In this document: piece by piece, positions 1 through 64,000 of the stretch | Position numbering within the stretch: position 1 is the first letter of the stretch | How the letters are laid out: the number at the start of each line of letters is the position of its first letter | Origin: Azolla caroliniana | Taxonomy: Eukaryota; Plantae; Polypodiophyta | Direction of reading: 5' to 3' | DNA length: 64,000 nucleotides | Assembly (NCBI GenBank): GCA_043228905.1 | Contig: JBHGNT010000020.1 | Location: forward strand, 1,860,001-1,924,000 | Made by a program: the position numbers and the translations under genes | Notes under the pieces: generated by a model | Told to the model about the DNA's origin: nothing | The model's database searches: none | Seen by the model: the letters and a program-made list of their open reading frames with translations, nothing else

Positions 1-61
1 ACGGGCGTTACCATCCGATGAAGACCTCCGGTTTCGGCAAGCAATACAGTGCACAACCTGC

Positions 62-909
62 TTGAATGCCGGACACTCGGCTCTAGAATGCACTATGAGG
101 ACGCGATGTGTAATCTGTCAATCCAAGAGCCATATGACGGATAGGTGTGAGTATAATCTGTTGAACCGGCAAGCACCGCTCGTCCGACAAATTGAGCCAT
201 GCAGCAGCCGGGATGAAGAAGACGAACGCTGGCGGCGAATGGACCGCGACCGACCGGCACAGGATGTCCGGTATGGCGATAGACGGGAGAATGATGTCTG
301 GTACGGTGATCGGCGGGATAACTATGACCGGCATGATCGATACCGGGATTACAATAGACGATACGAACATTACGATTGGGAGCACTCCCCCAGGTATCGT
401 CAGCAATGGGAGGAATACGGCAGATATAACGGGCAACACCGTCAAGAGTATCGCAATAAGAAGAGCTATAACAAAAAACGGCATTTTAAAAAAGGCGGCT
501 ACCCCCGGGATTCGGAACAAGAAGCTCCAAGCAGCGAACCGGTCCAAAACCCCGCGCGTACCGCAGGACCTGCCCCGGGTACAACAGACAATGCCGAATC
601 TAGCAATACCCGGAAAGCCTACTGCTACTACTGCCGACAGGAAGGCCATACAGTAACCAATGCCCGGTGAAGAGCTATGAAAAACGACCGGCAGTAAATA
701 TGGTAGTCCCTGAGGTGGCAGATCTACAGCAAGTGACCACAAGGTCGAAGGGCATGGCCAAGGAATGGGAGACGCAGGAGACCATCCGGAAACAAGCAAC
801 GGAATGGGTAAAGAAAGCAAATGAACAGAATGTCACAGACTTACAATGGCAAAAGGAGAACACCGCAGGGCTTGCCAGCGGTAGTCACTCCGAGAACGAG
901 ACATGGTAG
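62..909 (+). pseudogene. gag: gag C-terminal part of A1 (two CCHC zinc knuckles, frameshifted)
   Basis: CVICQSKSHMTDRC and CYYCRQEGH..C knuckles, frameshift near 650, stop at 907-909. Confidence 0.8.
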
Positions 910-912
910 GCG

Positions 913-3900
913 TTGCAAGAATGCCAGATTATGTTGCCACTAGGAAGACTCCTACAACTCGTGCCAAGATTCACGGAAGGACTGAAGACGGCCATGACGG
1001 CAGGAGAACCATCACCGACACCGATACTCTTCTCGAATCCAGAGGAGGGACCAACGGTGGTGGACACCAGCAGTCCGGTAATCACTTCCATTGTAAAAGG
1101 GAAAGAACTCCCCAACACAGTTATAGACGGAGGCTTTGGGGTGAATGTAATAAGCCTCCGGACGTGTGATGCCCTAGAAATCCACGAGTGGGAGCCGTGT
1201 CCGTTCTAGTTGCAGATGGCCGATACAAGCTCAGTGCGGCCGACAGGATTAATACGGAAATTAGAAGTCACCGTCGGCGGTCATACATTTCACATCTCGG
1301 CCGTAGTGCTACAATTACAGGCACAAGGCGCATACCCGCTATTGCTGGGGCGGCCATGGTTGAAAACGGCACATATCAAACAGAATTGGAGGAAAAATAT
1401 AATTACCTTCCGGTGAGGAAAAGCCAAGGTACGGGTACCAACACAGCCAAGGACGAGCACTGGCAAGGAATGTACACCGTTGTATGCGGAATGCGTCAAC
1501 ATGCTAGAAGGGTTAGCTGACGAAGAAGAAGCTCAGTACCTGCAGGAAAACCCGAAGATCATACCCCTCTTCGAAATTGACATTGCCGAACTAGTAGCAC
1601 CATACTTACCGCAACCGGAAGAGGCTGAAGCAGAACCAGATAAAGACGCAATCCGGGAGTTACGGCAAGCGCAGGAAGCGTTGGAACGGGAAATGGCCGT
1701 TTCACAGTGCGTAAAAGCGTCGCAACTGGAAGAGGTGAACCAAGGGACCACGGACGAAGCAAAACCTGTGCACATCGCCAAGGAGATGAAGTCCGAAGAC
1801 AAAACGGTGATGATCACACTTCTCACAGAATTTCGCGATGTGTTCGCCTGGTCATACGAAGACATGCGAGGACTCGACCCTCAGTTATACCAGCATCAGG
1901 TTCACTTGAGCAAGGACGCAAAACCAGTGGCACAAAAAAGGTACCGAATGAATCCCAATTATGCCGCCAAAGTCAAGGAGGAAATCGACAAACTGCTAAG
2001 AGTTGGCTTTATCCGTCCGGTAAAGAAAGCGACATGGCTGAGCCCGATCATAGTCGTACCGAAGAAGAACGGAAAAATTCGAGTTTGTGTGGACTACCGG
2101 AAACTCAATGCGGCTACGGTAACGGATGCGTTTCCACTTCCGTTCACAGATGGAGTGTTGGATGTCGTCGCCGGCCATGAGGTCTATAGCTTCCTAGACG
2201 GATTCAGCGGGTATAATCAAATCCGGATGCACCCCGATGACCAAGAGAAAACGGCTTTCGTCACCGAATGGGGGGTGTTTGTGGCCGTGGTGATGATGTT
2301 TGGACTCAAAATGGCATCGGCAACATTTCAACGAATCATCATGGAAATCTTTGGTGAATATATTCCGGCTTTTATGCAGGTTTTCCTTGACGATTTCGCC
2401 GTCTATAGCCGGGAGGAGGACCATTTTCAGCACCTTCGCCTTTGTCTTGAAAAGTGTAGAGCGTACCGGCTAAGCTTGAATCCGGCAAAGTGTGTATTTG
2501 GCGTATCCAGTGGAACTCTATTAGGACATATTGTGAGCCAGGAAGGTATTGCAGTTGACCCGGACAAAGTGAAAGCCATATTAGAAGCACCGGCGCCGGC
2601 AACGGCAAAGGCATTAAGCCGGTTCTTAGGCCAGATCCGATGGCACAACCGGATGCTCTGATACTTGGCCGACCTGGCTACACCGTTGAATGCCGCCGTA
2701 CATCGGACACCATTCTAGTGGACCAACACCGAGGATAGGGCGTATAGGGCCCTCAAGGTACTATTGTCGCAGGCACCAGTAGTGCAACCTCCGGATTGGA
2801 GTAAAGAATTTCACGTGTTCGTGGACGCCTCCGACATCGCAATCGGAAGCGTACTTATGAAGCTTACGGAGCCAAAATGGTACCGGCCAGTGTACTATGC
2901 CAGCCGAAAGCTATCCCAAGCAGAACGAAACTACTCTACCACGGAACGGGAAGCTCTAGGGATGATCTACAGTGTGACAAAGTTTCGGCATTATTTATTG
3001 GGAAGGAAGTTTTCCTTCCATGTAGATCATTCGACACTCCTTTACCTGGTGTCCAAAGCGTCACTCACCGACAAATTGGCCCGATGGACCTTACTGTTAC
3101 AGGAGTTCGAGTTTGAAATATTCCACTGACCCGGTATACAGCATGCCGTGGCGGATTACTTAAGCCTATTAGAGTCCGGAGAGACGGGTGACGGAGTAGC
3201 GGATGAGTTTCCGGATGCGGAGCTGTTTCGAGTCACTACGGAGACGGAAGCAGATGAGATGGTGGCACAGGAAGACAAATGGCTCACAAATATGCACCAG
3301 TTTCTGAGCACAGGACTGCCTCCGGAAGAGATGAACCGGGACGAACGGAAATGCCTGGCGGTGCAAAGCCGACATTTCTGCTTACTGCAAGACACACTGT
3401 ACCACAAGGGCGCAGATGGCATATGGAGACGGGCGGTGCGCAACAATGAAAAGGAACTGATACTGAGGGAAACCCACTGCAGAGTTGCCGGAGGTCACTA
3501 TGCCGGAGATGCGATGGCCAGGAAAATATGGCAAAGTGGCCTATGGTGGCCAACGACATTAAGAGATGTTGTACGGTACGCAAAAGAATGTGACCTATGC
3601 CAGCGAATGGGCCAGCCAACGGAGCAGGCTCGTATGCCACACTAGCCGGTACTACCACTCGAGCCATTCCAGAAGTGGGGGCTGGACTTTGTGGGACCGT
3701 TCAAGCCACCGGCAATGAGAATGGGTAATCGATACGTCATCGTCGTGACGGATTACTGCACGAAATGGGTGGAGGCCAAAGCATTAAGGGACAACACCGC
3801 GGCGTCAACGGCAAAGTTTCTATATGAGTACATCTGGTGCCATTACGGATGCCCAATTGAATTAATAAGCGACCAAGGGGGGGCACTTTCTCGGCCAAGT

Positions 3901-4669
3901 AGTGGAAAGCCTGACGACATTCTATGCCGTTGTCCACAAACGGAGCACACCTTACTATCCACAGGCGAACGGTTTAGCGGAATCAATGAATAAGACGCTC
4001 CAGAATATCCTCCGGAAGATCGTCAACGAAAACCGAACGGATTGGGACATAAAGCTACATAGCTCGCTTTGGGCATACCGGACGACATACAAAACGAGCA
4101 TCCGAACAACACCGTTCTGGTTAGCGTTCGGACTAGAGGCGGTAATGCCGGTGGAATTCCAAGTACCCAGCTTACGGATCCAGCTACGGGAACGGCTGAA
4201 CGAGAAGGAGTCAGAGGCAATACGGTTGACATCGCTGTGTGAACTCGAGGAACAACGACTGGCCAGCATCCTGCACTTAGAATTGGAGCAACGGCGACGG
4301 AAAGCATTTGTCGACTGGCACAGGAAAGGAAACGAAAAAATGTTCGCAATCGGCAAACCGGTGTTAGTATTTCAGACCCGGATGGGCAAGATGCCGGGTA
4401 AACTATGGTTTAGATGGACCAGACCGTATTGGCTAACACGGGAGTATAATGGGTCCTACTAGTTAGGGACACTGGCCGGCGAAGTGCTAGGCAAATGGGT
4501 CAACGGATTCCGATTGAAGCCATATACAGGACCGATGCCTAAGAACCCATTTGAGCAAAGGACCGACACCAGTGAGGGAAACGACAACCACCAAGACGGC
4601 AGAGACGGCGAGCCGGTAACTGGGGAAAGTGAGGCCGGTAAGGGTCCGAGAGGACCAACGGACAAGTAA
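913..4669 (+). pseudogene. pol: pol of A1: protease, RT, RNase H, integrase (several stops, frameshift near 3885)
   Basis: PR VIDGGFGVNVI and LLLGRPWL; RT 1480-2661; RH FHVFVDASDIAIG and YSTTEREAL; INT HHCC (HC..GGHY...CDLCQ), SDQG, YYPQANGLAE; GPY-like WTRPY...VNGFRLKPY. Confidence 0.93.
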
Positions 4670-4851
4670 CGTCACACTAAATTAAATTATTAAAAATAAA
4701 ATAAAATAAAATAGAAAAGAAAAGAAAAGAAAAGAAAAAAAACAATCATGCAAAAGCGAGGAATGAATGGATGAAAGAGCGAGGAGCGAAAAGGTACGTA
4801 GTGGGCATTTAAAGCGCCACCACAGGACATAATGCTATTTTAGTACACGAC

Positions 4852-7746
4852 ATGCACACACTCGAAAAAGGCGCCAGAATGCACAGACAAAAACCACTGC
4901 GCGTAGAGACCCTTTACTTTCGCGAACCCAGGAGCACAGAAGCACCAAGACGCTGCAAGATCATCAGACGAGAACCTGCGCACAGAGAACCCCCGCCTTC
5001 TGAACTCTCTCTCTCTCAACCTCACTCTCATCACCATCCAACCTCGCCACCGCAATCTGACCTCGACACAGAAATGGACCCGCAAACGCTATCGGAAGCC
5101 GCCAAGACATGGCTAAAGCAACATGGGCTCGAGGGCTTCTTGATGATGATGGAAGTACCGCCACACAAAGAAGCCGACAAAGTGATAAAAGAAATCGACA
5201 CAGAGGTCATAACGGCAGAGGCGATTCGAGCGTTAACAGGCCTTCCGGAGGGAGGCATACTCACGATCGACAATCCAACCCCGGAGCAACTCATTAGGTA
5301 TTTTGGTGAGTACTCTCTAGCCAGCAAGGGCTACCGGACACAGGGCGGCGGAGATATGTTGTTCCGCGAGATTGCTCGTGTGCTCCACGAATACGGCCAC
5401 GTGTACCCTAGACCCCCTGTCATGCCACAGAACCGGGCAGGGATGATCATCGCCACCTATGAAGGGGTCAAGGTGGATTGGCCGGTATTGATCGCAGACG
5501 GGTTGTGTGTGGCGATCAAGATCGTCAGAGGCAAAGACGGCAAAGAAGGCCGAGACGGACGGAGGATATGGCACGCCGTAACGCAGTGGCTCACCTTGCT
5601 TGTGCCACCCGTCCAGTCCGTCCTGCCCAAGAAGCGAGGAAGAGTGGCGGACGACACCCCAAAGACGGCTTCCAAACGACAACAGTTGTTGGCCTCTAAG
5701 GCCAGTAAGGGAAAGGCGGCGGATGCAGAACATGCGGCAGCCGAAAGCGCCCAACAGAGGCGCAGGAGGAACCACCGGCACGGCCCGTAAAGGTTACACT
5801 CCGCGGACCGGTGAATAGAGAAGCGGACCCCTTGGCGGCAAAACTCAATGCCGGGACTCAGGAAGAGGAAATAGAGTAGGAACCTACGGAGCACCTCCAG
5901 CGACGGTCGTCGGCAAGGACCGTTGAGGCAGTCGGGAAATGTTCGGACCCTCAGACGGAGGGAACACCGACTCCCCATACTAAGACTCCAACGCCAAGGA
6001 AGGAATCAGAACCGGAATCAGAAGCCCCGGCACCACCGGCAACACCAGCAAGTCCCATCCCACTAGAGCCGGAAAGGTCAATGCAACCTCCCTCGGCCAG
6101 CCAAGAAGAAGCACAAGGGGAACCAGGACAACAGGGTGGTCCACGGGCATAAACGGAACTGCAACTCGCCGCAACCAGGCGGGACCACCCCTCTACAAGT
6201 GAGCCCATCTGTCAAACCTCCGTGCAAGCACAACAAGGCACCGGTAGCCTGTGGCTCTGGTGGATAGGCGAACATATAGCCGGAGCAGTGGGGTATATTG
6301 AGGCGGAAGAAAGAGCGCAAAGCGAACGGTTGCTTGTCACAACCGAACAACTAGAGACGGCCCAGTCCAGAATCCGATGCCTTGAAAAAGACTTGGATCA
6401 GGTCACGACAGAGATGGCCAAAATGGCCTTAACGGCAACACAGATCCAATCACTGGTGACTCCGGTAAGTGTATAGAATAAAGAAACGGATCGACCTGTA
6501 CATACCAATAAGACCCCGGCAACGGAAACCGTTCCGACGAGAGATGCGGCGCAAGCCCAGGAGCTTGCGGAATTGAGAGATGAACTTGCCGCACAAGAAG
6601 CGCTAAGGAGCCGTGAACGAGAATTGAAGATAGCGGCCGAAGCCGAATTAAAGAAGACTGCTGAGAACCTCCGTCGGGCAGAGGAGAGCCTCCGGAAAGG
6701 CCATCAAGCGTACGACCGGCTAAAGGAGGAGAAAGACAAAGTGCTGCAGGAAAAGGACAAGCTACGGAAAACGGCGGAAACAGAGATTGAACGGCTAAAG
6801 GAAGAGCTCCGCCAGCAGAAGGACCGCGAGGACCGGGCCCGTCGACAGATCAATGCACGACTCAAGCAAAAGACAGATGATTTTGAGCACCTGCACCGGG
6901 ACTACAAACGGCTAGAAACGGAGCATAAGGAATGGATGGCCGAGCTCCAGCAGGAAGTTGATCGGGCCGCGATGGCGATCGCCGACGAACGTGCGGAAAA
7001 TACAAGACACTTGGACGAGGCGGAGAAGGTCCGGATGGAGCTCCAGAGGCAGCAACAGGAAGAAAAAGAGAGAGCGTCAACAATATTGCAGAAATTACAA
7101 AGTACATATCAAAGGCAATTGACGCATTACAAGGCGCAGGCGGAAGACAATGTCAAAATCATCAAGCAACTGAAGGAGGAACGGCAAGCGGTGGAAACCA
7201 AATCACAATTGGGAACGAGCCGGATTCAGTCCATCCTCAGGGCATGGCTGAATCAGACAAAACACTTGATTGATGAAAGCTCCGTAAAATGGTGGACAAA
7301 GTGGGCACAAAACGCGACGGAACTCCAGTTGCTACGGGTAGATGTGGCAAACCGGCGGAAGGAAGGAGATGATTGTTATACGTTGACTTCCGAGGACTTC
7401 ACCGCCATACGGGACGAGCTGGCCGACGACTTCCAAGTCCTGGCGGATGAACAGCTGGCGTAGGTCAGGCAACTCGTAGCTCAGCTAGACGATGATAGGC
7501 TGGACGCTCAAATCCAGTTTGAAAGCTACGAGCGGTCCCGGGTTTGGGAAGAAAAAGCACGGGAAGCGGCAACGGTTAACCTTAGTGATGAGGAACCGTC
7601 GCCGGCTGAGGGCCAGCCCGGAACCAGTCAACCGGAGACCACTACGACGCAGGGAGCAACAATGGAGACGCCGGTGTTAGAGCAACAAACGGAGGAGCAT
7701 CCGCAACAGCCATCAACGGACCCGTCGCAGCAGACATCAACAGAGC

Positions 7747-7781
<35 letters not shown>

Positions 7782-7847
7782 CCAATTCCAGATGAACCAT
7801 TGGAGACTCTCGAACAAAGCATTCTGGATATTTTGGACGAAGAATAG
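4852..7847 (+). pseudogene. extra ORF downstream of pol in A1 (globular N-terminus, Pro/Glu linker, long coiled coil, poly-Q tail), interrupted
   Basis: ORF pieces 4852-5790, 6222-6476, 6573-7463 and 7662-7847 are collinear and homologous with the A2 pieces (WLKQHGLEGFL / WSNQHGLGGFL; WWTKWAQNA / WWSKWAKQA). Confidence 0.8.
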
Positions 7848-7857
7848 CAAGGGTCGG

Positions 7858-7899
7858 TTGTGGATTCGACATACAAGGTACTTTCCCACGGGCGTGCCA
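7858..7899 (-). other. inverted PBS / tRNA-Arg 3'-end copy in place of the PPT (A1)
   Basis: TTGTGGATTCGAC-13nt-TCCCACGGGCGTGCCA ends 2 nt before the LTR TG; minus strand reads TGGCACGCCCGTGGGA. Confidence 0.75.
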
Positions 7900-7901
7900 T
7901 G

Positions 7902-8336
7902 TGTTACCGGCCGGCAAAGGAGTCCAAAGTGGGAAACGAAGGGTTATTTAAGTAGTAGGAATGTGGTTGTAATTAAGCTATGAGTGTGGACGGACGAACT
8001 GGAATCGGTATGCCGTTCCGGATCTGGACTGATCCCGAACAGGTGCGGATGGCACCGTTTTGTAATACAGACCGGAAACCTATTTAAAGGCCCGGATACA
8101 ATGTAATCAATAGCGGTTAATTAATAAAAGCCTAGCGTTGTTATCTCTCTGTGTTAATTGCCGTTCTGTCTTAATTGTTATATCTTACGCGTGTGATTAT
8201 GAAAGACGATCATGCTAAGTAACTTAATTAAGTCGGATTAAGCTTTGAGTCTAATCCGGTTGCCGTAACACCCTTTGGTGAAGTGTCTTCCGTAGACACC
8301 CTGTGTTAGGCCATTGTCCGGCCCTAAGAGTTAACA
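7902..8336 (+). repeat. 3' LTR of A1
   Basis: TGTTA...TAACA termini, TATA-like TATTTAAA, homologous along its length to the A2 LTR. Confidence 0.85.
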
Positions 8337-9156
8337 TGTGCCAAAGTGATCACACTCTAACTAGAGATATATGTAGATGTTAGGTGAGAAAACCATAGTG
8401 CTTCCTTCATTCTACTATCATTATTATCGTGCACTCGTAGAGTCTCAAACTCCTATTCACGTCATCATCTCTAGGTATGTGACACTTAGCATATGTCTTC
8501 CTCTGAATTCAACTTTTATCTCCTAATCAAAGTCATATGTCATGGTGGGATTGAGCAAGATTGTTGTTCACCTGTTTGTTTGAAAAATGGGTGACAATGG
8601 TTGTCAAGTGTTACCCCGTACGAGATGTACGGAGAGTCAAGTGTGATGAGCGAGGGTCGAATGTTATCATAATGTTGTTGTGTATGTGTAGGGGGCATAA
8701 ATGTAATTGTGAGTCGATACGTATGTGAACACATGCACACGTGTGTGCATGTGGATGGATACGAGGAGGTATGAGTGAGTGTCCAGTATGAATGCTCTAG
8801 GGGGCTTACACCCCTTTGTATCTACCCCCTCTTGTACTATTTAACCCCTTATGGGGAATGAATGAAATATGAATGAACATTTCTCTCTATCTCTCTTTTC
8901 ATCTCTCTCTCTCTCTCTCTCTTGTCATCTCTCTTCCTATCTCTCTCCCTCAACGTTGAACCCCCTTGGGAGGGGGGTGGAGCCATTCTAGGCACCACCC
9001 CCCACCCCACAATGCTTCTCAACGATTCTCAACATCTTCATGCCAATCTCTCTTACCATCATACTCTCCATTATCTTCGCTATTACGCCATGTCTATCTT
9101 TGTCATTGATAATCATCATCGTCCTTAACCCTAACCCTAAAACGTACAACACCTTT

Positions 9157-9173
9157 TGGCGACCACAATGGGA
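9157..9173 (+). other. primer-binding site, tRNA-Arg (UCG-type)
   Basis: TGGCGACCACAATGGGA 5 nt after the 5' LTR; complementary to a recalled plant tRNA-Arg 3' end (...TCCCACTGTGGTCGCCA) with 1 mismatch. Confidence 0.75.
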
Positions 9174-11064
9174 TCCCCCTTTGGAGACGGAGTCGAAGAA
9201 TGATACGCGACAATGTGAGGCATAGTGATGATGATATGTAAGAGATGTCCGGATAATGATGGCGATATGCAGCAAAAGGCGGAAGAAATCAGAAATGGAA
9301 GATTGACAAGATTGACTGCTGCACAATTCTACAATGAATTAATCTCTATATGTGAATGTTTTGTGTGGTCTGTTTTTGCCCTAAATGTCCGAGAAATGTT
9401 GGCCAAGATGTACAAAAACAGTGTCAATGCATGAGAGGAAGTTGCAAAACAAGTTGCAAAACGATGGCGTAACATGAGTGTGTGAGAATGGAAATGACAA
9501 TGTGCAAATGTGCGGTTAGCAGCAACGTGCGCGTGTTCCAAGGAGACTGTGGAGGAAGACGCAATGTGTGGAGCGTGGGCCAGCAAGATGTGCGGGACCG
9601 GAATGGGACGTGTTCACAGTTTCCAGTTTCCAGAGAAGCAACGCGGAAAAAGTCGGAACCAGAACAAGAGTTGGTTGGCACCAAAGCGACCGGAGGGTCG
9701 GACAAGGTCAGGGAAGCAGACAGGCCGCCAGGATGACGGACGGTGTCAGACGACGACGAAACCGACAGAGATGGTGATGGAGTCCGCAACGGAGGCAGCC
9801 GGAGCAATCGAGAGCCGAGGAGCGGCCAAAGCGGCCGGAATAGCCGACCAGTGGCCGGAGTGGCCAGATCAACCCGATCGGACAAAGACAGCGCCAGCCA
9901 CCGAATGGAGCGGCGGTCGTATAGTGGTAGCGGCAGAGTGGCAGCCGCTGGATAGCGGCTGGATCGATTTCTGAAATGTGCAACGACACATAACGGTCAG
10001 AGTGGCCGAATGGTGCCAAACCGGAGGCGGCCGACACAGCCAACAAACAACGATGGCAATGGCCGGAGCGGCGACCAGACAAAGTCGGACAGTGGTCGGA
10101 GCGGCCAAAATGGCCAGAATGGCCGGGAGATAGCCAGACCAACCAGAATGGTAGAATAGCTGTCGAAGCGAGGTGATGGATGGACAACCAACGACCGAAA
10201 CGACGAGCCGGATAGCCAGAAAGACACGGCTGAACAGTGACAGAAATGAAGATAGAGACGACCGAATAACGTTGGCGCTGGACAATGGCCGCACAAAGAC
10301 GGATGACGCGACAGAGATGTGCAGCCAACTGAAACAAAGAAAACACAGAAAAGAATGAAGGAGAAGAAATCATGGAGCAGCACAAACAGAGAAGAAGAGA
10401 AAGAAAGATAGGAGAAATGGAAGGAGTCATGGAGAGATGGAGAAGCGAGCACGAGAGACAAAGAAAGAAGAAGAAAGGAGATGATATACAAGAAGATGAA
10501 GAAGAAGAAGTGGAAGAAGATGTAGCCATTGATGAACAGAGAAGGAAGAGAAAGAAGAATTCATGGAAGAAGAGAAAGGCATGGACAGACAGACAAGAGT
10601 GGGAGAGGCAAAAAAGTAAATAAAAAAAAAAGGAATGAAGAAAGAAAGAAAAGAGAGGGGAAAAAAGGAGATAGGGGTATCGAATATAATTATAAAAGCC
10701 TTGAGGGTACATAATTTTATAAAAACATAAGGGTACATATACAGTTTTCAAAACCTAAGGGCATTGTCATTCGTTTAGAAAATTTGAGGCTAAAAATACC
10801 TAAAAACTTATCCACCTAAAGAAATTGACGTGATCGACCACGACAACCCACACAAAAATTAAAGGAAGAACACACATACATACAACATATTTTTGATGAC
10901 CCGAATGATTTTACGAAGTTCGTAAGTCGACAGAACGAGAATGTTCGTGTCGCGGAAGATTTGCTGACCGACAAAGATGTTCGAGTCAAGCACTCCGATC
11001 GAGGGAGTCGATCAATGAAAGGACCGATGGAAGTTTCGGTCGAAGAAATATCATCATCAAGGCA

Positions 11065-11105
11065 TGTGGGATCGACGTGCAAGGCACTTTCCCACGGGCG
11101 TGCCA
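11065..11105 (-). other. inverted PBS / tRNA-Arg 3'-end copy in place of the PPT (B)
   Basis: TGTGGGATCGAC-GTGCAAGGCACTT-TCCCACGGGCGTGCCA, 5 nt before the 3' LTR TG. Confidence 0.75.
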
Positions 11106-12246
11106 TATTGTGTTACCCCGTACGAGATGTACAGAGAGTCAAGTGTGATGAGCGAGGGTCGAATGTTATCATAATGTTGTTGTGTATGTGTAGGGGGCAT
11201 AAATGTAATTGTGAGTCGATACGTATGTGAACACATGCACAGGTGTGTGCATGTGGATGGATACGAGGAGGTATGAGTGAGTGTCCAATATGAATGCTCT
11301 AGGGGGCTTACTTTGTATCTACCCCCTCTTGTACTATTTAACCCCTTATGGGGAATGAATGAAATATGAATGAACATTTCTCTCTATCTCTCTTTTCATC
11401 TCTCTCTCTCTCTCTCTCTCTTGTCATCTCTCTTCCTATCTCTCTCCCTCAACGTTGAACCCCCTTGGGAGGGGGGTGGAGCCATTCTAGGCACCACCCC
11501 CCACCCCACAATGCTTCTCAACGATTCTCAACATCTTCATGCCAATCTCTCTTACCATCATACTCTCCATTATCTTCGCTATTACGCCATGTCTATCTTT
11601 GTCATTGATAATCATCATCGTCCTTAACCCTAACCCTAAAACGTACAACATCACATAATCTAATACTCAACAAAAAGACAAAGCACATATACAAGGCGCA
11701 ACATATATCTCTAGTTAGAATTCGGTCCCTCCGGATGGGATCCAAATTGGACGAGCCGAAGGAAGGAACGGACCGGACAGATCCGGTGTGAACTAGATCT
11801 AGGGACATATCTGTAAACATGTTTCTAGTGTGACTGTCATGGCCACATCTGTAAATAGTCCTAAAGTCATATAAGTATAAATATGACTTAGGGCAATCAC
11901 TTATATGTGTGAATGTCATTATTGTTGTATAGAGAGAGACATAGTGAGAGCGGGAGAGAAACAGAAAGTATATTTTGTTGTAACCGCCGATTGGCAAAGT
12001 CATAGAGCTCGAGGTCATTGCCTCTAAGTCTCGCATTGTACCTTTCCTCTCATAGTGATAGTTGGAGTATGTGGGCTCTCGTGGTTTTTTCCCATTTAGG
12101 GTATTCCATGTTAACATCCGGTGTCCTCTCTGTTGTCTATGTAAGTGTATTAATCTCCATTTCTATTTTGATCTTCCATTGAGTGTCTAAGACTCGGTTG
12201 TGGCCGAGCACTATTCCTCACAAGCTGGTATCAGAGCAACCAATAA

Positions 12247-13776
12247 ATGGAAGAGTCATTCGGAAGCATGTTCAAGCTCACCAGCTCGAACTATCCAATG
12301 TGGAAGTCGAAGATGAGGGACATGCTTGTGGTCAAAGATCTCTTGTTGCCGGTACAATTTGGAGACAAGAGGCCGGACAAGATCGATGCCACGACATGGG
12401 AGGTGATGCATATGAAGACGACGACATACATTAGATGCTTCATCGACATGAGCTTGTACAACAACTTTAATGAAGAAAGTAAGGCTCATGCGACCTGGGA
12501 GAAAATCGGTACCATGTTGAAGAGTAAAAATGTTGTAAATCGGGTTTCGGTATTCCAGAAGTTAGTGAGACTCTGGTACCAAGACGGATCTAGCATGGCG
12601 GAGCACATGAATGCATTCCAGGGGCTCATAAATCAAACAACCTCGCAAGAAGTACCTCTAGCTGACGAGGTACTTGTGTTGCTCCTGCTCGGTTCCTTCC
12701 CGGATAGTTGGGAGACGCTAGTTGTCACCTTGGGCAACGCCGGGCCGGAAGGAAAACTGTTGTCCCTAGCAAGGGTAGAATCAAGCTTGCTAGATGAAGA
12801 AGCTCACCGGAAGGACCGAGAGTTCGGAACTGATCCGAAGGCCTTGGTCACGGAAGATGCCCATAACCGAGGATTAGGCCGGAATTGGAGTCCCCAAAAC
12901 CTGGGACAAATTGGGGATGAGGTCGAAGTCAAGGGGAAGGCCCACTTGCTTTTATTGCGGAAAGCCGCGGCACTTCCAGAAGAATTGCCGACACTTCCGG
13001 AAAACCAAAGGGGGAGCCGACATTCCGGAACCGAAGAAGATTTTGGAAAGGAGAGGAACGTCGGCGATCGCGACAAGTGAAGAAGAACTGCTGCTAATCA
13101 CCAAGGAGGGTGAGTTGCATCTTGTCAGCAACAAAACAACATGGGTGGTCGACTCCAGAGCGTCATTCCACCTGAACCCCGACCGGAAGTGCTTCTCATC
13201 GTACAGAGCCGGAGATCACGGTTCTGTCCTGATGTTAAATGAAGGTGCATGCCGAATTGTCGACATAGGAGATGTGTGGTTGAGGACGTCAATTGGGTGC
13301 AAGTTGCTGTTGAAGGATGTCCGACACATTCCGGAGGTTCGGTTGAACCTGATATCAACCGGTCGGCTAGATGATGAAGGCTACACGGGTAGCATCCGGA
13401 ATAGAATCATGAAGTTCAATAGAGGAAGCCTAATCGTGGCTCGAGCCCGGAAGATCAACCCATTCTACCTGATGCATGCCCGAATATGTCGGGAGGAAGT
13501 GAACGTGGCATCCAAAACTGTCGGTGAGCCGTGGCACAGGAGGTTGTGCCACATGAGCTAGAAAGGGATGAGAAGACTTGCCGAAGATAACCCATTCCAG
13601 AGGTGAAAGACGTGCAGCTTGAGAAGTGCACCGACTGCTTGACCGACAAGCAAAACTGAACCTCTTTCCGGCCAAGCCATCGATGAGATGGAATGCACCA
13701 CTAGAACTTGTGCATACCGATGTATGCCAAGTGGACACGAAGTCACATGCCGAATCGCAGTACTTCGTGATGTTTA
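12247..13776 (+). pseudogene. F gag-protease-integrase N-terminus
   Basis: MEESFGSMFKLTSSNY, CFYCGKPRHFQKNC, WVVDSRAS, WHRRLCHMS, VHTDVC. Confidence 0.85.
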
Positions 13777-14248
13777 TGACGGGAACTCAACGCTCCTTAT
13801 GTGCAACGCTCGCCGACAACCGAGCTTAGAATCATACATAGAAAACAGGAAATAAAGCACGACACGAAGAAGAAACAAGTGCACAGGATGTTTACGTGGA
13901 AAACCCAAACTAAGGGAAAAAACCACGGTAGCCCACAGGCTGCAAACTATCACTACGTTGGAATGTACAAATAGTGAGTTCACGGAGGCAACGACCTCGT
14001 GCTCACGATCTTCGCCACAGGCGGCGGTTACAACAGAGGCAACGACCTCTTTCTCTCTCTCTCTCTCTGTACACTGTTAGGTGCTCTCTCTCTTCTTCTT
14101 GCACCAACAAAAATGACAACAACCACATCTAAAAGTTTTCCCTAAGTCATCTTTATACTAATATGACTTTTCGGCTATTTACAAATATAGCCACGGTGGG
14201 CTCTTCAGAAACATATTTACGAATATGTCTCTTCATCCGGAGAGCATT

Positions 14249-14518
14249 CCTCACCGGGTCTGTGCCATCCGGCTCTCCGTAGTCGGGTACTCCTCATCCG
14301 GTCCTCACCGGGTCTGCATCATCTGGCTCTCCGTAGCCGGGTACTCCTCATCCGGTCCTCACCGGGTCTGCATCATCCGGCTCTCCGTAGCCGGGTACTC
14401 CTCATCCGGTCTTCACCGGGTCTGCATCATCCGGCTCTCCGTAGCCGGGTACTCCTCATCCAGTCCTCACCGGGTCTGCATCATCCGGCTCTCCGTAGAC
14501 GGGTACTCCTCATACGGT
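14249..14518. repeat. 54-bp tandem repeat x5 in the U3 of the H left LTR
   Basis: Unit CTCACCGGGTCTGCATCATCCGGCTCTCCGTAGCCGGGTACTCCTCATCCGGTC. Confidence 0.9.
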
Positions 14519-14601
14519 TTCGGCCTCGGCCGAGTTTGTTCATCAGCACTGTTCTTTTCTCTTCCCATCCGGAGGGACCTGTCTCCCAACAAACTCCCCC
14601 T

Positions 14602-17600
14602 TCACTCCGGCATGGGGTGTCTTACCAGTCCGATCCGCTTCCGGCATGCATCCATCTTGTCGGGTATCAGAACTTTGGTCAGCATATCTGACCCGTTCTC
14701 GGTCGTGTGGATCTTCGTCAGTGCGAACTCCTGGTCATCTACTCTTTCCCGGATCCAGTGATACCTCCGTTGGATATGCTTTGTCCGGGAATGGTAGGCC
14801 GCATTCTTAGCAAGGTGGATGGCACTTTGACTATCGCAATAGAGTCGGTATTCATCTTGCCGGATACCGAGCTCTCCGACGAAGTCCTTCATCCATAGGA
14901 TTTCCTTGCCGGCTTCCACAGCTGCCATGTACTCCGCCTCCGTGGTTGACAATGCAACCGTCTTCTGCAGCCTTGACTGCCACGAAACAGCTCCCCTTGC
15001 ATATGTCATCACATACCCGGATGTAGACCGGCTGGTATCCACATCAGCCAACATGTCCGAATCAGTGAAACCGTCCAGTTGAGGTTTTCCGGAGCCGAAT
15101 CGGAGACACATATTTGAAGTGCCCTTCAAATACCAGAGTATCCATTTGACCGCGTTCCAGTGCTCCTTGCCGGGATTTTTCATGAACCGGCTCACCACTC
15201 CGACTGCGTATCCTATATCCGGTCGGGTACAAACCATTGCATACATCAAGCTCCCGACGGCAGAGGCATATGGAATCTTCATCATATCCGCCTTCTCTAC
15301 TTTCGTCTTCGGGCTTTGCTTGCCGGATAGCTTGCAGTTTGCCGGAAGTGTCGATCCGACCGGTTTCGCTTCTGACATGTTGAACCGGTGAAGCACCTTT
15401 GTCACGTACTTCTCCTGTGACAGCCATAATTGCTTCGCTGACCGGTTCCGGATGATGTGCATCCCCAACATTTGCCTTGCCGGACCCAAGTCTTTCATTG
15501 AGAAGGTCCGGTTGAGAGCCTTCTTCAGCATCCGTATTTTGACTTGGTCACGTCCGACGATCAACATGTCATCCACGTACAGAAGGAGTATCAAGAAGTC
15601 GCTTCCTTCGAACTTCTTCACAAACACGCAGTGATCGGCCTGCGTCTTGTGGTACCCTTGATCAGTCATGAAGGAGTCGAACTTCCGGTACCATTGTCGG
15701 GGAGCCTGCCTCAGTCCGTACAGGCTCTTCTTCAACCTGCATACCAGGTGCTCCTTCCCTTTCTCCACAAATCCTTCCGGTTGCTGCATGTAGATCTCCT
15801 CTTCGAGGTCGCCGTGAAGGAATGTCGTCTTCACGTCTAGCTGCTCTACCTCGAGGTCCATGCTTGCTGCTATACTTAGCACCGTCCGGATGGAGGTCAT
15901 CTTTACTACCGGGGCAAATATCTCGTCGAAGTCCACGCCCTTCTTCTGCTGGAACCCCTTCACCACGATCCTGGCTTTGTGTCTCGGGGGGTTGCCGGCA
16001 TCACCCGGTTTCAACTTGTACACCCACTTGTTTCGGAGTGCCCGCTTTCCTTTCGGCAACTCCACCAATTCGTACGTATGGTTCTCATGCAGGGAATCCA
16101 TCTCGTCCTGCATGGCACTTAACCATTTTCGGCTATGGGTGTCTTCCTTCGCTTCTTCGAAGCTTTCCGGCTCCCCCTCATCGGTCAGCAGAACATGCTC
16201 TACATCCGGAAATCTCCGGGGGGCCCTTCTCTCTCTGAGAGGATATCTCCGTCTTTGGGCTTTGGTGACCGGCTCATCCATTTGCTCTTCATTCGAATCC
16301 GATTCGGGGTCTTGGCCGGTTCCGGTTTCAGCTTCCTCTACTTCTTCTTCAGCCTATTCGGTATCCTCACCGTAACCGGCTGGTCCCTCGAGTGCTAACC
16401 GGTCTCTTGCCGGTTGGGTGTGCTCATCGTAGAGTCGATCCTTACCGGTCGACTCGGAGTTCATTATCTTCTTCTCCGACTCCCAATCGGCGAGAGTCTT
16501 GTTCTCCATGAAGATAATATCTCGACTCCGGAATACCTTCTTATCGACCGGGTCCCACACTCGGTAGCCGAACTCATCATCACCGTAGCCGAGGAATATG
16601 CATGGCCGGGTCTTTGGATCTAACTTTCCTCTCCGGTCCTTAGCTACATGCACGTACGCGAGAGACCCGAACACCTTCAGATGCCGGTAGGATACTTCCT
16701 TACCGGTCCACACTCTCTGTGGCGTGTCTCCGTCCAAGGGTACTGAGGGTGATCTATTTATCACATATGTCGCCGTCGAAAGTGCCTCAACCCAAAACTT
16801 CTTGGGTAGTTTTGCATGCGCTAGCATACTCCGGACCCTCTCCATTATGGTCCGGTTCATCATCTCGACCAAGTCTGTTTAGTTCCGGTGTCTTCGACAC
16901 GGTAAATTCGAGCCGGATTCCCTTCGAGCGGCAGTACTCCTCGAACTGCCCCTGGTACTCTCCTCCGTTATCTGCTCGAACCACCTTCAGTTTCCGGCCG
17001 GTTTCTCTTTCCACTCTCGCATGGAGCTCTTTGAAGAAGGATAGCACCTGATCCTTTGTCTTCAGCGGTGTAGCCCACAGCTTCCGGCTGTGGTCATCTA
17101 TGAATGTCACAAAGTACTGCGCTCCGGCATGTGACTTCGCGTCTACTTGACACACATCCGTATGCACCAACTCCAGTGGTGCATTACGTCTCATCGGTGG
17201 CCTTGGTCGGAAGGAGGTCCGGTTCTGCTTACCGGCCAGACAATCAGTGCACTTCTCTAAGTGCACGTTCTTCATTGGAATGAGGTTGTCGTCTGCAAGC
17301 CTCTTCATCCCCTTCTCGCTCATATGACACAACCTCTTGTGTCACAGCTCACCAGCAGTGTCGGATGCCACGTTCACTTCTTCCGGACATAACCGGGCAT
17401 TCATTAGGTACAGTGTGTTGACCTTCCGGGCCCGAGCCACAATCAGGCTCCCTTTGCTGAACTTCATGACACCGTTCCGGATGCTACCCGTGTAGCCTTC
17501 ATCATCTAGCCGACCGGCTGATATCAGGTTCAGACGAACCTCCGAAACATGTCGGACATCTCTCAGCAGCAACTTGCATCCGGTTGGTGTCGACAGCCAC

Positions 17601-18649
17601 ACGTCTCCTATGCCGAAAATTCGGCATGTACCTTCATTCCCCATCCAGACACAGCCATGATCACCGGTTGAGTAGGATGAGAAGCATTTCCGGTCCGGGG
17701 TAAGGTGGAACGACGCTCCGGAGTCTACCACCCAGGTCATCTCGTCGCCGGCAAGGTTTATCTCACTCTCCTCGGTGATGAGCATCAACTCTTCTTCACT
17801 TGCCGCGATTGCCGTCGTCCCCTTCCGGTCCGGCCCCCTCCGGTCTTTACCGTTCCGGTCCGGGGTCCGCTTCGAATCGGTACCGTCGGTCTCCTTATCT
17901 TTTCGGAAATGCCGACAGTTCTTTTGGAAGTGTCCCGGCTTGCCGCAATAGAAGCAAGTAGGCCTCCTCCTTGACTTTGACCGTGTCCCCGACTTCTCCC
18001 GGTTCTGGGGACTACGGTTTCTTTGTCTTCCGCGTTCCGATTCGGTAAGGAGCGCTTTGGAGTCAGAGCTCGTGTCCTTATCTTTCCGCCGCGCCTCCTC
18101 ATCTAGCAGGCTCGACTTCACTCTTGCTAGGGATAACCTTTTTCCTTCCGGCCCGGCGTTGCCCAAAGTGACAACCAACTTCTCCCAGCTATCCCGGAGG
18201 GAACCGAGCAGGAGTAGCGCTAGTACCTCATCGGCGAGAGGTACTTCCAATGAAGTTGCCTGGTGGATCAGCCCCTGGAAGGCATTCATGTGCTCCGTCA
18301 TGCTGGAGCCATCTTGGTACCGGAGTCTTACAAGCTTCCGGAATACCGAAACCTGATTAACAACATTTTTGTTCTGAAACATTATGCCGATCTTCTCCCA
18401 GAGCTCATGAGCCTTGCTCTCTTCATTGAAGTTGTTGTACAGGCTCATGTCGATGAAGCACCATATGTACGCCGTTGTCTTCATGTGCATCACCTCCCAT
18501 ATCGCGGCGTCGATTTTGTCCGGTCTCTTGTCCCCAAACTGAACCGGCAAGCAGAGGTCTTTAACCACGAACATGTCCCTCATCTTCGACTTCCACACTG
18601 AATAATTGGAGCCGGTGAGCTTGAACATGCCGCCAAATGATTCGTCCAT
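14602..18649 (-). pseudogene. H gag-pol polyprotein (two stops, one frameshift)
   Basis: ORFs 17342-18649 (gag, CCHC, DSGAS), 16787-17332 and 16354-16872 (INT), 14602-16281 (RT YVDD, RNase H KHIQRRYHWIRE). Confidence 0.93.
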
Positions 18650-19156
18650 TTTCTGTGTCGTTTCGCTCTGATACCACTTGATGGGAACTCAACGCTCCTT
18701 ATGCGCAACGCTCGCCGACAACCGAGCTTAGAATCATACACAGAAAACAGGAAATAAAGCACGACACGAAGAAGAAACGAGTGCACAGGATGTTTACATG
18801 GAAAACCCAAACTAAGGGAAAAAAACCACGGCAGCCCACAGGCTACAAACTATCACTACGTTGGAATGTACAAACAGTGAGTTCACGGAGGCAACGACCT
18901 CGTGCTCACGATCTTCGCCACAAGCGGCGGTTACAACAGAGGCAGCGACCTCTTTCTCTCTCTCTCACTCTCTCTGTACACTGTTACGAGCTCTCTCTCT
19001 TCTTCTTGCACCAACAAAAATGACAACAACCACATCTAAAAGTTTGCCCTAAGTCATATTTATACTAATATGACTTTTCGGCTATTTACAAATATAGGCA
19101 CAGTGGGCTCTTCAGAAACATATTTATGAATATGTCTCTTCATCCGGAGAGCATTC

Positions 19157-19372
19157 CTCACCGGGTCTGCGCCATCCGGCTCTCCGTAGCCGGGTACTCC
19201 TCATCCGGTCCTCACCGGGTCTGCATCATCCAGCTTTCCGTAGCCGGGTACTCCTCATCCGGTCCTCACCAGGTCTGCATCATCCGGCTCTCCGTAGCCG
19301 GGTACTCCTCATCCGGTCCTCACCGGGTCTGCATCATCCGGCTCTCCGTAGACGGGTACTCCTCATACGGTT
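19157..19372. repeat. 54-bp tandem repeat x4 in the H right LTR
   Basis: Same unit, one copy fewer. Confidence 0.9.
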
Positions 19373-19448
19373 TCGGCCTCGGCCGAGTTTGTTCATCAGC
19401 ACTGTTCTTTTCTCTTCCCATCCGAGGGACCTGTCTCCCAACAGTTTA

Positions 19449-20277
19449 TAGACGACAACATCTGGAAGCTGTGGGTCTCACCACTGAAGACGAAGGACCA
19501 AGTATTATCCGTCTTCAAGGACTTCCACGCGAGAGTGGAAAGGGAAACCAACTGGAAGTTGAAGGCGGTTTGAGCGGACAATGGAGGAGAATATTGCCGA
19601 TCGAAGGGAATCCGGCTCGAATTCACTGTGCCGAAGACACCAAAGCTAAACGGATTGGCCAAAAGGATGAACCAGACCATAATGGAGAGAGTCTGGACTA
19701 TGCTGGCACATGCCAAGTTGCCCAAGACATTTTGGGTTGAGGGGTCGATGACGGTGACGTATGTGATAAACAAATCACCCTCAACACCCTTGGACAGAGA
19801 CACACTGCAGAGGGTATGGACCAGTAAAGACACGTCTTACCGGCATCTGAGGGTGTTCGATTGTCTCGCTTACGTGTATGTTGCAAAGGACAAGAGAGCA
19901 AAGTTGATTCCGAAGTCCCGACCATGCATATTCCTTGGATACGGCAATGATGACTTCAGATATCGAGTGTGGGACGTGGTCGACAAGAAGGTCTTCCGGA
20001 GTTGAGACATAGTCCTCATGGAAGACAAGAACATTGCCGACTGGGAGTCGAAGAAGAAGATAGTGGAGTCCGGGTCGACTGATAGAGATCGGTCAAAAGA
20101 TACAAGGACTCATCTAGTTGGAAGCCGGATGACACTCAAAGAACCGACCGGATTCGGACAAAGACCCAACCAATCGAAGAAGAATCGGTCACAGGAACCG
20201 GAAAAGACCCCGAATCGGATTCGGATGAAGAACAAACGAAGGAACCAGTGGTCGAGAACCAAGGAAGAAGATATCCT
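19449..20277 (+). pseudogene. F integrase core and C-terminus
   Basis: LNGLAKRMNQTIMERV...LPKTFW...CIFLGYG; continues F after the H insertion. Confidence 0.85.
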
Positions 20278-22054
20278 TGTTGGGAATGTCGTCATCTGAT
20301 GCGGAACAAGATCAACACTCCTCGTGTGGAAGATCATAACTAAATACAAGATCACAATGTATTGATGACAACATAGACATCAAAACATGAATGCAACTAG
20401 TGCGTTAGAGAGAGAGAGAGAGAGTTAGGCACAACTCAATAATCTTGCAATAGCCACAAAAAGGCAACAACTATAACTAGGTTACAAAGTCAGTTTATAT
20501 ACTGACTAACTTAGGGCAACTGTCATTCTCACTATTTACATAAGTAGCCTAAGCCTAGTGTGTACAAAGGAGATGGTGTGAATACGTCCATTAAAAGCCC
20601 ATATTCAACACTCCCCCGTAATGGGCGTATACATCTGAAATCTGTAAACCGAAATGAATTTACAATACAGATTGATACAAGGTTTCCGAACAATCGAGAA
20701 TTCGTTCAAGTCAGTGAACTCCGAAGAGCAAAAGGCCGGATTGGCTGAGTTCGGAGAGACTGAAGCCGAATTTCGAACTATCCAAGTCTATTGTCTGAGA
20801 AACATCTTGGATGTTTGATTTATCGGACTGATCCTTCATTACGCCCATTTGATGTCGAAGGTATCGAGATCGATCCATCGAGAGACACTTGGTCATTGCA
20901 TCTGCAACGTTATCAATTGTAGGTACCTTCTCAAGGCCGATTTTCCCTGTAATGACACAATCTCGAACGAAATGATATTGAACATCGGAGGCGTTGTGAT
21001 GAACCGGATTTTTCGACATAGCAACAACACCCTGACTGTCACTGTAAACAATTGGAGCCGAGCCGATTTCGGTTTTTTGAAATGTGTAGGCCAACCGACC
21101 AAGCCATAAGGCCTCTTTTACTGCATCGGATGCGGCTACATATTCGGCCTTGGTCGTAGATGTGGCGGTGCACTCCTGAAGTTTCGATTTCCATTAGATC
21201 GCTCCATTGCCAAGTTTAAAACAATATCTGATTGTCGATTTGCGGTTGTCTACATAACATGCAAAGTCTGAGTTGATGTATCCGACTACGCTTGAGATCT
21301 CATTCGAGTCGAATAGAATACCAAGGTCTTTTGTGCCCACTAGATATCTGAACACATGTTTGACTGTGTTCCAATGCGATCGGCCAGGATTGTGCATAAA
21401 TCTGCTAACGACTCCAACAACGTGAGCGATGTCAGTCTGTGTTGCAACCATCGCGTACATCCGGGAGCCTACTATCGATTCATACGGTACTGATTTCATA
21501 ATCTCCCCCTTCGGGCCGGATGCCAAGCATTCTCGCTGAGACAGACGAGTACTAATGGGGAGCGGGGTTGAAGCAGATTTTGTGGATTGCATGTTGAAGC
21601 ATTCTAAGACACGTCCAATGTAGTCGGATTGAGACATAAACAATTGTCTTCGATTTCGATTCCGACTTATTTTCATGCCAAGAATGTGTTGAGCCAGACG
21701 GGAGCCAGACCAAGGTCCTTCATGGCAAACTTCAACCATAGTTGCTGAACAAGTTCGACGAGTTCTCCGGCATGATGACCTGAGATGAGCATGTCATCCA
21801 CGTAGATGATGAGGAAGATGGGTGATCCATCCCGAGCTGTTTTCATGAAGAGACAGTGGTCCTCATCACTCTTTGAGAAGTCGATTGATTGGATGAAGTC
21901 ATCGAACTTATTGTACCACTGTCGCGGTACCTATTTAAGCCAATAAAGACTCTTCCTGAGTCGGCAGGCTAGATGTTCTTAGTCGGATACCACAAAGCCT
22001 TTTGGCTGCTCCATATAAATTTCCTCCTCAAGATCACCATGGAGGAAAGTCGTT

Positions 22055-25000
22055 TGTTGGGAATAAAGGGCCATCGTGCCTTTTATTAGTTGTAGAAAGT
22101 AGCATGCGGAAGCAAGTATAAAGACAGAACAGAAGGAAGAACACTCAGGTTTAATGGAGAGCTTGAGCTTACACAGTATACGCGGGAGAGACCGAGAGAG
22201 TGAGAGAGAAGACACCAAAAGGAGAATGTGTATATTAGAAAGGAAAAAAAACAACAACAAACATATATTTGTTCAATGAACACTTTGTACAAGTCCTAGG
22301 AGGACTGACCGAAGTACTGACAGTACTTCAATGCTCATTAAGAGCTCTTACACTAACTCCCAAATATATTCCTCATGGAATATCTTTCCTAACGGCCTAA
22401 CCGATCGGTCCCAACCGATCCGGTCCTCGGCTTCTTCAGCCGATCTGGCCGATGTTGAGCTTGTCTCTCAACATTAGTGCACGAGTGTGAACGCACTTGT
22501 AGCACACTTTTGACTTGTGTATACATAATATCTAAAAACCAAAAAAGACGTACACTCTTTGTACCCAAGACAGTGTGCATCTCTCTCTCCCTTTGTCTCT
22601 CACTCAGACTCTCTCCCTCTCTATTTTTGACCTAAACCCTGATCCTCGTGCTGCCTTCAAACTGGTATCAAAGCTGGGCTTAGGGTTTTCTGCAAAGCAG
22701 AGTTTAGGTTTTTCTACAGAGCAGAGTTTAGGGTTTTCTGCAGTGCAGGTTTGGTCCTCCGTTTGGGCTAAGAAATCATGGCTAGCAGTAGTGAAATTAG
22801 CCACCTTATGCACATCAAGAAGCTTGAGGGTGCACATAACTTTGCGGTTTGGAAAAAGCAGTGCTACAACATCCTGTTGTAGAAGAAGCATGCAAAGCCA
22901 ATTAAAGTCAAAGGGGTAAAGCCTACAAATATGGACGAAGATGATTGGCAAGAGTTGAACGAGCTTGCACGCTCGACTATTGAGTTGTGGATTTCTGATG
23001 CCTTGTTGTTTAACATCAAAGGTTTGGATTGTGCTTATTCTAGATGAACTGTATGCCCAGAAGACGGCAGCTAGCAAAGTTTATTGGCTTAAGAAACTTA
23101 TGGATTTGCGCATGACAGAGGGTACACCCATGTCAACCCACCTGAGTTAGTTCAATTCCATTTTCAGCCAGCTGGCTGCCTGGAAATTCATCATTGATGA
23201 TGAGTTTAAGGCCACGTTTTTACTTTGCACCTTGCCAGAAAGTTGGGATACTTTCAGGACTGCTATGAGCAATTCAAATGCGATGCTTCTTTATGCCGAT
23301 GTAGAGAGTTCTCTACTCATGGAAGAGATGAGTAAGCAAAACAATGCATCCAATAAGTCCTCTAGTGCGTTGCATATGAGGGGTAGGTCACAACAGAGAG
23401 GCAAATCTAATAGTTATGGCCGTAGTAAATCACATGGTAAAGATGTAGAATGACATCACTGTGGCAAAAAGGGTCACTTTAAACGTGATTGTTTCAAATA
23501 GAAGAAAGAGAAAGGAAAGGGCAAGAAGATAGATGATTTCATAGAAGAAAAGAGAACATTCAACCAAGGAAAGGCATTACTAAAATTGAAGAGGGGAATG
23601 TAGTCACTCATGATAGTGATAGTGGAAATGATGTACTCTTTGTTTCATCATGCCATAGAGAACATGCTTTACTTGCAGATACGGACGATGACAAGCACAC
23701 TTGGATACTCGATTCTGGTGCTTCTTTTCACATCACCCCTCATTGTGAGTGGTTTTCAGATTACATAGGGGGTCGACATGGTGTTGTCATCTTGGGGACA
23801 ACTATGTATGTGAAATTGCAGGTATTGGCACTGTGCAATTACAGTTTCAACATGGTTCTGCTTTCACACTTCAGCATATACAGCATGTACCTCAGCTCAA
23901 GAAGAGCTTCATTAGCACATGACAGCTAGATGATGATCGATTTCACACAACCTTTGGTGATGGGAAATGGAAGATTTGTAAGGGATCTAGAGTTATTGCC
24001 AAGGGTAGTAAAAGTGATACTTTGTATCCTCTCCATGTATATAGTGTGAGTGACCATGTCGTTGCCATAACTGAGCAACCTAGTGTTTCTTTGTGGCATG
24101 GGCGGTTGGGACACATGAGTGAAATTGGTATGAAAGTATTGTCTTGTTTGGGTTACTTGCCATGTCTTCGTTATGTTGATTTTGAACATTGTGATCGTTG
24201 CATTTATGGTAAACATGTACAAACATCTCATAAAAAGTCTCTTTCACTGAAGTCATCCCCGCTTGAGTTAGTACATTCAGATGTATGTTAGAGGCCAGGG
24301 CTATCATTAGGGGGAAAGAAATACTTAGTCACTTTTGTTGATGATGCTACACGAAAGGTATGGGTTTACCCTATTCGTAACAAGGATGAAGTGCTCGACA
24401 AGTTTCGAACATTTTTGGCATTAGTTGAGAATCAAATTGATAAGACACTTAAGTGTCTTCGCTCTGACAATGGTGGGGAATATGTGTCCAAGGCTTTTCA
24501 AGCATTTTGTGACAACAAAGGGATAAAGAGGGAACTCATTGCCCCTTATAATCCACCCCAAAATGGAGTTGCAAAGCATATGAATCGGACTATTCAAGAT
24601 AAGGTCCGTACTATGTTGTCTCATGTCGTGTTACCCCATGGTTTTTGGGCAGAGGCTGTTATGACAGTTGTTCACTTGATTAATCGGTCACCTAACAGGT
24701 CTTTGGGAGGGGGAATACCCCAAGAAGCGTGGTCGGGTAAGCCACCTTCATATGCTCACTTGAGAGTGTTTGGCTGTGAGGTTTTTGTGCACATTCATAA
24801 AGAAGAACGCAACAAACTTGAGCCAAAGTCCTACAAATGTATTTTCCTAGGATATGGTGACGAGGGTGAAATGGGGTATAGATTGTGGGATCCCGAGAAA
24901 AGAAAAATAGTACGCAGCAATGATGTTATCTTCCGGGAAAATCGCATGCATAAACAACCCGAAAAGACTGAGGAAGTACGTAGGGTTGTATTCCGAGAAG

Positions 25001-27151
25001 AAATACCTTTTAGACAGGAAAATGTGCTCATTGTACAACAGCAAACACCTGTTGTAAACTTACTTGCAAATGCAGAAAATGAGGTTGGAAATTATCAATC
25101 AACCTTTGCCAATAATGATGAGCCACCAAATGTGCAGGAATGGCTAGAACAACAAGCTGTTAATGCTTATTTGCAGGCTGAAATGCTTGGACAGCAAGCT
25201 GAAAATGATGATTTGCAAGCTCAACAGCTACCAAACAATGAGCATTGGGTTAGGAGATTGTCTAGAGTTACTAGAAAGCCTGACAGATTTGTTCTTGATG
25301 CAAACAGTGTGGCTGATTATGTCATGGTAACTAATTGTGGCGAACCGACTTGCTTCAAGGAAGCAATGGACAGACATGACAATAAGAAATGGTATAAAGC
25401 CATGTTGTCAGAGATGAAATCTCTTGAGAAAAATGACACTTGGGATTTGGTGCAGTTGCCTAAAGGGCAGAAAACACTTCCATGCAAATGGGTTTATCAA
25501 ATGAAGGTCATTTCTGATTCCTCGCCAAAGTACAAAGCAAGATTGGTTGCAAAAGGATACAAGCAGGAATATGGAGTTGATTTTGAAGAGATCTTCTCGC
25601 CTGTAGTCAAGATGACTACATTAAGAATAATTTTGGGCTTAGTTGCAGTTGAAGATATGGAGCTCATATAGATGGATGTGAACACCGCCTTTTTACATGG
25701 CAATCTGCATGAAGACATATATATGCAACAACATGAAGGTTTTGTGGCTAAAGGCAAAGAGAAGATGGTTTGTAAGCTCAAAAGGAGTTTCTATGGGTTG
25801 AAACAAGCACCAAGAGAATGGTATCATAAATTTGATGCATGTATGCAGTCTCAAGGTTTTCATAGAAGTCAAGTGGACCACTGCTTGTACACCAAGAAGG
25901 CAGGAGATGGCAGCCTCATTATCTTGGTTTTGTATGTTGATGATATGTTGATTGCTGGCAAGGATATTCATGCATTGGATTCATTGAAGCAGAGCCTTCA
26001 TGGCAGCTTTGATATGAAGGAACTTGGTGATGCAAATCACATCCTTGGCATGTGAATACTCCGAAACCAGTCGAAAGGGGTACTCTTTCTATCTCAACAA
26101 GAATATATCTCTAAGGTTTTGCAACGTTTCATATATGGAGGGGGGGGGGGGGGGGGATTGAGGTTCCATTGCCTCCATATTTGAAACTCAATGTAGAAGA
26201 CAGCCCCAGATCTGATGATGAAAAGGCTAAAATGGCTAAGGTTCCATATGCTTCAGCCGTTGGCAGTTTGATATATGTGATGGTTGCTACACGCCCTGAT
26301 ATTGCCTTTGTAGTGGGAGTGGTTAGTGGGTACATGGCAAATCCTGAAAAAAAGCATTGGGAAGCGGTGAAGGTATTATGAGATACCTCAAAGGCACAAA
26401 GGACTTGGACATTTGCTTTGGAAAGCAAAAGGCATATGTTGTTGGTTTTACGGATGCAGACTATGCTGGTCACACAAACTACAGCTAGTCTACTTTCACA
26501 GGAGGAGCGGTCTCTTGGATCTCTAGACTACAAAAGTGTGTTGTATTGTCTACTGTAGAGGCAGAATATGTTGCTGCCACTGAGGCATGCAAAGAGGCTT
26601 TATGGTTTTCATATCTAGTGAGAGATCTTGTCATTACAGAGTTACCTATTCTTCATTGTGATAGCTAGAGTGCTATCATGCTAGCTCGGAATCCCATCTT
26701 TCATGCAATGACGAAGCACATAAAGGTGAAGTATCACTTCATCAGAGATGTACTTGATAACAAGAACAACGAGCTTGTCAAAGTACATACAAATAATAAT
26801 CCTGCAGATCTTTTCACGAAGGGTCTTCCAGCTGAGTGATTTGCTCATTGCTGACAGATGATGGGAGTTGGATAGATGTATGTAGTTCAGCTTTGTACAT
26901 ACTTGGACTTAGCTGACTTTTTTTTTTCTTCTTCTCACGGCACATTGCCTTTAGGTGGGAGGTTGTTGGGAATAAAGGGCCAGCACTCGTAGCACACTTT
27001 TGACTTGTATATACATAATATCTAAAAACCAAAAAAGATGTACACTCTTTGTACCCAAGACAGTGTGCATCTCTCTCTCCCCCTTTGTCTCTCACTCAGA
27101 CTCTCTCCCTCTTTGTTTTTGACCTAAACCCTAATCCTCGTGCTACCTTCA
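22055..27151 (+). mobile_element. Ty1/copia element G, decayed, inserted in E RT
   Basis: 5' LTR 22055-22659, PBS TGGTATCAAAGC 22663, PPT at 26951-26962, internally deleted 3' LTR 26964-27151; host sequence rejoins across a GTT duplication. Confidence 0.9.
22778..26875 (+). pseudogene. G gag-pol (many stops and frameshifts)
   Basis: [45 protein letters not shown]. Confidence 0.88.
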
Positions 27152-28635
27152 GTTTTGACATCTAGTTGAATCAACTCCAAGTTTTCGGCTGCCACTACGC
27201 CCAGCATGAAGTGAAGGGTGGTCATTTTCACCACTGGTGAAAACATTTCGTCGAAGTCAACGCCGTATTCCTGTCGAAAGCCCTTTGCTACTAATCTGGC
27301 CTTGAATTTCGGGGTGGCCGAACCAGACGTTGTCGCGTTGTTACGCGCATGCGTGGAGAAAGGCGGGACCACGGGGGTCTTGGACTAGGGGGTGACGGAG
27401 CGTAGGAAGTCGTACTTCACCGTTTCTGGGGCATCCCAGAAGGACACCGGAAGCAACCGAAGGGAGAGGGAGAAAGAGAGGGAGCGCGCGCTTGACACTG
27501 ACTCGCGCACACACACACACACACACACAAGCCGACCCGACTCACGCCCTTATGTACAGGAAACGCAGGAAAGGGGAAGCACCCGACACCAACAGAGACA
27601 CCAATATACACAGATAGACGCAAATGTATATATATAAAAGGAGGAATACATTCTCGACTTCGAGCCGGACCAAGGTAGGTTACAGTAGTCGTCGGCTACC
27701 AAGCCATAGGTCGGGAGCTCACGGGCTTGTCGTGCCGAGCGGGGACTTGCGCAGGAGACGAGCTGAAGCCAACCCTAAGCGAACACGAAGGGGAAGAAGA
27801 AGAAGAAGAAGAAGAAGAAACCCTAAATCTAGCGATATACACTCTAACGCAAAATGGGCAACCCCTTTCTCAAAGGGCGCTCCCTTCCTTTTATAGAACA
27901 AGGAGAGGGATGTGTTACAATGTGGGATAAATCCCGACTTACATGGGATCGTCTGTCCCGACTTGACTACTCTTCGGCGCCATAAAGGTGCCCTCGTTAT
28001 TCACACTAAATGTACAAGGGTGAACACACATGCCGCACCCCGCCGATGTAGCCAATGTTTCCCGGTTTCCGCCTCTGGTCGAAATTCTTCACGACATCCG
28101 CCCCCACCTAACCGCACGTCCACCGGTACGTGCCAAACCCGGTGAAGGGTGAGATATTTCGGCCGGTGAGAAACCGGTCTTCCGTAATCCGCACCCCGGC
28201 TCGCTGCCGGTTTGATCCGTCAGCTTTGGTTCTTCCTTCGCGCTTACCTCCCCGTAGGCTCGTTCGACCCGTCGATGGGTCCTCTGCCGTGATCTCCGTA
28301 GTACGCGTACTTCCGTTGGCCCTTGTTTGGCCGTATGAACGCCCCGCTCCCCGCCGTATGCCCGATGTCCTCCGTTGAGGAACGCCCGTAGTGGCCCGCC
28401 TGGCCTCCCGTTTTCGTGCTGCTGCAACAGGTCCTGAGTCCTCCACTTGCCATCGTCCCCTCGCCCCCACCAGCTTGTCACCCCGGGCTTGCCGTGTCAG
28501 TCTTCGCTACTTCGACGGAGCTACCGAGATCTACGAAGCGAGTGTGGAGGATCCTCCTCCGGCCTCTCTTGCCATCCCCTAACTCCGACCCTATGCAGTC
28601 CACTAGGCACTTGTCACCTCGTTCTCGGCACCTCC

Positions 28636-28721
28636 TGTTGGAGACAAGGTCGTCTATGCGGAAGATCAAGAAGCATTCGATTCTGTTCTGAGTACCTGCG
28701 TATGGCAGTTTCCAAGATCGT

Positions 28722-28762
<41 letters not shown>

Positions 28763-31700
28763 CACAAAAGACTTTCTATTCAATAGAAACAATAATACAA
28801 CCAACCTTACAAAAAGGTTACAAGGTCACTTTATATAGTGACAAACTTAGGGCAACTACCCTTTATGCTAATTACACAAATGGCCCAAACTTGAGCTATA
28901 CAAAAGGATAGTGTGAATACGTCCATTATACACTTGTATTCGACACTCCCCCGTAATGGGCGTATACATGGGTTGTCTAAGATTACAGGTATAAACCTAG
29001 GTTCTCGGACATATCAGTTTTGTTCGAGTCGGCAGTGTCCGAAGGCAGAAGACCGGACTGGTCGGGTCGGAAGAGTTGAAGCCGATCATTAAGGAACTGA
29101 TGTCGGTTGTCCGAAACCATCCTGCGCTGTGTCCGGCTCTAACCGGACTGGTTTGTCGTTACGCCCATCTGATGCCGAAGAGACCGAAAGCGGTCTGCCG
29201 AAAGACACTTGGTCATTCCATCTGCGACATTGTCGGTTGTGGATATTTTCTCTAGACCGATTTTCCCTGAAATGACGCAGTCCCGAACGAAGTGATATCG
29301 AACGTCGATATGTTTGGAGGCGTTGTGGTGAACCGGATTTCTCGACAAGGCAACAGCACCTTGACTGTCGCTATAGACAACTGGAGCCGAGTCATGGTCG
29401 ACTTGCCGAAACGTGTGCGCCAGCCGGCCGAGCCACAAAGCTTCTTTTGCAGCGTCGGACGCAGCTACATATTCTGCTTCGGTCGTTGAGGTCGCTGTGC
29501 ACTCCTGAAGTTTCGACTTCCACGAAATTGCTCCATTGCCGAATTTGAAGCAGTATCCAGTTGTTGATTTCCGACTGTCTATACAGCCGGCGAAGTCCGA
29601 GTCGGTGTAACCGACTACGCCTGAGATTGAGTTCGGACCGAAAAGAATGCCGTGGTCTTTTGTGCCAGCTAGATATTTGAACACATGCTTGACTGCGTTC
29701 CAATGCGATCGGCCAGGATTGTGCATAAATCTGCTGACGACTCCTACGGCATGAGAAATATCAGGCCGTATCGCGACCATCAGGTACATAAGGGAGCTGA
29801 CTGCCGGTGCATACGGTACCGACTTCATATCTTCCCCCTCCGGGCCGGATGTCGGGCAGTCTCGCTGAGAGAGCCGAAGATTCATGGGGAGCGGGGTTGA
29901 AGCAGATTTGGCTGATTGCATGTTGAAGCGTTCCAAGACACGTCCGATATAGTCGGTCTGAGACAAGAAAAGATGTCGTTTATCGCGATGCCGACTAATC
30001 TTCATGCCAAGTATGTGTCGTGCCGGACCGAGGTCCTTCATGGCAAACTTCAACCGCAGTTGCCGAATGAGATCGGCAAGTTCGCCCGCGTGGCGTCCAG
30101 AAATTAGCATGTCGTCCACGTAAATGATGAGGAAGATGGGTGAGCCATCTTGAGCTGTGTTGGTAAAAAGACAATGGTCCTCATCGCTTTTTGAGAAGCC
30201 GATCGATTGGATGAAGTCGTCGAACTTCTTGTACCATTGTCGCGGTGCCTGTTTGAGGCCGTATAGACTCTTCCTGAGTCGGCAGACTAGATGTTCTTGG
30301 CCAGTTGCCACGAAGCCTTTTGGCTGCTCCATATAAATTTCCTCTTCAAGATCACCATGGAGGAAGGCTGTTTTGACATCTAGCTGAATCAGCTCCAAGT
30401 TGTCGGCTGCCACTACGCCGAGTAGAAAACGAAGGGTTGTCATTTTCACCACTGGTGAAAAAATCTCGTCGAAGTCGACGCCATATTCTTGTCGGAAGCC
30501 CTTCGCAACTAATCTGGCCTTGTACTTTGGGGTGGTCGAATCAGACATCTCTTTTAGTCGATAAACCCACTTGCAAGGAAGAGCACGTCGGTTCCTAGGT
30601 AATTCGACCAGATCCCAAGTCTTGTTTGCCCGAATGGAGTGCATTTCCGACTCCATCGCCAGATGCCAGGTGGCTGAATCGACAGATGTCGATGCTTCTT
30701 CGTAAGACGTCGGTTCGCCGGCGTCGGTGAAGAAAATTCCAGGAGAATACCTCTCCGGAGGTTGCGACAGTCTCTCGGATCGTCGAGGTATGAGTGGACT
30801 GGTCGCATCGGGTATCGAGGTCGGATGGTCCGAAAGCGAATTATTCTGCTGTGCCGAGTCAGAGTTGTCCGAGTCGGTAGTGTAAGGTTCAGCTACCCGT
30901 GAAGCTGACCGTGTGTTAAGAGCGGGGCCTTCTTGAAGGGTCGGCACATCGGAAAATGTTACCCTTCGGACTTCGATCGGTTTTTCGACTGATGGATTCA
31001 TAGCCGACTCGTTGAACACAACGTCCGAACTTCGAACGATTTGTCTGCGTTCGGGGTCCCAGAGTTGGTATCCCATTTCGCCGTCTGATCCATATCCAAG
31101 GAAAATGCATTTCCTGGACCGAGGTGCAAGTTTTCGGCGATCATCTTTCGGAATAAGGGCGTATGCCTCGCATCCGAAGATCCTCAGCTTGTCATAATTC
31201 GGCTTACTGCCGATCCATAGTTCCTGAGGAATTTGAAGTCCTAGAGGTCTGCTTGGCGACATATTGATTATGTGTACTGCCGTGAGTAGAGCCTCTGCCC
31301 AGAAGCCATCCGACAGTCCGGAGTGTTGGAGCATGGAAACTATCCGTTCTTGGATTGTCCGATTCATGCGTTCGGCAATCCCGTTTTGCTCCGGACTGTG
31401 TGGTGCCGTAAATTCACGTCGGATGCCGCGTTGTCGGCAGAATTTGACGAATTCTTCTGATTTGAACTCTCCCCCATTGTCGGTCCGAAAGCATTTCAGT
31501 TTTCGGTCGGTTTGATTTTCTACCATAGCGAGCCAATCGGAGAAGATCGAGAAGACACGATCTTTGGTGCGAATTGGATAAGCCCACACCTTTCGAGTCG
31601 AATCGTCAATAAAACTGACGAAGTAAGAGGCACCGCCGAGAGACTGATGCGGCATTGGGCCACAGACGTCCGAGTGGACTAAATCGAGAGGTCTCGTTTC

Positions 31701-33626
31701 TCTTGGTGCTGATGTCGGGTGTGATGCGGCTGCTTGTTTGCCATACTGGCAATGCTCGCAGAATTGATGGTCGGAGAAGGAGAGTTTAGGGATGTATCCG
31801 GCTCTAGATAGATGCGTAATGCCGGCCTTGCTGAGGTGTCCTAATCTTCTGTGCCATAGTGATGACACAGGAATATCCACCAAAAACAGGTTACCCTCTC
31901 TGAGCGTAACATGTAACGGATACAGTGAGTGTATCTTGGGTCCTCTAGCAAGCAGGAGGTTCCCCCTGTGGAGTGTCCACCCTCCCGAAGAAAAACCGGC
32001 ACGAATGCCGTCTTCATCTAGTTGTCCGACTGAGATCAATGGCCTTGAGAGCTCGGGTACATGTCGGACATTGTGAAGTACAAGTGTAGAGCCACCTGCA
32101 AGGTTGAGCTCTACTGTGCCGATTCCAATGATGTCACAGTGTTGCGAGTTGCCGACTCGAACTGAGTCGGAGTGACGGATCGTATATTGCCGAAATTGGG
32201 ATCTATGAGGAGTCACGTGAAATGACACGCCCGAATCTAAGAGCCATGTGCTCGATTCTTCAGTCGTGAGCAGAACTTCTGATCCGACTGGATTTTCGAT
32301 TGACAGTATATTCGGGTCGTTTGGTAGCACATCAGCTGAGAAGCTGACGTAATTGATCTCCTCATGCCGGCCACTCTTCTTGTCTGATTTTTGAGACTTG
32401 TCGTTCTTGTTCTTGAGTGCGCGGCAGTCGGCTTTGATGTGTCCGGGTTTCTTGCAATAGTTGCAGATTCGATTATCCCGTGACTGGCTCCGTCTTCGCT
32501 GATTGTTCGGCTGCCATGAGGAATCTCTTCCTCGTATGTTCGATCGGTCTGTCGAACCTTGTACTACATAAGCGTCGTCTGTTGAGTCTTTGGCGAAAGA
32601 CTTTCTCCGAGCTGCTTCGGTCAGGATTGCGCTCGTGACTTCGGAGTATTTAACAGCTGTGGTTGACGCGTTGCACACGGTTGTGACGAAAGTTTCCCAT
32701 GATGAGGGAAGGCTACTCATGAGTATCATTGCTCTGAGTTCATCCTCGATTGCCGTCCCCTGAGATGAGATTTGGGAGCTTATGCTTTCGTACTCATTGA
32801 GATGTGCTTGAACCGAATCTGATTCTTTCATTCGCAAGTTGTAGAGGCGCCGAATCAGAAACATCTTCGTTGCAGCGACCTTCTTTTCGTAAGTGTCCGA
32901 CAGAGTTTTCCACAGTTCGAATGCTGTCGTACACGATTGCACCGTAAAGTATACCGATTCCGATAGGTGTATTGTTGAACTTGCTCGAATTGACTCGGGT
33001 AACTTGAGGGACAGAACCGACTGGTCTTCCCGAATGTTGCCGAGTCGGAGTGAGCCCGGTTCGCTTCCGAATATATATGCCAAATACCGATTATTGAAAC
33101 CGATTGTCTGGACCGATTCTGCTTCGGGTGACTGCAGCAACGAGAGAGACGGATCCAACTGATCCTCCCGAATGTCGATCAGCCGGATGAAGCACGAATT
33201 GGGGTTGTTGTCTTGAGAACGATCTGCACCGAGTGGTTACAATGAGCGGCGAGCAGCGTTTGATGACCTCTTCCGATGCCGTTTAACCGAGTGGAGCACG
33301 ATCGTGTCAATGTTGCACAAGGGGATTTCACCTCGAGCGGTTACGATCACAAGAAACAGAGTACAACCGGCTGGCTTACTCCAAGCGAAGATGATCTAAC
33401 GCGATGAGATGCAAGCCTCGTTTTTCTTCTTCTTCTCTCTTCTTCGAATGACGCAGGAAACCGAATGCTGTGCAGGCTGAGACGACGGCCGACAGCGGAT
33501 TGAAGGACCGAATACTGTGCAGGCTCTGATACCAAATGTTGGAGACAAGGTCGTCTATGCGGAAGATCAAGAAGCATTCGATTCTGTTCTGAGTACCTGC
33601 GTATGGTAGTTTCCAAGATCGTGCAC

Positions 33627-33669
<43 letters not shown>

Positions 33670-33852
33670 CACAAAAGACTTTCTATTCAATAGAAACAAT
33701 AATACAACCAACCTTACAAAAAGGTTACAAGGTCACTTTATATAGTGACAAACTTAGGGCAACTACCCTTTATGCTAATTACACAAATGGCCCAAACTTG
33801 AGCTATACAAAAGGATAGTGTGAATACGTCCATTATACACTTGTATTCGACA
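28636..33852 (-). mobile_element. young Ty1/copia element D nested in C1
   Basis: LTRs 28636-28945 and 33537-33852 (about 2 substitutions plus a GA-repeat length difference), TSD CCTCC, PBS-iMet 33523-33534, PPT at 28946. Confidence 0.96.
29139..33158 (-). CDS. Copia gag-PR-INT-RT-RH polyprotein, uninterrupted 1339-codon frame (true gag start appears deleted)
   Basis: CNYCKKPGHIKADC, LLDSGVS, WHRRLGH...CEHC, RTDNGGEF, YVDDML, KHIDVRYHFVRD. The predicted start is TTG, not ATG. Confidence 0.9.
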   Translation of the reverse strand: MDPSLSLLQSPEAESVQTIGFNNRYLAYIFGSEPGSLRLGNIREDQSVLSLKLPESIRASSTIHLSESVYFTVQSCTTAFELWKTLSDTYEKKVAATKMFLIRRLYNLRMKESDSVQAHLNEYESISSQISSQGTAIEDELRAMILMSSLPSSWETFVTTVCNASTTAVKYSEVTSAILTEAARRKSFAKDSTDDAYVVQGSTDRSNIRGRDSSWQPNNQRRRSQSRDNRICNYCKKPGHIKADCRALKNKNDKSQKSDKKSGRHEEINYVSFSADVLPNDPNILSIENPVGSEVLLTTEESSTWLLDSGVSFHVTPHRSQFRQYTIRHSDSVRVGNSQHCDIIGIGTVELNLAGGSTLVLHNVRHVPELSRPLISVGQLDEDGIRAGFSSGGWTLHRGNLLLARGPKIHSLYPLHVTLREGNLFLVDIPVSSLWHRRLGHLSKAGITHLSRAGYIPKLSFSDHQFCEHCQYGKQAAASHPTSAPRETRPLDLVHSDVCGPMPHQSLGGASYFVSFIDDSTRKVWAYPIRTKDRVFSIFSDWLAMVENQTDRKLKCFRTDNGGEFKSEEFVKFCRQRGIRREFTAPHSPEQNGIAERMNRTIQERIVSMLQHSGLSDGFWAEALLTAVHIINMSPSRPLGLQIPQELWIGSKPNYDKLRIFGCEAYALIPKDDRRKLAPRSRKCIFLGYGSDGEMGYQLWDPERRQIVRSSDVVFNESAMNPSVEKPIEVRRVTFSDVPTLQEGPALNTRSASRVAEPYTTDSDNSDSAQQNNSLSDHPTSIPDATSPLIPRRSERLSQPPERYSPGIFFTDAGEPTSYEEASTSVDSATWHLAMESEMHSIRANKTWDLVELPRNRRALPCKWVYRLKEMSDSTTPKYKARLVAKGFRQEYGVDFDEIFSPVVKMTTLRFLLGVVAADNLELIQLDVKTAFLHGDLEEEIYMEQPKGFVATGQEHLVCRLRKSLYGLKQAPRQWYKKFDDFIQSIGFSKSDEDHCLFTNTAQDGSPIFLIIYVDDMLISGRHAGELADLIRQLRLKFAMKDLGPARHILGMKISRHRDKRHLFLSQTDYIGRVLERFNMQSAKSASTPLPMNLRLSQRDCPTSGPEGEDMKSVPYAPAVSSLMYLMVAIRPDISHAVGVVSRFMHNPGRSHWNAVKHVFKYLAGTKDHGILFGPNSISGVVGYTDSDFAGCIDSRKSTTGYCFKFGNGAISWKSKLQECTATSTTEAEYVAASDAAKEALWLGRLAHTFRQVDHDSAPVVYSDSQGAVALSRNPVHHNASKHIDVRYHFVRDCVISGKIGLEKISTTDNVADGMTKCLSADRFRSLRHQMGVTTNQSG

Positions 33853-34706
33853 CCTCCCTTGTGCCGTCTTCTGCTTCCTTCGTTCGGCACCACCCGTGCC
33901 GAACACTGTCCCGTAGTCACGCTTCGATCCGACCCGCGATGGCCACTGGCAAGACTCTTGTTCCGCCCAAGGTGTGCCTTTCCGGCCCGACATACCTCCT
34001 TGTGTTTGCCCCTACCGGCTCCTTCCGAAACCGTAACCGGCCGGTGAGGGTTTCGCACTTCGTCCGCCCCGTCTTACCGGCTCCCGAACCGATATCTCGT
34101 GTCACCGGGTCCCGTTCCCTGCCGCCATCGTCCTTCTCCCTAGGTCTCACTCTGCCACGTTGGCCGAGCTGCCGAGGTCTCCAGATCGGTGTGAGGGTCC
34201 CATAGGACTGGTCTTCGTTTCGTCGGTTGTCGAGATCTGGGTGTCTTCTGCGTAGTCGGGTCCCGTTTCCCACCGCCACCATCCTTCTCTCTCGGTCTCA
34301 TGTTGCCACGTTGGCCGAACTGCCGAAGTCTCTGGTTCGGTGTGGGGATCCCGTAGGACCGGACTTCCTTACGCCCACTGACCTTACTGGAAGGCTCTGA
34401 TGCCGATCTTGCCAGACTCGTTCCAAACCTTTGATCACCTTCCTTTCCAATTCCCGACCTTCGCCTGGTCGGTCTTTCTCCCCATGTAAAAGAGGGCGGC
34501 TCGTCCCGCACCCTCTTTCGTATCGGCACTTTCATGCCGAATCCGGCCCCGATCGAACAATCCACGACTGGATTCTGCTCCATCCGCATCGGAATGCCGA
34601 TCTCCTCGTGCCGCGTCCGTCCTCAGCCTCCTCACAGGCCGTTTCCCATCCATCTTCGTTGGCATCATGCCAGGACTCCTCGGTACCGCCATCCATCTCC
34701 TCGGTC

Positions 34707-35954
34707 TTACATGGGCATACGGGCCCGAATCGGGTCCGAGGGCTTTCGTCCGTTCCTTCCCCGTATCGTCTCGCCGGTGATTCTTGGTCTTTCGCAACCG
34801 CCTTCCTCCGCTTGGGACTCACGTGGGCACTCGGGCCCGACTGCCTTCATCTCGGGAGCAAGTGTGGGAAGACACAAAGAATCGCCCGTCCGTTTTACGC
34901 CCTTGTCCGTAGCCACCGACTCTTCGTGGTCAGCGGTCGTCTTCTTACCGATCGCGCAAGCCCCACCTGGGCTTGCTTCTCCGATTTCCGGGGTTTTGGG
35001 CTGACACGCCCGAAACCGCTGGTCCCAACTATCCGGTTCCGCGATCTGTATCTCGGCCTCGTCCTTGGCCGTTCTATCTCCGCAAGTCGAGAGGGCGTTT
35101 TGTTCCGCACCCTCTCCTGTGGTACCGTTGTACCAATCTTCCGCCGTCACGTGGGGCAAGTCCGTCTCTTCAGTCTCGGCTTGCGGCCTTGGTCTTTCCT
35201 CTTCCTCGAGCATCACCTCAAGAGTTGCGTACGCCTCCGCAATCCTGGCCCCAACGCCGACCCTTGCCGACTCTCTTTGCCGTTCGGCCTCTTCCCGCTA
35301 TGATGGCACGCCGTCGCGTACCTTCCTCTTAGCCTTCTCGGCTCGCTCGTTGTCTAGCCGTTGGAACACCCTTCCGACCTTCGACCAGGCCTCCGTAAGC
35401 CCATTCGCTCCATCATCGTCTTCGAGCTCAATCCCGATGTCCTCCCGTTCCGCTCGGTCGATCGACCTGACGAACAATAGGACCTTGTCCGCCCCCACCA
35501 AACCTTGTTCCCGCTCCGGGAGCCGAGCAAGCCGTCGCTCAAACTCTCGGAACGCCTTGGTCGCGTCCCGGTGGGTCTTTGCCGATGCTACCCACTGGTC
35601 AAAGTTGTGTCGTCCCCGTCTCTTCCGCCGTCCTCCGTATGCCTTCAGGAGCGCCTCTTCGAAGGCCTCCCACGAACTATGAGCCTCACAAAGCTCCTTT
35701 ACTTCCGCACGCATCCGGACAGCTACGACCCAACAGAAGAACTCCAGCCTCAACGACTCGTCTACGCCACGCTCCTCCATTTCCGCATTGTAGGCTTCCA
35801 AGTAAGATGGGACTTTGTCCCCGTTGAAACGGCCGACTCTTTCGACCACTCGCTCCACCGCTTGTTGCGCTGCTTCTCGCCTCATCACCACTCGTGCCGA
35901 CTCCAACACCACTTCGGCCACCATCACCGCGAGGTCATCGTCTTCCGACTCCAT
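34707..35954 (-). pseudogene. gag-like ORF of C1 (internal stop at 35298)
   Basis: Starts just after the PBS; RFNGDKVPSYLEAY...SWEAFEEALLKAY resembles a retrotransposon gag capsid region; homologous ORF in C2. Confidence 0.6.
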
Positions 35955-35970
35955 CCTCCCTTGCCGCCTT

Positions 35971-35987
35971 TCACGTCGGGTTCACCA
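35971..35987 (-). other. primer-binding site, tRNA-Trp
   Basis: Minus strand TGGTGAACCCGACGTGA, complementary to the recalled plant tRNA-Trp 3' end TCACGTCGGGTTCACCA; near copy at 44397-44413. Confidence 0.8.
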
Positions 35988-37864
35988 AATATGTCGCGTT
36001 GTTACGCGCGTGCATGGAGAAAGGCGGGACCACGGGGGTCTTGGACTAGGGGGTGACGAAGCGTAGGAAGTCGTACTTCACCGTTTCCGAGGCATCCCAG
36101 AAGGACACCGGAAGCAACCGAAGGGAGAGGGAGAAAGAGAGGGAGTGCGCGCTTGACACCGACTCGCACACACACACACACAGGCCGACCCGACTCACGC
36201 CCTTATGTACTGGAAACGCAGGAAAGGGGAAGCACCCGACACCAACAGAGACACCAATATACACAGACAGACGCAAATGTATATATATAAAAGGAGGAAT
36301 ACATTCCCGGCTTCGAGCCGGACCAAGGTAGGTTACAGTAGTCGTCGGCTGCCAAGCCGTAGGTCGGGAGCTCACGGGCTTGTCGCGTCGAGCGGGGTCT
36401 TGCGCAGGAGACGAGCTGAAGCCAACCCTAAGCGAACACGAAGGGGAAGAAGAAGAAGAAACCCTAAATCTAGCGGTATACCCTCTAACGCAAAATGGGC
36501 AACCCCTTTCTCAAAGGGCGCTCCCTTCCTTTTATAGAACAAGGAGAGGGATGTGTTACAATGTGGGATAAATCCCGACTTACATGGGATCATCTGTCCC
36601 GACTTGACTACTCTTCGGCGCCATAAAGGCGCCCTCGTTATTCACACTAAATGTACAAGGGTGAACACACATGCCACACCCCGTCGATGTAGCCAATGTT
36701 TCCCGGTTTCCGCCTCTGGCCGAAATTCTTCACGACAACGTCTCCTTAACTCGATAGACCCACTTACACAGAAGAGCACGTCGATTCTTCGGTATTTCGA
36801 CCAAGCCTCAAGTGTTGTTTGCACGAATGGAGTTCATTTCGGATTCCATTGCCAAATGCCAGGTGGCCGAGTCGGCTGATGCCGATGCGTCTTCGTATGA
36901 CGTTGGTTCTCCGGTGTCCGTAAAGAAGATATAGGAGAGTATCTCTCTGGGGGTTGTGACAATCTCTCAATCATCGAGGTATGACTTCGCTTGGCTTTTG
37001 GACAGATTGATGCATGGTCGATTCATTGAACACGACATCCGAACTTCGGACGATTTGTCTGTGTTCGGGGTCCCAGAGTCGGTATCCCATTTCGCCATAT
37101 GGTCCAAAACCGAGGAAAATACATTTCTTGGACGTTGGTGCAAGTTTGCGGCGATCATCTTTCGGGATGAGGGTGTACGCCTCGCTTCCAAAAATCCTCA
37201 ACTTGTCGTAATTCGGCTTACTGCCGGTCCATAATTTCTAAGGGATCCGAAGTCCTAGAGGCCTACTCGGCGACATCTTGATTATGTGTACTACCATAAG
37301 TAGGGTCTCTGCCCATAAGCCATTCGACAATCTGAAGTGTTGGAGCATGGAAACTATCCTTTCTTGAATTGTTCGATTCATTTGCTCGACAATTCCATTT
37401 GTTATCCTTTAGGCTAAACAAGCCCTAACACACGGTGTCCCTATGGAACACTTCACCAAAGGGTGGTACGGTGAGATTTGGATGGACCGTGGTGTCGAAT
37501 GGGTCTTAACCGGTTACTAACCGGCACTGTTAATGATCGTAACACACGCGTAAGATTAATTATATTAAGCACAGGACGATAACCAAATAGACACTAGACA
37601 ATATGTAAAACAACAACGCTTCTATTAATTATCCGTCCCTGATTACATTCTTGTTGGGTCCTTTTATAGGTCTCTAACTGAGTTACAAATCGGTGCCAAC
37701 CGGCAACGATCCGGTCTGGATCCGAATCAGCATACTGATTCTGGTCCGTCCGCCCGCTTCTCAAAATAACATAATATTTATTAATTACAACTCCCTATCC
37801 CTAATTAAATACCCCTTTCGCATTCTGGACTCTAATTGGCCCTTTGGCCTTGCCGGCCAACACA

Positions 37865-37906
37865 TAGCAGGCCCGTGGGACAATACATTGTACGTCGAAC
37901 CCACGA
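37865..37906 (+). other. inverted PBS / tRNA-Arg 3'-end copy in place of the PPT (A2, degenerate)
   Basis: Element strand TCGTGGGTTCGAC-GTACAATGTATTG-TCCCACGGGCCTGCTA, 2 nt before the LTR TG. Confidence 0.7.
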
Positions 37907-37916
37907 TTAGCCCTTT

Positions 37917-40112
37917 TCAATCGTCCATCAAAATGTCCAGAATGCTTTGGTCCAAGGGTTCTAGAGGTTCTTTGGGTAGTTGCTCCGTTTGTTGTGGTGG
38001 TTGCTCTTGCTCTTGCTCTTGCTCTCCGGCCTATTCCTCCTTTCTGGCTCCAGTCCCTTCCGGGCTTCCGTCTCCGACTCATCTATTCTGGGCTCCTCTT
38101 GCTACTGACGTCCGGCTTGCACTGGCTCTTGCAGGTTGGCTACCTTCGGTTGCTCCACTTGAGCTACATTTGGCTGGCTCCCTTTGGTTTCGGTTGCGTT
38201 CGGCATCTACTCCGAAGATTGCTCTTCATCATTAACGTTAATTGTCGATGTTCTTCTAGCCGCCGTTTGCCATCTCTGCTCGTGTTCGTATTGCTCGAAC
38301 TGGAGTTGGGTATCAAGTTGGTCGTCATTCATTTGTCCCACTAGTCGGCCCACTACCACCAGTTGTTCTCCGGCCAAGGACATGAAGTCATTTGATAACT
38401 CCTCCCTTATGGTCACAATGCTTTCCGCATCCAGTTTGTAGAAGTTATCGCCATCCTTTTGCCGGTTCTCCGCATCCGCTCGCAGGACTTGCAACTCAGC
38501 TGCCTGTTTTGCCCATTTGGACCACCACTGTACTAAACTTTCTTCAACTAACCTCTTCGTCCGGTCCCTCCATGTCAGTACAATGTCTCGAATATGGCCA
38601 AGTCCCATCTTTGACTTATCCTCCGCGTCCTGCTTTTCATCCTTTAATTGCTTTATGAGGATCGCGGTTACCTCAACTTGTCCCTGATACTGCATCAGTT
38701 GCGTCTGATAAGTTGTTTGAACTCTGTTCAAAGCCATCTTTGCTCGTTCCATCTCCTCATGATGCTGCCGGGTAAGCTCCATTCTGTCATTCGCCGCTTC
38801 TGCCAGCATCTTTGCCGCTTCGACTCCCTTGGTCCTTTCTTCTGCCAATGCCACTGCCGTCCTGTTGACTTTCATCCCGGAGTTCTCGCATCTTCTCTTG
38901 TTTGCCAGTCACCTTCTGCCATCAATTTCTTGTGTTCCACCTCTAGGTGATTGTGATCCCGGTGCAACCTGTCAAAATCCTCTGTTTTCTATTTTAGCCT
39001 CTGATTGACTTGGCGTCGGGCCCGGTCCTTCTGTTGTCGGAGTTCTTCTTGGAACTGCTCGATCTCGACTTCCACTGATCGCCGGAGTTTGTCCTTTTCT
39101 TGCAACAACTTTTCTTTTTCTTCCTTCAATTGGTCATATGCTTGATGACCCTTCCGTAGATTGTCCTCGGCTTTTCAGAGGTTCTCTCCCGTTTTCCGTT
39201 GTTCCTCCTCCGCCACCTTCTTCAGGTCTCGTTCTCTAGCCCTTAAGGCCTCTTGGGCTGCTAATTCCTCTCTTAGAGTGGCAAGTTCTTGTTCTTGTGC
39301 CTTAATTGCATCTGGTGCTATTTCAGTTACCAACATCTTATTGGTCTGTACATTCACCGGTGCCACCGGTTTCGGTAGTATTGGTCCTTCTATGACCTGC
39401 TTAGCCACCTCTGCTTTGGCTTGCGCAATTTCTTCTTCCATGCTCCGGATCCTCGACCGGGCATTCTCAAGTTCTTCAGTTGTGGCGAACAACCGGCCCC
39501 CCTGTGCTCTCTCCTCCATTTCTATTTGGCACACGACCCCAGCCACCTGTTCGTTGATCCACCGTAGCCATTGATTGTCGGTGCCTTGTTGTCGTGCCGG
39601 TTCTGGTTGTGGCGTGGCCACTGTTCTCGCCTGAAGCCCTTTTTGGATTGTTGACTACAACAACAACTCCTGCTCTTGCGGTGCTTACAGCCTCGATGAG
39701 GTAGGCAATTCGATTACCGGTTCTTGAACCACCAACATTGTTGCTTCTTGCCGCACATGTAAATCTTTCATCAATTCTGGTTGAACCAGTTCCGCCTCCT
39801 TCCTTGGCTCCCATCCCTCGGAATGGGGTGTCAGTGCGTTGTTCTTCACCAGACCCAATTCGTCCCCCTTCTGCTCCGCATCGCTACGCTTCTGGCGATG
39901 TAGGAGGTTATTGGCGGGGTCTTCCTCTGCCTCCTCCTCTTGGGTTCTGATATTGATCTTCATTGCCAAGGGGTCCGGCTCTTGTTCCGGTAAGCGCAAC
40001 TTGATTTTAAGAGGCCTTATTGGTGGCTCCACCGGTGTCTCTGTCTCTGCTTGCCTCTTCCGGCTAGGCGGTTCTTTCCCTTGTTGCGAGGTACTTCCCT
40101 CTTTCCATCCGG
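37917..40112 (-). pseudogene. extra ORF of A2, C-terminal coiled-coil part
   Basis: ORFs 39685-40158, 39175-39621 and 38207-38875 are homologous to A1 5800-7847. Confidence 0.8.
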
Positions 40113-40116
40113 GCGT

Positions 40117-40243
40117 TGTCACGTTGTTACGCGCGTGCGTGGAGAAAGGCGGGACCACGGGGGTCTTGGACTAGGGAGTGATGGAGCGTAGGACGTCGCG
40201 CTTCACTTCTAGGGCATCCCAGAAACACGCCGGAAGCAACCGA

Positions 40244-40294
<51 letters not shown>

Positions 40295-43200
40295 ACACCG
40301 ACTCCCGCACACACACACACGCACACACGCACACATAGCCCAACCCGACTCACGCCCTTATGTACGGAAAACGCAGGAAAGGGGAAACACCCGACAACAA
40401 CGAAGACGCGAATATACACAGATAGACGCAAACGTATATATGTATATAAAGAAGAATACATTCCCGGCTTCGAGCCGTTCCAAGGTAGGTTACAGTAGTC
40501 GTCAGCTGCCAAGCCGCCGTCGGGGAGCTCACGGGCTCGTCGCGCTGAGCGGGGTCTTGCGCAGGAGACGAGCTGAAGCAAACCCTAAGCGAACACGAAG
40601 GAGAAGAAGAAGAAGAAGAAACTAACTCTAAACCTAACGGTATACCCTCTAATGCAAAATGGGCAACCCTTACACAAAGGGCGTTCCCCTCCTTTTATAG
40701 AACAAGGAAAGGGATGCGTTACAATGTGGGACAAATCCCGACTTACATGGGATCGTCTGTCCCGACTTGACCACTCTTCGGTGCCATAAAGGCGCCCTCG
40801 ATATTCACACTAAATGTACACGGGTGTGTATACACGCTGCACCCCGCCGATGTAGACAATGTTTCCCGGTTTCCGCCTTTGGCCGAAATTCTTCACGACA
40901 TCCGCCGCCACCTAACTGCACGTCCACTGGTACGTGCCAAATTTGGTTGAAGGGTGAGAGATTTCGGCCGGTGAGAAACCGGTCTCCCGTGATCCGCATC
41001 TCGGCTCGTTGCCGGTTTGATCCGTCGGCTTCGAGTCTTCCTTCGCGCTCGCCTCCCTGTAGGCTCGTTCGACCCGTCGATGGGTCCTCTGCCGCAATCT
41101 CCATAGTACGCGTACTTCCATTGGCCCTTGTTCGGCCATATGAACGCCCCGCTTCCCGCCGTATGCCCGATGTCCTCCGCTTGAGGCATGCCCGTAGTGG
41201 CCCGCTTGGCCTCCATTGTCCAATCGTGATGTCCCGATGGTGTTTCGCGTTGCCTTCGTCCTTCCACCGCCACCTTCCTTCTCCATGGTCTTACATCGCC
41301 GCGTCGGCTCGAACCGCCATGGGCTCCGGAATAGCGTGGAAGATCCCTTTCCGACCTGATCGTGCATCGCCGCTTACCCGCGTACCGGTGTCCTTTGCAT
41401 CCGAGGAACACCCCGTAGTAGCCCGCTTGGCCCTTCTCGTCTTCGTGCTGCTGCAATAGGTCCCGAGTCTTCCGCTTGCCATCGTCTCCTCGTCCCCACC
41501 AGCTTGTCACCCCGGGCTTGCCGTGTCAGTCTTCGCTACTTCGACGGAGCTACCGAGATCTATGAAGCGAGTGTGGAGGATCCTCCTCCGGCCTCTCTTG
41601 CCATCCCCTGACTCCGACCCTGTGCAGTCCACTAGGCACTTGTCACCTCGTTGCCAGCACCTCGTGTCGTCCTTCTCTTCCTTCGTTCGGCACTGCCCGT
41701 GCCGAACACTGTCCCGTAGTCACGCTTTGATCCGGCCCGCGATGGCCATTTGCGAGACTCTTGTTCTATCCAAGGTGTGCCTTTCCGGCCTGACACACCT
41801 CCCCGTGTTTGCCACTATCGGCTCCTTCCGAAACCTCGTGTCGTCGGGTCCCGTTCCCTGCTGCCACCGTCCTTCTCCCTCGGTCTTACGTTGCCACTCT
41901 GGCCGAACAGCCGAAGTCTCCGGATCGGTGTGAGGGTCCCATAGGACCGGACTCCATTTCTATGCTTGCCGAAATTCGGGTGTCTTTTGTTTGAGTCCCT
42001 CCCGGACTCTCCTCGTGTCTTCCGCATAGTCGGGTCCCGTTTCCCGCCGCCACCTTCCTTCTCCCTCGGTCTTACGTTGCCACGTTGACAGAACAGCCGG
42101 AGTCTCCGGAACCGGTGTGGGGATCCCGTAGGACCAGACTTCCTTACGCCCATTGCCTTCGTCACCTCGCCACCACCGTCAGTATCTTGGTCTTACGTCG
42201 ACCGCGTTGCCGACTGCCGAAGTCTCTAGAACCGGTGTGAAGGATCCTCCGTAGACCGCCCATCTGTAGTCATGCCTTCGTCACCTCTCCACCACCATCA
42301 GTATCTTGGTCTTACGTCGACCGCGTTGGCAGAACAGCCGGAGTCTCCGGAACCGGTGTGGGGATCCCGTAGGACCGGACTTCCTTACGCCCATTGCCTT
42401 CGTCACCTCGCCACCACCGTCAGTATCTTGGTCTTACGTCGACCGCGTTGCCGACTGCCGAAGTCTCTAGAACCGGTGTGAAGGATCCTCCGTAGACCGC
42501 CCATCTGTAGCCCCTTTGCCTTCGTCACCTCGCCGCCACCGTCAGTATCTTGGTCTTACGTCGACCGCGTTGCCGACTGCCGAAGTCTCTAGAACCGGTG
42601 TGAAGGATCCTCCTTGGGCGTTCATCGCCTTCTTGACCCTGTCCCGAGTTGTCCCTTTCCGCATGCCGAGAGGGCGTTTTACTCCGCACCCTCTCCCGTA
42701 GTATCGACGTACCAAGTCCTCGGCCTCTTCGTAGGCCTGCTCTCTTCCTCCCTCCCGGAATGGTCATCCGGGAGTCCGCTCCGCCCGGTTCTCGTCCGGG
42801 TCCGTTCGTCCTTCTCCGGATTGCCGAGTCCCGTTCTCCTGTCGCCACCGATCTCTCTTATAGGACTCACGCCGGCACTCGGGCCTACAGTCGGATCGGT
42901 GTAAGGAATCCCATAGGACCGGCTTTCATTCTATTTCCGAATCTCGACCTTTGCCCGGTCGGTCTTTCTCCCCATGTAAAAGAGGGCGGCTCGTCCCGCA
43001 CCCTCTCCCGTATCGGCACCTTTATGCCGAGTCCGGCCCCGATCGAACGATCCACGACCGGATTACGCTCCACCCGTATCAGAATGCCGATCTCCTCGTC
43101 TTGCGTCCGTCCTCGGCCTCCTCGCGGGCCGTTTCCCATCCGGCTTCGTTGGCATTGTGCCAGGACTCCTCAGTACCGCCATCCATCTCCTCGGTCTTAC

Positions 43201-45150
43201 ATGGGTATACGGGCCCGAATGCCGAGTTCTCCGGAATTGGGTCCGTGGGCTTTCGTTCGTTCCTTCCCCGTATCGTCTCGCCGGTGATTCTTGGCCTTTC
43301 GCCGCCGCCTTCCTCCGCTTGGGACTCACGTGGGCACTCGGGCCCGACTGCCTTCGTCTCGGGAGCAAGTGTGGGAAGACACAAAGAATCGCCCGTCCCT
43401 TTTACGCCCTTGTCCATAGCCACCGACTCTTCGTGGTTGGCGGTCGTCTTCTTACCGATCGCGCAAGCCCCATCTGGGCTTGCTTCCCCAATGACCGGGA
43501 TCTCAGGCTGACACGCCCGAAACCGCTGGTCCCAACGTTCCGGTTCCGCGATCTGTATCTCGGCCTCGTCCTTCGCCGTTCTATCTCCGCAAGTCGAGAG
43601 GGCGTTTCGTTCCGCACCCTCTCTCGCGTGGGGCAAGTCCGTCTCCTCAATCTCGGCTTGCGGCCTCCGTCTTTCCTCTTCCTCGAGCATCGCCTCGAGA
43701 GCTGCGTACGCCTCCGCAATCCTGGCCCCAATGCCGACCCTTGCCGACTCTCTTTGCCGTTCGGCCTCTTCCCGCTGTGATGGCACGCCGTCGCATACCT
43801 TCCTCTTAGCCTTCTCGGCTCGCTCGTTGTCTAGCCATTGGCACACCCTTCCGACCTTCGACCAGTCCTCCGTAAGCCCATTCGCTCTGTCATCGTCTTC
43901 GAGCTCAATCCCGACGGCCTCCCGTTCCGCTCGGTTGATCGACCTGATGAACAATAGGACCTTGTCCGCCCCCACCTAACCTTGTTCCCGCTTTGGGAGC
44001 CGAGCAAGCCGTCGCTCGAACTCTCGGAACGCCTTGGTCGCGCCCCGATGGGTCTTTGCCGATGCTACCCACTGGTCGAAGTCGTGTCGTCCCCGGCTCT
44101 TCCGCCGTCCTCCGTATGCCTTCAGGAGCCCGCATGCATCCGGACAGCTACGACCCGACAGAAGAACTCCAACCTTAACGCCTCGTCTACGCTACGCTCC
44201 TCCATTTCCGCGTTGTAGGCTTCCAAGTAAGATGGGACTTTGTCCCCGTTGAAACGGCCGACTCTTTCGACCACTCGCTCCACCGCTTGTTGCGCTGCTT
44301 CTCGCCTCATCACCACTCGTGCCGACTCCAACACCATGTCGGCTACCATCTCCCCAAGGTCGTCGTCTTTCGACTCCATCCTCCCTTGCCTCCTTTCATG
44401 TCGGGTTCACCAAATATGTCGCGTTGTTACGCGCGTGCGTGGAGAAAGGCGGGACCACGGGGGTCTTGGACTAGGGAGTGATGGAGCGTAGGATGTCGCG
44501 CTTCACTTCTGGGGCATCCCAGAAACACGCCGGAAGCAACCGAAGGGAGAAAGAGAGAGAGCTTTACACCGACTCCCGCACACACACACACGCACGCACG
44601 CACACACACACACAGCCCAACCCGACTCACGCCCTTATGTACAGAAAACGCAGGAAAGGGGAAGCACTCGACAACAACGAAGACGCGAATATACACAGAT
44701 AGACGCAAACGTATATATGTATATAAAGTAGAATACATTCCCGGCTTCGAGCCGTTCCAAGGCAGGTTACAGTAGTCGTCAGCTGCCAAGCCGCCGTCGG
44801 GGAGCTCACGGGCTCGTCGCGCCGAGCGGGGTCTTGCGCAGGAGACGAGTTGAAGCAAACCCTAAGCGAACACGAAGGAGAAGAAGAAGAAGAAGAAACT
44901 AACTCTAAATCTAACGGTATACCCTCTAATGCAAAATGGGCAACCCTTACACAAAGGGCGTTCCCCTCCTTTTATAGAACAAGGAAAGGGATGCGTTACA
45001 ATGTGGGACAAATCCCGACTTACATGGGATTGTCTGTCCCGACTTGACCACTCTTCGGCGCCATAAAGGCGCCCTCGATATTCACGATGCACCCCGCCGA
45101 TGTCGACAATGTTTCCCGGTTTCCGCCTCTGGCCGAAATTCTTCACAACA
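40117..45150 (-). mobile_element. non-autonomous gag-only LTR element C2 (tRNA-Trp PBS, 4-bp TSD)
   Basis: LTRs 40117-40900 and 44417-45150, TSD GCGT, PBS 44397-44413, gag-like pieces 43079-44379. Confidence 0.9.
42065..42612. repeat. ~242-bp tandem duplication with ~120-bp subrepeats in the C2 interior
   Basis: CAGAACAGCCGGAGTCTCCGGAACCGGTGTGGGGATCC recurs near 42089 and 42330; CAGTATCTTGGTCTTACGTCGACCGCG occurs four times. Confidence 0.8.
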
Positions 45151-45154
45151 GCGT

Positions 45155-45852
45155 GTGCTTGGCCAAGAGTTGCTACCATTTTGAAGGTTTGTTGGGCGTG
45201 ATCTCCGTTACTCGAACTCGCTTCTTAGTCTTTACTGGCTCCACCGGGGCACCAAGAGAGTCAGCCATTGAGCCACAATCATCCATAATTTCTTGCCGTT
45301 TTGCACTGATTCTATCGCCTTCTGCAAGCAATCGGCGATGATTACAGACCAATCCACTTGCACCCCTGTGTATGTAGCAATGATGAAACCGGCTTTGTTC
45401 TTTGGCATTGTCGAGGGTCGAGGGTACACGAACCCATACTCGTGGAGGACATGAGCCACTTCTCTGAACAAGGGGTCCTCGTTGCCCTGTGTCCGATGAG
45501 CCTTGCTGGCAGGGGAATACTCGCCAAAAAACTTGGTTAACGTTTCCAGAGAAGGGTTCTCGATGGAGTAGATGCCCCCTTCCGACAATACGAATAGAAC
45601 GCGGATGGCTTCCTCCGTTATGACTTCCATGTCGATTTTATGCACAACTTCTTCTGCTTCGTCATGCGGTGGTGCCTCTGTTATCCTCAGGAAGCCTCCC
45701 AACCCATGTTGGTTGGACCACTTCTTGGCTGTTTCGGAAAGTGCCATAGGTTCCATCTTGTCGTCTGGTTTTGCGGGGGTGGGTAGGGCCGATGTGCTTG
45801 TATGTGCTTCTTGCATCCATCTGCTCACTTGTATTGTCCTTTGTGCTCTCAA
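45155..45852 (-). pseudogene. extra ORF of A2, N-terminal domain
   Basis: MEPMALSETAKKWSNQHGLGGFL...LHEYGFVYPRP...VDWSVIIAD aligns to A1 5074-5600. Confidence 0.82.
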
Positions 45853-48765
45853 TGCTCTGTGTTCGCGAAATGAGAGAGACTCTACGAGGTGGAGGTTTCA
45901 TGTTCCCGCGCATGCACGTCGTGTACTATAATAGCAACTGTGTGACACGTGGTGCGCTTTAACTAGGCTTTAAATAGCAGTGCACGCCTTTTCGAGGTGT
46001 CTGTTCGCTCCTCGCCTATGCATGATGATCTTTTTATTTTATTTTAGAGAAATGATCATTGTATTCATTCATTCCCCATAAGGGGTTAAATAGGTACAAA
46101 GGGGTAGATACACAAGGGTGCAAGCCCCTTGGCCATTCACACCTAGTCACCCACTCACACCTATTTGTATCCACCACACTCACACTTAAATTCACTCTCA
46201 TAATCGTATAACATTACACATGCATATCAACACACTACATTTTTCACCCTCATTTATCACACTTATAAATCACCCATACATCTCGTCGTACGGTAACACC
46301 ATTTTGCTTCGGACTTTGGGGTGCCGTAAATTCACGTCTTATGCCACGTTGTCAGCAAAATTTGACGAATTCCTTTGATTTGAACTCTCCCCCGTTATTG
46401 GTCCGAAAGCATTTCAATTTTTGGCCGGACTAGGTCTCAACCATAGCGAGCCAATCAGAGAAGACCGAGAACACTTGATCTTTAGTTTTGATCGGATAAG
46501 CCCACGCCTTCCGAGTTGAGTCGTCAATGAAGCTGGCGAAGTACGAAGCACTACCAAGAGACTGATGTGGCATAGGACCACAAACGTCCGAGTGGACCAA
46601 ATCGAGCGGACTTGATTCTCTCAAGGCGGATGACAAGTGTGTTGTGGTTGTATGTTTGCCGTATTGGCAATGCTCGCAGAACTGATGATCCGAGAAGGAG
46701 AGTTTGGAGATGTATCCGGCTCTAGATAAGTGCGTGATGCCAGCCTTGCTAAGGTGTCTAAGTCGTCCATGCAGGAGATTCCCCTCTAAGTGTGATGTGC
46801 AAAGGATACAATGAGTGTATCTTCGGTCCTCGAGCAAGCAGGAGATTCCCCTTGTGGAGCGTCCACCCTCCTGATGAGAAGCCATCACGAATACCCTCTT
46901 CATCCAATTGTCCGACTGAGATCAGTGGTCTGGAGAGCTCAGGCACATGTCGGACATTGCGTAGTACTAATGTAGAGGTACCCGCAAGGTTGAGCTCTAT
47001 CAAGCCGATTCTAATTATGTCACAATGTTGCGAATTTCCTACTTGAACTGGGTCGAAATGTCAGGCCGTGTAATTCCAGAATTGGGATCGATGAGGAGTC
47101 ACATGAAAGGACGCACCCGAATCTAAGAGCCATGTGCTCGATTCTTCAGTCGTAAGCAGAACTTCTGATTCAACTAGGTTCTCAATTGTTAGTATGTTTG
47201 GTCTGTTTGATAATACTTCGGCTGTAGAGCCGACATAGTTGATGTCCTCATGTAGGCCACTCTTCTGATCAGCTCGTTCAGCTTTATCATTTTTTGCCTT
47301 GAGTGCAGGGCAATCAGCTTTGATGTGTCCAAGTTTCTTGCAATAGTTGCAAAATCGATTATCCCGGGACTTGCTCCGACTTCGTTGGTTGTTCGGCTGC
47401 CGTGAAGAACCTCTTACACGATTGTTCGATCAGTCAGTCGAACCTTGTACTACGTAGGCGTTGTTGGCTGAATCGTTTGCAAACGATTTTCTCTAAGCTG
47501 GTTCAGTCAGAATTGCACTCGTGACTGAGGAGTACTTGACGACAACTATCGACGCATTGCATACGGTTGTAATAAAAGTTTCCCTAGAAGGAGGGAGACT
47601 ACTCATAAGTAGCATTGCTTTTAGTTCATCCTCGATAGTCATCCCTTGGGCCGCAATTTGGGAGCTTAAGCTTTCATACTCGTTCAGGTGTGCCTGGACT
47701 GAGCCAGACTCTTGGTGCTGAATCAGGTATATCTTGGTGGTGGCGATCTTCTTTTTGTAAGTGTCTGAAAGTGTCTTCCATAGTTGGAAGGCAGTCGAAC
47801 ACGATTGTACTGTGACGTACACAGACTCCAATAGGTGCATTCGAATGGTGGCTCGGACAATTCTGTCGAGCTTTTCCCATTCAAGCGGCTTGTATCCTTC
47901 TTGAGGGTCTTCATTCTCAATGGGGTCAATTTGCCCCTTGACTATTAAATAGTCCTACATCTGCTCCTTCCAGAAGTTGAAGTTCGATCTGTTGAACTTC
48001 CTTAGACTCATCTCTAACGAGCTGGATGTTGATGCCATTTATGTTGGTTTAATAGACTTTGTCCGGAGTTAGCTACGAACTGTGGTGGAGTGCAACAGCT
48101 AGGCTTACTCAATGTCGTTTTAGCTGGACTTGGGCACAAATCATGTCGGTTTCGAATATCTAGATGAATCTTATTCGGAGTGGCTACAGTCAACTGACTT
48201 GGTCGAATTGAACCGTATTTGCCAGACACAGGTTGTGTCAGTTTCAAATATTGATTTTCCGAGATTTCCCAACACGGATTATGTGTGATTCTCCAGGTGA
48301 ATCCTTTTTCGGGTAACTGCACCACTGAGAGGGACGGAGCCAACTGGTCCTCCCGAGAATCGTTCAGCCGAATGAAACATAGATTTGGGGTTGTCCCTGG
48401 AGTCGTGTTTGCTTCGAGTGGTTACGACGAGTGAGGGGATAACGTCAGATGACCTATTCGATTTCCGCCTAACCGAGTGAGGCACAGGTGTGGCCTTCAG
48501 TTGTCTCTCTTCGCCAAATGTGATTTCAACAGGAGTTGCTAATCGAGATCTTCAAGGTGTGCAAGAGAAGAGTTGTTGATGGAGGTTAGATAGATGGTGG
48601 CGGTAGAAACAAACAAAACCACACTCTGATACCATATGTTGGGAGTGCCGTCATCTGATGCGGAACAAGATCAACGCTCCTTGTGTGGAAGATCATAAGT
48701 AGATACAAGATCACAATGTATTGATGACAATGCAGACAAAAAAAACATGAATGCAACTAGTGCGT

Positions 48766-48802
<37 letters not shown>

Positions 48803-48991
48803 AGGCACAACTCAATAATCTTGCAATAGCCACAAAAAGGCAACAACTATAACTAGGTTACAAAGTCAATTTATATATTGACTGACTTAGGGCAATTGCC
48901 CTTCTCACTATTTACATAAGTAGACTAAGCCTAGTGTGTACAAAGGAGATGGTGTGAATACGTCTATTAGAAGCCTGTATTCAACAATCCC

Positions 48992-50289
48992 CTCAAGGAG
49001 AGAAGAGCCCCCCGGAGATTTCCAGATGCAGAGCATTGGTTGCTGACAGACGAGGGGGAGTCGGAAAACATTGAAGAAGTTAAGAAAGACACCCACAACA
49101 GCAGTGGTTAAGTGCCATGTAGGACGAGATGGATTCCCTGCATGAGAACCACACAGATGAATTGATGGAGCTACTGAAAGGAAAGAGAGTGCTCCGGAAT
49201 AAGTGGGTGTACAAGTTGAAATCGGGAGATGTCGGAAATCCACCAAGGTATAAGGCCCGCATTATGGTGAAGGGCTTCCAGTAGAAGAAAGGAGTGGATT
49301 TCGATGAGATCTTTTCCCCAGTAGTGAAGATGACATCCATCCAGACGGTGTTGAGTATAACGGCGAGCATGGACCTCGAGGTAGAGCAAATAGACGTCAA
49401 GACGACATTCCTACATGGCGACCTCGAAGAAGAGATCTACATGCAATAACTAGAAGGGTTTGTCAAGAAAGGAAAGGAGCACCTGGTGTGCCGGTTGAAG
49501 GAGAGCTTATATGGACTAAAGCAAGCCCCCGGCAATGGTACCGGAAGTTTGACTCCTTCATGACCGACCAAGGATACCACAAGACGCAGGCCAACCATTG
49601 CGTGTTCGTGAAGAGTTTCGATGGAGGCAAATTCTTGATACTCCTACTATATGTGAACGACATGCTAATCGTTCGACCAAACCGAACCAAAATAAAAAAT
49701 CTGAAGAAGGCCTTGAACCGAACCTTCCCAATGAAAGATCTGGGTTCGGCGAGACAGATCCTAGGGATGCACATAATCCGGGACCGGTCAAAGAAGCAAT
49801 TGTGGCTGTCACAGGAAAAGTACGCGACAAAGGTGCTTCAAAGGTTCAACATGTTGGATGTTAAGTTGGTCGGGTCGACACTTCTGGCAAACTGCAACTT
49901 GTCCTGAAAGTAAAATCTGAAGACCAAGACGAAGAAGTCAGAGATGGTGAAGATACCATATGCTTCTGCCATCAGAACCTTGATGTACGCAATGGTGTGT
50001 ACCCGATCGGATATCGGATATGATGTCGGAGTGGTCATCCGGTTTATGAGAAATCCGGGAAAGGAGCACTGGACTGTAGTAAAGTGGATACTCTGGTACT
50101 TGAAAGGCACCTCGAGTATGTGCCTCTGATTAGGCTCAGGAAAACCCCAACTTGAAGGGTTCACGGATTCGGATATGGTGGTTGATGTGGATACCAGCCG
50201 GTCAACGTCCGAATATGTTACATATGCCGGGGGAGCCGTATCGTCGCAATCGAGGCTACAAAAGTCTGTTGCACTATCAACAACGGAAA
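48992..50289 (+). pseudogene. F RT and RNase H start
   Basis: PRQWYRKFDSF, LYVNDML, PYASAI; truncated at VALSTTE by a deletion into the 3' LTR. Confidence 0.85.
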
Positions 50290-51316
50290 TGTGTGAATGT
50301 CATTATTGTTGTATAAAGAGAGACATAGTGAGAGCAAGAGAGAAACATAAAGTATCTTATGTTGTAATCGTCGGTTGGCGAAGTCATAGAGCTCGAGGTC
50401 GTTGCCTCGTAGTCTCGCATTGTACCTTTCCTCTTATAGTGGTAGTTGGAGTCTTGTGGGCTCCTATGGGTTTTTCCCATTTAGGGTATTCCATGTTAAC
50501 ATCCTGTGTCCTCTCTGTTGTCTGTGTAAGTGTATTAATCTCCATTTTTGTTTTGATCTTCCATTGAGTGTTTGAGACTCGGTCGTGGCCAAGCACTATT
50601 TCTCACAAGTTTTACGTGCTTGACATGTGTCAGTTGCCGCCCTCGATCGATGACGTCACGAAGACGACTCCTCTATCATAGACACAACACACAACCAAAA
50701 CCGACAAGTACGAGAGAGGCTGACAAATTGGACACCACCGAATACACCAAACAAATTGCTTTATAAGCTCAAGTTACAATGGAATTACCATAACAACACT
50801 CGAGCCGGACTCAAGCTGAAGTAGAGGGAAACAATAGTAGGGCAAAAGATAGGGAGGGAGATGGGCTTCCAACAACCACCACAATCACCAAGCACGAGCA
50901 CTCCTAGTGCAACCTCGAACACAACGGAAGCACAAACTCACCGCCACACATCACATGAACTGCAAACCATGAACCTCGAACCACGCGAATGGCGAGCACA
51001 TAGGCTTGCGATGGCGAATGCAGGAACAAAGCACGAGCACCAAGCAATGACAAAGACGAGCACTAACACTAGAACACGAGCACCCCAACGTGAAGAAGAC
51101 GATCACCGAACGATGAAGAAGACGAGCACGAGCACGAGCACTCGAACACCCCAGACACGAACACCCTTCAAAAAGGAGAGCACTAATGCGCCTTCAAGGA
51201 GAGCACAAACGGGCCTCGTGTTCACAAACACGCCTCTAGGAAGAGGGGGTGAGAGAGAGAGAGAGTGCGAGTAAGAGCGTGAGACACTTTTTCAACTTGT
51301 AGTTTTTATTCATAGG

Positions 51317-51990
51317 ATGCATAGCCAGCCACATGATATGATATCTCATCAAGCTATTGAGGCATCTCGATCACTATATGAGTCTGGCTATACTAGCTCA
51401 TGGTATGGCATGATGGTGAGTTGGCTTCTTGCAAACGGTGTAGACGTTAGTAACCTACCGCCCCTTAGGTACAACCACACAATTGATAACACTTTAATCT
51501 CTCATGAGGACTGTAATAAAGTAATACGCCAAAAAATATGGCAAATTTACACTCAATATAAATGGATCATCCCACTAGAGCCACTCCCATCTAAAATGTT
51601 GTACTATAATGAACACTTCATGCACTTCTCTAAGTTAGGTTTTATTACACGACCACAATATCTAGATGCATTCTTACCAAATGCACTAAGGGTTGCCATT
51701 GGACAAGTTAGAATATCATCTCACCAACTTGAGATTGAGAACGGTTGTCCTAATAGAGTTTGTAGAGAGGAAAGGATATGTAGATTATGTCACATAGAGA
51801 TAGAGGATGAGTACCATTTTACATGCACGTGTCCAACTTACGCCGAGATAAGGGCAAAATACTGAGACATACTAAGTCCCTCTCTCACACTCCCTAAACT
51901 ATTAGATACTCTAGATATAAAGAAATTAGGCAGTTATATGTCAGAGCTAAAACAACATAGAGAGAATAAACTACAAAATATTGACAATAA
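51317..51990 (+). mobile_element. non-LTR (LINE) ORF2 C-terminal remnant
   Basis: RISSHQLEIENG...ERICRLC...EDEYHF..TCPTY..IR is a CCHC-type LINE C-terminal motif. Confidence 0.7.
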
Positions 51991-52324
51991 CGTTTCGAAT
52001 CACAGAGCCAAGGTAGTAAAAGATGTGGAGAGGAAGGAGGATATTGCCGGCTCACATGTTCGTATGCTACTGTCCGCGGACAGACAGAGACTAGAGACTA
52101 CGTGTCCTGTCCGATTGATTTCCTCACATTTGTGCCCACTTGACCCCACCCACCCACCAAACCCACCAAAAAGGCCTCCAAAAATGAATGAAGAAGAAAA
52201 TAGAAGAAGAAAATCTATGAAGAAATTAGAAGAAGAAAATCTATGAAGAAATAGATAGAAGAAAATAGATAGAAGAAATAGAAGAAGAAGGAATTCAAAT
52301 ACATCGCCGTTATTTGCCTCACTC

Positions 52325-52367
<43 letters not shown>

Positions 52368-52522
52368 GTGTTTGCCATGGCCAAGCTTCAAGCTCCTCCT
52401 TGCCATGGCCATGGCCGTGGCGGGGATTAAGTAAGCAGAAGACAAAGAAGAAGAAGACCTCCTCTGCGTGCCTTTTTTGAGCCTGCTATCGATCGATCTC
52501 TCTGTCTCTGTCTCTCTCAGCT

Positions 52523-55264
52523 ATGGCGTTGAAGCAGGCCAAGACTACGAAGGCCACGATGCAAAGCAGCAAGCAGCATTGCACCTCCAAGAAGCAGATC
52601 CACCCTACCTCTCTCCACTCCTCCGATCCTTGGTCCTTCCTGGTATAAAATCTATCACTTCTCTTCTCTCTCTCTCTCTCTAGCATCCTATTCTGATACA
52701 TTTTTCTGCTCTAGTTGCATCCCGAGAACACCGCTTAATCATGGTACTCCAATCCCGTTCCTTTGTTTTTTCTGGTTTTTTCTTCCCCTTATTCGGAATC
52801 TGTGCAGTGTTTAGCATCATGTTCTGATATTTTGTAAGGATATCATCGAATACGTAATTCTCTGTGTGTCATTCTGAACCTGTATCGGTCGCATTCCGAC
52901 ACTGTGCTCAAATCTCTGTTTATTGACCGTATTTTCCCTTGTTTACTTTTCTTTTCCTCTGCCTATTTGTCTCTATTCCATTTCGGTTTTGGAGAAGACT
53001 GCCCACATTTCTTTCCTGTTGCATACCCATTTGGGTCTGTGAGAGTGCTGATATGAAAAAATCGTATTGAATGGTTCTCGTTTTCTTTTCTTTTCTTTCA
53101 TTTTGGAACTTACTGTTTTGAATTATTTCGTGTTCTTTTGGTGCTCATTCTGGCACCGACTCGGATTTAGGACTTGATCGAAGCTCCACAATGGATTGAT
53201 TTGTCAGAAGAGGCAACCTTATCAATGGACAATGAAAGGTAACTTTTATCTTTACCATCACCTGAGCTTCAGGAATGCATATCTTGCATCGGATAATGAA
53301 TCAATGTTTCTAATCTAAATCCATGAGAAGTAGATTTGTGCAATGTTACATTTAAGTAGCTATTGGGATAATAAATTCATTTCTTATTGTGCTATGTTCA
53401 GTCATGAGATTTCTGTAGTTCTATCTTCATTGTAGAAAAAGTTATTTCATACAAGGTTTCCTGTACCTAGCAATGGTTCTGGATCTCTATGTAACTCTAT
53501 ATATTCCCCACTTTTTATGGTTTTCTAAGTCGTTGTAACTTGTTATTGAAATCGACTAATCTCAATAGTTGTTTAGTCTGTTATTCCGAATATCTAATTT
53601 TAGTCGATGATCAACACTTCATATTATATGGGATTCATGCAGGTATGATGATCCTTGGTTTGACGAGAGCCACAGGTACCACTTTTCTTCTTTGTTGTCA
53701 GTCAAAATTATATCTTGTTGTTTTGACATCCTTTGGAAATTTATATGTTGCCATTGTGCACGCTTTGTTTGATCCTCATTCTCGTTTGTTTTGTTTGCAA
53801 AACTAGGCATCATGTACTTTCACTTGCAGGAAAGAATTCTGATATGGCATGGCTTCGATTGAATAAGTCCAAAAGGGCCGATGAAGTGGAAGTGGCTTCT
53901 TTACCACGGAATGCTATTAAGAAATGGCAACAAGCAGCACCCAAATCAACTGGGAAAACAAATGTTGAACTGCAGAAAAAGATTGGTTCTCAGGATCCAT
54001 TCAAAACAAGATTGCTACAGAAACAAATAGCTTGCTCAGGTGATAACTATGCAAACAGGTATCTCTTGCTGCTCAAAATTTGCCAACTTGTTGGGAGTTC
54101 TAAATCGTGCACTCAGGAAAATCTCTAAAAAATAATCCATTGTTTTGCGAAATTCTTTTTTCCTGTTGACTGTCTTACTATCTTCTCTGGGAGGAAATAT
54201 TAGGTCTACAGCAGACTTCATGAATTGTAAGGTATTTGAAGGCCTAATTGTGTAAACATGTTGTCTTCGAAATCTACAGTTTCGCTTTGCTTTCTTGAAA
54301 ATGAAGTTTGCCTTTACATCAGTACCATATGTTGAAGATTGTTTGTACGTCGTTCTTCATTTTGCTTTCTTGAGATGGAAACACATTCCTGAAGGAGAAT
54401 ATTGTTTTGACGCAGGGCTTCCAGTTCATCAAACAGACGTTCTGGATCGCAGTCTAGTTTTTCTGGTTGTAGTGGCATTTCGGTGAACAGCTCCTTCTAC
54501 AAGTACCGGAGATCTTGCAGCGAAAGATTGAGTGTTAACAGTAGTTGGCAAGATGGACAATCACCTGGAGATTCTGTCCTAACAGTTGATTCAACATCAT
54601 CATATGTTGAAGAGAATGCCGCCACTATTTCTGAGGAAAGAAATACACATGTCAGAAAGTTTGGTGATAATTTGAAAGATAATAGTCAAGTGTATGATGA
54701 GCCTGCAGCAGACTCCATCACAATGAGGACAAAGAAGATGAGTGCCATATCTGTCCATCAAATGGTTAAAAGAGTTGTTAAGTATGAAGCTAATGATAAA
54801 GACAGAAAGACAGAGAGACATTTTTCTCACAGTCTTGCAGATTCCTCCCAAAGGCATTTCTCTTCAACTGGGAAAGAGAACAAAAACCCAGAAATCGATA
54901 GTAAGAGTGGTAGACATACCTGCAAAAATGTTAGCTCGTCAGAACTTGCAAACACGAGAAAGACTAATGTAAAGCTGGGTCCAATCAGATCTAGCTCAAG
55001 AGGAGCACCTCAATCCAATGTGGGAAAATCCTCTGCCAAGAGTAGAGTAGTACAGAATTTGGTATTATAATTATCTTGTCTGTTCATGATCATTGTTGCT
55101 ACCATCATTCATTTGAATTTCTGATGTAACCCATTATTTTGCAGAATGGAAGTTGTGGTATAAACCAGAACAAGAGAGTCGAGACCAGGGACTCTGCTGT
55201 GGCTGAATCTATCAGTGGGAAAAGTAGCAAGCCTGAAATGGATCTTGCAGATCTAGTTGCACAG
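52523..55264 (+). CDS. uncharacterised plant protein with a TPX2-like Aurora-binding N-terminal motif; 3' end unresolved
   Basis: GT-AG exons in consistent phase: 52523-52642, 53171-53238, 53643-53675, 53807-54058, 54491-55061, 55145-55264. They give DPWSFLDLIEAPQWIDL...DDPWF..H followed by a basic Ser-rich region. Confidence 0.72.
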
Positions 55265-56849
55265 GTAACAAGCAGCTCTTTTTGTTTTTATTTGGAGATG
55301 AACTCCAGAATACCCAAGTTTTCCGTTATTTCTCTACTTCCCCAGAAGCCCCGGGTCAAAACCCAAAAGAGAGATAATATAAGGCTTGATCAAGGGCATT
55401 TGGGGGAATAACAAATACTTTGGGCAGGTGTGAGAAATAAAGGAAAGGGGGTATTTCAGATGTTTTTCTCCTTTGTTCTCTTGAGGTTTTTAAAATATGC
55501 CAATTTTTTGGTTTTTGGGCTGTACAGCATAACCAGAAAATCCAGACACTTCGATTGCATGGTGTTAGAAAGGTTATACCATTAAATTCCAACCCTTAAT
55601 TCTTGATGGAGTCAATGCTTTTCGCTTTTTTAGAGATATTTAACCAAGTATTGGAGTTTGCTAAATATTAATGTGGTTGCCACAGGAATTGAGGTGATAA
55701 TTTTGAATTAACAAGGGAATAGTGTATTGATGGGACGTCATATCTCAGGCTAGGCATCATATTGATAATGGTATGGAGTCTTGAGATTTCCTATCCATCT
55801 TACTTTTATTGTATGTAAGCATATATTTGATGTGAGGGTGGCTCCATGTTTCATGTCATCTTGACTAATGTTAAGTAGCATGCTCTGTACATAGTGTGTC
55901 CGTATTGGAGAATTAACTTCCACTTTTTTATGCATTTTCTGTACATTTGCTACTTGTTTTTGGATGGATCCTTCAATTTTGAAGATGGTGCTAGATATTC
56001 AACTGAAATATTATTGGCTTGATTCACTGATTTATCTTCATTTTATGACATGTGTGCTACAGTCTTCTAGGTATGGTCGAGAATGATCATTGTTGGGCAA
56101 TGAGGATGCATGAGTATAGGCATAATTAAAATGGAAGATACGCTAGGAATAACGAAGAGGTTACTTATTCCACATAGAGCTGTGTAAAATGAACACAATG
56201 TGCTTGACCAACAATGCCATAGACTTAATCCACAATAAACAATTTCCTTCTTTCCTTGAAGAAAGGTTTGGATGGACTTGATATGCGGGAAGACGAATTT
56301 TTTATTTTTATTCTGTGTGCATATGCCATACCACTTGCTTTTTATTTCTTAGCAATTTATTGCTGTAAGTTGACATTGTCTAATTAATTAGTTAGCCTAT
56401 ATAGAAGGTAGTCTACACAAGTTAATGATGTGCTTCATGATAGGTAATCTATACACAAGAATAAAGTAGAAGATAGAATGTGAGATCCTTGGTTTACCTG
56501 TTGGTGCTGTAATTGTGATGAGAGAAATGGTTTTGTTGTTCAACAGTCAAATCTTGCGATATATGTTACCTCTTGTTGAAGGAAGTCTATTTATTATGTC
56601 TGGTCTTGCAAAATAAATGTTCTATAAATATATACAATAATGAAAGTGGCCGCGACTTGATTGAAGTTATTTTTCCATTCAGATGGATTCAATTTGTCAT
56701 TACCATTCACACCATAATTCAATGGCTCTTTTGTATCCATAATGTGTAGAGTTTGCTTGTTAGATTCTCATATACGGGTCATGGAAAACAAATACCTCAT
56801 GTTTGTAGGCACATTTAGTCTTACCGTCTCTATCTCATCTACAAGAGCA

Positions 56850-58330
56850 TTGAAATTCTTGGAGACGATCAATAATCTGATGGGAATGTAAGTGTCAAGG
56901 GAATTTATGAATCAAGAACATAGATATTTGCACAAGGGGTAGTGGAAATGAATGAAATAGGTCTAGTAAAAATAGCACATCACACATTGAGACACTTGGC
57001 TCATTGAACATTAGCAAAATATTGGGTCCTAATATTTCATGTTCTATTACAAAAGATTGGGATGTAATATCAATACCAAACCCTCTCTCGAATATGTTAG
57101 GAGTTGGAATGGAGAGTTTCTCTTTCACCTCTTCTTATAATCATCAAAGAGTTCTTTTTTGTTCCCCAAAAATTTCCTTCATTAGTATTAAGAAAAATGT
57201 TGGAAGGCCACAAAATGTACAATTAGAAAGTATTATGTACGAAGGAGATGGTTAGAGCAAGGACCAAGGGTGATGGTAATTCCAAATTGGTTCTTGAGAG
57301 GAGATTATGAACAGAGGTAGCTTCCTCCATAATTGCAGTAATTTTTTGTTTTTCTTAGGAACAACCTCCAAAGAGCCATGCATAGTGTCATTTTGCCCAC
57401 ACATCACTATCAATAAGCTCTCCCATAGTTTTGGCAATATATTTGAGAGAAGAGGAGTTCATAGCATCTTTTACAACGATACGTCCATAAGATCCATAAG
57501 GTAATCATTCGTACTGTTTTCCATACATGGGTTGCATGCACTTGCTTTTGAGGTTGCTGAAAGGGGGAGACATAAATTAGATGCCTATTGATGACTGTTA
57601 TAGCCTCTGGAGCATCATCTATCTCATACAACAAGAGACTAGGAGGGTACATTCCATACCACTGATCCCTAAGAGAAGGGGTAGTCTGCATTAATTGTCA
57701 TGAATAAAGAAATAACTTTATTCCATACCTAATGGATAGTAAATAAGATTAGAGAGCATCATGCCATTCATAAGGCAACCAAACCAAATATGCTCCTGCA
57801 TTGGCAGAAATTGCATTGAGGCCTACGAGAAAGTCGTTGAAATATCTGTTGTAAGATGAGGTTGATTCATCCAGCCATCCCATGTTTGAAGCATTTGTTT
57901 GTGTATGAAAATCCTTGATTACATCCCATACTCTGACGATTCCCAAGAGAACTATATTGAATGTCAAATTCCATCTCGGTGTTTGTACATCTATCAAGAA
58001 AATCCATTTCAAAGAAGGCAACCAGTTTCCTCCCATCTTGGAAGATAATTGCATCAGATGATTAAGCAACATACCCTTCCAAGCCTCTATCCCTAGCAAA
58101 AATCCTATAACTACAAACTTTGTCTGGAGAGCTTGAGATTGCATCAAGAGATCTATTAAAGCCAATCAAGGGATCATCAAAGAGTTTTTATCATGAGTCT
58201 TATGCAAAACCCAATGAAAAAAATAATTACTAAGTTCTCTATTTCTACATTGTAAACAACCAAAAACAAATATTCATTTTTCACAATGCATTGATGTTAT
58301 GAATAAAAATGGCATCATCTTCCCAGTGGC
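56850..58330 (-). mobile_element. highly degenerate LINE (L1-like) ORF2 3' remnant
   Basis: IDLLMQSQALQTK motif and Trp-rich fragments typical of the post-RT region; boundaries uncertain. Confidence 0.45.
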
Positions 58331-58403
58331 ACAATCTTTTATTGACTTACAAAACAACTTTATTACCCTTTCAAGACCCTATGTAAGGCATTAGCTATGT
58401 GAG

Positions 58404-58856
58404 TAACAATCGGCAATCGTTCGGTTTGAACCGAACCGAACCGCTAAACCACGGTTTAACGGTTTCAACGGTTCAGTTTAGGTTAAAGTTTTTATTATCG
58501 GTTTCGGTTCGGTTTCAATAGTCAAAAACTACAGTTTAAAGGTTTTTTATTTTTTTTATTTTTAAAAAAAAAATTAAAAACAATTGTTTTTAAACAATCT
58601 TTTCATTTTTAGACCTTCTCACATTTACATTTTAGGAACATCTTAAAAATTTTAAAAAAATTTTAAAATGAAATATTATAAATTGTAATAAATTAAAATT
58701 TAAAAATTAGACATATGTTGAAAACCAAAACCGAACCACGAAACCGCAGTTTAATGGTTTGAAATTGGTTTAACGGTTTCATGGTTTGGTTCAGGTTTCA
58801 AAATTTTTAAACGGTTCGGTTTGGACCCTCTCAAACCGAACCGTTGCCGATTGTTA
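58404..58856. mobile_element. hAT-type MITE
   Basis: 26-bp TIR TAACAATCGGCAA..GTTCGGTTTGA (2 mismatches), 8-bp TSD TATGTGAG, subterminal AACCG repeats, AT-rich core. Confidence 0.92.
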
Positions 58857-59391
58857 TATGTGAGTGGTAAATTGTTCGATCTAACCAACTTCATTAAGGT
58901 TTAATTGTTGACACAAATTTGCTCAAATCTCAGACTTTAATGTCGAGCAAACAAATCTTCAAATGCATAGAACTCCATGATAAATACTTCAATAAACAAG
59001 TTTATTACCCTTCACAAACCCTATGTAGGGCTCTGGTTATGTTTCTGGTCCATTGTTCGATTTTACCAACTTCAATAAGGTTCAAATGTTGATTCAAATT
59101 GGTCAAATCCCAAACTTCAATGGTGAGCAAATGAATCTTTAGATGCATAGAACTCCTTGATAAATACTTCAATAAAATAAAAAACATCACTGTTGACTAA
59201 TAGATCAAGGTTGACTGATATTATTAGTCAATGTAAATAATCAAGGTAGATTTCCTAATCCAAAAATGTACTGAGAATGCAACACATTAAGTAATGAGAG
59301 ATCATGATTGACAATGTCATATAAATAATTTTTACAATAGCGCAGCATCGGCCAGTCTGTGAAATCTTCGTCGTTCTCATTGACATTTTTA

Positions 59392-62144
<2,753 letters not shown>

Positions 62145-62342
62145 GGCCCCACCAAGCAAAAATCTGATTCTCTGAGCATAGATAGGTATGCACATGCATG
62201 TACATGTACATGTACATGTACATACATAGTGTATATACACATACATATACACATACATATATAGTGTATACATATACATATACATATACATATACACATA
62301 CATACATATATGCTCGTGTCTATGCTACATCAAATCATAAAG

Positions 62343-64000
62343 AGGGCTGGTGAGCGAATCACGGCCACAAACAGTGCAGGTCGCTTAGAGGAAGGCGCGT
62401 GCGATCTGCACCGTCAGATTTCGATAAGGAAGAAGGCGCGAAAAAAAAACCTGTCAGAGGTTGCCCAACTCTGAGTCGTTGGTCGCCCAACCCTGTCAGA
62501 GGTCGCCCAACCACAATTGGTCGCCCAACTTTGATCGTTGCAAGTCGCCCAACCGTTGTAGGTCACCCAACCCTGACCTTTGCAGGTCGCCCAACCGTGT
62601 TGCCCAACCAAATGTATCATTTCGACCAAAATCTTCAAATAAGCTTGATCATTACCCTTAAAACTTACAATAACACATCAAAGAGTCACAAAATCCAGCC
62701 TTAAATTATTCAAAATCAACAATCTTCACCATACTTAACATAAAACAAATAATCATCTTAAAACATAAAAGTTAAAAGTTAAAAAACATAAAACTTAAAA
62801 CAGAGATCAACTTATAACATACTTGAAACATGAATCAAAATATGACATACTTGAAACATAAATCTACATACGACATATTTGAAACATAAAACTTAAAACA
62901 TAAATCAACATATGACATACTTGAAAAATAAATCAACATATGACATCCTTTGAACGTAAATCCGCTTTAAACATCGTAAACCCAAATCAACATGTGACAT
63001 ACTTGAAACAGGAAACTTAAAACATAAATCAACAGATGACATACTCCCAAATGCACTCATAAATCAACATAAATCCACTTTAAACATTGTAAACCCAAAT
63101 GCACTAGTCCGCAAAACCACTCAAGCTATGTTTATGGCTCATCTGGAAATGATGGCAAGATGCGGCCACAATTCTTGCAACAATCAACATTTGAGTCCCT
63201 TGATCTAAAGGTCAAGGCATCGCAATGCAAGCATCGAATCTTCTTTGTCACACATATTGGCAACCGCCTCTTAGCTCGACTTGCGCCTCTTTGCATTTTT
63301 TCAGTGTGTGCCTTGGAAGTGTTTGGGGAGCTGCCAATAAGATATTGTGAAATGTTAACTGATGCTCCCCTTTTTGCACCAATTGCTTGCTTACGCCTTA
63401 CGGATCCACGGTCTTCTTCATTGGTTGGTTTCGGTGCACCTGCGGGATACACCACCATCTGACTCATTTCTTCAATGGACTCCATACATGCCAAAATTGT
63501 TGCACGGTCGAGGGATCGTAACCCTTGCCTAAGACACTGAATAGCCCCCTCAGCCGTTTGTAATTTTGACTCCTATTCCTCCATTTGTGATGTTATAGGG
63601 TTTGTCTCCTCGACTAGTTCTACCTCTGTCTCCACTTCCGTCTCTATGAAATGGTCATTGCACATATGGGTTGCATGATCTATAAAAGGCAATGACCCAC
63701 ATAGATGTGGCATGTGCCTCTCAATAATCATCTTGATGCCAAATATATGCTTACATTTACTCGTAGGGTCTTGGCAATCACAATATGAGCATTGGAGCAA
63801 TACATTATACCATACATTCGGTTTTGTCAAGCTCAATATTTTAAACCAATATCGGGGCTCGTCCACAATATGCATTGTTGCATCATTAGTTTCATACCTC
63901 TCTAGTAGACTCTCTGCCTCTTCAAGTCTTGTTGTTTGATCCCTATAAATTGCACAGGGTGCAAATCTACCACTCTCACATATTTCTTATTGTTGCTTGT
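62343..64000 (-). mobile_element. Mutator-like (MULE) transposon 3' end with SWIM zinc finger, continues beyond window
   Basis: CSYCDCQDPTSKCKHIF (SWIM) in 63573-63875, CxxC..CxxC in 63132-63494, subterminal GTCGCCCAAC repeats at 62450-62610 and AT-rich repeats at 62760-63100; left boundary approximate. Confidence 0.65.

What the first reader, a model, noticed from the sequence alone, without database searches (positions are those of the whole stretch)
7858..7901. Bipartite tRNA T-arm mimic with a covarying 13-nt hairpin insert upstream of the 3' LTR
Alignment: A1 TTGTGGATTCGAC-ATACAAGGTACTT-TCCCACGGGCGTGCCA; B ATGTGGGATCGAC-GTGCAAGGCACTT-TCCCACGGGCGTGCCA; A2 TCGTGGGTTCGAC-GTACAATGTATTG-TCCCACGGGCCTGCTA. 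Removing the insert restores a tRNA T-arm plus acceptor 3' strand (GTGGGTTCGANTCCCAC...CCA). The insert is 13 nt in all three and forms a small stem with a compensatory change (GTGC/GCAC versus GTAC/GTAT and ATAC/GTAC). Inference: the structure is under selection, either as an extended ~27-nt tRNA pairing that unwinds the T-arm with the hairpin looped out, or as a folded tRNA-like minihelix recognised by RT or tRNA-processing enzymes.
Basis: partly seen in the sequence, partly recalled or inferred. Interest (0 to 1): 0.8.

Follow-up and report, generated by a model that had tools for sequence, protein, structure and literature searches.

The report
Split tRNA site replaces retrotransposon PPT
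A high-copy group of plant jumping genes lacks the purine-rich primer that normally starts their second DNA strand and carries in its place a 40-base copy of an arginine tRNA's end, split by a small hairpin with compensatory changes, so a second host tRNA likely primes that strand.

Summary
The motif (7860-7899) copies tRNA-Arg(UCU) positions 49-76, minus base 66, with a 13-nt insert between positions 58 and 59. It sits 2 nt before the 3' LTR of a non-chromovirus Ty3/gypsy element, where the polypurine tract (PPT) belongs. Element B also has a normal 5' PBS. The insert is 13 nt in 47 of 48 copies, from families whose neighbouring ORF is only 26-49% identical. Two of the four inner stem pairs show double changes (at least 3 events; 0 of 500 shuffles reach the score). 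The tRNA-matching outer stem shows none, though the search pattern partly fixed it. The motif alone folds no better than shuffles. With tRNA it is predicted to form about 27 bp with the hairpin looped out, but the upstream half adds nothing in family B. Best reading, inferred and untested: a second tRNA primes plus-strand DNA; a self-priming RNA mimic remains open. This scan noted the same PPT-less lineage five times on other pieces of this genome. Eight literature searches that ran found no description of it.

The parts
1417..4462 (+). A1 pol: RT, RNase H, integrase; broken by stops and frameshifts; no archaeal-type RNase H
   Evidence: Pfam RVT_1, Integrase_H2C2, rve_3. RNase H acidic motifs visible in translation. 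Closest intact relatives lack PF13456.
4813..7463 (+). A1 extra 3' ORF (sense, broken), lineage-restricted
   Evidence: 11 unnamed ENA homologues only; no Pfam match
7860..7869 (+). upstream half of motif = tRNA-Arg(UCU) 49-58 (T-stem 5' strand and T-loop), one mismatch in this copy
   Evidence: tRNA genes in L019/L114; similarity between families begins at 7860 (loose ends)
7870..7882 (+). 13-nt insert: 4-bp stem (7871-7874 with 7878-7881), 3-nt loop, one flanking base each side
   Evidence: covariation
7883..7899 (+). downstream half = tRNA 59-65 and 67-76 including CCA (base 66 absent); on the minus strand an inverted PBS
7900..7901 (+). 2-nt spacer between CCA and the LTR
   Evidence: spacer 2 nt in 35 of 43 copies, 5 nt in 7, 8 nt in 1
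7902..8336 (+). A1 3' LTR (TGTT...AACA)
   Evidence: homology with the A2 LTR to its end
8609..9151 (+). element B 5' LTR
   Evidence: 535 of 538 aligned bases identical to its 3' LTR
9157..9173 (+). element B normal 5' PBS, 5 nt after the LTR; a different tRNA type from the 3' motif (tRNA-Arg(UCG) is a recalled assignment)
   Evidence: no matching tRNA gene found in fetched loci
11066..11105 (+). element B copy of the motif (T54A variant), 5 nt before the 3' LTR
11111..11650 (+). element B 3' LTR
37865..37904 (-). A2 copy of the motif
37400..37862 (-). A2 3' LTR; a 5-bp target duplication (37395-37399 and 46299-46303) closes the composite insertion

Best explanation
The motif is a split, inverted tRNA-Arg(UCU) match that stands where the polypurine tract should be, and it likely binds a second host tRNA that primes plus-strand DNA. 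Shown: position, orientation, lack of a PPT, a separate 5' PBS, fixed boundaries at tRNA 49 and 76, fixed insert length, and covariation of the inner stem. Inferred: after minus-strand DNA is made and RNase H clears the RNA, tRNA 59-76 pairs with the minus DNA (base 66 bulged). The tRNA T-arm then opens and 49-57 pairs with the upstream half, about 27 bp in all, while the 13-nt insert is extruded as a 4-bp arm at a three-way junction. RT extends from the tRNA's A76, which would set the left LTR end 2-8 nt away, mirroring the right end. The primer would later be removed, so the site is not re-copied from tRNA each cycle. That would explain how the missing base 66 and the insert became fixed.
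For: Pol is in the same sense as the motif in A1, L034 and L054. There is no purine run longer than 3 nt next to the LTR, while copia and Phygy-like elements in the window have tracts (sequence read directly). CCA follows in 41 of 41 copies although the pattern did not ask for it. Contigs from unrelated families become alike exactly at tRNA 49 and stop at 76 in runs under four organism labels (loose ends). The inner stem covaries (pairs 13-21 and 14-20, 9 double-changed rows each of 25) while the five tRNA-matching outer pairs show no double change, as expected if an outside partner fixes the outer sequence. Cofolding gave the 27-bp three-way arrangement for most families, with the inner hairpin the one element they share. 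The upstream half adds 4-7 kcal/mol in 3 of 4 families tested, reached by 0, 2 and 14 of 200 shuffles. The 3' motif stays Arg(UCU)-type when the 5' PBS changes type (B, L048, L078).
Against: There is no biochemical or cDNA-end evidence. In family B (T54A) the upstream half gives no gain (-16.3 against -17.4 kcal/mol; 169 of 200 shuffles as good). Energies use RNA parameters for an RNA:DNA hybrid and ignore modifications; m1A58 cannot pair (PMC13191261, passages). The invariance of the outer stem was partly forced by my search pattern. Two unforced copies carry G49T. Several one-sided changes are G-U compatible on the plus strand, which suits an RNA fold, though methylation decay can make the same changes. 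No copy was seen with an uninterrupted tRNA joined to the U3 end: the uninterrupted element copies whose junction was readable (L067, L119) join the U5 end, and L019 appears to be the same kind.
Confidence: 0.5

Rival explanations
1. Self-primer: the element's own RNA motif folds as a T-arm-like hairpin, survives RNase H, is cut after CCA (as RT cuts a tRNA primer off DNA) and primes the plus strand as a structured PPT substitute.
For: Same 2-nt geometry. Outer and inner stems can both form in RNA. T54A in family B extends the RNA stem rather than the tRNA duplex. G-U-type one-sided changes fall on the plus strand.
Against: The fold is no more stable than shuffles (z -0.06 to -1.4) and the register differs between families. 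A self-primer need not keep host tRNA sequence over 27 nt across families with 26-49% ORF identity, and the outer stem shows no compensation.
Confidence: 0.25
2. tRNA primes the plus strand but pairs only with the 10-17 nt downstream half. The upstream half and insert fold back in cis as one hairpin that frees the tail from the RNA template or positions RT.
For: Family B gains nothing from the upstream half. The 5' PBSs of these families pair over only 10-13 nt. Column 11/24 changes (C-G against A-U) keep a longer cis hairpin.
Against: T-loop letters that are unpaired in the cis hairpin stay tRNA-like. Column 11/24 pairs in only 20 of 25 rows and partly reflects a register shift.
Confidence: 0.15
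3. The motif is not the primer site. It is a relic of an inverted LTR-PBS junction, kept for genome circularisation with the 5' PBS or for packaging, with stem changes fixed by hairpin template-switch repair.
For: It is complementary to Arg(UCU)-type 5' PBSs. The RT does copy long stretches of tRNA into the PBS (L019, L067, L119), which offers an origin. Quasi-palindrome repair can create paired changes (established knowledge, not tested here).
Against: The motif does not follow the PBS when the PBS changes type. No other PPT lies near the LTR: 12-mers with 11 or more purines occur in 10 of 43 copies and lie 51-87 nt away. The spacer to the LTR is tightly fixed.
Confidence: 0.1

Closest known systems
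Canonical LTR retroelement priming (Ty3, HIV-1): tRNA at the PBS, RNase H-resistant PPT (PMC5371799 and PMC13191261, passages read)
   Same: LTR-PBS-gag/pol-LTR plan, RT-RH-INT order, tRNA-primed minus strand, TG...CA ends
   Different: No PPT; a tRNA-sense copy ending in CCA stands in its place
Bipartite PBS of Ty1 and Ty3 (PMC5371799, PMC7969010, passages read)
   Same: Acceptor stem and T-arm of the primer tRNA pair with two separate segments; in Ty1 these are split by a small loop
   Different: There the site is on the RNA and primes the minus strand. Here the complement is on minus-strand DNA at the 3' LTR, and the spacer is a covarying hairpin.
Plant non-chromovirus lineages Athila, Tat, Phygy, Selgy (Neumann 2019, PMC6317226, passages and supplementary lineage table; ATHILAfinder preprint 10.64898/2026.03.20.713144, passages)
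   Same: No chromodomain; like Athila it has no aRH, a 5-bp TSD, a 3' extra ORF and an AT-rich 5-6 nt spacer before the PBS; like Ogre and TatIII it uses tRNA-Arg
   Different: Its RT groups outside the angiosperm Athila-like and aRH clades. PBS type and TSD differ from Phygy and Selgy. Athila has a conserved PPT. In the passages read, Neumann 2019 names the PPT only as a general feature and does not classify by it.
Ascaris Tas (Belpaoviridae)
   Same: I recall a report of an unusual second-strand primer site in Tas. This is from memory only; the original papers were not read (one guessed PMC id, and one review DOI were not held).
   Different: The ICTV profile (PMC8742986, read whole) gives Belpaoviridae an ordinary PPT; different family and host

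Membership tests
Ty3/gypsy (Metaviridae) LTR retrotransposon | RT-RH-INT order between direct LTRs with TG...CA ends | tested here: met
Ty3/gypsy (Metaviridae) LTR retrotransposon | tRNA PBS just inside the 5' LTR | tested here: met
   element B 9157 and relatives; A1's own 5' end lies outside the window
Ty3/gypsy (Metaviridae) LTR retrotransposon | polypurine tract adjacent to the 3' LTR | tested here: not met
   0 of 43 copies
Tat (TatI-III, Ogre, Retand) | extra archaeal RNase H domain | tested here: not met
   absent in A1 and P0001-P0003, P0006, P0008
Athila | RT clusters with Athila | tested here: inconclusive
   RT falls outside the angiosperm non-aRH clade in a quick tree with no named reference Athila
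Athila | PBS for tRNA-Asp/Asn and conserved PPT | tested here: not met
   PBS is Arg-type, no PPT
Athila | 5-bp TSD, no aRH, 3' extra ORF | tested here: met
   TSD from one composite insertion only; B shows no clear TSD
Phygy / Selgy | 4-bp TSD; tRNA-Trp or tRNA-Ala PBS; no extra ORF | tested here: not met
tRNA gene or Rfam RNA family | complete cloverleaf or Rfam match | tested here: not met
   ARAGORN 0 genes in the window; no tRNA hit in 7700-11300 at E<=10
tRNA-primed plus strand (proposed) | tRNA covalently attached to plus-strand cDNA at this site | not testable with these tools
   needs cDNA-end mapping

The most novel reading that the evidence does not exclude
A lineage of plant LTR retrotransposons has dropped the PPT and primes both DNA strands with host tRNAs, loading the second tRNA on single-stranded DNA through a 27-bp split site that unwinds the T-arm around a covarying extruded hairpin: a new way to start plus-strand synthesis in the Ortervirales.
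Probability: 0.5. Interest if true: 0.88.

Novelty: new variant of a known kind. Interest (0 to 1): 0.74.

Why it matters
PPT priming is treated as general for retroviruses, LTR retrotransposons and pararetroviruses. A successful high-copy lineage without it would show that RT can start from a tRNA on a DNA template, or from a folded tRNA mimic, and that the two LTR ends can be defined symmetrically. The 40-nt site is small enough for a direct oligonucleotide test, and the covarying hairpin gives ready-made structural controls. It also matters for annotation: tools that require a PPT would miss or mis-orient these elements, and iPBS-type markers would read them from both ends.

Tried and rejected
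Element oriented on the minus strand with the motif as its ordinary PBS: rejected, because pol is in the motif's sense in 3 of 3 pol-linked copies and B has a PBS at the other end. Self-pairing with the 5' PBS as the main role: rejected. Viral contigs: 18 chance matches to the 3' half, none with the upstream half; no relative of P0003; a looser pattern returned 120 stretches that I did not examine and treat as noise. No whole genome was held, so there is no genome-wide census. No RNA holder was listed. The read laying letter tables did not report both sides of the inner stem changes, probably through clipping, so I did not use them for covariation. Motif-LTR-PBS runs in metagenome contigs may be collapsed-repeat joins and were not taken as tandem arrays. 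The careful RT tree did not finish and the quick tree was used; 34 of 46 aRH-labelled rows were left out. A sequence look-up in earlier findings returned nothing. Atlas hits for the extra ORF were all below 0.8. Searches for prior description found none; two searches asked about Tas and tRNA read-through. Most subscription papers and bioRxiv supplements are not covered, and the per-element table of Neumann 2019 was not found among the supplements held.

Full report
Observation. The three copies exist as described, at 7860-7899 (+), 11066-11105 (+) and 37865-37904 (-). The 3' half has 3 matches against 0.05 expected from shuffles, and the upstream 10-mer occurs with at most one mismatch at only 3 of 127,980 positions. 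The window holds no tRNA gene and Rfam finds no tRNA match in 7700-11300.

Context. A1 is a Ty3/gypsy element with RT, RNase H and integrase on the + strand (1417-4462), then a sense extra ORF, the motif, a 2-nt spacer and an LTR (7902-8336). The motif therefore lies where a PPT should. Element B (8609-11650) is non-autonomous, with LTRs identical at 535 of 538 aligned bases. It has an ordinary PBS 5 nt inside its 5' LTR and the motif 5 nt before its 3' LTR. Contigs L034 and L054 repeat the order integrase, extra ORF, motif. In 43 copies with enough flank, no purine tract adjoins the LTR; 12-mers with 11 or more purines occur in 10 copies and lie 51-87 nt away. Copia and Phygy-like elements in the same window do have tracts. 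The simple count of purines in the last 15 nt does not separate them well (8-9 for the motif, 9 for one copia); the run length does (3 against 5-7, read from the sequence).

Lineage. The RT's nearest relatives are unnamed ENA proteins (88-67% identity), with named Riccia and Adiantum proteins further out. In a quick tree it forms a supported clade outside both the aRH-bearing clade and the angiosperm non-aRH clade (careful search unfinished, 12 of 46 aRH-labelled rows used, no named references). It has no aRH, an Arg-type PBS and one 5-bp TSD, which fits none of the lineage definitions in Neumann 2019 fully. The host is likely a non-seed plant (inference).

More copies. Of 127 matches, 84 had no insert (mostly tRNA genes, many confirmed as tRNA-Arg(TCT)), 41 were element copies, and 2 were GC-rich chance matches that I dropped. 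All 41 come from 13 assemblies with neighbouring numbers, so they likely represent one host group. Forty have a 13-nt insert and one has 14 nt. All 41 lack base 66, and all 41 continue with CCA, which the pattern did not require. Four more copies found by the 3' half alone, plus the three window copies, give 47 of 48 with 13 nt. LTR starts fall into seven similarity groups among 32 copies long enough to test, and the neighbouring ORF is only 26-49% identical to A1's in 16 copies. In public runs under four organism labels, contigs from other families become alike at 7860/11066 and diverge after 11105, the tRNA 49 and 76 boundaries, with no indel listed inside the motif (one contig in X19 joins across its 3' half).

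Covariation. On 25 distinct 40-mers (the 14-nt copy left out), the inner stem is 96% paired. Pair 13-21 is U-A in 16 and G-C in 9; pair 14-20 is G-C in 15, A-U in 9 and broken in 1. No shuffle of 500 reached the score, and slid controls were far lower. The measures that count pairs or types were not above shuffles, and related rows inflate cell counts, so events matter more. All four combinations of the two pairs occur, which needs at least three double changes; parsimony read from a tree of the extra ORF (17 rows) gives four. RNAalifold independently predicts the inner and outer stems. The five outer pairs show no double change, but the pattern fixed most of those letters.

Mechanism. The motif alone is not unusually stable as RNA (z -0.06 to -1.38 in 6 copies) or as minus DNA (one of 6 at z -2.1), and its RNA register shifts between families. 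Cofolded with the tRNA from L019, whose sequence is supported by a separate gene in L114, the minus strand pairs with tRNA 49-76, base 66 bulged and the hairpin extruded, in most families. The upstream half adds 4-7 kcal/mol in three families and nothing in family B. These are RNA-parameter estimates without modifications. An outer sequence tied to the tRNA with an inner stem free to covary is what an external tRNA partner predicts. The spacer from CCA to the LTR is 2 nt in 35 of 43 copies, like the 2-6 nt between LTR and 5' PBS. I therefore commit to tRNA priming of the plus strand through a split site (0.5), ahead of a self-priming RNA mimic (0.25), tRNA priming through the 3' half only (0.15) and a non-priming relic (0.1). 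Some form of tRNA priming thus gets 0.65. None of this is shown experimentally.

Origin (inference). Three contigs carry 35-76 nt of tRNA at the 5' PBS, so this RT can copy past m1A58, which is normally the stop (PMC13191261, passages). The U5-side junction and family B's U3-side junction share several bases, so one template switch could have placed a tRNA copy before U3.

Known work. Ty1 and Ty3 use split PBSs that engage the T-arm, but on RNA and for the minus strand, and both use a PPT (PMC5371799, PMC7969010, passages). Athila has a conserved PPT (ATHILAfinder preprint, passages). Eight searches of the open library (listings seen) found no description of a tRNA site replacing the PPT. A remembered oddity in Ascaris Tas could not be checked, and the ICTV profile gives that family a PPT. 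Five earlier unreviewed notes of this scan describe the same lineage on other pieces of this genome. I had reached this reading before opening them, and they are not independent support.

Verdict. A real, conserved and structured element; a new variant of LTR retrotransposon priming; interest 0.74.

Noticed in passing
L019:1190-1265, L067:200-235, L119:1-48: 5' PBS sites that run far into the tRNA: a full 76-nt copy in L019, 35 nt in L067, at least 48 nt in L119, against 10-13 nt in L034, L045, L056, L065 and L089. In L019 and L067 the copy is followed by the tail of the extra ORF, suggesting RT read-through past m1A58 and a jump that made short non-autonomous elements.
   Followed up: partly
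window 27331-36737 and 40117-45150 (-): Two elements with a tRNA-Trp-like PBS (assignment recalled), an ordinary purine tract and 4-bp target duplications ACGT and GCGT, which match the Phygy definition (NCGN). A useful internal control and a hint of a non-seed-plant host.
   Followed up: partly
window 37400-46298 (-): A2 is a composite: it begins with a B-family LTR and ends with an A-family LTR, yet has an intact 5-bp target duplication, so the two families appear to have recombined before insertion.
   Followed up: partly
window 8966-9010 and 11465-11510: Strong G/C-rich hairpin inside element B's LTRs (weak, chance-level miRNA-family hits); a similar hairpin sits just before the PBS in L045, L056 and L065.
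   Followed up: no
window 4813-7463 (+): The extra ORF has only 11 unnamed homologues (531-1135 aa) and a coiled-coil-like C-terminal half; the Atlas gave a weak Transposase_28 lead at 0.76.
   Followed up: partly
tRNA genes in L019-L140: tRNA base 66, the one missing from the motif, is the polymorphic position among plant-type tRNA-Arg(UCU) matches fetched (T 36, C 32 of 68).
   Followed up: no
window 8604-8608 and 11651-11655: Element B has near-identical LTRs (3 mismatches) but no clear target duplication.
   Followed up: no
window 29139-33236 (-): An uninterrupted 1365-aa copia polyprotein ORF nested in the Phygy-like element; many other nested copia pieces lie between 11.8 and 50.6 kb.
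   Followed up: no

What the first reader, a model, noticed from the sequence alone, without database searches (positions are those of the whole stretch)
8609..11650. LTR element with two opposed primer-binding sites and no PPT: candidate dual-tRNA-primed retrotransposon system
Seen: element B has direct LTRs and a normal PBS after the 5' LTR (TGGCGACCACAATGGGA). Where the PPT should be, the sequence is TCCCACGGGCGTGCCA, 5 nt before the 3' LTR, and it is not purine-rich. On the minus strand it reads LTR-CA..TGGCACGCCCGTGGGA, which is PBS geometry facing the other way. The same motif sits at the same position in gypsy A1 (7858-7899) and A2 (37865-37906), which have a different LTR. The Copia and C elements with intact 3' ends have ordinary PPTs. 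Knowledge: LTR retroelements prime the minus strand with a tRNA and the plus strand with a PPT. The motif matches my recollection of the plant tRNA-Arg(UCU) 3' end (...TCCCACyGGGyGTG-CCA, 1-nt gap), including the CCA that eukaryotic tRNA genes do not encode. Inference: plus-strand synthesis is primed by a second tRNA-Arg isoacceptor annealing to minus-strand cDNA, or by an RNase H-resistant tRNA-like piece of element RNA. B would be a non-autonomous partner of family A. I am not aware of this being described but cannot search the literature.
Basis: partly seen in the sequence, partly recalled or inferred. Interest (0 to 1): 0.92.

Follow-up and report, generated by a model that had tools for sequence, protein, structure and literature searches.

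The report
tRNA-end module replacing retrotransposon polypurine tract
A very abundant plant (probably fern) gypsy retrotransposon clade has no polypurine tract; instead a conserved copy of the last part of tRNA-Arg(UCU), CCA included, sits 2-5 bases before the 3' LTR, so second-strand DNA synthesis must start in an undescribed way, possibly from a second tRNA.

Summary
Element B has 98% identical LTRs, the PBS TGGCGACCACAATGGGA, and TCCCACGGGCGTGCCA five bases before the 3' LTR. The same 16-mer lies before the A1 LTR, and a decayed copy lies in A2.

It is the end of a 40-nt module: GTGGGTTCGA, a 13-nt hairpin, TCCCAC, GGGCGTGCCA. Without the hairpin the module matches the T-arm, acceptor strand and CCA of tRNA-Arg(UCU)-type tRNAs, less one base.

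The module holds the PPT position in five further copies from other assemblies, including a fern, Adiantum. Relatives at about 51% RT identity, and a copia in this window, have ordinary PPTs.

5' LTRs start at TGTT beside their target-site duplications. So plus-strand DNA must begin at or just after the CCA.

The host tRNA set could not be read. I favour the tRNA model at about 0.4.

I found no published description. First-stage readers of this scan flagged the same feature in at least 24 other places in this genome; those notes are unchecked.

The parts
8609..9151 (+). Element B, 5' LTR (TGTTACC...ACAACA)
   Evidence: 98.2% identical to 11111-11650; sequence read
9157..9173 (+). Element B PBS, TGGCGACCACAATGGGA, 5 nt (CCTTT) after the LTR
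   Evidence: The family consensus in other copies is TGGCGACCACGATTCC or TGGCGACCACTAAGGC. Its first 12 nt equal the ERV9 PBS tggcgaccacga (PMC4724089).
9174..11065 (+). Element B internal region, non-coding. No RT, integrase or gag. Its last ~230 nt are shared with a far more abundant family.
   Evidence: tblastn with RT, RNase H, integrase and gag finds nothing here. Contig word depth is 700-5,000 over most of this region but 34,000-96,000 for 10878-11105.
11066..11105 (+). tRNA-Arg(UCU)-like module of B: GTGGGATCGA, hairpin CGTGCAAGGCACT, TTCCCAC, GGGCGTGCCA
   Evidence: 88% identical over 42 nt to the A1 module.
11106..11110 (+). 5-nt spacer TATTG between the CCA and the 3' LTR of B
   Evidence: Other copies have a 2-nt spacer, TG or AG.
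11111..11650 (+). Element B, 3' LTR
7860..7899 (+). Module of gypsy A1, 12 nt after the ORF-C stop codon (7845-7847): GTGGATTCGA, CATACAAGGTACT, TTCCCAC, GGGCGTGCCA
7902..8340 (+). A-type 3' LTR (TGTTACCGG...GTTAACA), with a TATA-like TATTTAAAGG and an AATAAA on the + strand
   Evidence: The homologous LTR in L014 and L015 is followed by the PBS and gag. Very high copy number.
37865..37904 (-). Module of A2, decayed at the acceptor end (GGGCCTGCTA) but with an intact T-box GTGGGTTCGA and the hairpin

Best explanation
The 40-nt module is the plus-strand origin of this gypsy clade and has taken over the role of the polypurine tract.

What it is. It derives from the 3' part (about positions 49-76) of a mature tRNA-Arg(UCU)-type tRNA. 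It keeps the T-stem and T-loop box GTGGGTTCGA, the other T-stem strand CCCAC, the acceptor strand GGGCGTG and the added CCA. It has gained a 13-nt hairpin after the T-loop A and lost one acceptor base.

How I think it works. After minus-strand cDNA has been copied through the module and the RNA template degraded, the cDNA carries TGGCACGCCCGTGGGA next to the complement of U3. The 3' end of host tRNA-Arg(UCU) (...GGCGUGCCA) pairs there and is extended by reverse transcriptase through U3-R-U5 and the PBS. RNase H then removes the tRNA, as it does the minus-strand primer. That leaves 2-5 extra bases, which integrase trims back to TGTT.

Shown: the module, its tRNA likeness, its position, its conservation, the absence of a PPT, and that 5' LTRs start at TGTT.
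Inferred: that plus-strand synthesis starts at the CCA, and that the primer is a tRNA acting in trans.
For: 1. Position. The CCA lies 2 nt (A1, A2, L001, L003, L014, L015, L016) or 5 nt (B) before the LTR's TGTT. This mirrors the 2-5-nt spacer between the LTR end and the PBS.
2. 5' LTRs do not contain the module and begin at TGTT next to target-site duplications: TGTAG in L001, GAAAT/GAAAC in L003. So the plus strand cannot start at the purine-rich remnant about 45-55 nt upstream.
3. tRNA likeness.
 - The last 9 nt are identical to the plant PBS-complement primer iPBS 2237.
 - Real tRNAs fitting TTCGA-NN-CCYAC-NN-GGCGTG were typed as Arg(tct) in 51 and Trp(cca) in 34 of 87 typed.
 - The phage tRNA-Arg(tct) 3' part in L019 equals the module minus the hairpin, plus 1 nt.
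 - Eukaryotic tRNA genes do not encode CCA (established knowledge), so the module comes from, or is selected to match, a mature tRNA.
4. Conservation is strongest at the 3' end. GTGCCA is kept in 7 of the 8 copies and GCGTGCCA in 4 (A1, B, L015 and the fern copy L003), across RT identities down to 60%.
5. Sister lineages at 51-52% RT identity have a normal PPT, GAAAAAGGGGTAA, directly before the LTR.
6. The family is highly successful: contig word depth is about 1e5 against about 20 for the single-copy flank. The priming site therefore works.
7. A duplex between the iPBS 2237 sequence and the module's complement scores -25.4 kcal/mol, against -23.1 for a perfect 12-nt PBS duplex (RNA parameters).
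Against: - No retroelement is known to prime its plus strand with a tRNA, so the prior is low.
- The host's tRNA-Arg(UCU) was not available. There is no tRNA gene in the window or in the eukaryotic loci scanned.
- Against known tRNA-Arg(UCU) 3' ends the perfect match is only 9-10 nt (A/B), 8 nt (L003) or 6 nt (L001), followed by a 1-nt gap or mismatches.
- Simple 3'-end pairing does not need the conserved T-box or the hairpin.
- Nothing here shows which RNA is attached to plus-strand DNA.
- The sample is 8 copies, several of them old or decayed.
Confidence: 0.4

Rival explanations
1. The primer comes from the element itself. RNase H cuts the element's genomic RNA just after the CCA and spares the tRNA-like stretch, which is then extended. 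The enzyme's ability to recognise a tRNA 3' end in an RNA/DNA hybrid normally serves to remove the minus-strand primer. Here it would have been reused to make a non-purine plus-strand primer.
For: - It explains the same position, CCA end and spacer geometry.
- A cis primer is always perfectly paired to its own cDNA, so the 1-nt gap and the divergence from real tRNAs do no harm.
- It could explain why the T-box and hairpin are conserved, as recognition features.
- Non-purine RNase H-made plus-strand primers are known in hepadnaviruses (established knowledge).
Against: - It needs two separate events: insertion of a tRNA fragment exactly between the PPT and U3, and a new RNase H specificity.
- A hairpin cannot exist inside an RNA/DNA hybrid.
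- No extra or unusual RNase H domain was found.
Confidence: 0.3
2. The module is an RNA or DNA structural signal with another role: bringing the 5' and 3' ends together, strand transfer, packaging, or masking the PBS. It would be comparable to Ty1 CYC5/CYC3 or the 3' PBS of Ty3 and Drosophila Gypsy. Plus-strand priming would then use some other, cryptic primer close by.
For: - Long-range 5'-3' interactions and second tRNA-binding sites near the RNA 3' end are documented for Ty3 and Gypsy (PMC1635307).
- In L003 the module resembles the reverse complement of that element's own PBS (CATCGTG shared).
- The T-stem and inner hairpin are 91% paired in 6 copies, with one compensatory change.
Against: - The module is tRNA-sense, so it cannot bind the 3' strand of a tRNA on the RNA genome.
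- Complementarity to the family's own PBS is weak in the main family (about 8 of 16 positions, by eye).
- Folding z-scores are weak, from -1.9 to +0.35.
- It leaves the precise LTR start after the CCA unexplained, along with the absence of any purine tract there.
Confidence: 0.15
3. The module is a neutral relic of a template switch onto a packaged tRNA. The old purine-rich tract about 45-55 nt upstream is still the primer, and the extra bases are removed later.
For: A purine-rich remnant ending in AGGG or AAGG lies up to about 8 nt before the T-box: GAAAAGGG in A2, GCAAGGG in A1, ACAGGG in L001, GAAGGA in L003. The commonest upstream sequence in the genome's contigs is GAGGATTAAGGATGGGG.
Against: - 5' LTRs start at TGTT next to the target-site duplications and carry no module.
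- Integrases trim only a few bases.
- A neutral relic would not keep GTGCCA and the T-box across a fern and this host.
Confidence: 0.07
4. It is a chance resemblance, or the strand or LTR borders were assigned wrongly, and the motif is really an ordinary PBS of an element lying on the other strand.
For: B alone is non-coding and looks symmetric: read on either strand it shows LTR, then a PBS, then a tRNA-sense end, then LTR.
Against: - The coding strand is unambiguous in A1, L001, L003 and L014.
- There are 3 matches where 0.01 are expected by chance.
- The module recurs in independent assemblies.
Confidence: 0.03

Closest known systems
Canonical polypurine tract (PPT) of retroviruses and LTR retrotransposons
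   Same: Same position, directly upstream of U3 with a spacer of 0 to a few nt. Same inferred role, defining the 5' end of plus-strand DNA and so the left LTR border.
   Different: It is not purine-rich (40-60% against 80% in sister lineages). It is a tRNA 3'-end copy with CCA. The primer may not be an RNase H-resistant piece of genomic RNA at all.
Primer-binding site (PBS) for minus-strand synthesis
   Same: Read on the minus strand it has PBS geometry: LTR tip ...ACA, a 2-5-nt spacer, then TGG and a complement of a tRNA acceptor and T-stem. The duplex energy is comparable to that of a 12-nt PBS.
   Different: It lies on the cDNA strand at the other end of the element. It matches a different tRNA type (Arg-UCU-like) from the element's own PBS (...CGTGGTCGCCA type). 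It cannot be refreshed by copying the primer in each cycle.
Ty3 bipartite 5'-3' PBS and the 3' PBS of Drosophila Gypsy (Gabus et al. 1998; PMC1635307)
   Same: A second tRNA-related site near the 3' end of the genomic RNA, close to U3.
   Different: Those sites are antisense to the same primer tRNA (its T-arm and anticodon stem) and act in minus-strand initiation. Those elements still have a PPT. Here the site is tRNA-sense, ends in CCA, and replaces the PPT.
Helenus and Cassandra TRIMs, which carry tRNA-like or 5S-like sequences (PMC10886601)
   Same: Sequence derived from a small RNA gene inside an LTR retrotransposon.
   Different: In Helenus the whole tRNA-like unit lies inside the LTR, is proposed to act as a Pol III promoter, and the elements keep a PBS and a PPT. 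Here only the 3' part is present, with CCA, outside the LTR and at the PPT site.
Hepadnavirus plus-strand primer and Tf1 self-priming
   Same: Precedents for unconventional primers that are not purine-rich.
   Different: In both, the primer is cut from the element's own RNA 5' end. Neither involves a tRNA-like sequence at the U3 border.

Membership tests
Ty3/gypsy LTR retrotransposon (Metaviridae), non-chromovirus | Domain order RT, RNase H, integrase in the pol region | tested here: met
   In A1: RVT_1 within 1480-2661, RT_RNaseH within 2764-3129, Integrase_H2C2 within 3148-3645. L001 has Ty3_capsid, RVT_1, RNase H and integrase in that order.
Ty3/gypsy LTR retrotransposon (Metaviridae), non-chromovirus | Direct LTRs ending TG...CA, flanked by a 5-bp target-site duplication | tested here: met
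   B LTRs are 98% identical. L001 has the TSD TGTAG, A2 has AATGG, L003 has GAAAT/GAAAC. B has no clean TSD.
Ty3/gypsy LTR retrotransposon (Metaviridae), non-chromovirus | PBS complementary to a tRNA 3' end just after the 5' LTR | tested here: inconclusive
   TGGCGACCAC... lies 2-5 nt after the LTR. It is identical over 12 nt to the ERV9 PBS, which is labelled Arg or Trp in PMC4724089. Host tRNAs were not available.
Ty3/gypsy LTR retrotransposon (Metaviridae), non-chromovirus | Polypurine tract immediately upstream of the 3' LTR | tested here: not met
   The last 15 nt are 40-60% purine. The tRNA-like module sits there instead. Sister lineages L006 and L007 have GAAAAAGGGGTAA.
Bipartite or 3' PBS of the Ty3 and Drosophila Gypsy type | The 3' site is complementary (antisense) to the element's own primer tRNA | tested here: not met
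   The module is tRNA-sense and of the Arg(UCU) type, whereas the PBS is of the ...GTGGTCGCCA type.
tRNA gene, tRNA-derived SINE, or Helenus-type tRNA unit | Full cloverleaf with an A box and a B box | tested here: not met
   ARAGORN finds no tRNA in the window. No Rfam tRNA match for 7780-7960 at E up to 10. Only the part from the T-arm to the CCA is present.
Copy of the 3' part of a mature tRNA-Arg(UCU) | T-stem and loop GTGGGTTCGA, T-stem CCCAC, acceptor strand ending GGCGTG, and the post-transcriptional CCA | tested here: met
   Matches the L019 tRNA-Arg(tct) 3' part apart from one missing base and the 13-nt insert. Of the real tRNAs with this pattern that could be typed, 51 of 87 are Arg(tct) and 34 are Trp(cca). 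The last 9 nt equal iPBS 2237. The L019 match is partly by construction, since the search pattern was derived from the module.
Copy of the 3' part of a mature tRNA-Arg(UCU) | Identity with the host's own tRNA-Arg(UCU) | not testable with these tools
   The host genome outside the window cannot be searched for tRNA genes.
Non-autonomous partner (LARD/TRIM-like) of family A, for element B | No coding capacity, but shares PBS, plus-strand origin, leader and LTR tips with an autonomous family | tested here: met
   No RT, integrase or gag in B. Shares the first 10 nt of the PBS. Module 88% identical over 42 nt. A contig joins the A-type LTR end to a PBS and a B-like leader (table 5c). Both LTR types start TGTTACC.

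The most novel reading that the evidence does not exclude
This is a retrotransposon clade primed by two tRNAs. One tRNA (3' end ...CGTGGTCGCCA) primes the minus strand at the PBS. A second, tRNA-Arg(UCU), pairs with minus-strand cDNA at a mirror-image PBS and primes the plus strand, so the polypurine tract and RNase H-made primers are no longer needed. The conserved T-box and the hairpin placed after the T-loop A would extend pairing to tRNA positions 49-58 while stepping around the modified base m1A58.
Probability: 0.38. Interest if true: 0.92.

Novelty: new variant of a known kind. Interest (0 to 1): 0.8.

Why it matters
Plus-strand priming from an RNase H-resistant polypurine tract is treated as universal for retroviruses and LTR retrotransposons, and annotation tools use it as a defining feature. 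Here an evolutionarily successful clade has replaced it with a CCA-ended tRNA copy. The clade has a very high copy number in this genome and is present in a fern.

Either answer to the primer question is new. A tRNA acting in trans would be a second use of host tRNA in retroelement replication. A primer cut from the element's own tRNA-like RNA would be a new RNase H specificity.

The question is directly testable, because a real tRNA and the module differ by one base, a 13-nt hairpin and base modifications.

It also matters in practice. PPT-based annotation of LTR elements will mis-score these families, and host small RNAs derived from tRNA 3' ends might target the antisense strand or the cDNA.

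Tried and rejected
- **Rfam scan of 7780-7960 at E up to 10:** no tRNA hit. This was expected for a partial, interrupted tRNA.
- **ARAGORN on the window and on L001, L003 and L004:** no tRNA genes, so no host tRNA to compare with.
- **The single metagenome scan**, with ORF-C as query: one useless locus, L009. This closed off a metagenome search for a tRNA pattern.
- **The 16-mer in viral contigs:** 4 chance hits in phage contigs.
- **L002:** a chimeric contig of an RT fragment next to bacterial genes. **L004** (Riccia), **L005** (Adiantum) and **L008:** no usable LTR pair.
- **Supplements of Neumann et al. 2019:** the files are stored truncated, and neither the PBS nor the motif string was found.
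- **Full-text searches** for the tRNA strings returned only tables of iPBS primers, so the tRNA behind iPBS 2237 could not be named from the literature.
- **Literature searches** for a tRNA-like PPT replacement or a second PBS: nothing closer than Ty3, Gypsy and Helenus.
- **PBS-module cyclisation:** appealing in L003 but weak in the main family, so it is kept only as a minor rival.
- **Single-sequence RNA folds:** not significant, z from -1.9 to +0.35. Covariation on 6 copies is too thin to count: 1 compensatory pair, and 79 of 500 shuffles do as well.
- **Extra RNase H or other domains** in ORF-B, ORF-C and the L001 extra ORFs: none found.
- **Laying contigs of public runs** showed the copy number and no majority variant inside the module, but its variant table was truncated (330 rows not shown) and gives no RNA or cDNA ends.
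Full report
**1. What is in the window**

Element B is bounded by two direct repeats, 8609-9151 and 11111-11650. They are 98.2% identical, start TGTTACC and end ACAACA.

Five bases (CCTTT) after the 5' LTR comes TGGCGACCACAATGGGA, at 9157-9173. At the other end the internal region finishes with ...GTGGGATCGACGTGCAAGGCACTTTCCCACGGGCGTGCCA (11066-11105). Then come TATTG and the 3' LTR.

The 16-mer TCCCACGGGCGTGCCA recurs exactly at 7884-7899. A copy with two mismatches is at 37880-37865 on the minus strand. That is 3 matches where 0.01 are expected by chance.

At 7884-7899 the motif follows the stop codon (7845-7847) of a long + strand ORF. That ORF lies downstream of RT, RNase H and integrase. 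The motif precedes a different LTR, 7902-8340.

B has no RT, integrase or gag. It also has no clean target-site duplication.

**2. The motif is the end of a 40-nt module**

Six copies were aligned: A1, A2, B, and L014, L015 and L016 from three other assemblies. The consensus is:
- GTGGGTTCGA;
- a 13-14-nt hairpin, C/A-GTAC-AAG-GTAC-T or GTGC-AAG-GCAC;
- T/G-TCCCAC;
- GGGCGTGCCA;
- TG;
- TGTT, the start of the LTR.

The outer stem (GTGGG with CCCAC) and the inner hairpin are paired in 90.7% of cells, against 30-61% when the partners are slid. There is one compensatory A:U to G:C change. With six sequences this is suggestive only: 79 of 500 shuffles do as well. Single-sequence folds are not significant.

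**3. It is a tRNA 3' part**

With the hairpin removed, the module reads GTGGGTTCGA-(G/T)-TCCCAC-GGGCGTG-CCA. That is a T-stem, the start of a T-loop, the return strand of the T-stem, an acceptor 3' strand one base short, and then CCA.

Three lines of evidence support this reading.
- **Plant PBS complements.** The plant primers iPBS 2237 (CCCCTACCTGGCGTGCCA) and iPBS 2270 (ACCTGGCGTGCCA) share their last 9 nt with the module (table in PMC11680832).
- **Real tRNA genes.** A pattern search for real tRNA genes with TTCGA-NN-CCYAC-NN-GGCGTG in IMG/VR gave at least 116 stretches of DNA. ARAGORN typed 51 as tRNA-Arg(tct) and 34 as tRNA-Trp(cca), out of 87 typed.
- **One phage tRNA.** The phage tRNA-Arg(tct) in L019 ends GTGGGTTCGAGTCCCACAGGGCGTGCCA. 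That is the module plus one base and minus the hairpin.

Two cautions apply. The L019 match is partly by construction, because the search pattern was derived from the module. These are also bacterial and phage tRNAs, not the host's. What they show is that the pattern is a genuine tRNA-Arg(UCU)-type 3' end.

Eukaryotic tRNA genes do not encode CCA (established knowledge). The module therefore descends from a mature tRNA, or is selected to match one.

ARAGORN and Rfam do not call the module a tRNA, as expected for an interrupted 3' fragment.

**4. Distribution**

RT relatives were found by protein search.
- **L001** (ENA contig, RT 66% identical). It has a perfect TSD TGTAG, the PBS TGGCGACTCTATTAGGGA 2 nt after the LTR, and ...GGTCCACCAGGTGTGCCA-AG-TGTTGGG at the 3' LTR.
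- **L003** (the fern Adiantum nelumboides, RT 60%). It has the PBS TGGTGACCACGATGCG and ...GTGGGTTCGTGCAGTCCATCGTGCGTGCCA-AG-TGTTACG.
- **L006 and L007** (RT 51-52%). They have an ordinary GAAAAAGGGGTAA directly before the LTR.
- **The copia in this window.** It has GAAGGGGGAG and an initiator-Met PBS.

So the module is a clade-specific replacement of the PPT. Conservation is highest at the CCA end: GTGCCA is kept in 7 of the 8 copies and GCGTGCCA in 4 of them, including the fern copy.

Contigs of four public runs laid on 7800-11200 show word depths near 1e5 over the A-type LTR, the B LTR and the last ~120 nt of B. The single-copy flank 8370-8597 has about 20. No majority variant was listed inside the module, though that table was truncated.

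The organism names are coded. The nearest named RT relatives are ferns.

**5. Where the plus strand must start**

In all three elements with both LTRs (B, L001, L003) the 5' LTR begins at TGTT and carries no module. In L001 and L003 the target-site duplication abuts it.

A purine-rich remnant does exist a few bases before the T-box: GAAAAGGG in A2, GCAAGGG in A1, ACAGGG in L001, GAAGGA in L003. The commonest upstream sequence in the genome's contigs is GAGGATTAAGGATGGGG.

If that remnant were still the primer, the module would be part of the LTR. It is not. The plus-strand 5' end therefore lies at or just after the CCA. This step is an inference from LTR borders, not a measurement.

**6. Mechanism**

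Two models fit.

- Minus-strand cDNA carries TGGCACGCC... next to the complement of U3.
- The 3' end of tRNA-Arg(UCU) pairs there, is extended, and is later removed.
- This explains with a single cause why a mature-tRNA end with CCA sits exactly at the U3 border, with the same 2-5-nt spacer as at the PBS.
- The duplex would be about as stable as a 12-nt PBS duplex.
- The T-box could extend pairing to tRNA positions 49-58, with the hairpin bridging the modified A58. That last point is speculation.

*(b) A primer from the element's own RNA.*
- RNase H is normally able to cut at the junction between a tRNA 3' end and DNA.
- It would cut the element's own tRNA-like RNA after the CCA and leave it as primer.
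- This tolerates the 1-nt gap and the divergence from real tRNAs, and gives the T-box a role in recognition.
- It needs two independent events.

My weights are 0.40 for (a) and 0.30 for (b). The remaining rivals are:
- another structural role, 0.15;
- a neutral relic, 0.07;
- an artefact, 0.03.

What I could not do is read the host's tRNA genes or any cDNA or RNA ends.

**7. Comparison with what is known**

The elements are Ty3/gypsy retrotransposons in every tested feature except the PPT.

The nearest described systems are the bipartite PBS of Ty3 and the 3' PBS of Drosophila Gypsy (PMC1635307). Those sites are antisense to the element's own primer tRNA, act in minus-strand initiation, and coexist with a PPT.

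Helenus TRIMs carry whole tRNA-like units inside their LTRs and keep a PBS and a PPT (PMC10886601).

The survey of plant LTR retrotransposons by Neumann et al. (PMC6317226) tabulates PBS types but says nothing about a missing PPT.

Four full-text searches found no description of a tRNA end in place of a PPT. The library does not hold most subscription journals, so this is absence from what could be searched.

**8. Element B and family A**

B shares several features with family A:
- the first 10 nt of the PBS;
- the module, 88% identical over 42 nt;
- the LTR start TGTTACC;
- its leader, according to a contig that joins an A-type LTR end to CACATTT-TGGCGACCACTAAGGC and then to sequence like that after B's PBS.

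B has no coding capacity. A non-autonomous partner is a reasonable reading.

**9. Earlier notes of this scan**

First-stage readers flagged the same feature in at least 24 other places in this genome. These are unchecked notes of the same kind as the one I was given, so they show recurrence rather than independent support.

Two of them report a complete tRNA-Arg(UCU) with CCA next to an LTR. If that tRNA is in sense orientation upstream of U3, it would be the read-through footprint expected from a tRNA-primed plus strand. I could not read those stretches.

**10. Verdict**

The feature is real, conserved and unusual. The proposed mechanism is plausible, is the one I favour, and is unproven. I class it as a new variant of a known kind: an LTR retrotransposon with a new type of plus-strand origin. 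Interest 0.8.

Noticed in passing
window 37400-46298 (minus strand): A2 is flanked by a perfect 5-bp duplication, AATGG, but its two ends differ. The 5' end starts like the B-type LTR (TGTTACCGTACGA; 82% identical to B for about 140 nt). The 3' end is an A-type LTR. A2 carries homologues of ORF-B and ORF-C but no RT or integrase.
   Followed up: partly
window 4680-4860 and 46046-45890 (minus strand): After the integrase stop, A1 has an A-rich, PPT-like tract (AAAATAGAAAAGAAAAGAAAAGAAAAGAAAAAAAA) and a TATA-like GCATTTAAAGC just before ORF-B. The same block precedes ORF-B in A2. It may be an internal promoter for the extra ORFs.
   Followed up: no
window 4852-5790 and 6573-7847: There are two extra + strand ORFs after pol with no Pfam match. 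ORF-C is a coiled-coil-like, Glu/Lys-rich protein that ends in a poly-Gln run encoded by (CAA)n at about 7745-7790. The C-terminus ...LDILDEE is conserved in A2, L014 and L016.
   Followed up: partly
L006 3713-7479 and 13372-17138: A PPT-bearing relative (RT 52% identical) has 3.7-kb LTRs that are 99% identical. Each LTR contains two called ORFs, of 282 and 310 aa.
   Followed up: no
L014 1860-2340 and L015 3372-3890: Contigs run from ORF-C through the module and the LTR to the PBS and, in L014, gag. This is either an assembly collapsed through the LTR or tandem elements that share one LTR.
   Followed up: partly
window 13777-19443 (minus strand): A copia-type element with 96% identical LTRs that contain 54-bp tandem repeats (14194-14625 and 19101-19478). 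It has the PBS TGGTATCAGAGC and the PPT GAAGGGGGAG.
   Followed up: partly
window 9152-9156 and 11106-11110: In B both spacers, LTR end to PBS and CCA to LTR start, are 5 nt. In L001 and L003 both are 2 nt. The two ends may be processed symmetrically. The sample is too small to say.
   Followed up: no
L002 1-13693: An ENA contig joins a plant-like RT fragment (64% identical to A1) to ordinary bacterial genes (carbamoyl-phosphate synthase, RuvABC). It is probably a chimeric assembly.
   Followed up: no

What the first reader, a model, noticed from the sequence alone, without database searches (positions are those of the whole stretch)
37400..46298. Single insertion with a perfect TSD but two different LTR types
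Seen: CCATT flanks both ends and the host Copia integrase rejoins across it. The 3' end is an A-type LTR (37400-37862). The 5' end (46298-46046) is the U3 half of a B-like LTR (TGTTACC..GAGATGTA...GTATCTACCCC...TATTTAACCCCTTATGGGGAATGAATGAA), fused directly to the A-family post-pol region, so gag-pol is missing. Normal reverse transcription gives identical LTRs. Inference: intermolecular plus-strand transfer or a template switch between co-packaged A and B-like genomes before integration. This would independently link the two families that share the inverted PBS.
Basis: partly seen in the sequence, partly recalled or inferred. Interest (0 to 1): 0.72.

Follow-up and report, generated by a model that had tools for sequence, protein, structure and literature searches.

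The report
One-off two-family retrotransposon hybrid
This dead plant jumping-gene copy has end-repeats from two unrelated families under one perfect insertion scar, likely because a copying accident joined the two before they inserted; it looks like a one-off, not a new family.

Summary
CCATT flanks both ends and both copies map to the same five bases of an intact Copia copy, so it is a true target-site duplication. The 3' LTR is A-lineage. The 5' end is the first 253 nt of a B-family LTR (92.7% to its nearest copy) and is unrelated to the A LTR. None of 21 B LTRs from metagenome contigs continues into A sequence, and no listed contig bridges the junction, so an intact two-segment family is not supported. 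The locus itself was not confirmed by reads. Best reading: one integration of a chimeric cDNA, likely made by premature plus-strand transfer from a B genome to a co-packaged A genome (about 0.5; about 0.75 for any pre-integration route). Double insertion plus deletion, and break repair with B filler, are not excluded. Template-switch chimeras and premature second-strand transfer are known; I found no paper on a two-family, unlike-LTR case under one TSD. The scan noted a similar hybrid, and other one-off aberrant insertions, elsewhere in this genome.

The parts
37395..37399 (.). Target-site duplication, left copy (CCATT)
   Evidence: Maps to 31381-31385 of the intact Copia copy
37400..37862 (-). 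Complete A-lineage 3' LTR (subfamily A2), TG...CA, 463 bp
   Evidence: Aligns end to end with the A1 LTR 7902-8336
37863..37909 (-). 3' cis element shared by A1, A2 and B at the place of the polypurine tract ('inverted PBS' of earlier notes; tRNA identity not tested here)
   Evidence: B copy is 88% to A1 over 42 nt and 80% to A2 over 41 nt
37910..40116 (-). 3' part of the A-lineage post-pol extra ORF, broken by stops and frameshifts
   Evidence: 66% DNA identity to A1 5727-7732; tblastx; the one stop-to-stop frame scanned (38210-38908) had no Pfam hit
40117..45150 (-). Nested younger C-family LTR element; LTRs 40117-40900 and 44417-45150; PBS-like motif from 44412; 4-bp TSD GCGT
   Evidence: LTRs 97.1% alike, K2P 0.030; motif
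45155..45756 (-). 5' part of the extra ORF (ATG at 45756), with stops further in
   Evidence: 67% DNA, 60% protein identity to A1 from 5074
45757..46045 (-). A-lineage post-pol leader, opening with an A-rich tract at the junction
   Evidence: Aligns to A1 from 4725 onward
46046..46298 (-). First 253 nt of a B-family LTR (U3 with TATA-like box at 46092-46086, likely plus the start of R), cut at the start of the CT tract
   Evidence: 92.7% to L018, 90.8% to L016, 82.9% to window B
46299..46303 (.). Target-site duplication, right copy (CCATT)
   Evidence: Maps to 31381-31385 of the intact Copia copy
20278..48986 (-). Host Ty1/Copia element, interrupted at the end of the integrase core and by other nested elements
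   Evidence: LTR K2P 0.076, flanks ATCCT/ATCCC; homology blocks
28636..33852 (-). Young intact Copia copy used as the empty-site reference
   Evidence: 1365-aa ORF with gag, integrase and RT domains; TSD CCTCC
1..8336 (+). Element A1: Ty3/Gypsy-order pol, post-pol ORF, 3' cis element, LTR 7902-8336 (comparison copy)
   Evidence: RVT_1 before integrase domains; sequence
8609..11650 (+). Element B: non-coding internal region, LTRs 8609-9151 and 11111-11650 (comparison copy)
   Evidence: LTRs 99.4% alike; no RT hit in 4 of 4 B internal regions tested

Best explanation
This is a dead, 3.86-kb piece of Ty3/Gypsy-lineage DNA that carries the left end of a B-family LTR and the right part of an A-lineage element under one 5-bp target-site duplication, and it likely inserted once, as an already chimeric cDNA. 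Inferred steps: an RT-less B RNA was packaged with an A2 RNA; both were reverse transcribed; the B plus strand, which starts at the first base of U3, stopped early near the CT tract and jumped to the A2 minus strand at the A-rich leader behind pol; filling in gave a molecule with a B U3 end and an A2 U5 end, both TG...CA, which integrase inserted in the Copia integrase gene. A C-family element later inserted into it. With no PBS, no gag-pol and no repeated R region it is predicted to be unable to copy itself.
For: Shown: exact TSD and host continuity; both outer ends are natural LTR termini; the two LTRs are unrelated; 0 of 21 B LTRs run into A sequence; no listed contig bridges the junction, and summed depth drops to its minimum there (746 against 4,661 and 188,291 in X1); B has no RT (4 of 4 internals) and shares the 3' cis element with A, which fits dependence on an A-lineage particle. 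Known: premature second-strand transfer gives proviruses whose deletion starts inside the 5' LTR, 20 of 23 large deletions in one HIV-1 assay (PMC12657518, passages); co-packaged retrotransposon RNAs recombine often (PMC5668417, passages). A second A-lineage/B junction lies in contig L008, unverified and without a testable TSD.
Against: One locus only, not confirmed by reads. No clear microhomology at the junction could be shown, because the parental A2 and B copies are not in hand. It needs two minus strands from two families in one particle and a between-molecule second transfer; the papers read describe second transfer through PBS pairing (PMC6088434, passages) and recombination within families, not this. 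B LTRs also break near the CT tract in 2 of 21 contigs (L001, L017), so a DNA-level break at this place is possible. Cross-packaging of B by A2 is inferred only.
Confidence: 0.5

Rival explanations
1. Two-donor integration: one intasome used the U3 end of a B cDNA and the U5 end of an A2 cDNA; the two free inner ends were then joined by host repair with loss of most of B and of A2 gag-pol.
For: Gives one TSD with unlike ends directly. Integrase inserts two separate DNA ends in concert in vitro (PMC5329712, passages).
Against: Needs a repair deletion of several kb; I saw no in vivo report in the listing (2 papers).
Confidence: 0.15
2. Minus-strand jump plus solo-LTR formation: the A2 minus strand jumped from the A-rich leader to the 3' end (R or poly(A)) of a B RNA; plus-strand priming at B's 3' cis element made B-U3 + A2 ORF + A2 LTR behave as one giant LTR; recombination between the two giant LTRs left this solo copy with the TSD.
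For: The junction lies 47 nt from the start of the TATA-like box and 18 nt after an AATGAA-containing motif, and is followed at once by an A-rich tract; this spacing fits a poly(A) site (recalled plant poly(A) spacing, not tested).
Against: The default product would have identical A2 outer LTRs, as in the complexes of PMC1950507. The A-rich tract is a normal part of the A leader. No RNA shows B's 3' end (one RNA-guess contig, not reaching the junction).
Confidence: 0.1
3. Two separate insertions into the same 5-bp site (B directly beside A2, same orientation), then a deletion from B's 5' LTR to A2's leader.
For: Double insertion at one site is documented in Drosophila (bioRxiv 10.1101/158386, passages). 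B is very high-copy. Deletions and broken LTRs are common here.
Against: That paper ascribes LTR-element tandems to LTR recombination and double insertion to DNA and non-LTR elements. Needs two rare events; B 5' flanks are varied and show no fixed target.
Confidence: 0.1
4. An ordinary A2 insertion later suffered a double-strand break; repair deleted its 5' LTR and gag-pol and captured 253 nt of B LTR DNA as filler, using the shared terminal bases.
For: A-lineage and B LTRs share their first bases (4 nt with A2, 8 nt with A1). Filler DNA in plants and capture of Ty1 cDNA at breaks in yeast are known (PMC1976456, passages).
Against: The deletion must end within the first 4-8 nt of the LTR and the filler must begin at B's first base.
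Confidence: 0.1
5. Misassembly, or an intact family whose LTR holds both segments.
For: No laid run showed this locus itself.
Against: A misjoin would have to link two loci at the same five host bases; an internal collapse would still leave unlike ends. 0 of 21 B LTRs carry A sequence; A1 and A2 both start their LTR right after the 3' cis element, with no B segment.
Confidence: 0.05

Closest known systems
Template-switch complex LTR insertions in Triticeae, rice and maize (Sabot and Schulman 2007, PMC1950507; whole text read)
   Same: Pieces of two parents under one TSD, read as one integration of a chimeric cDNA from co-packaged RNAs.
   Different: Those have three LTRs, two full internal regions and highly similar outer LTRs from close relatives. 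Here the outer LTRs are from unrelated families, one is cut short, and there is no PBS or gag-pol.
Defective HIV-1 proviruses from premature second-strand transfer (PMC12657518, passages) and asymmetric LTRs (PMC9278108, abstract)
   Same: 5' LTR broken upstream of the PBS and joined to a downstream position; intact U3 start.
   Different: There both parts are from one virus; here they are from two families, which needs a between-molecule transfer.
Recombination between co-packaged Onsen/Ty1 family members (PMC5668417 and PMC6894440, passages)
   Same: Pairwise mixing of two parental RNAs during reverse transcription.
   Different: Within one family, by homology, with identical LTRs as the expected product.
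Chimeric non-autonomous elements in sugar beet, e.g. TRIM-08 with LTRs donated by TRIM-01 or TRIM-05 (PMC13570524, passages; supplements not read)
   Same: LTRs from different families in one structure, ascribed to template switching.
   Different: Described as additional LTRs in rearranged or tandem copies; the passages do not say whether any has unlike outer LTRs under one TSD.
Tandem TEs by double insertion (bioRxiv 10.1101/158386, passages) and plant tandem LTR structures (PMC11899658, passages)
   Same: Can place two elements between matching outer TSDs.
   Different: Those keep an inner TSD or a shared LTR of one family; neither is present here.

Membership tests
Single integrase-made LTR insertion | Exact short TSD with the host continuous across it | tested here: met
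Single integrase-made LTR insertion | TG...CA natural LTR termini at both outer ends | tested here: met
Canonical LTR retrotransposon copy | Two LTRs of common origin | tested here: not met
   285 of 500 shuffles reach the LTR-LTR score
Canonical LTR retrotransposon copy | PBS after the 5' LTR, and gag-pol (or a family internal region) | tested here: not met
   B segment runs straight into the A leader; the only PBS-like motif in the interval is that of the nested C element
Sabot-Schulman template-switch complex | Flanking TSD | tested here: met
Sabot-Schulman template-switch complex | Highly similar outer LTRs, internal third LTR, two internal regions | tested here: not met
Propagated hybrid (non-autonomous) family | The B/A junction recurs in many copies | tested here: not met
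   0 of 21 B loci; 0 of 25 listed pieces of 718 and no joints. Contigs drop rare variants, so a few copies are not excluded.
Premature second-strand-transfer product | Deletion starts inside the 5' LTR, upstream of the PBS, with the U3 start intact | tested here: met
Premature second-strand-transfer product | Chimera existed as cDNA before integration; microhomology between the parental copies | not testable with these tools
   No whole genome held; parental copies not in hand
Ty3/Gypsy (A lineage parent) | RT before integrase in pol | tested here: met
   For A1 only; the hybrid has no pol. Clade below Ty3/Gypsy not tested.

The most novel reading that the evidence does not exclude
In this PPT-less lineage, plus-strand strong-stop DNA passes between co-packaged genomes of different families often enough that unlike-LTR, single-TSD insertions form a recurring class. 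This locus would then be a genomic record of cross-family packaging and of a between-molecule second strand transfer, and a route by which these families swap LTRs.
Probability: 0.15. Interest if true: 0.65.

Novelty: new variant of a known kind. Interest (0 to 1): 0.33.

Why it matters
If the join preceded integration, it shows that the RT-less B family shares particles with an A-lineage family and that one integrase accepts both families' ends. It would also be a rare natural case of LTRs that differ from birth, which defeats LTR-pair dating and LTR finders. As a single dead copy it changes little by itself; it matters mainly as a testable pointer for a genome-wide count of such hybrids in the PPT-less lineage against ordinary lineages.

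Tried and rejected
No whole genome is held, so no genome-wide hybrid search and no look at A1's 5' LTR or any A-lineage PBS. Sequencing runs: 18 listed, best share of words 0.33, all short-read contigs, no long reads; no RNA holder listed. The locus itself was not seen: none of the 32 pieces listed (of 13,894) is a long near-identical match; a hole proves nothing. The RNA-guess run X17 laid one contig that does not reach the junction, so B's poly(A) site stays unknown. A-type motif scans: 5 viral contigs with a 17-mer, none with similarity to A; 0 hits for the cis-element pattern in viral and prokaryotic contigs. The Atlas look-up of the extra ORF gave no answer; its function is left open. ARAGORN found no tRNA gene in the window, so the tRNA match of the cis element was not tested. 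TSD length of B could not be read from metagenome contigs: flanks of L007, L016 and L019 do not match, as expected if LTRs were collapsed in assembly. Rejected: divergence of once-identical LTRs (no similarity, while host LTRs, which are older, differ by K 0.076); the nested C element as cause (own TSD, A ORF continues on both sides); chance likeness of the last 12 nt of the B segment to host sequence as a sign of a wrong boundary (B copies start at the same base). Du et al. 2010 on LTR swapping was not held and is not relied on. Literature: searches (listings only; one gave 0 papers) showed no title or abstract on a two-family unlike-LTR insertion under one TSD; the library lacks most subscription papers, and no supplements were read (those of PMC13570524 may bear on this).
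Full report
Setting. The window is a nest of plant LTR retrotransposons. No whole genome is held. Earlier notes on this genome call the organism a fern; I did not test that.

Observation. CCATT lies at 37395-37399 and at 46299-46303. I aligned each flank separately to an intact Copia copy in the same window; both CCATT copies fall on positions 31381-31385, and the flanks match at 84.5% and 81.4% without gaps. In protein terms the right flank ends and the left flank begins at residue 618 of the reference polyprotein, at the end of the integrase core. Other Copia copies in the laid runs pass through this site uninterrupted (loose ends at 46286 and 46302). The chance of the 5-mer is about 0.001. 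This is a true TSD.

Anatomy on the minus strand. 46298-46046 is the first 253 nt of a B-family LTR; then, with no PBS, an A-rich tract and the A-lineage post-pol leader (46045-45757), the extra ORF from 45756, the shared 3' cis element (37909-37863) and a complete A-type LTR (37862-37400). The A part is a separate subfamily, about 66-67% identical to A1 in the ORF, here called A2. Without it the hybrid is 3861 bp. The two outer LTR segments are unrelated: 285 of 500 shuffles reach their alignment score, and the full B LTR is at chance level against A1 (71 of 300) and A2 (260 of 300). Nesting brackets the age between the C element (K2P 0.030) and the host Copia (0.076), far too young for once-identical LTRs to lose all similarity.

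Is it a family? An exact 29-nt B motif found 21 metagenome contigs. The hybrid's segment aligns over its whole length to several; the nearest are L018 (92.7%) and L016 (90.8%), and they start at the same base. Downstream of the motif, 19 of 21 continue into the normal B R-U5, 2 of 21 (L001, L017) enter the CT tract and then unrelated sequence, and 0 of 21 match the A2 leader. In three DNA runs, B-like contigs leave the stretch at 46046-46050 into a CT-repeat tract, A-like contigs leave at 46028-46040 into their own AT-rich leader, summed depth is lowest at 46037-46042, there are no joints, and none of 25 listed pieces (of 718) bridges the junction. So an intact family with both segments is not supported. 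Contigs drop rare variants, so a few copies are not excluded. The locus itself was not found in these runs (best share of words 0.33; no long near-identical piece among 32 listed of 13,894), so the assembly is unconfirmed. Misassembly is still unlikely: a misjoin would need two loci at the same five host bases, and an internal collapse would leave the unlike ends in place (inference).

Relation of A and B. B internals show no RT (4 of 4) and share about 42 nt of the 3' cis element with A1 (88%) and A2 (80%). That fits dependence on an A-lineage particle but does not show it. Contig L008 holds a second junction, an A-lineage leader and ORF start joined to a B internal region and B LTR; it is unverified and has no testable TSD.

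Mechanism. Normal reverse transcription, and any switch made while the minus strand grows, end in identical LTRs (PMC6894440, passages; PMC1950507, whole text). Unlike LTRs under one TSD therefore need an event at the plus-strand stage, at integration, or after it. In HIV-1, premature second-strand transfer gives proviruses broken upstream of the PBS (20 of 23 large deletions in one assay; PMC12657518, passages), the same shape as here but within one genome. I put 0.5 on the between-family version: B plus-strand DNA stops near the CT tract and lands on an A2 minus strand at the A-rich leader. Shown: termini, TSD, parentage of both parts, absence from sampled family copies. Inferred: co-packaging, the transfer, integration of the chimera. 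Two other pre-integration routes fit: two-donor concerted integration with repair (0.15; in vitro basis in PMC5329712, passages) and a minus-strand jump to B's 3' end followed by giant-LTR and solo-LTR formation (0.1; the junction is 47 nt from the TATA-like box and 18 nt after an AATGAA-containing motif). Post-insertion routes are double insertion plus deletion (0.1; bioRxiv 10.1101/158386, passages, which ascribes LTR tandems mostly to recombination) and break repair with B filler (0.1; PMC1976456, passages; the LTRs share their first 4-8 nt). Each of these needs a break or insertion exact to a few bases. These odds are judgement, not computed.

Comparison with what is known. Template-switch complexes under one TSD are known in grasses but have similar outer LTRs (PMC1950507). 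Recombination within a family is frequent (PMC5668417, passages). Chimeras with LTRs from other families occur among sugar beet TRIMs (PMC13570524, passages; supplements not read). Asymmetric LTRs are common in HIV-1 proviruses (PMC9278108, abstract). Plant tandem LTR structures keep one family's LTR (PMC11899658, passages). PMC5131818 (passages) gives microsimilarity-driven switches onto other RNAs; PMC6088434 (passages) gives the PBS-based second transfer. Searches listed no paper on a two-family, unlike-LTR, single-TSD insertion; this is a limited library and I saw listings only.

Earlier scan notes (unchecked leads). e1-10621211 reports a hybrid with two unrelated, inverted LTRs in the same PPT-less lineage; e1-10619871 and e1-10586396 report one-off aberrant insertions in Copia and chromovirus elements of this genome. 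They suggest that such accidents recur here and are not confined to the PPT-less lineage. The inverted-PBS feature itself has been noted many times and is a separate question.

Verdict. Real, correctly seen, a one-off dead hybrid; likely a pre-integration chimera, mechanism not provable from one locus. New variant of a known kind; interest 0.33, or about 0.65 if a genome-wide count shows an excess of such hybrids in the PPT-less lineage.

Noticed in passing
window 8604-8608 and 11651-11655: Element B has LTRs 99.4% alike but its flanks do not match (TCAAG / TCACA). It may be a recombinant of two B copies, or have homogenised LTRs.
   Followed up: partly
L008 about 2800-3345, counted on the strand that reads the B LTR forward: A leader and ORF start of a third A-lineage family joins a B internal region (97.8% to L011) and a B 3' LTR; A1 and B share about 6 nt at the matching place. 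A second A-lineage/B junction, in one unverified metagenome contig, with no TSD to test.
   Followed up: partly
window 40117-45150 and 27331-36737: Both C-family elements have 4-bp TSDs (GCGT, ACGT), while the hybrid and the Copia copies have 5-bp TSDs. The C internal region at 40901-44416 is tandem-repetitive; the one frame scanned had no Pfam hit.
   Followed up: partly
window 7855-7901, 11060-11110, 37863-37909: A1, B and A2 share a conserved element without a purine tract just before the 3' LTR; earlier notes call it a tRNA-Arg 3'-end copy. Already reported many times in this scan.
   Followed up: partly
L011, whole contig: Tandem B structure, LTR-internal-LTR-internal, with two different internal regions; may be real or an assembly collapse.
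   Followed up: no
window 5074-7800 and 45756-37910: The A-lineage extra ORF behind pol has no convincing Pfam match (only a weak coiled-coil hit); its leader keeps a TATA-like motif in A1, A2 and L008, which may mark an internal promoter.
   Followed up: no
window 20278-48986: A deep nest: host Copia (LTR K 0.076) > hybrid > C (0.030); and host > C (0.033) > young Copia (0.003).
   Followed up: yes
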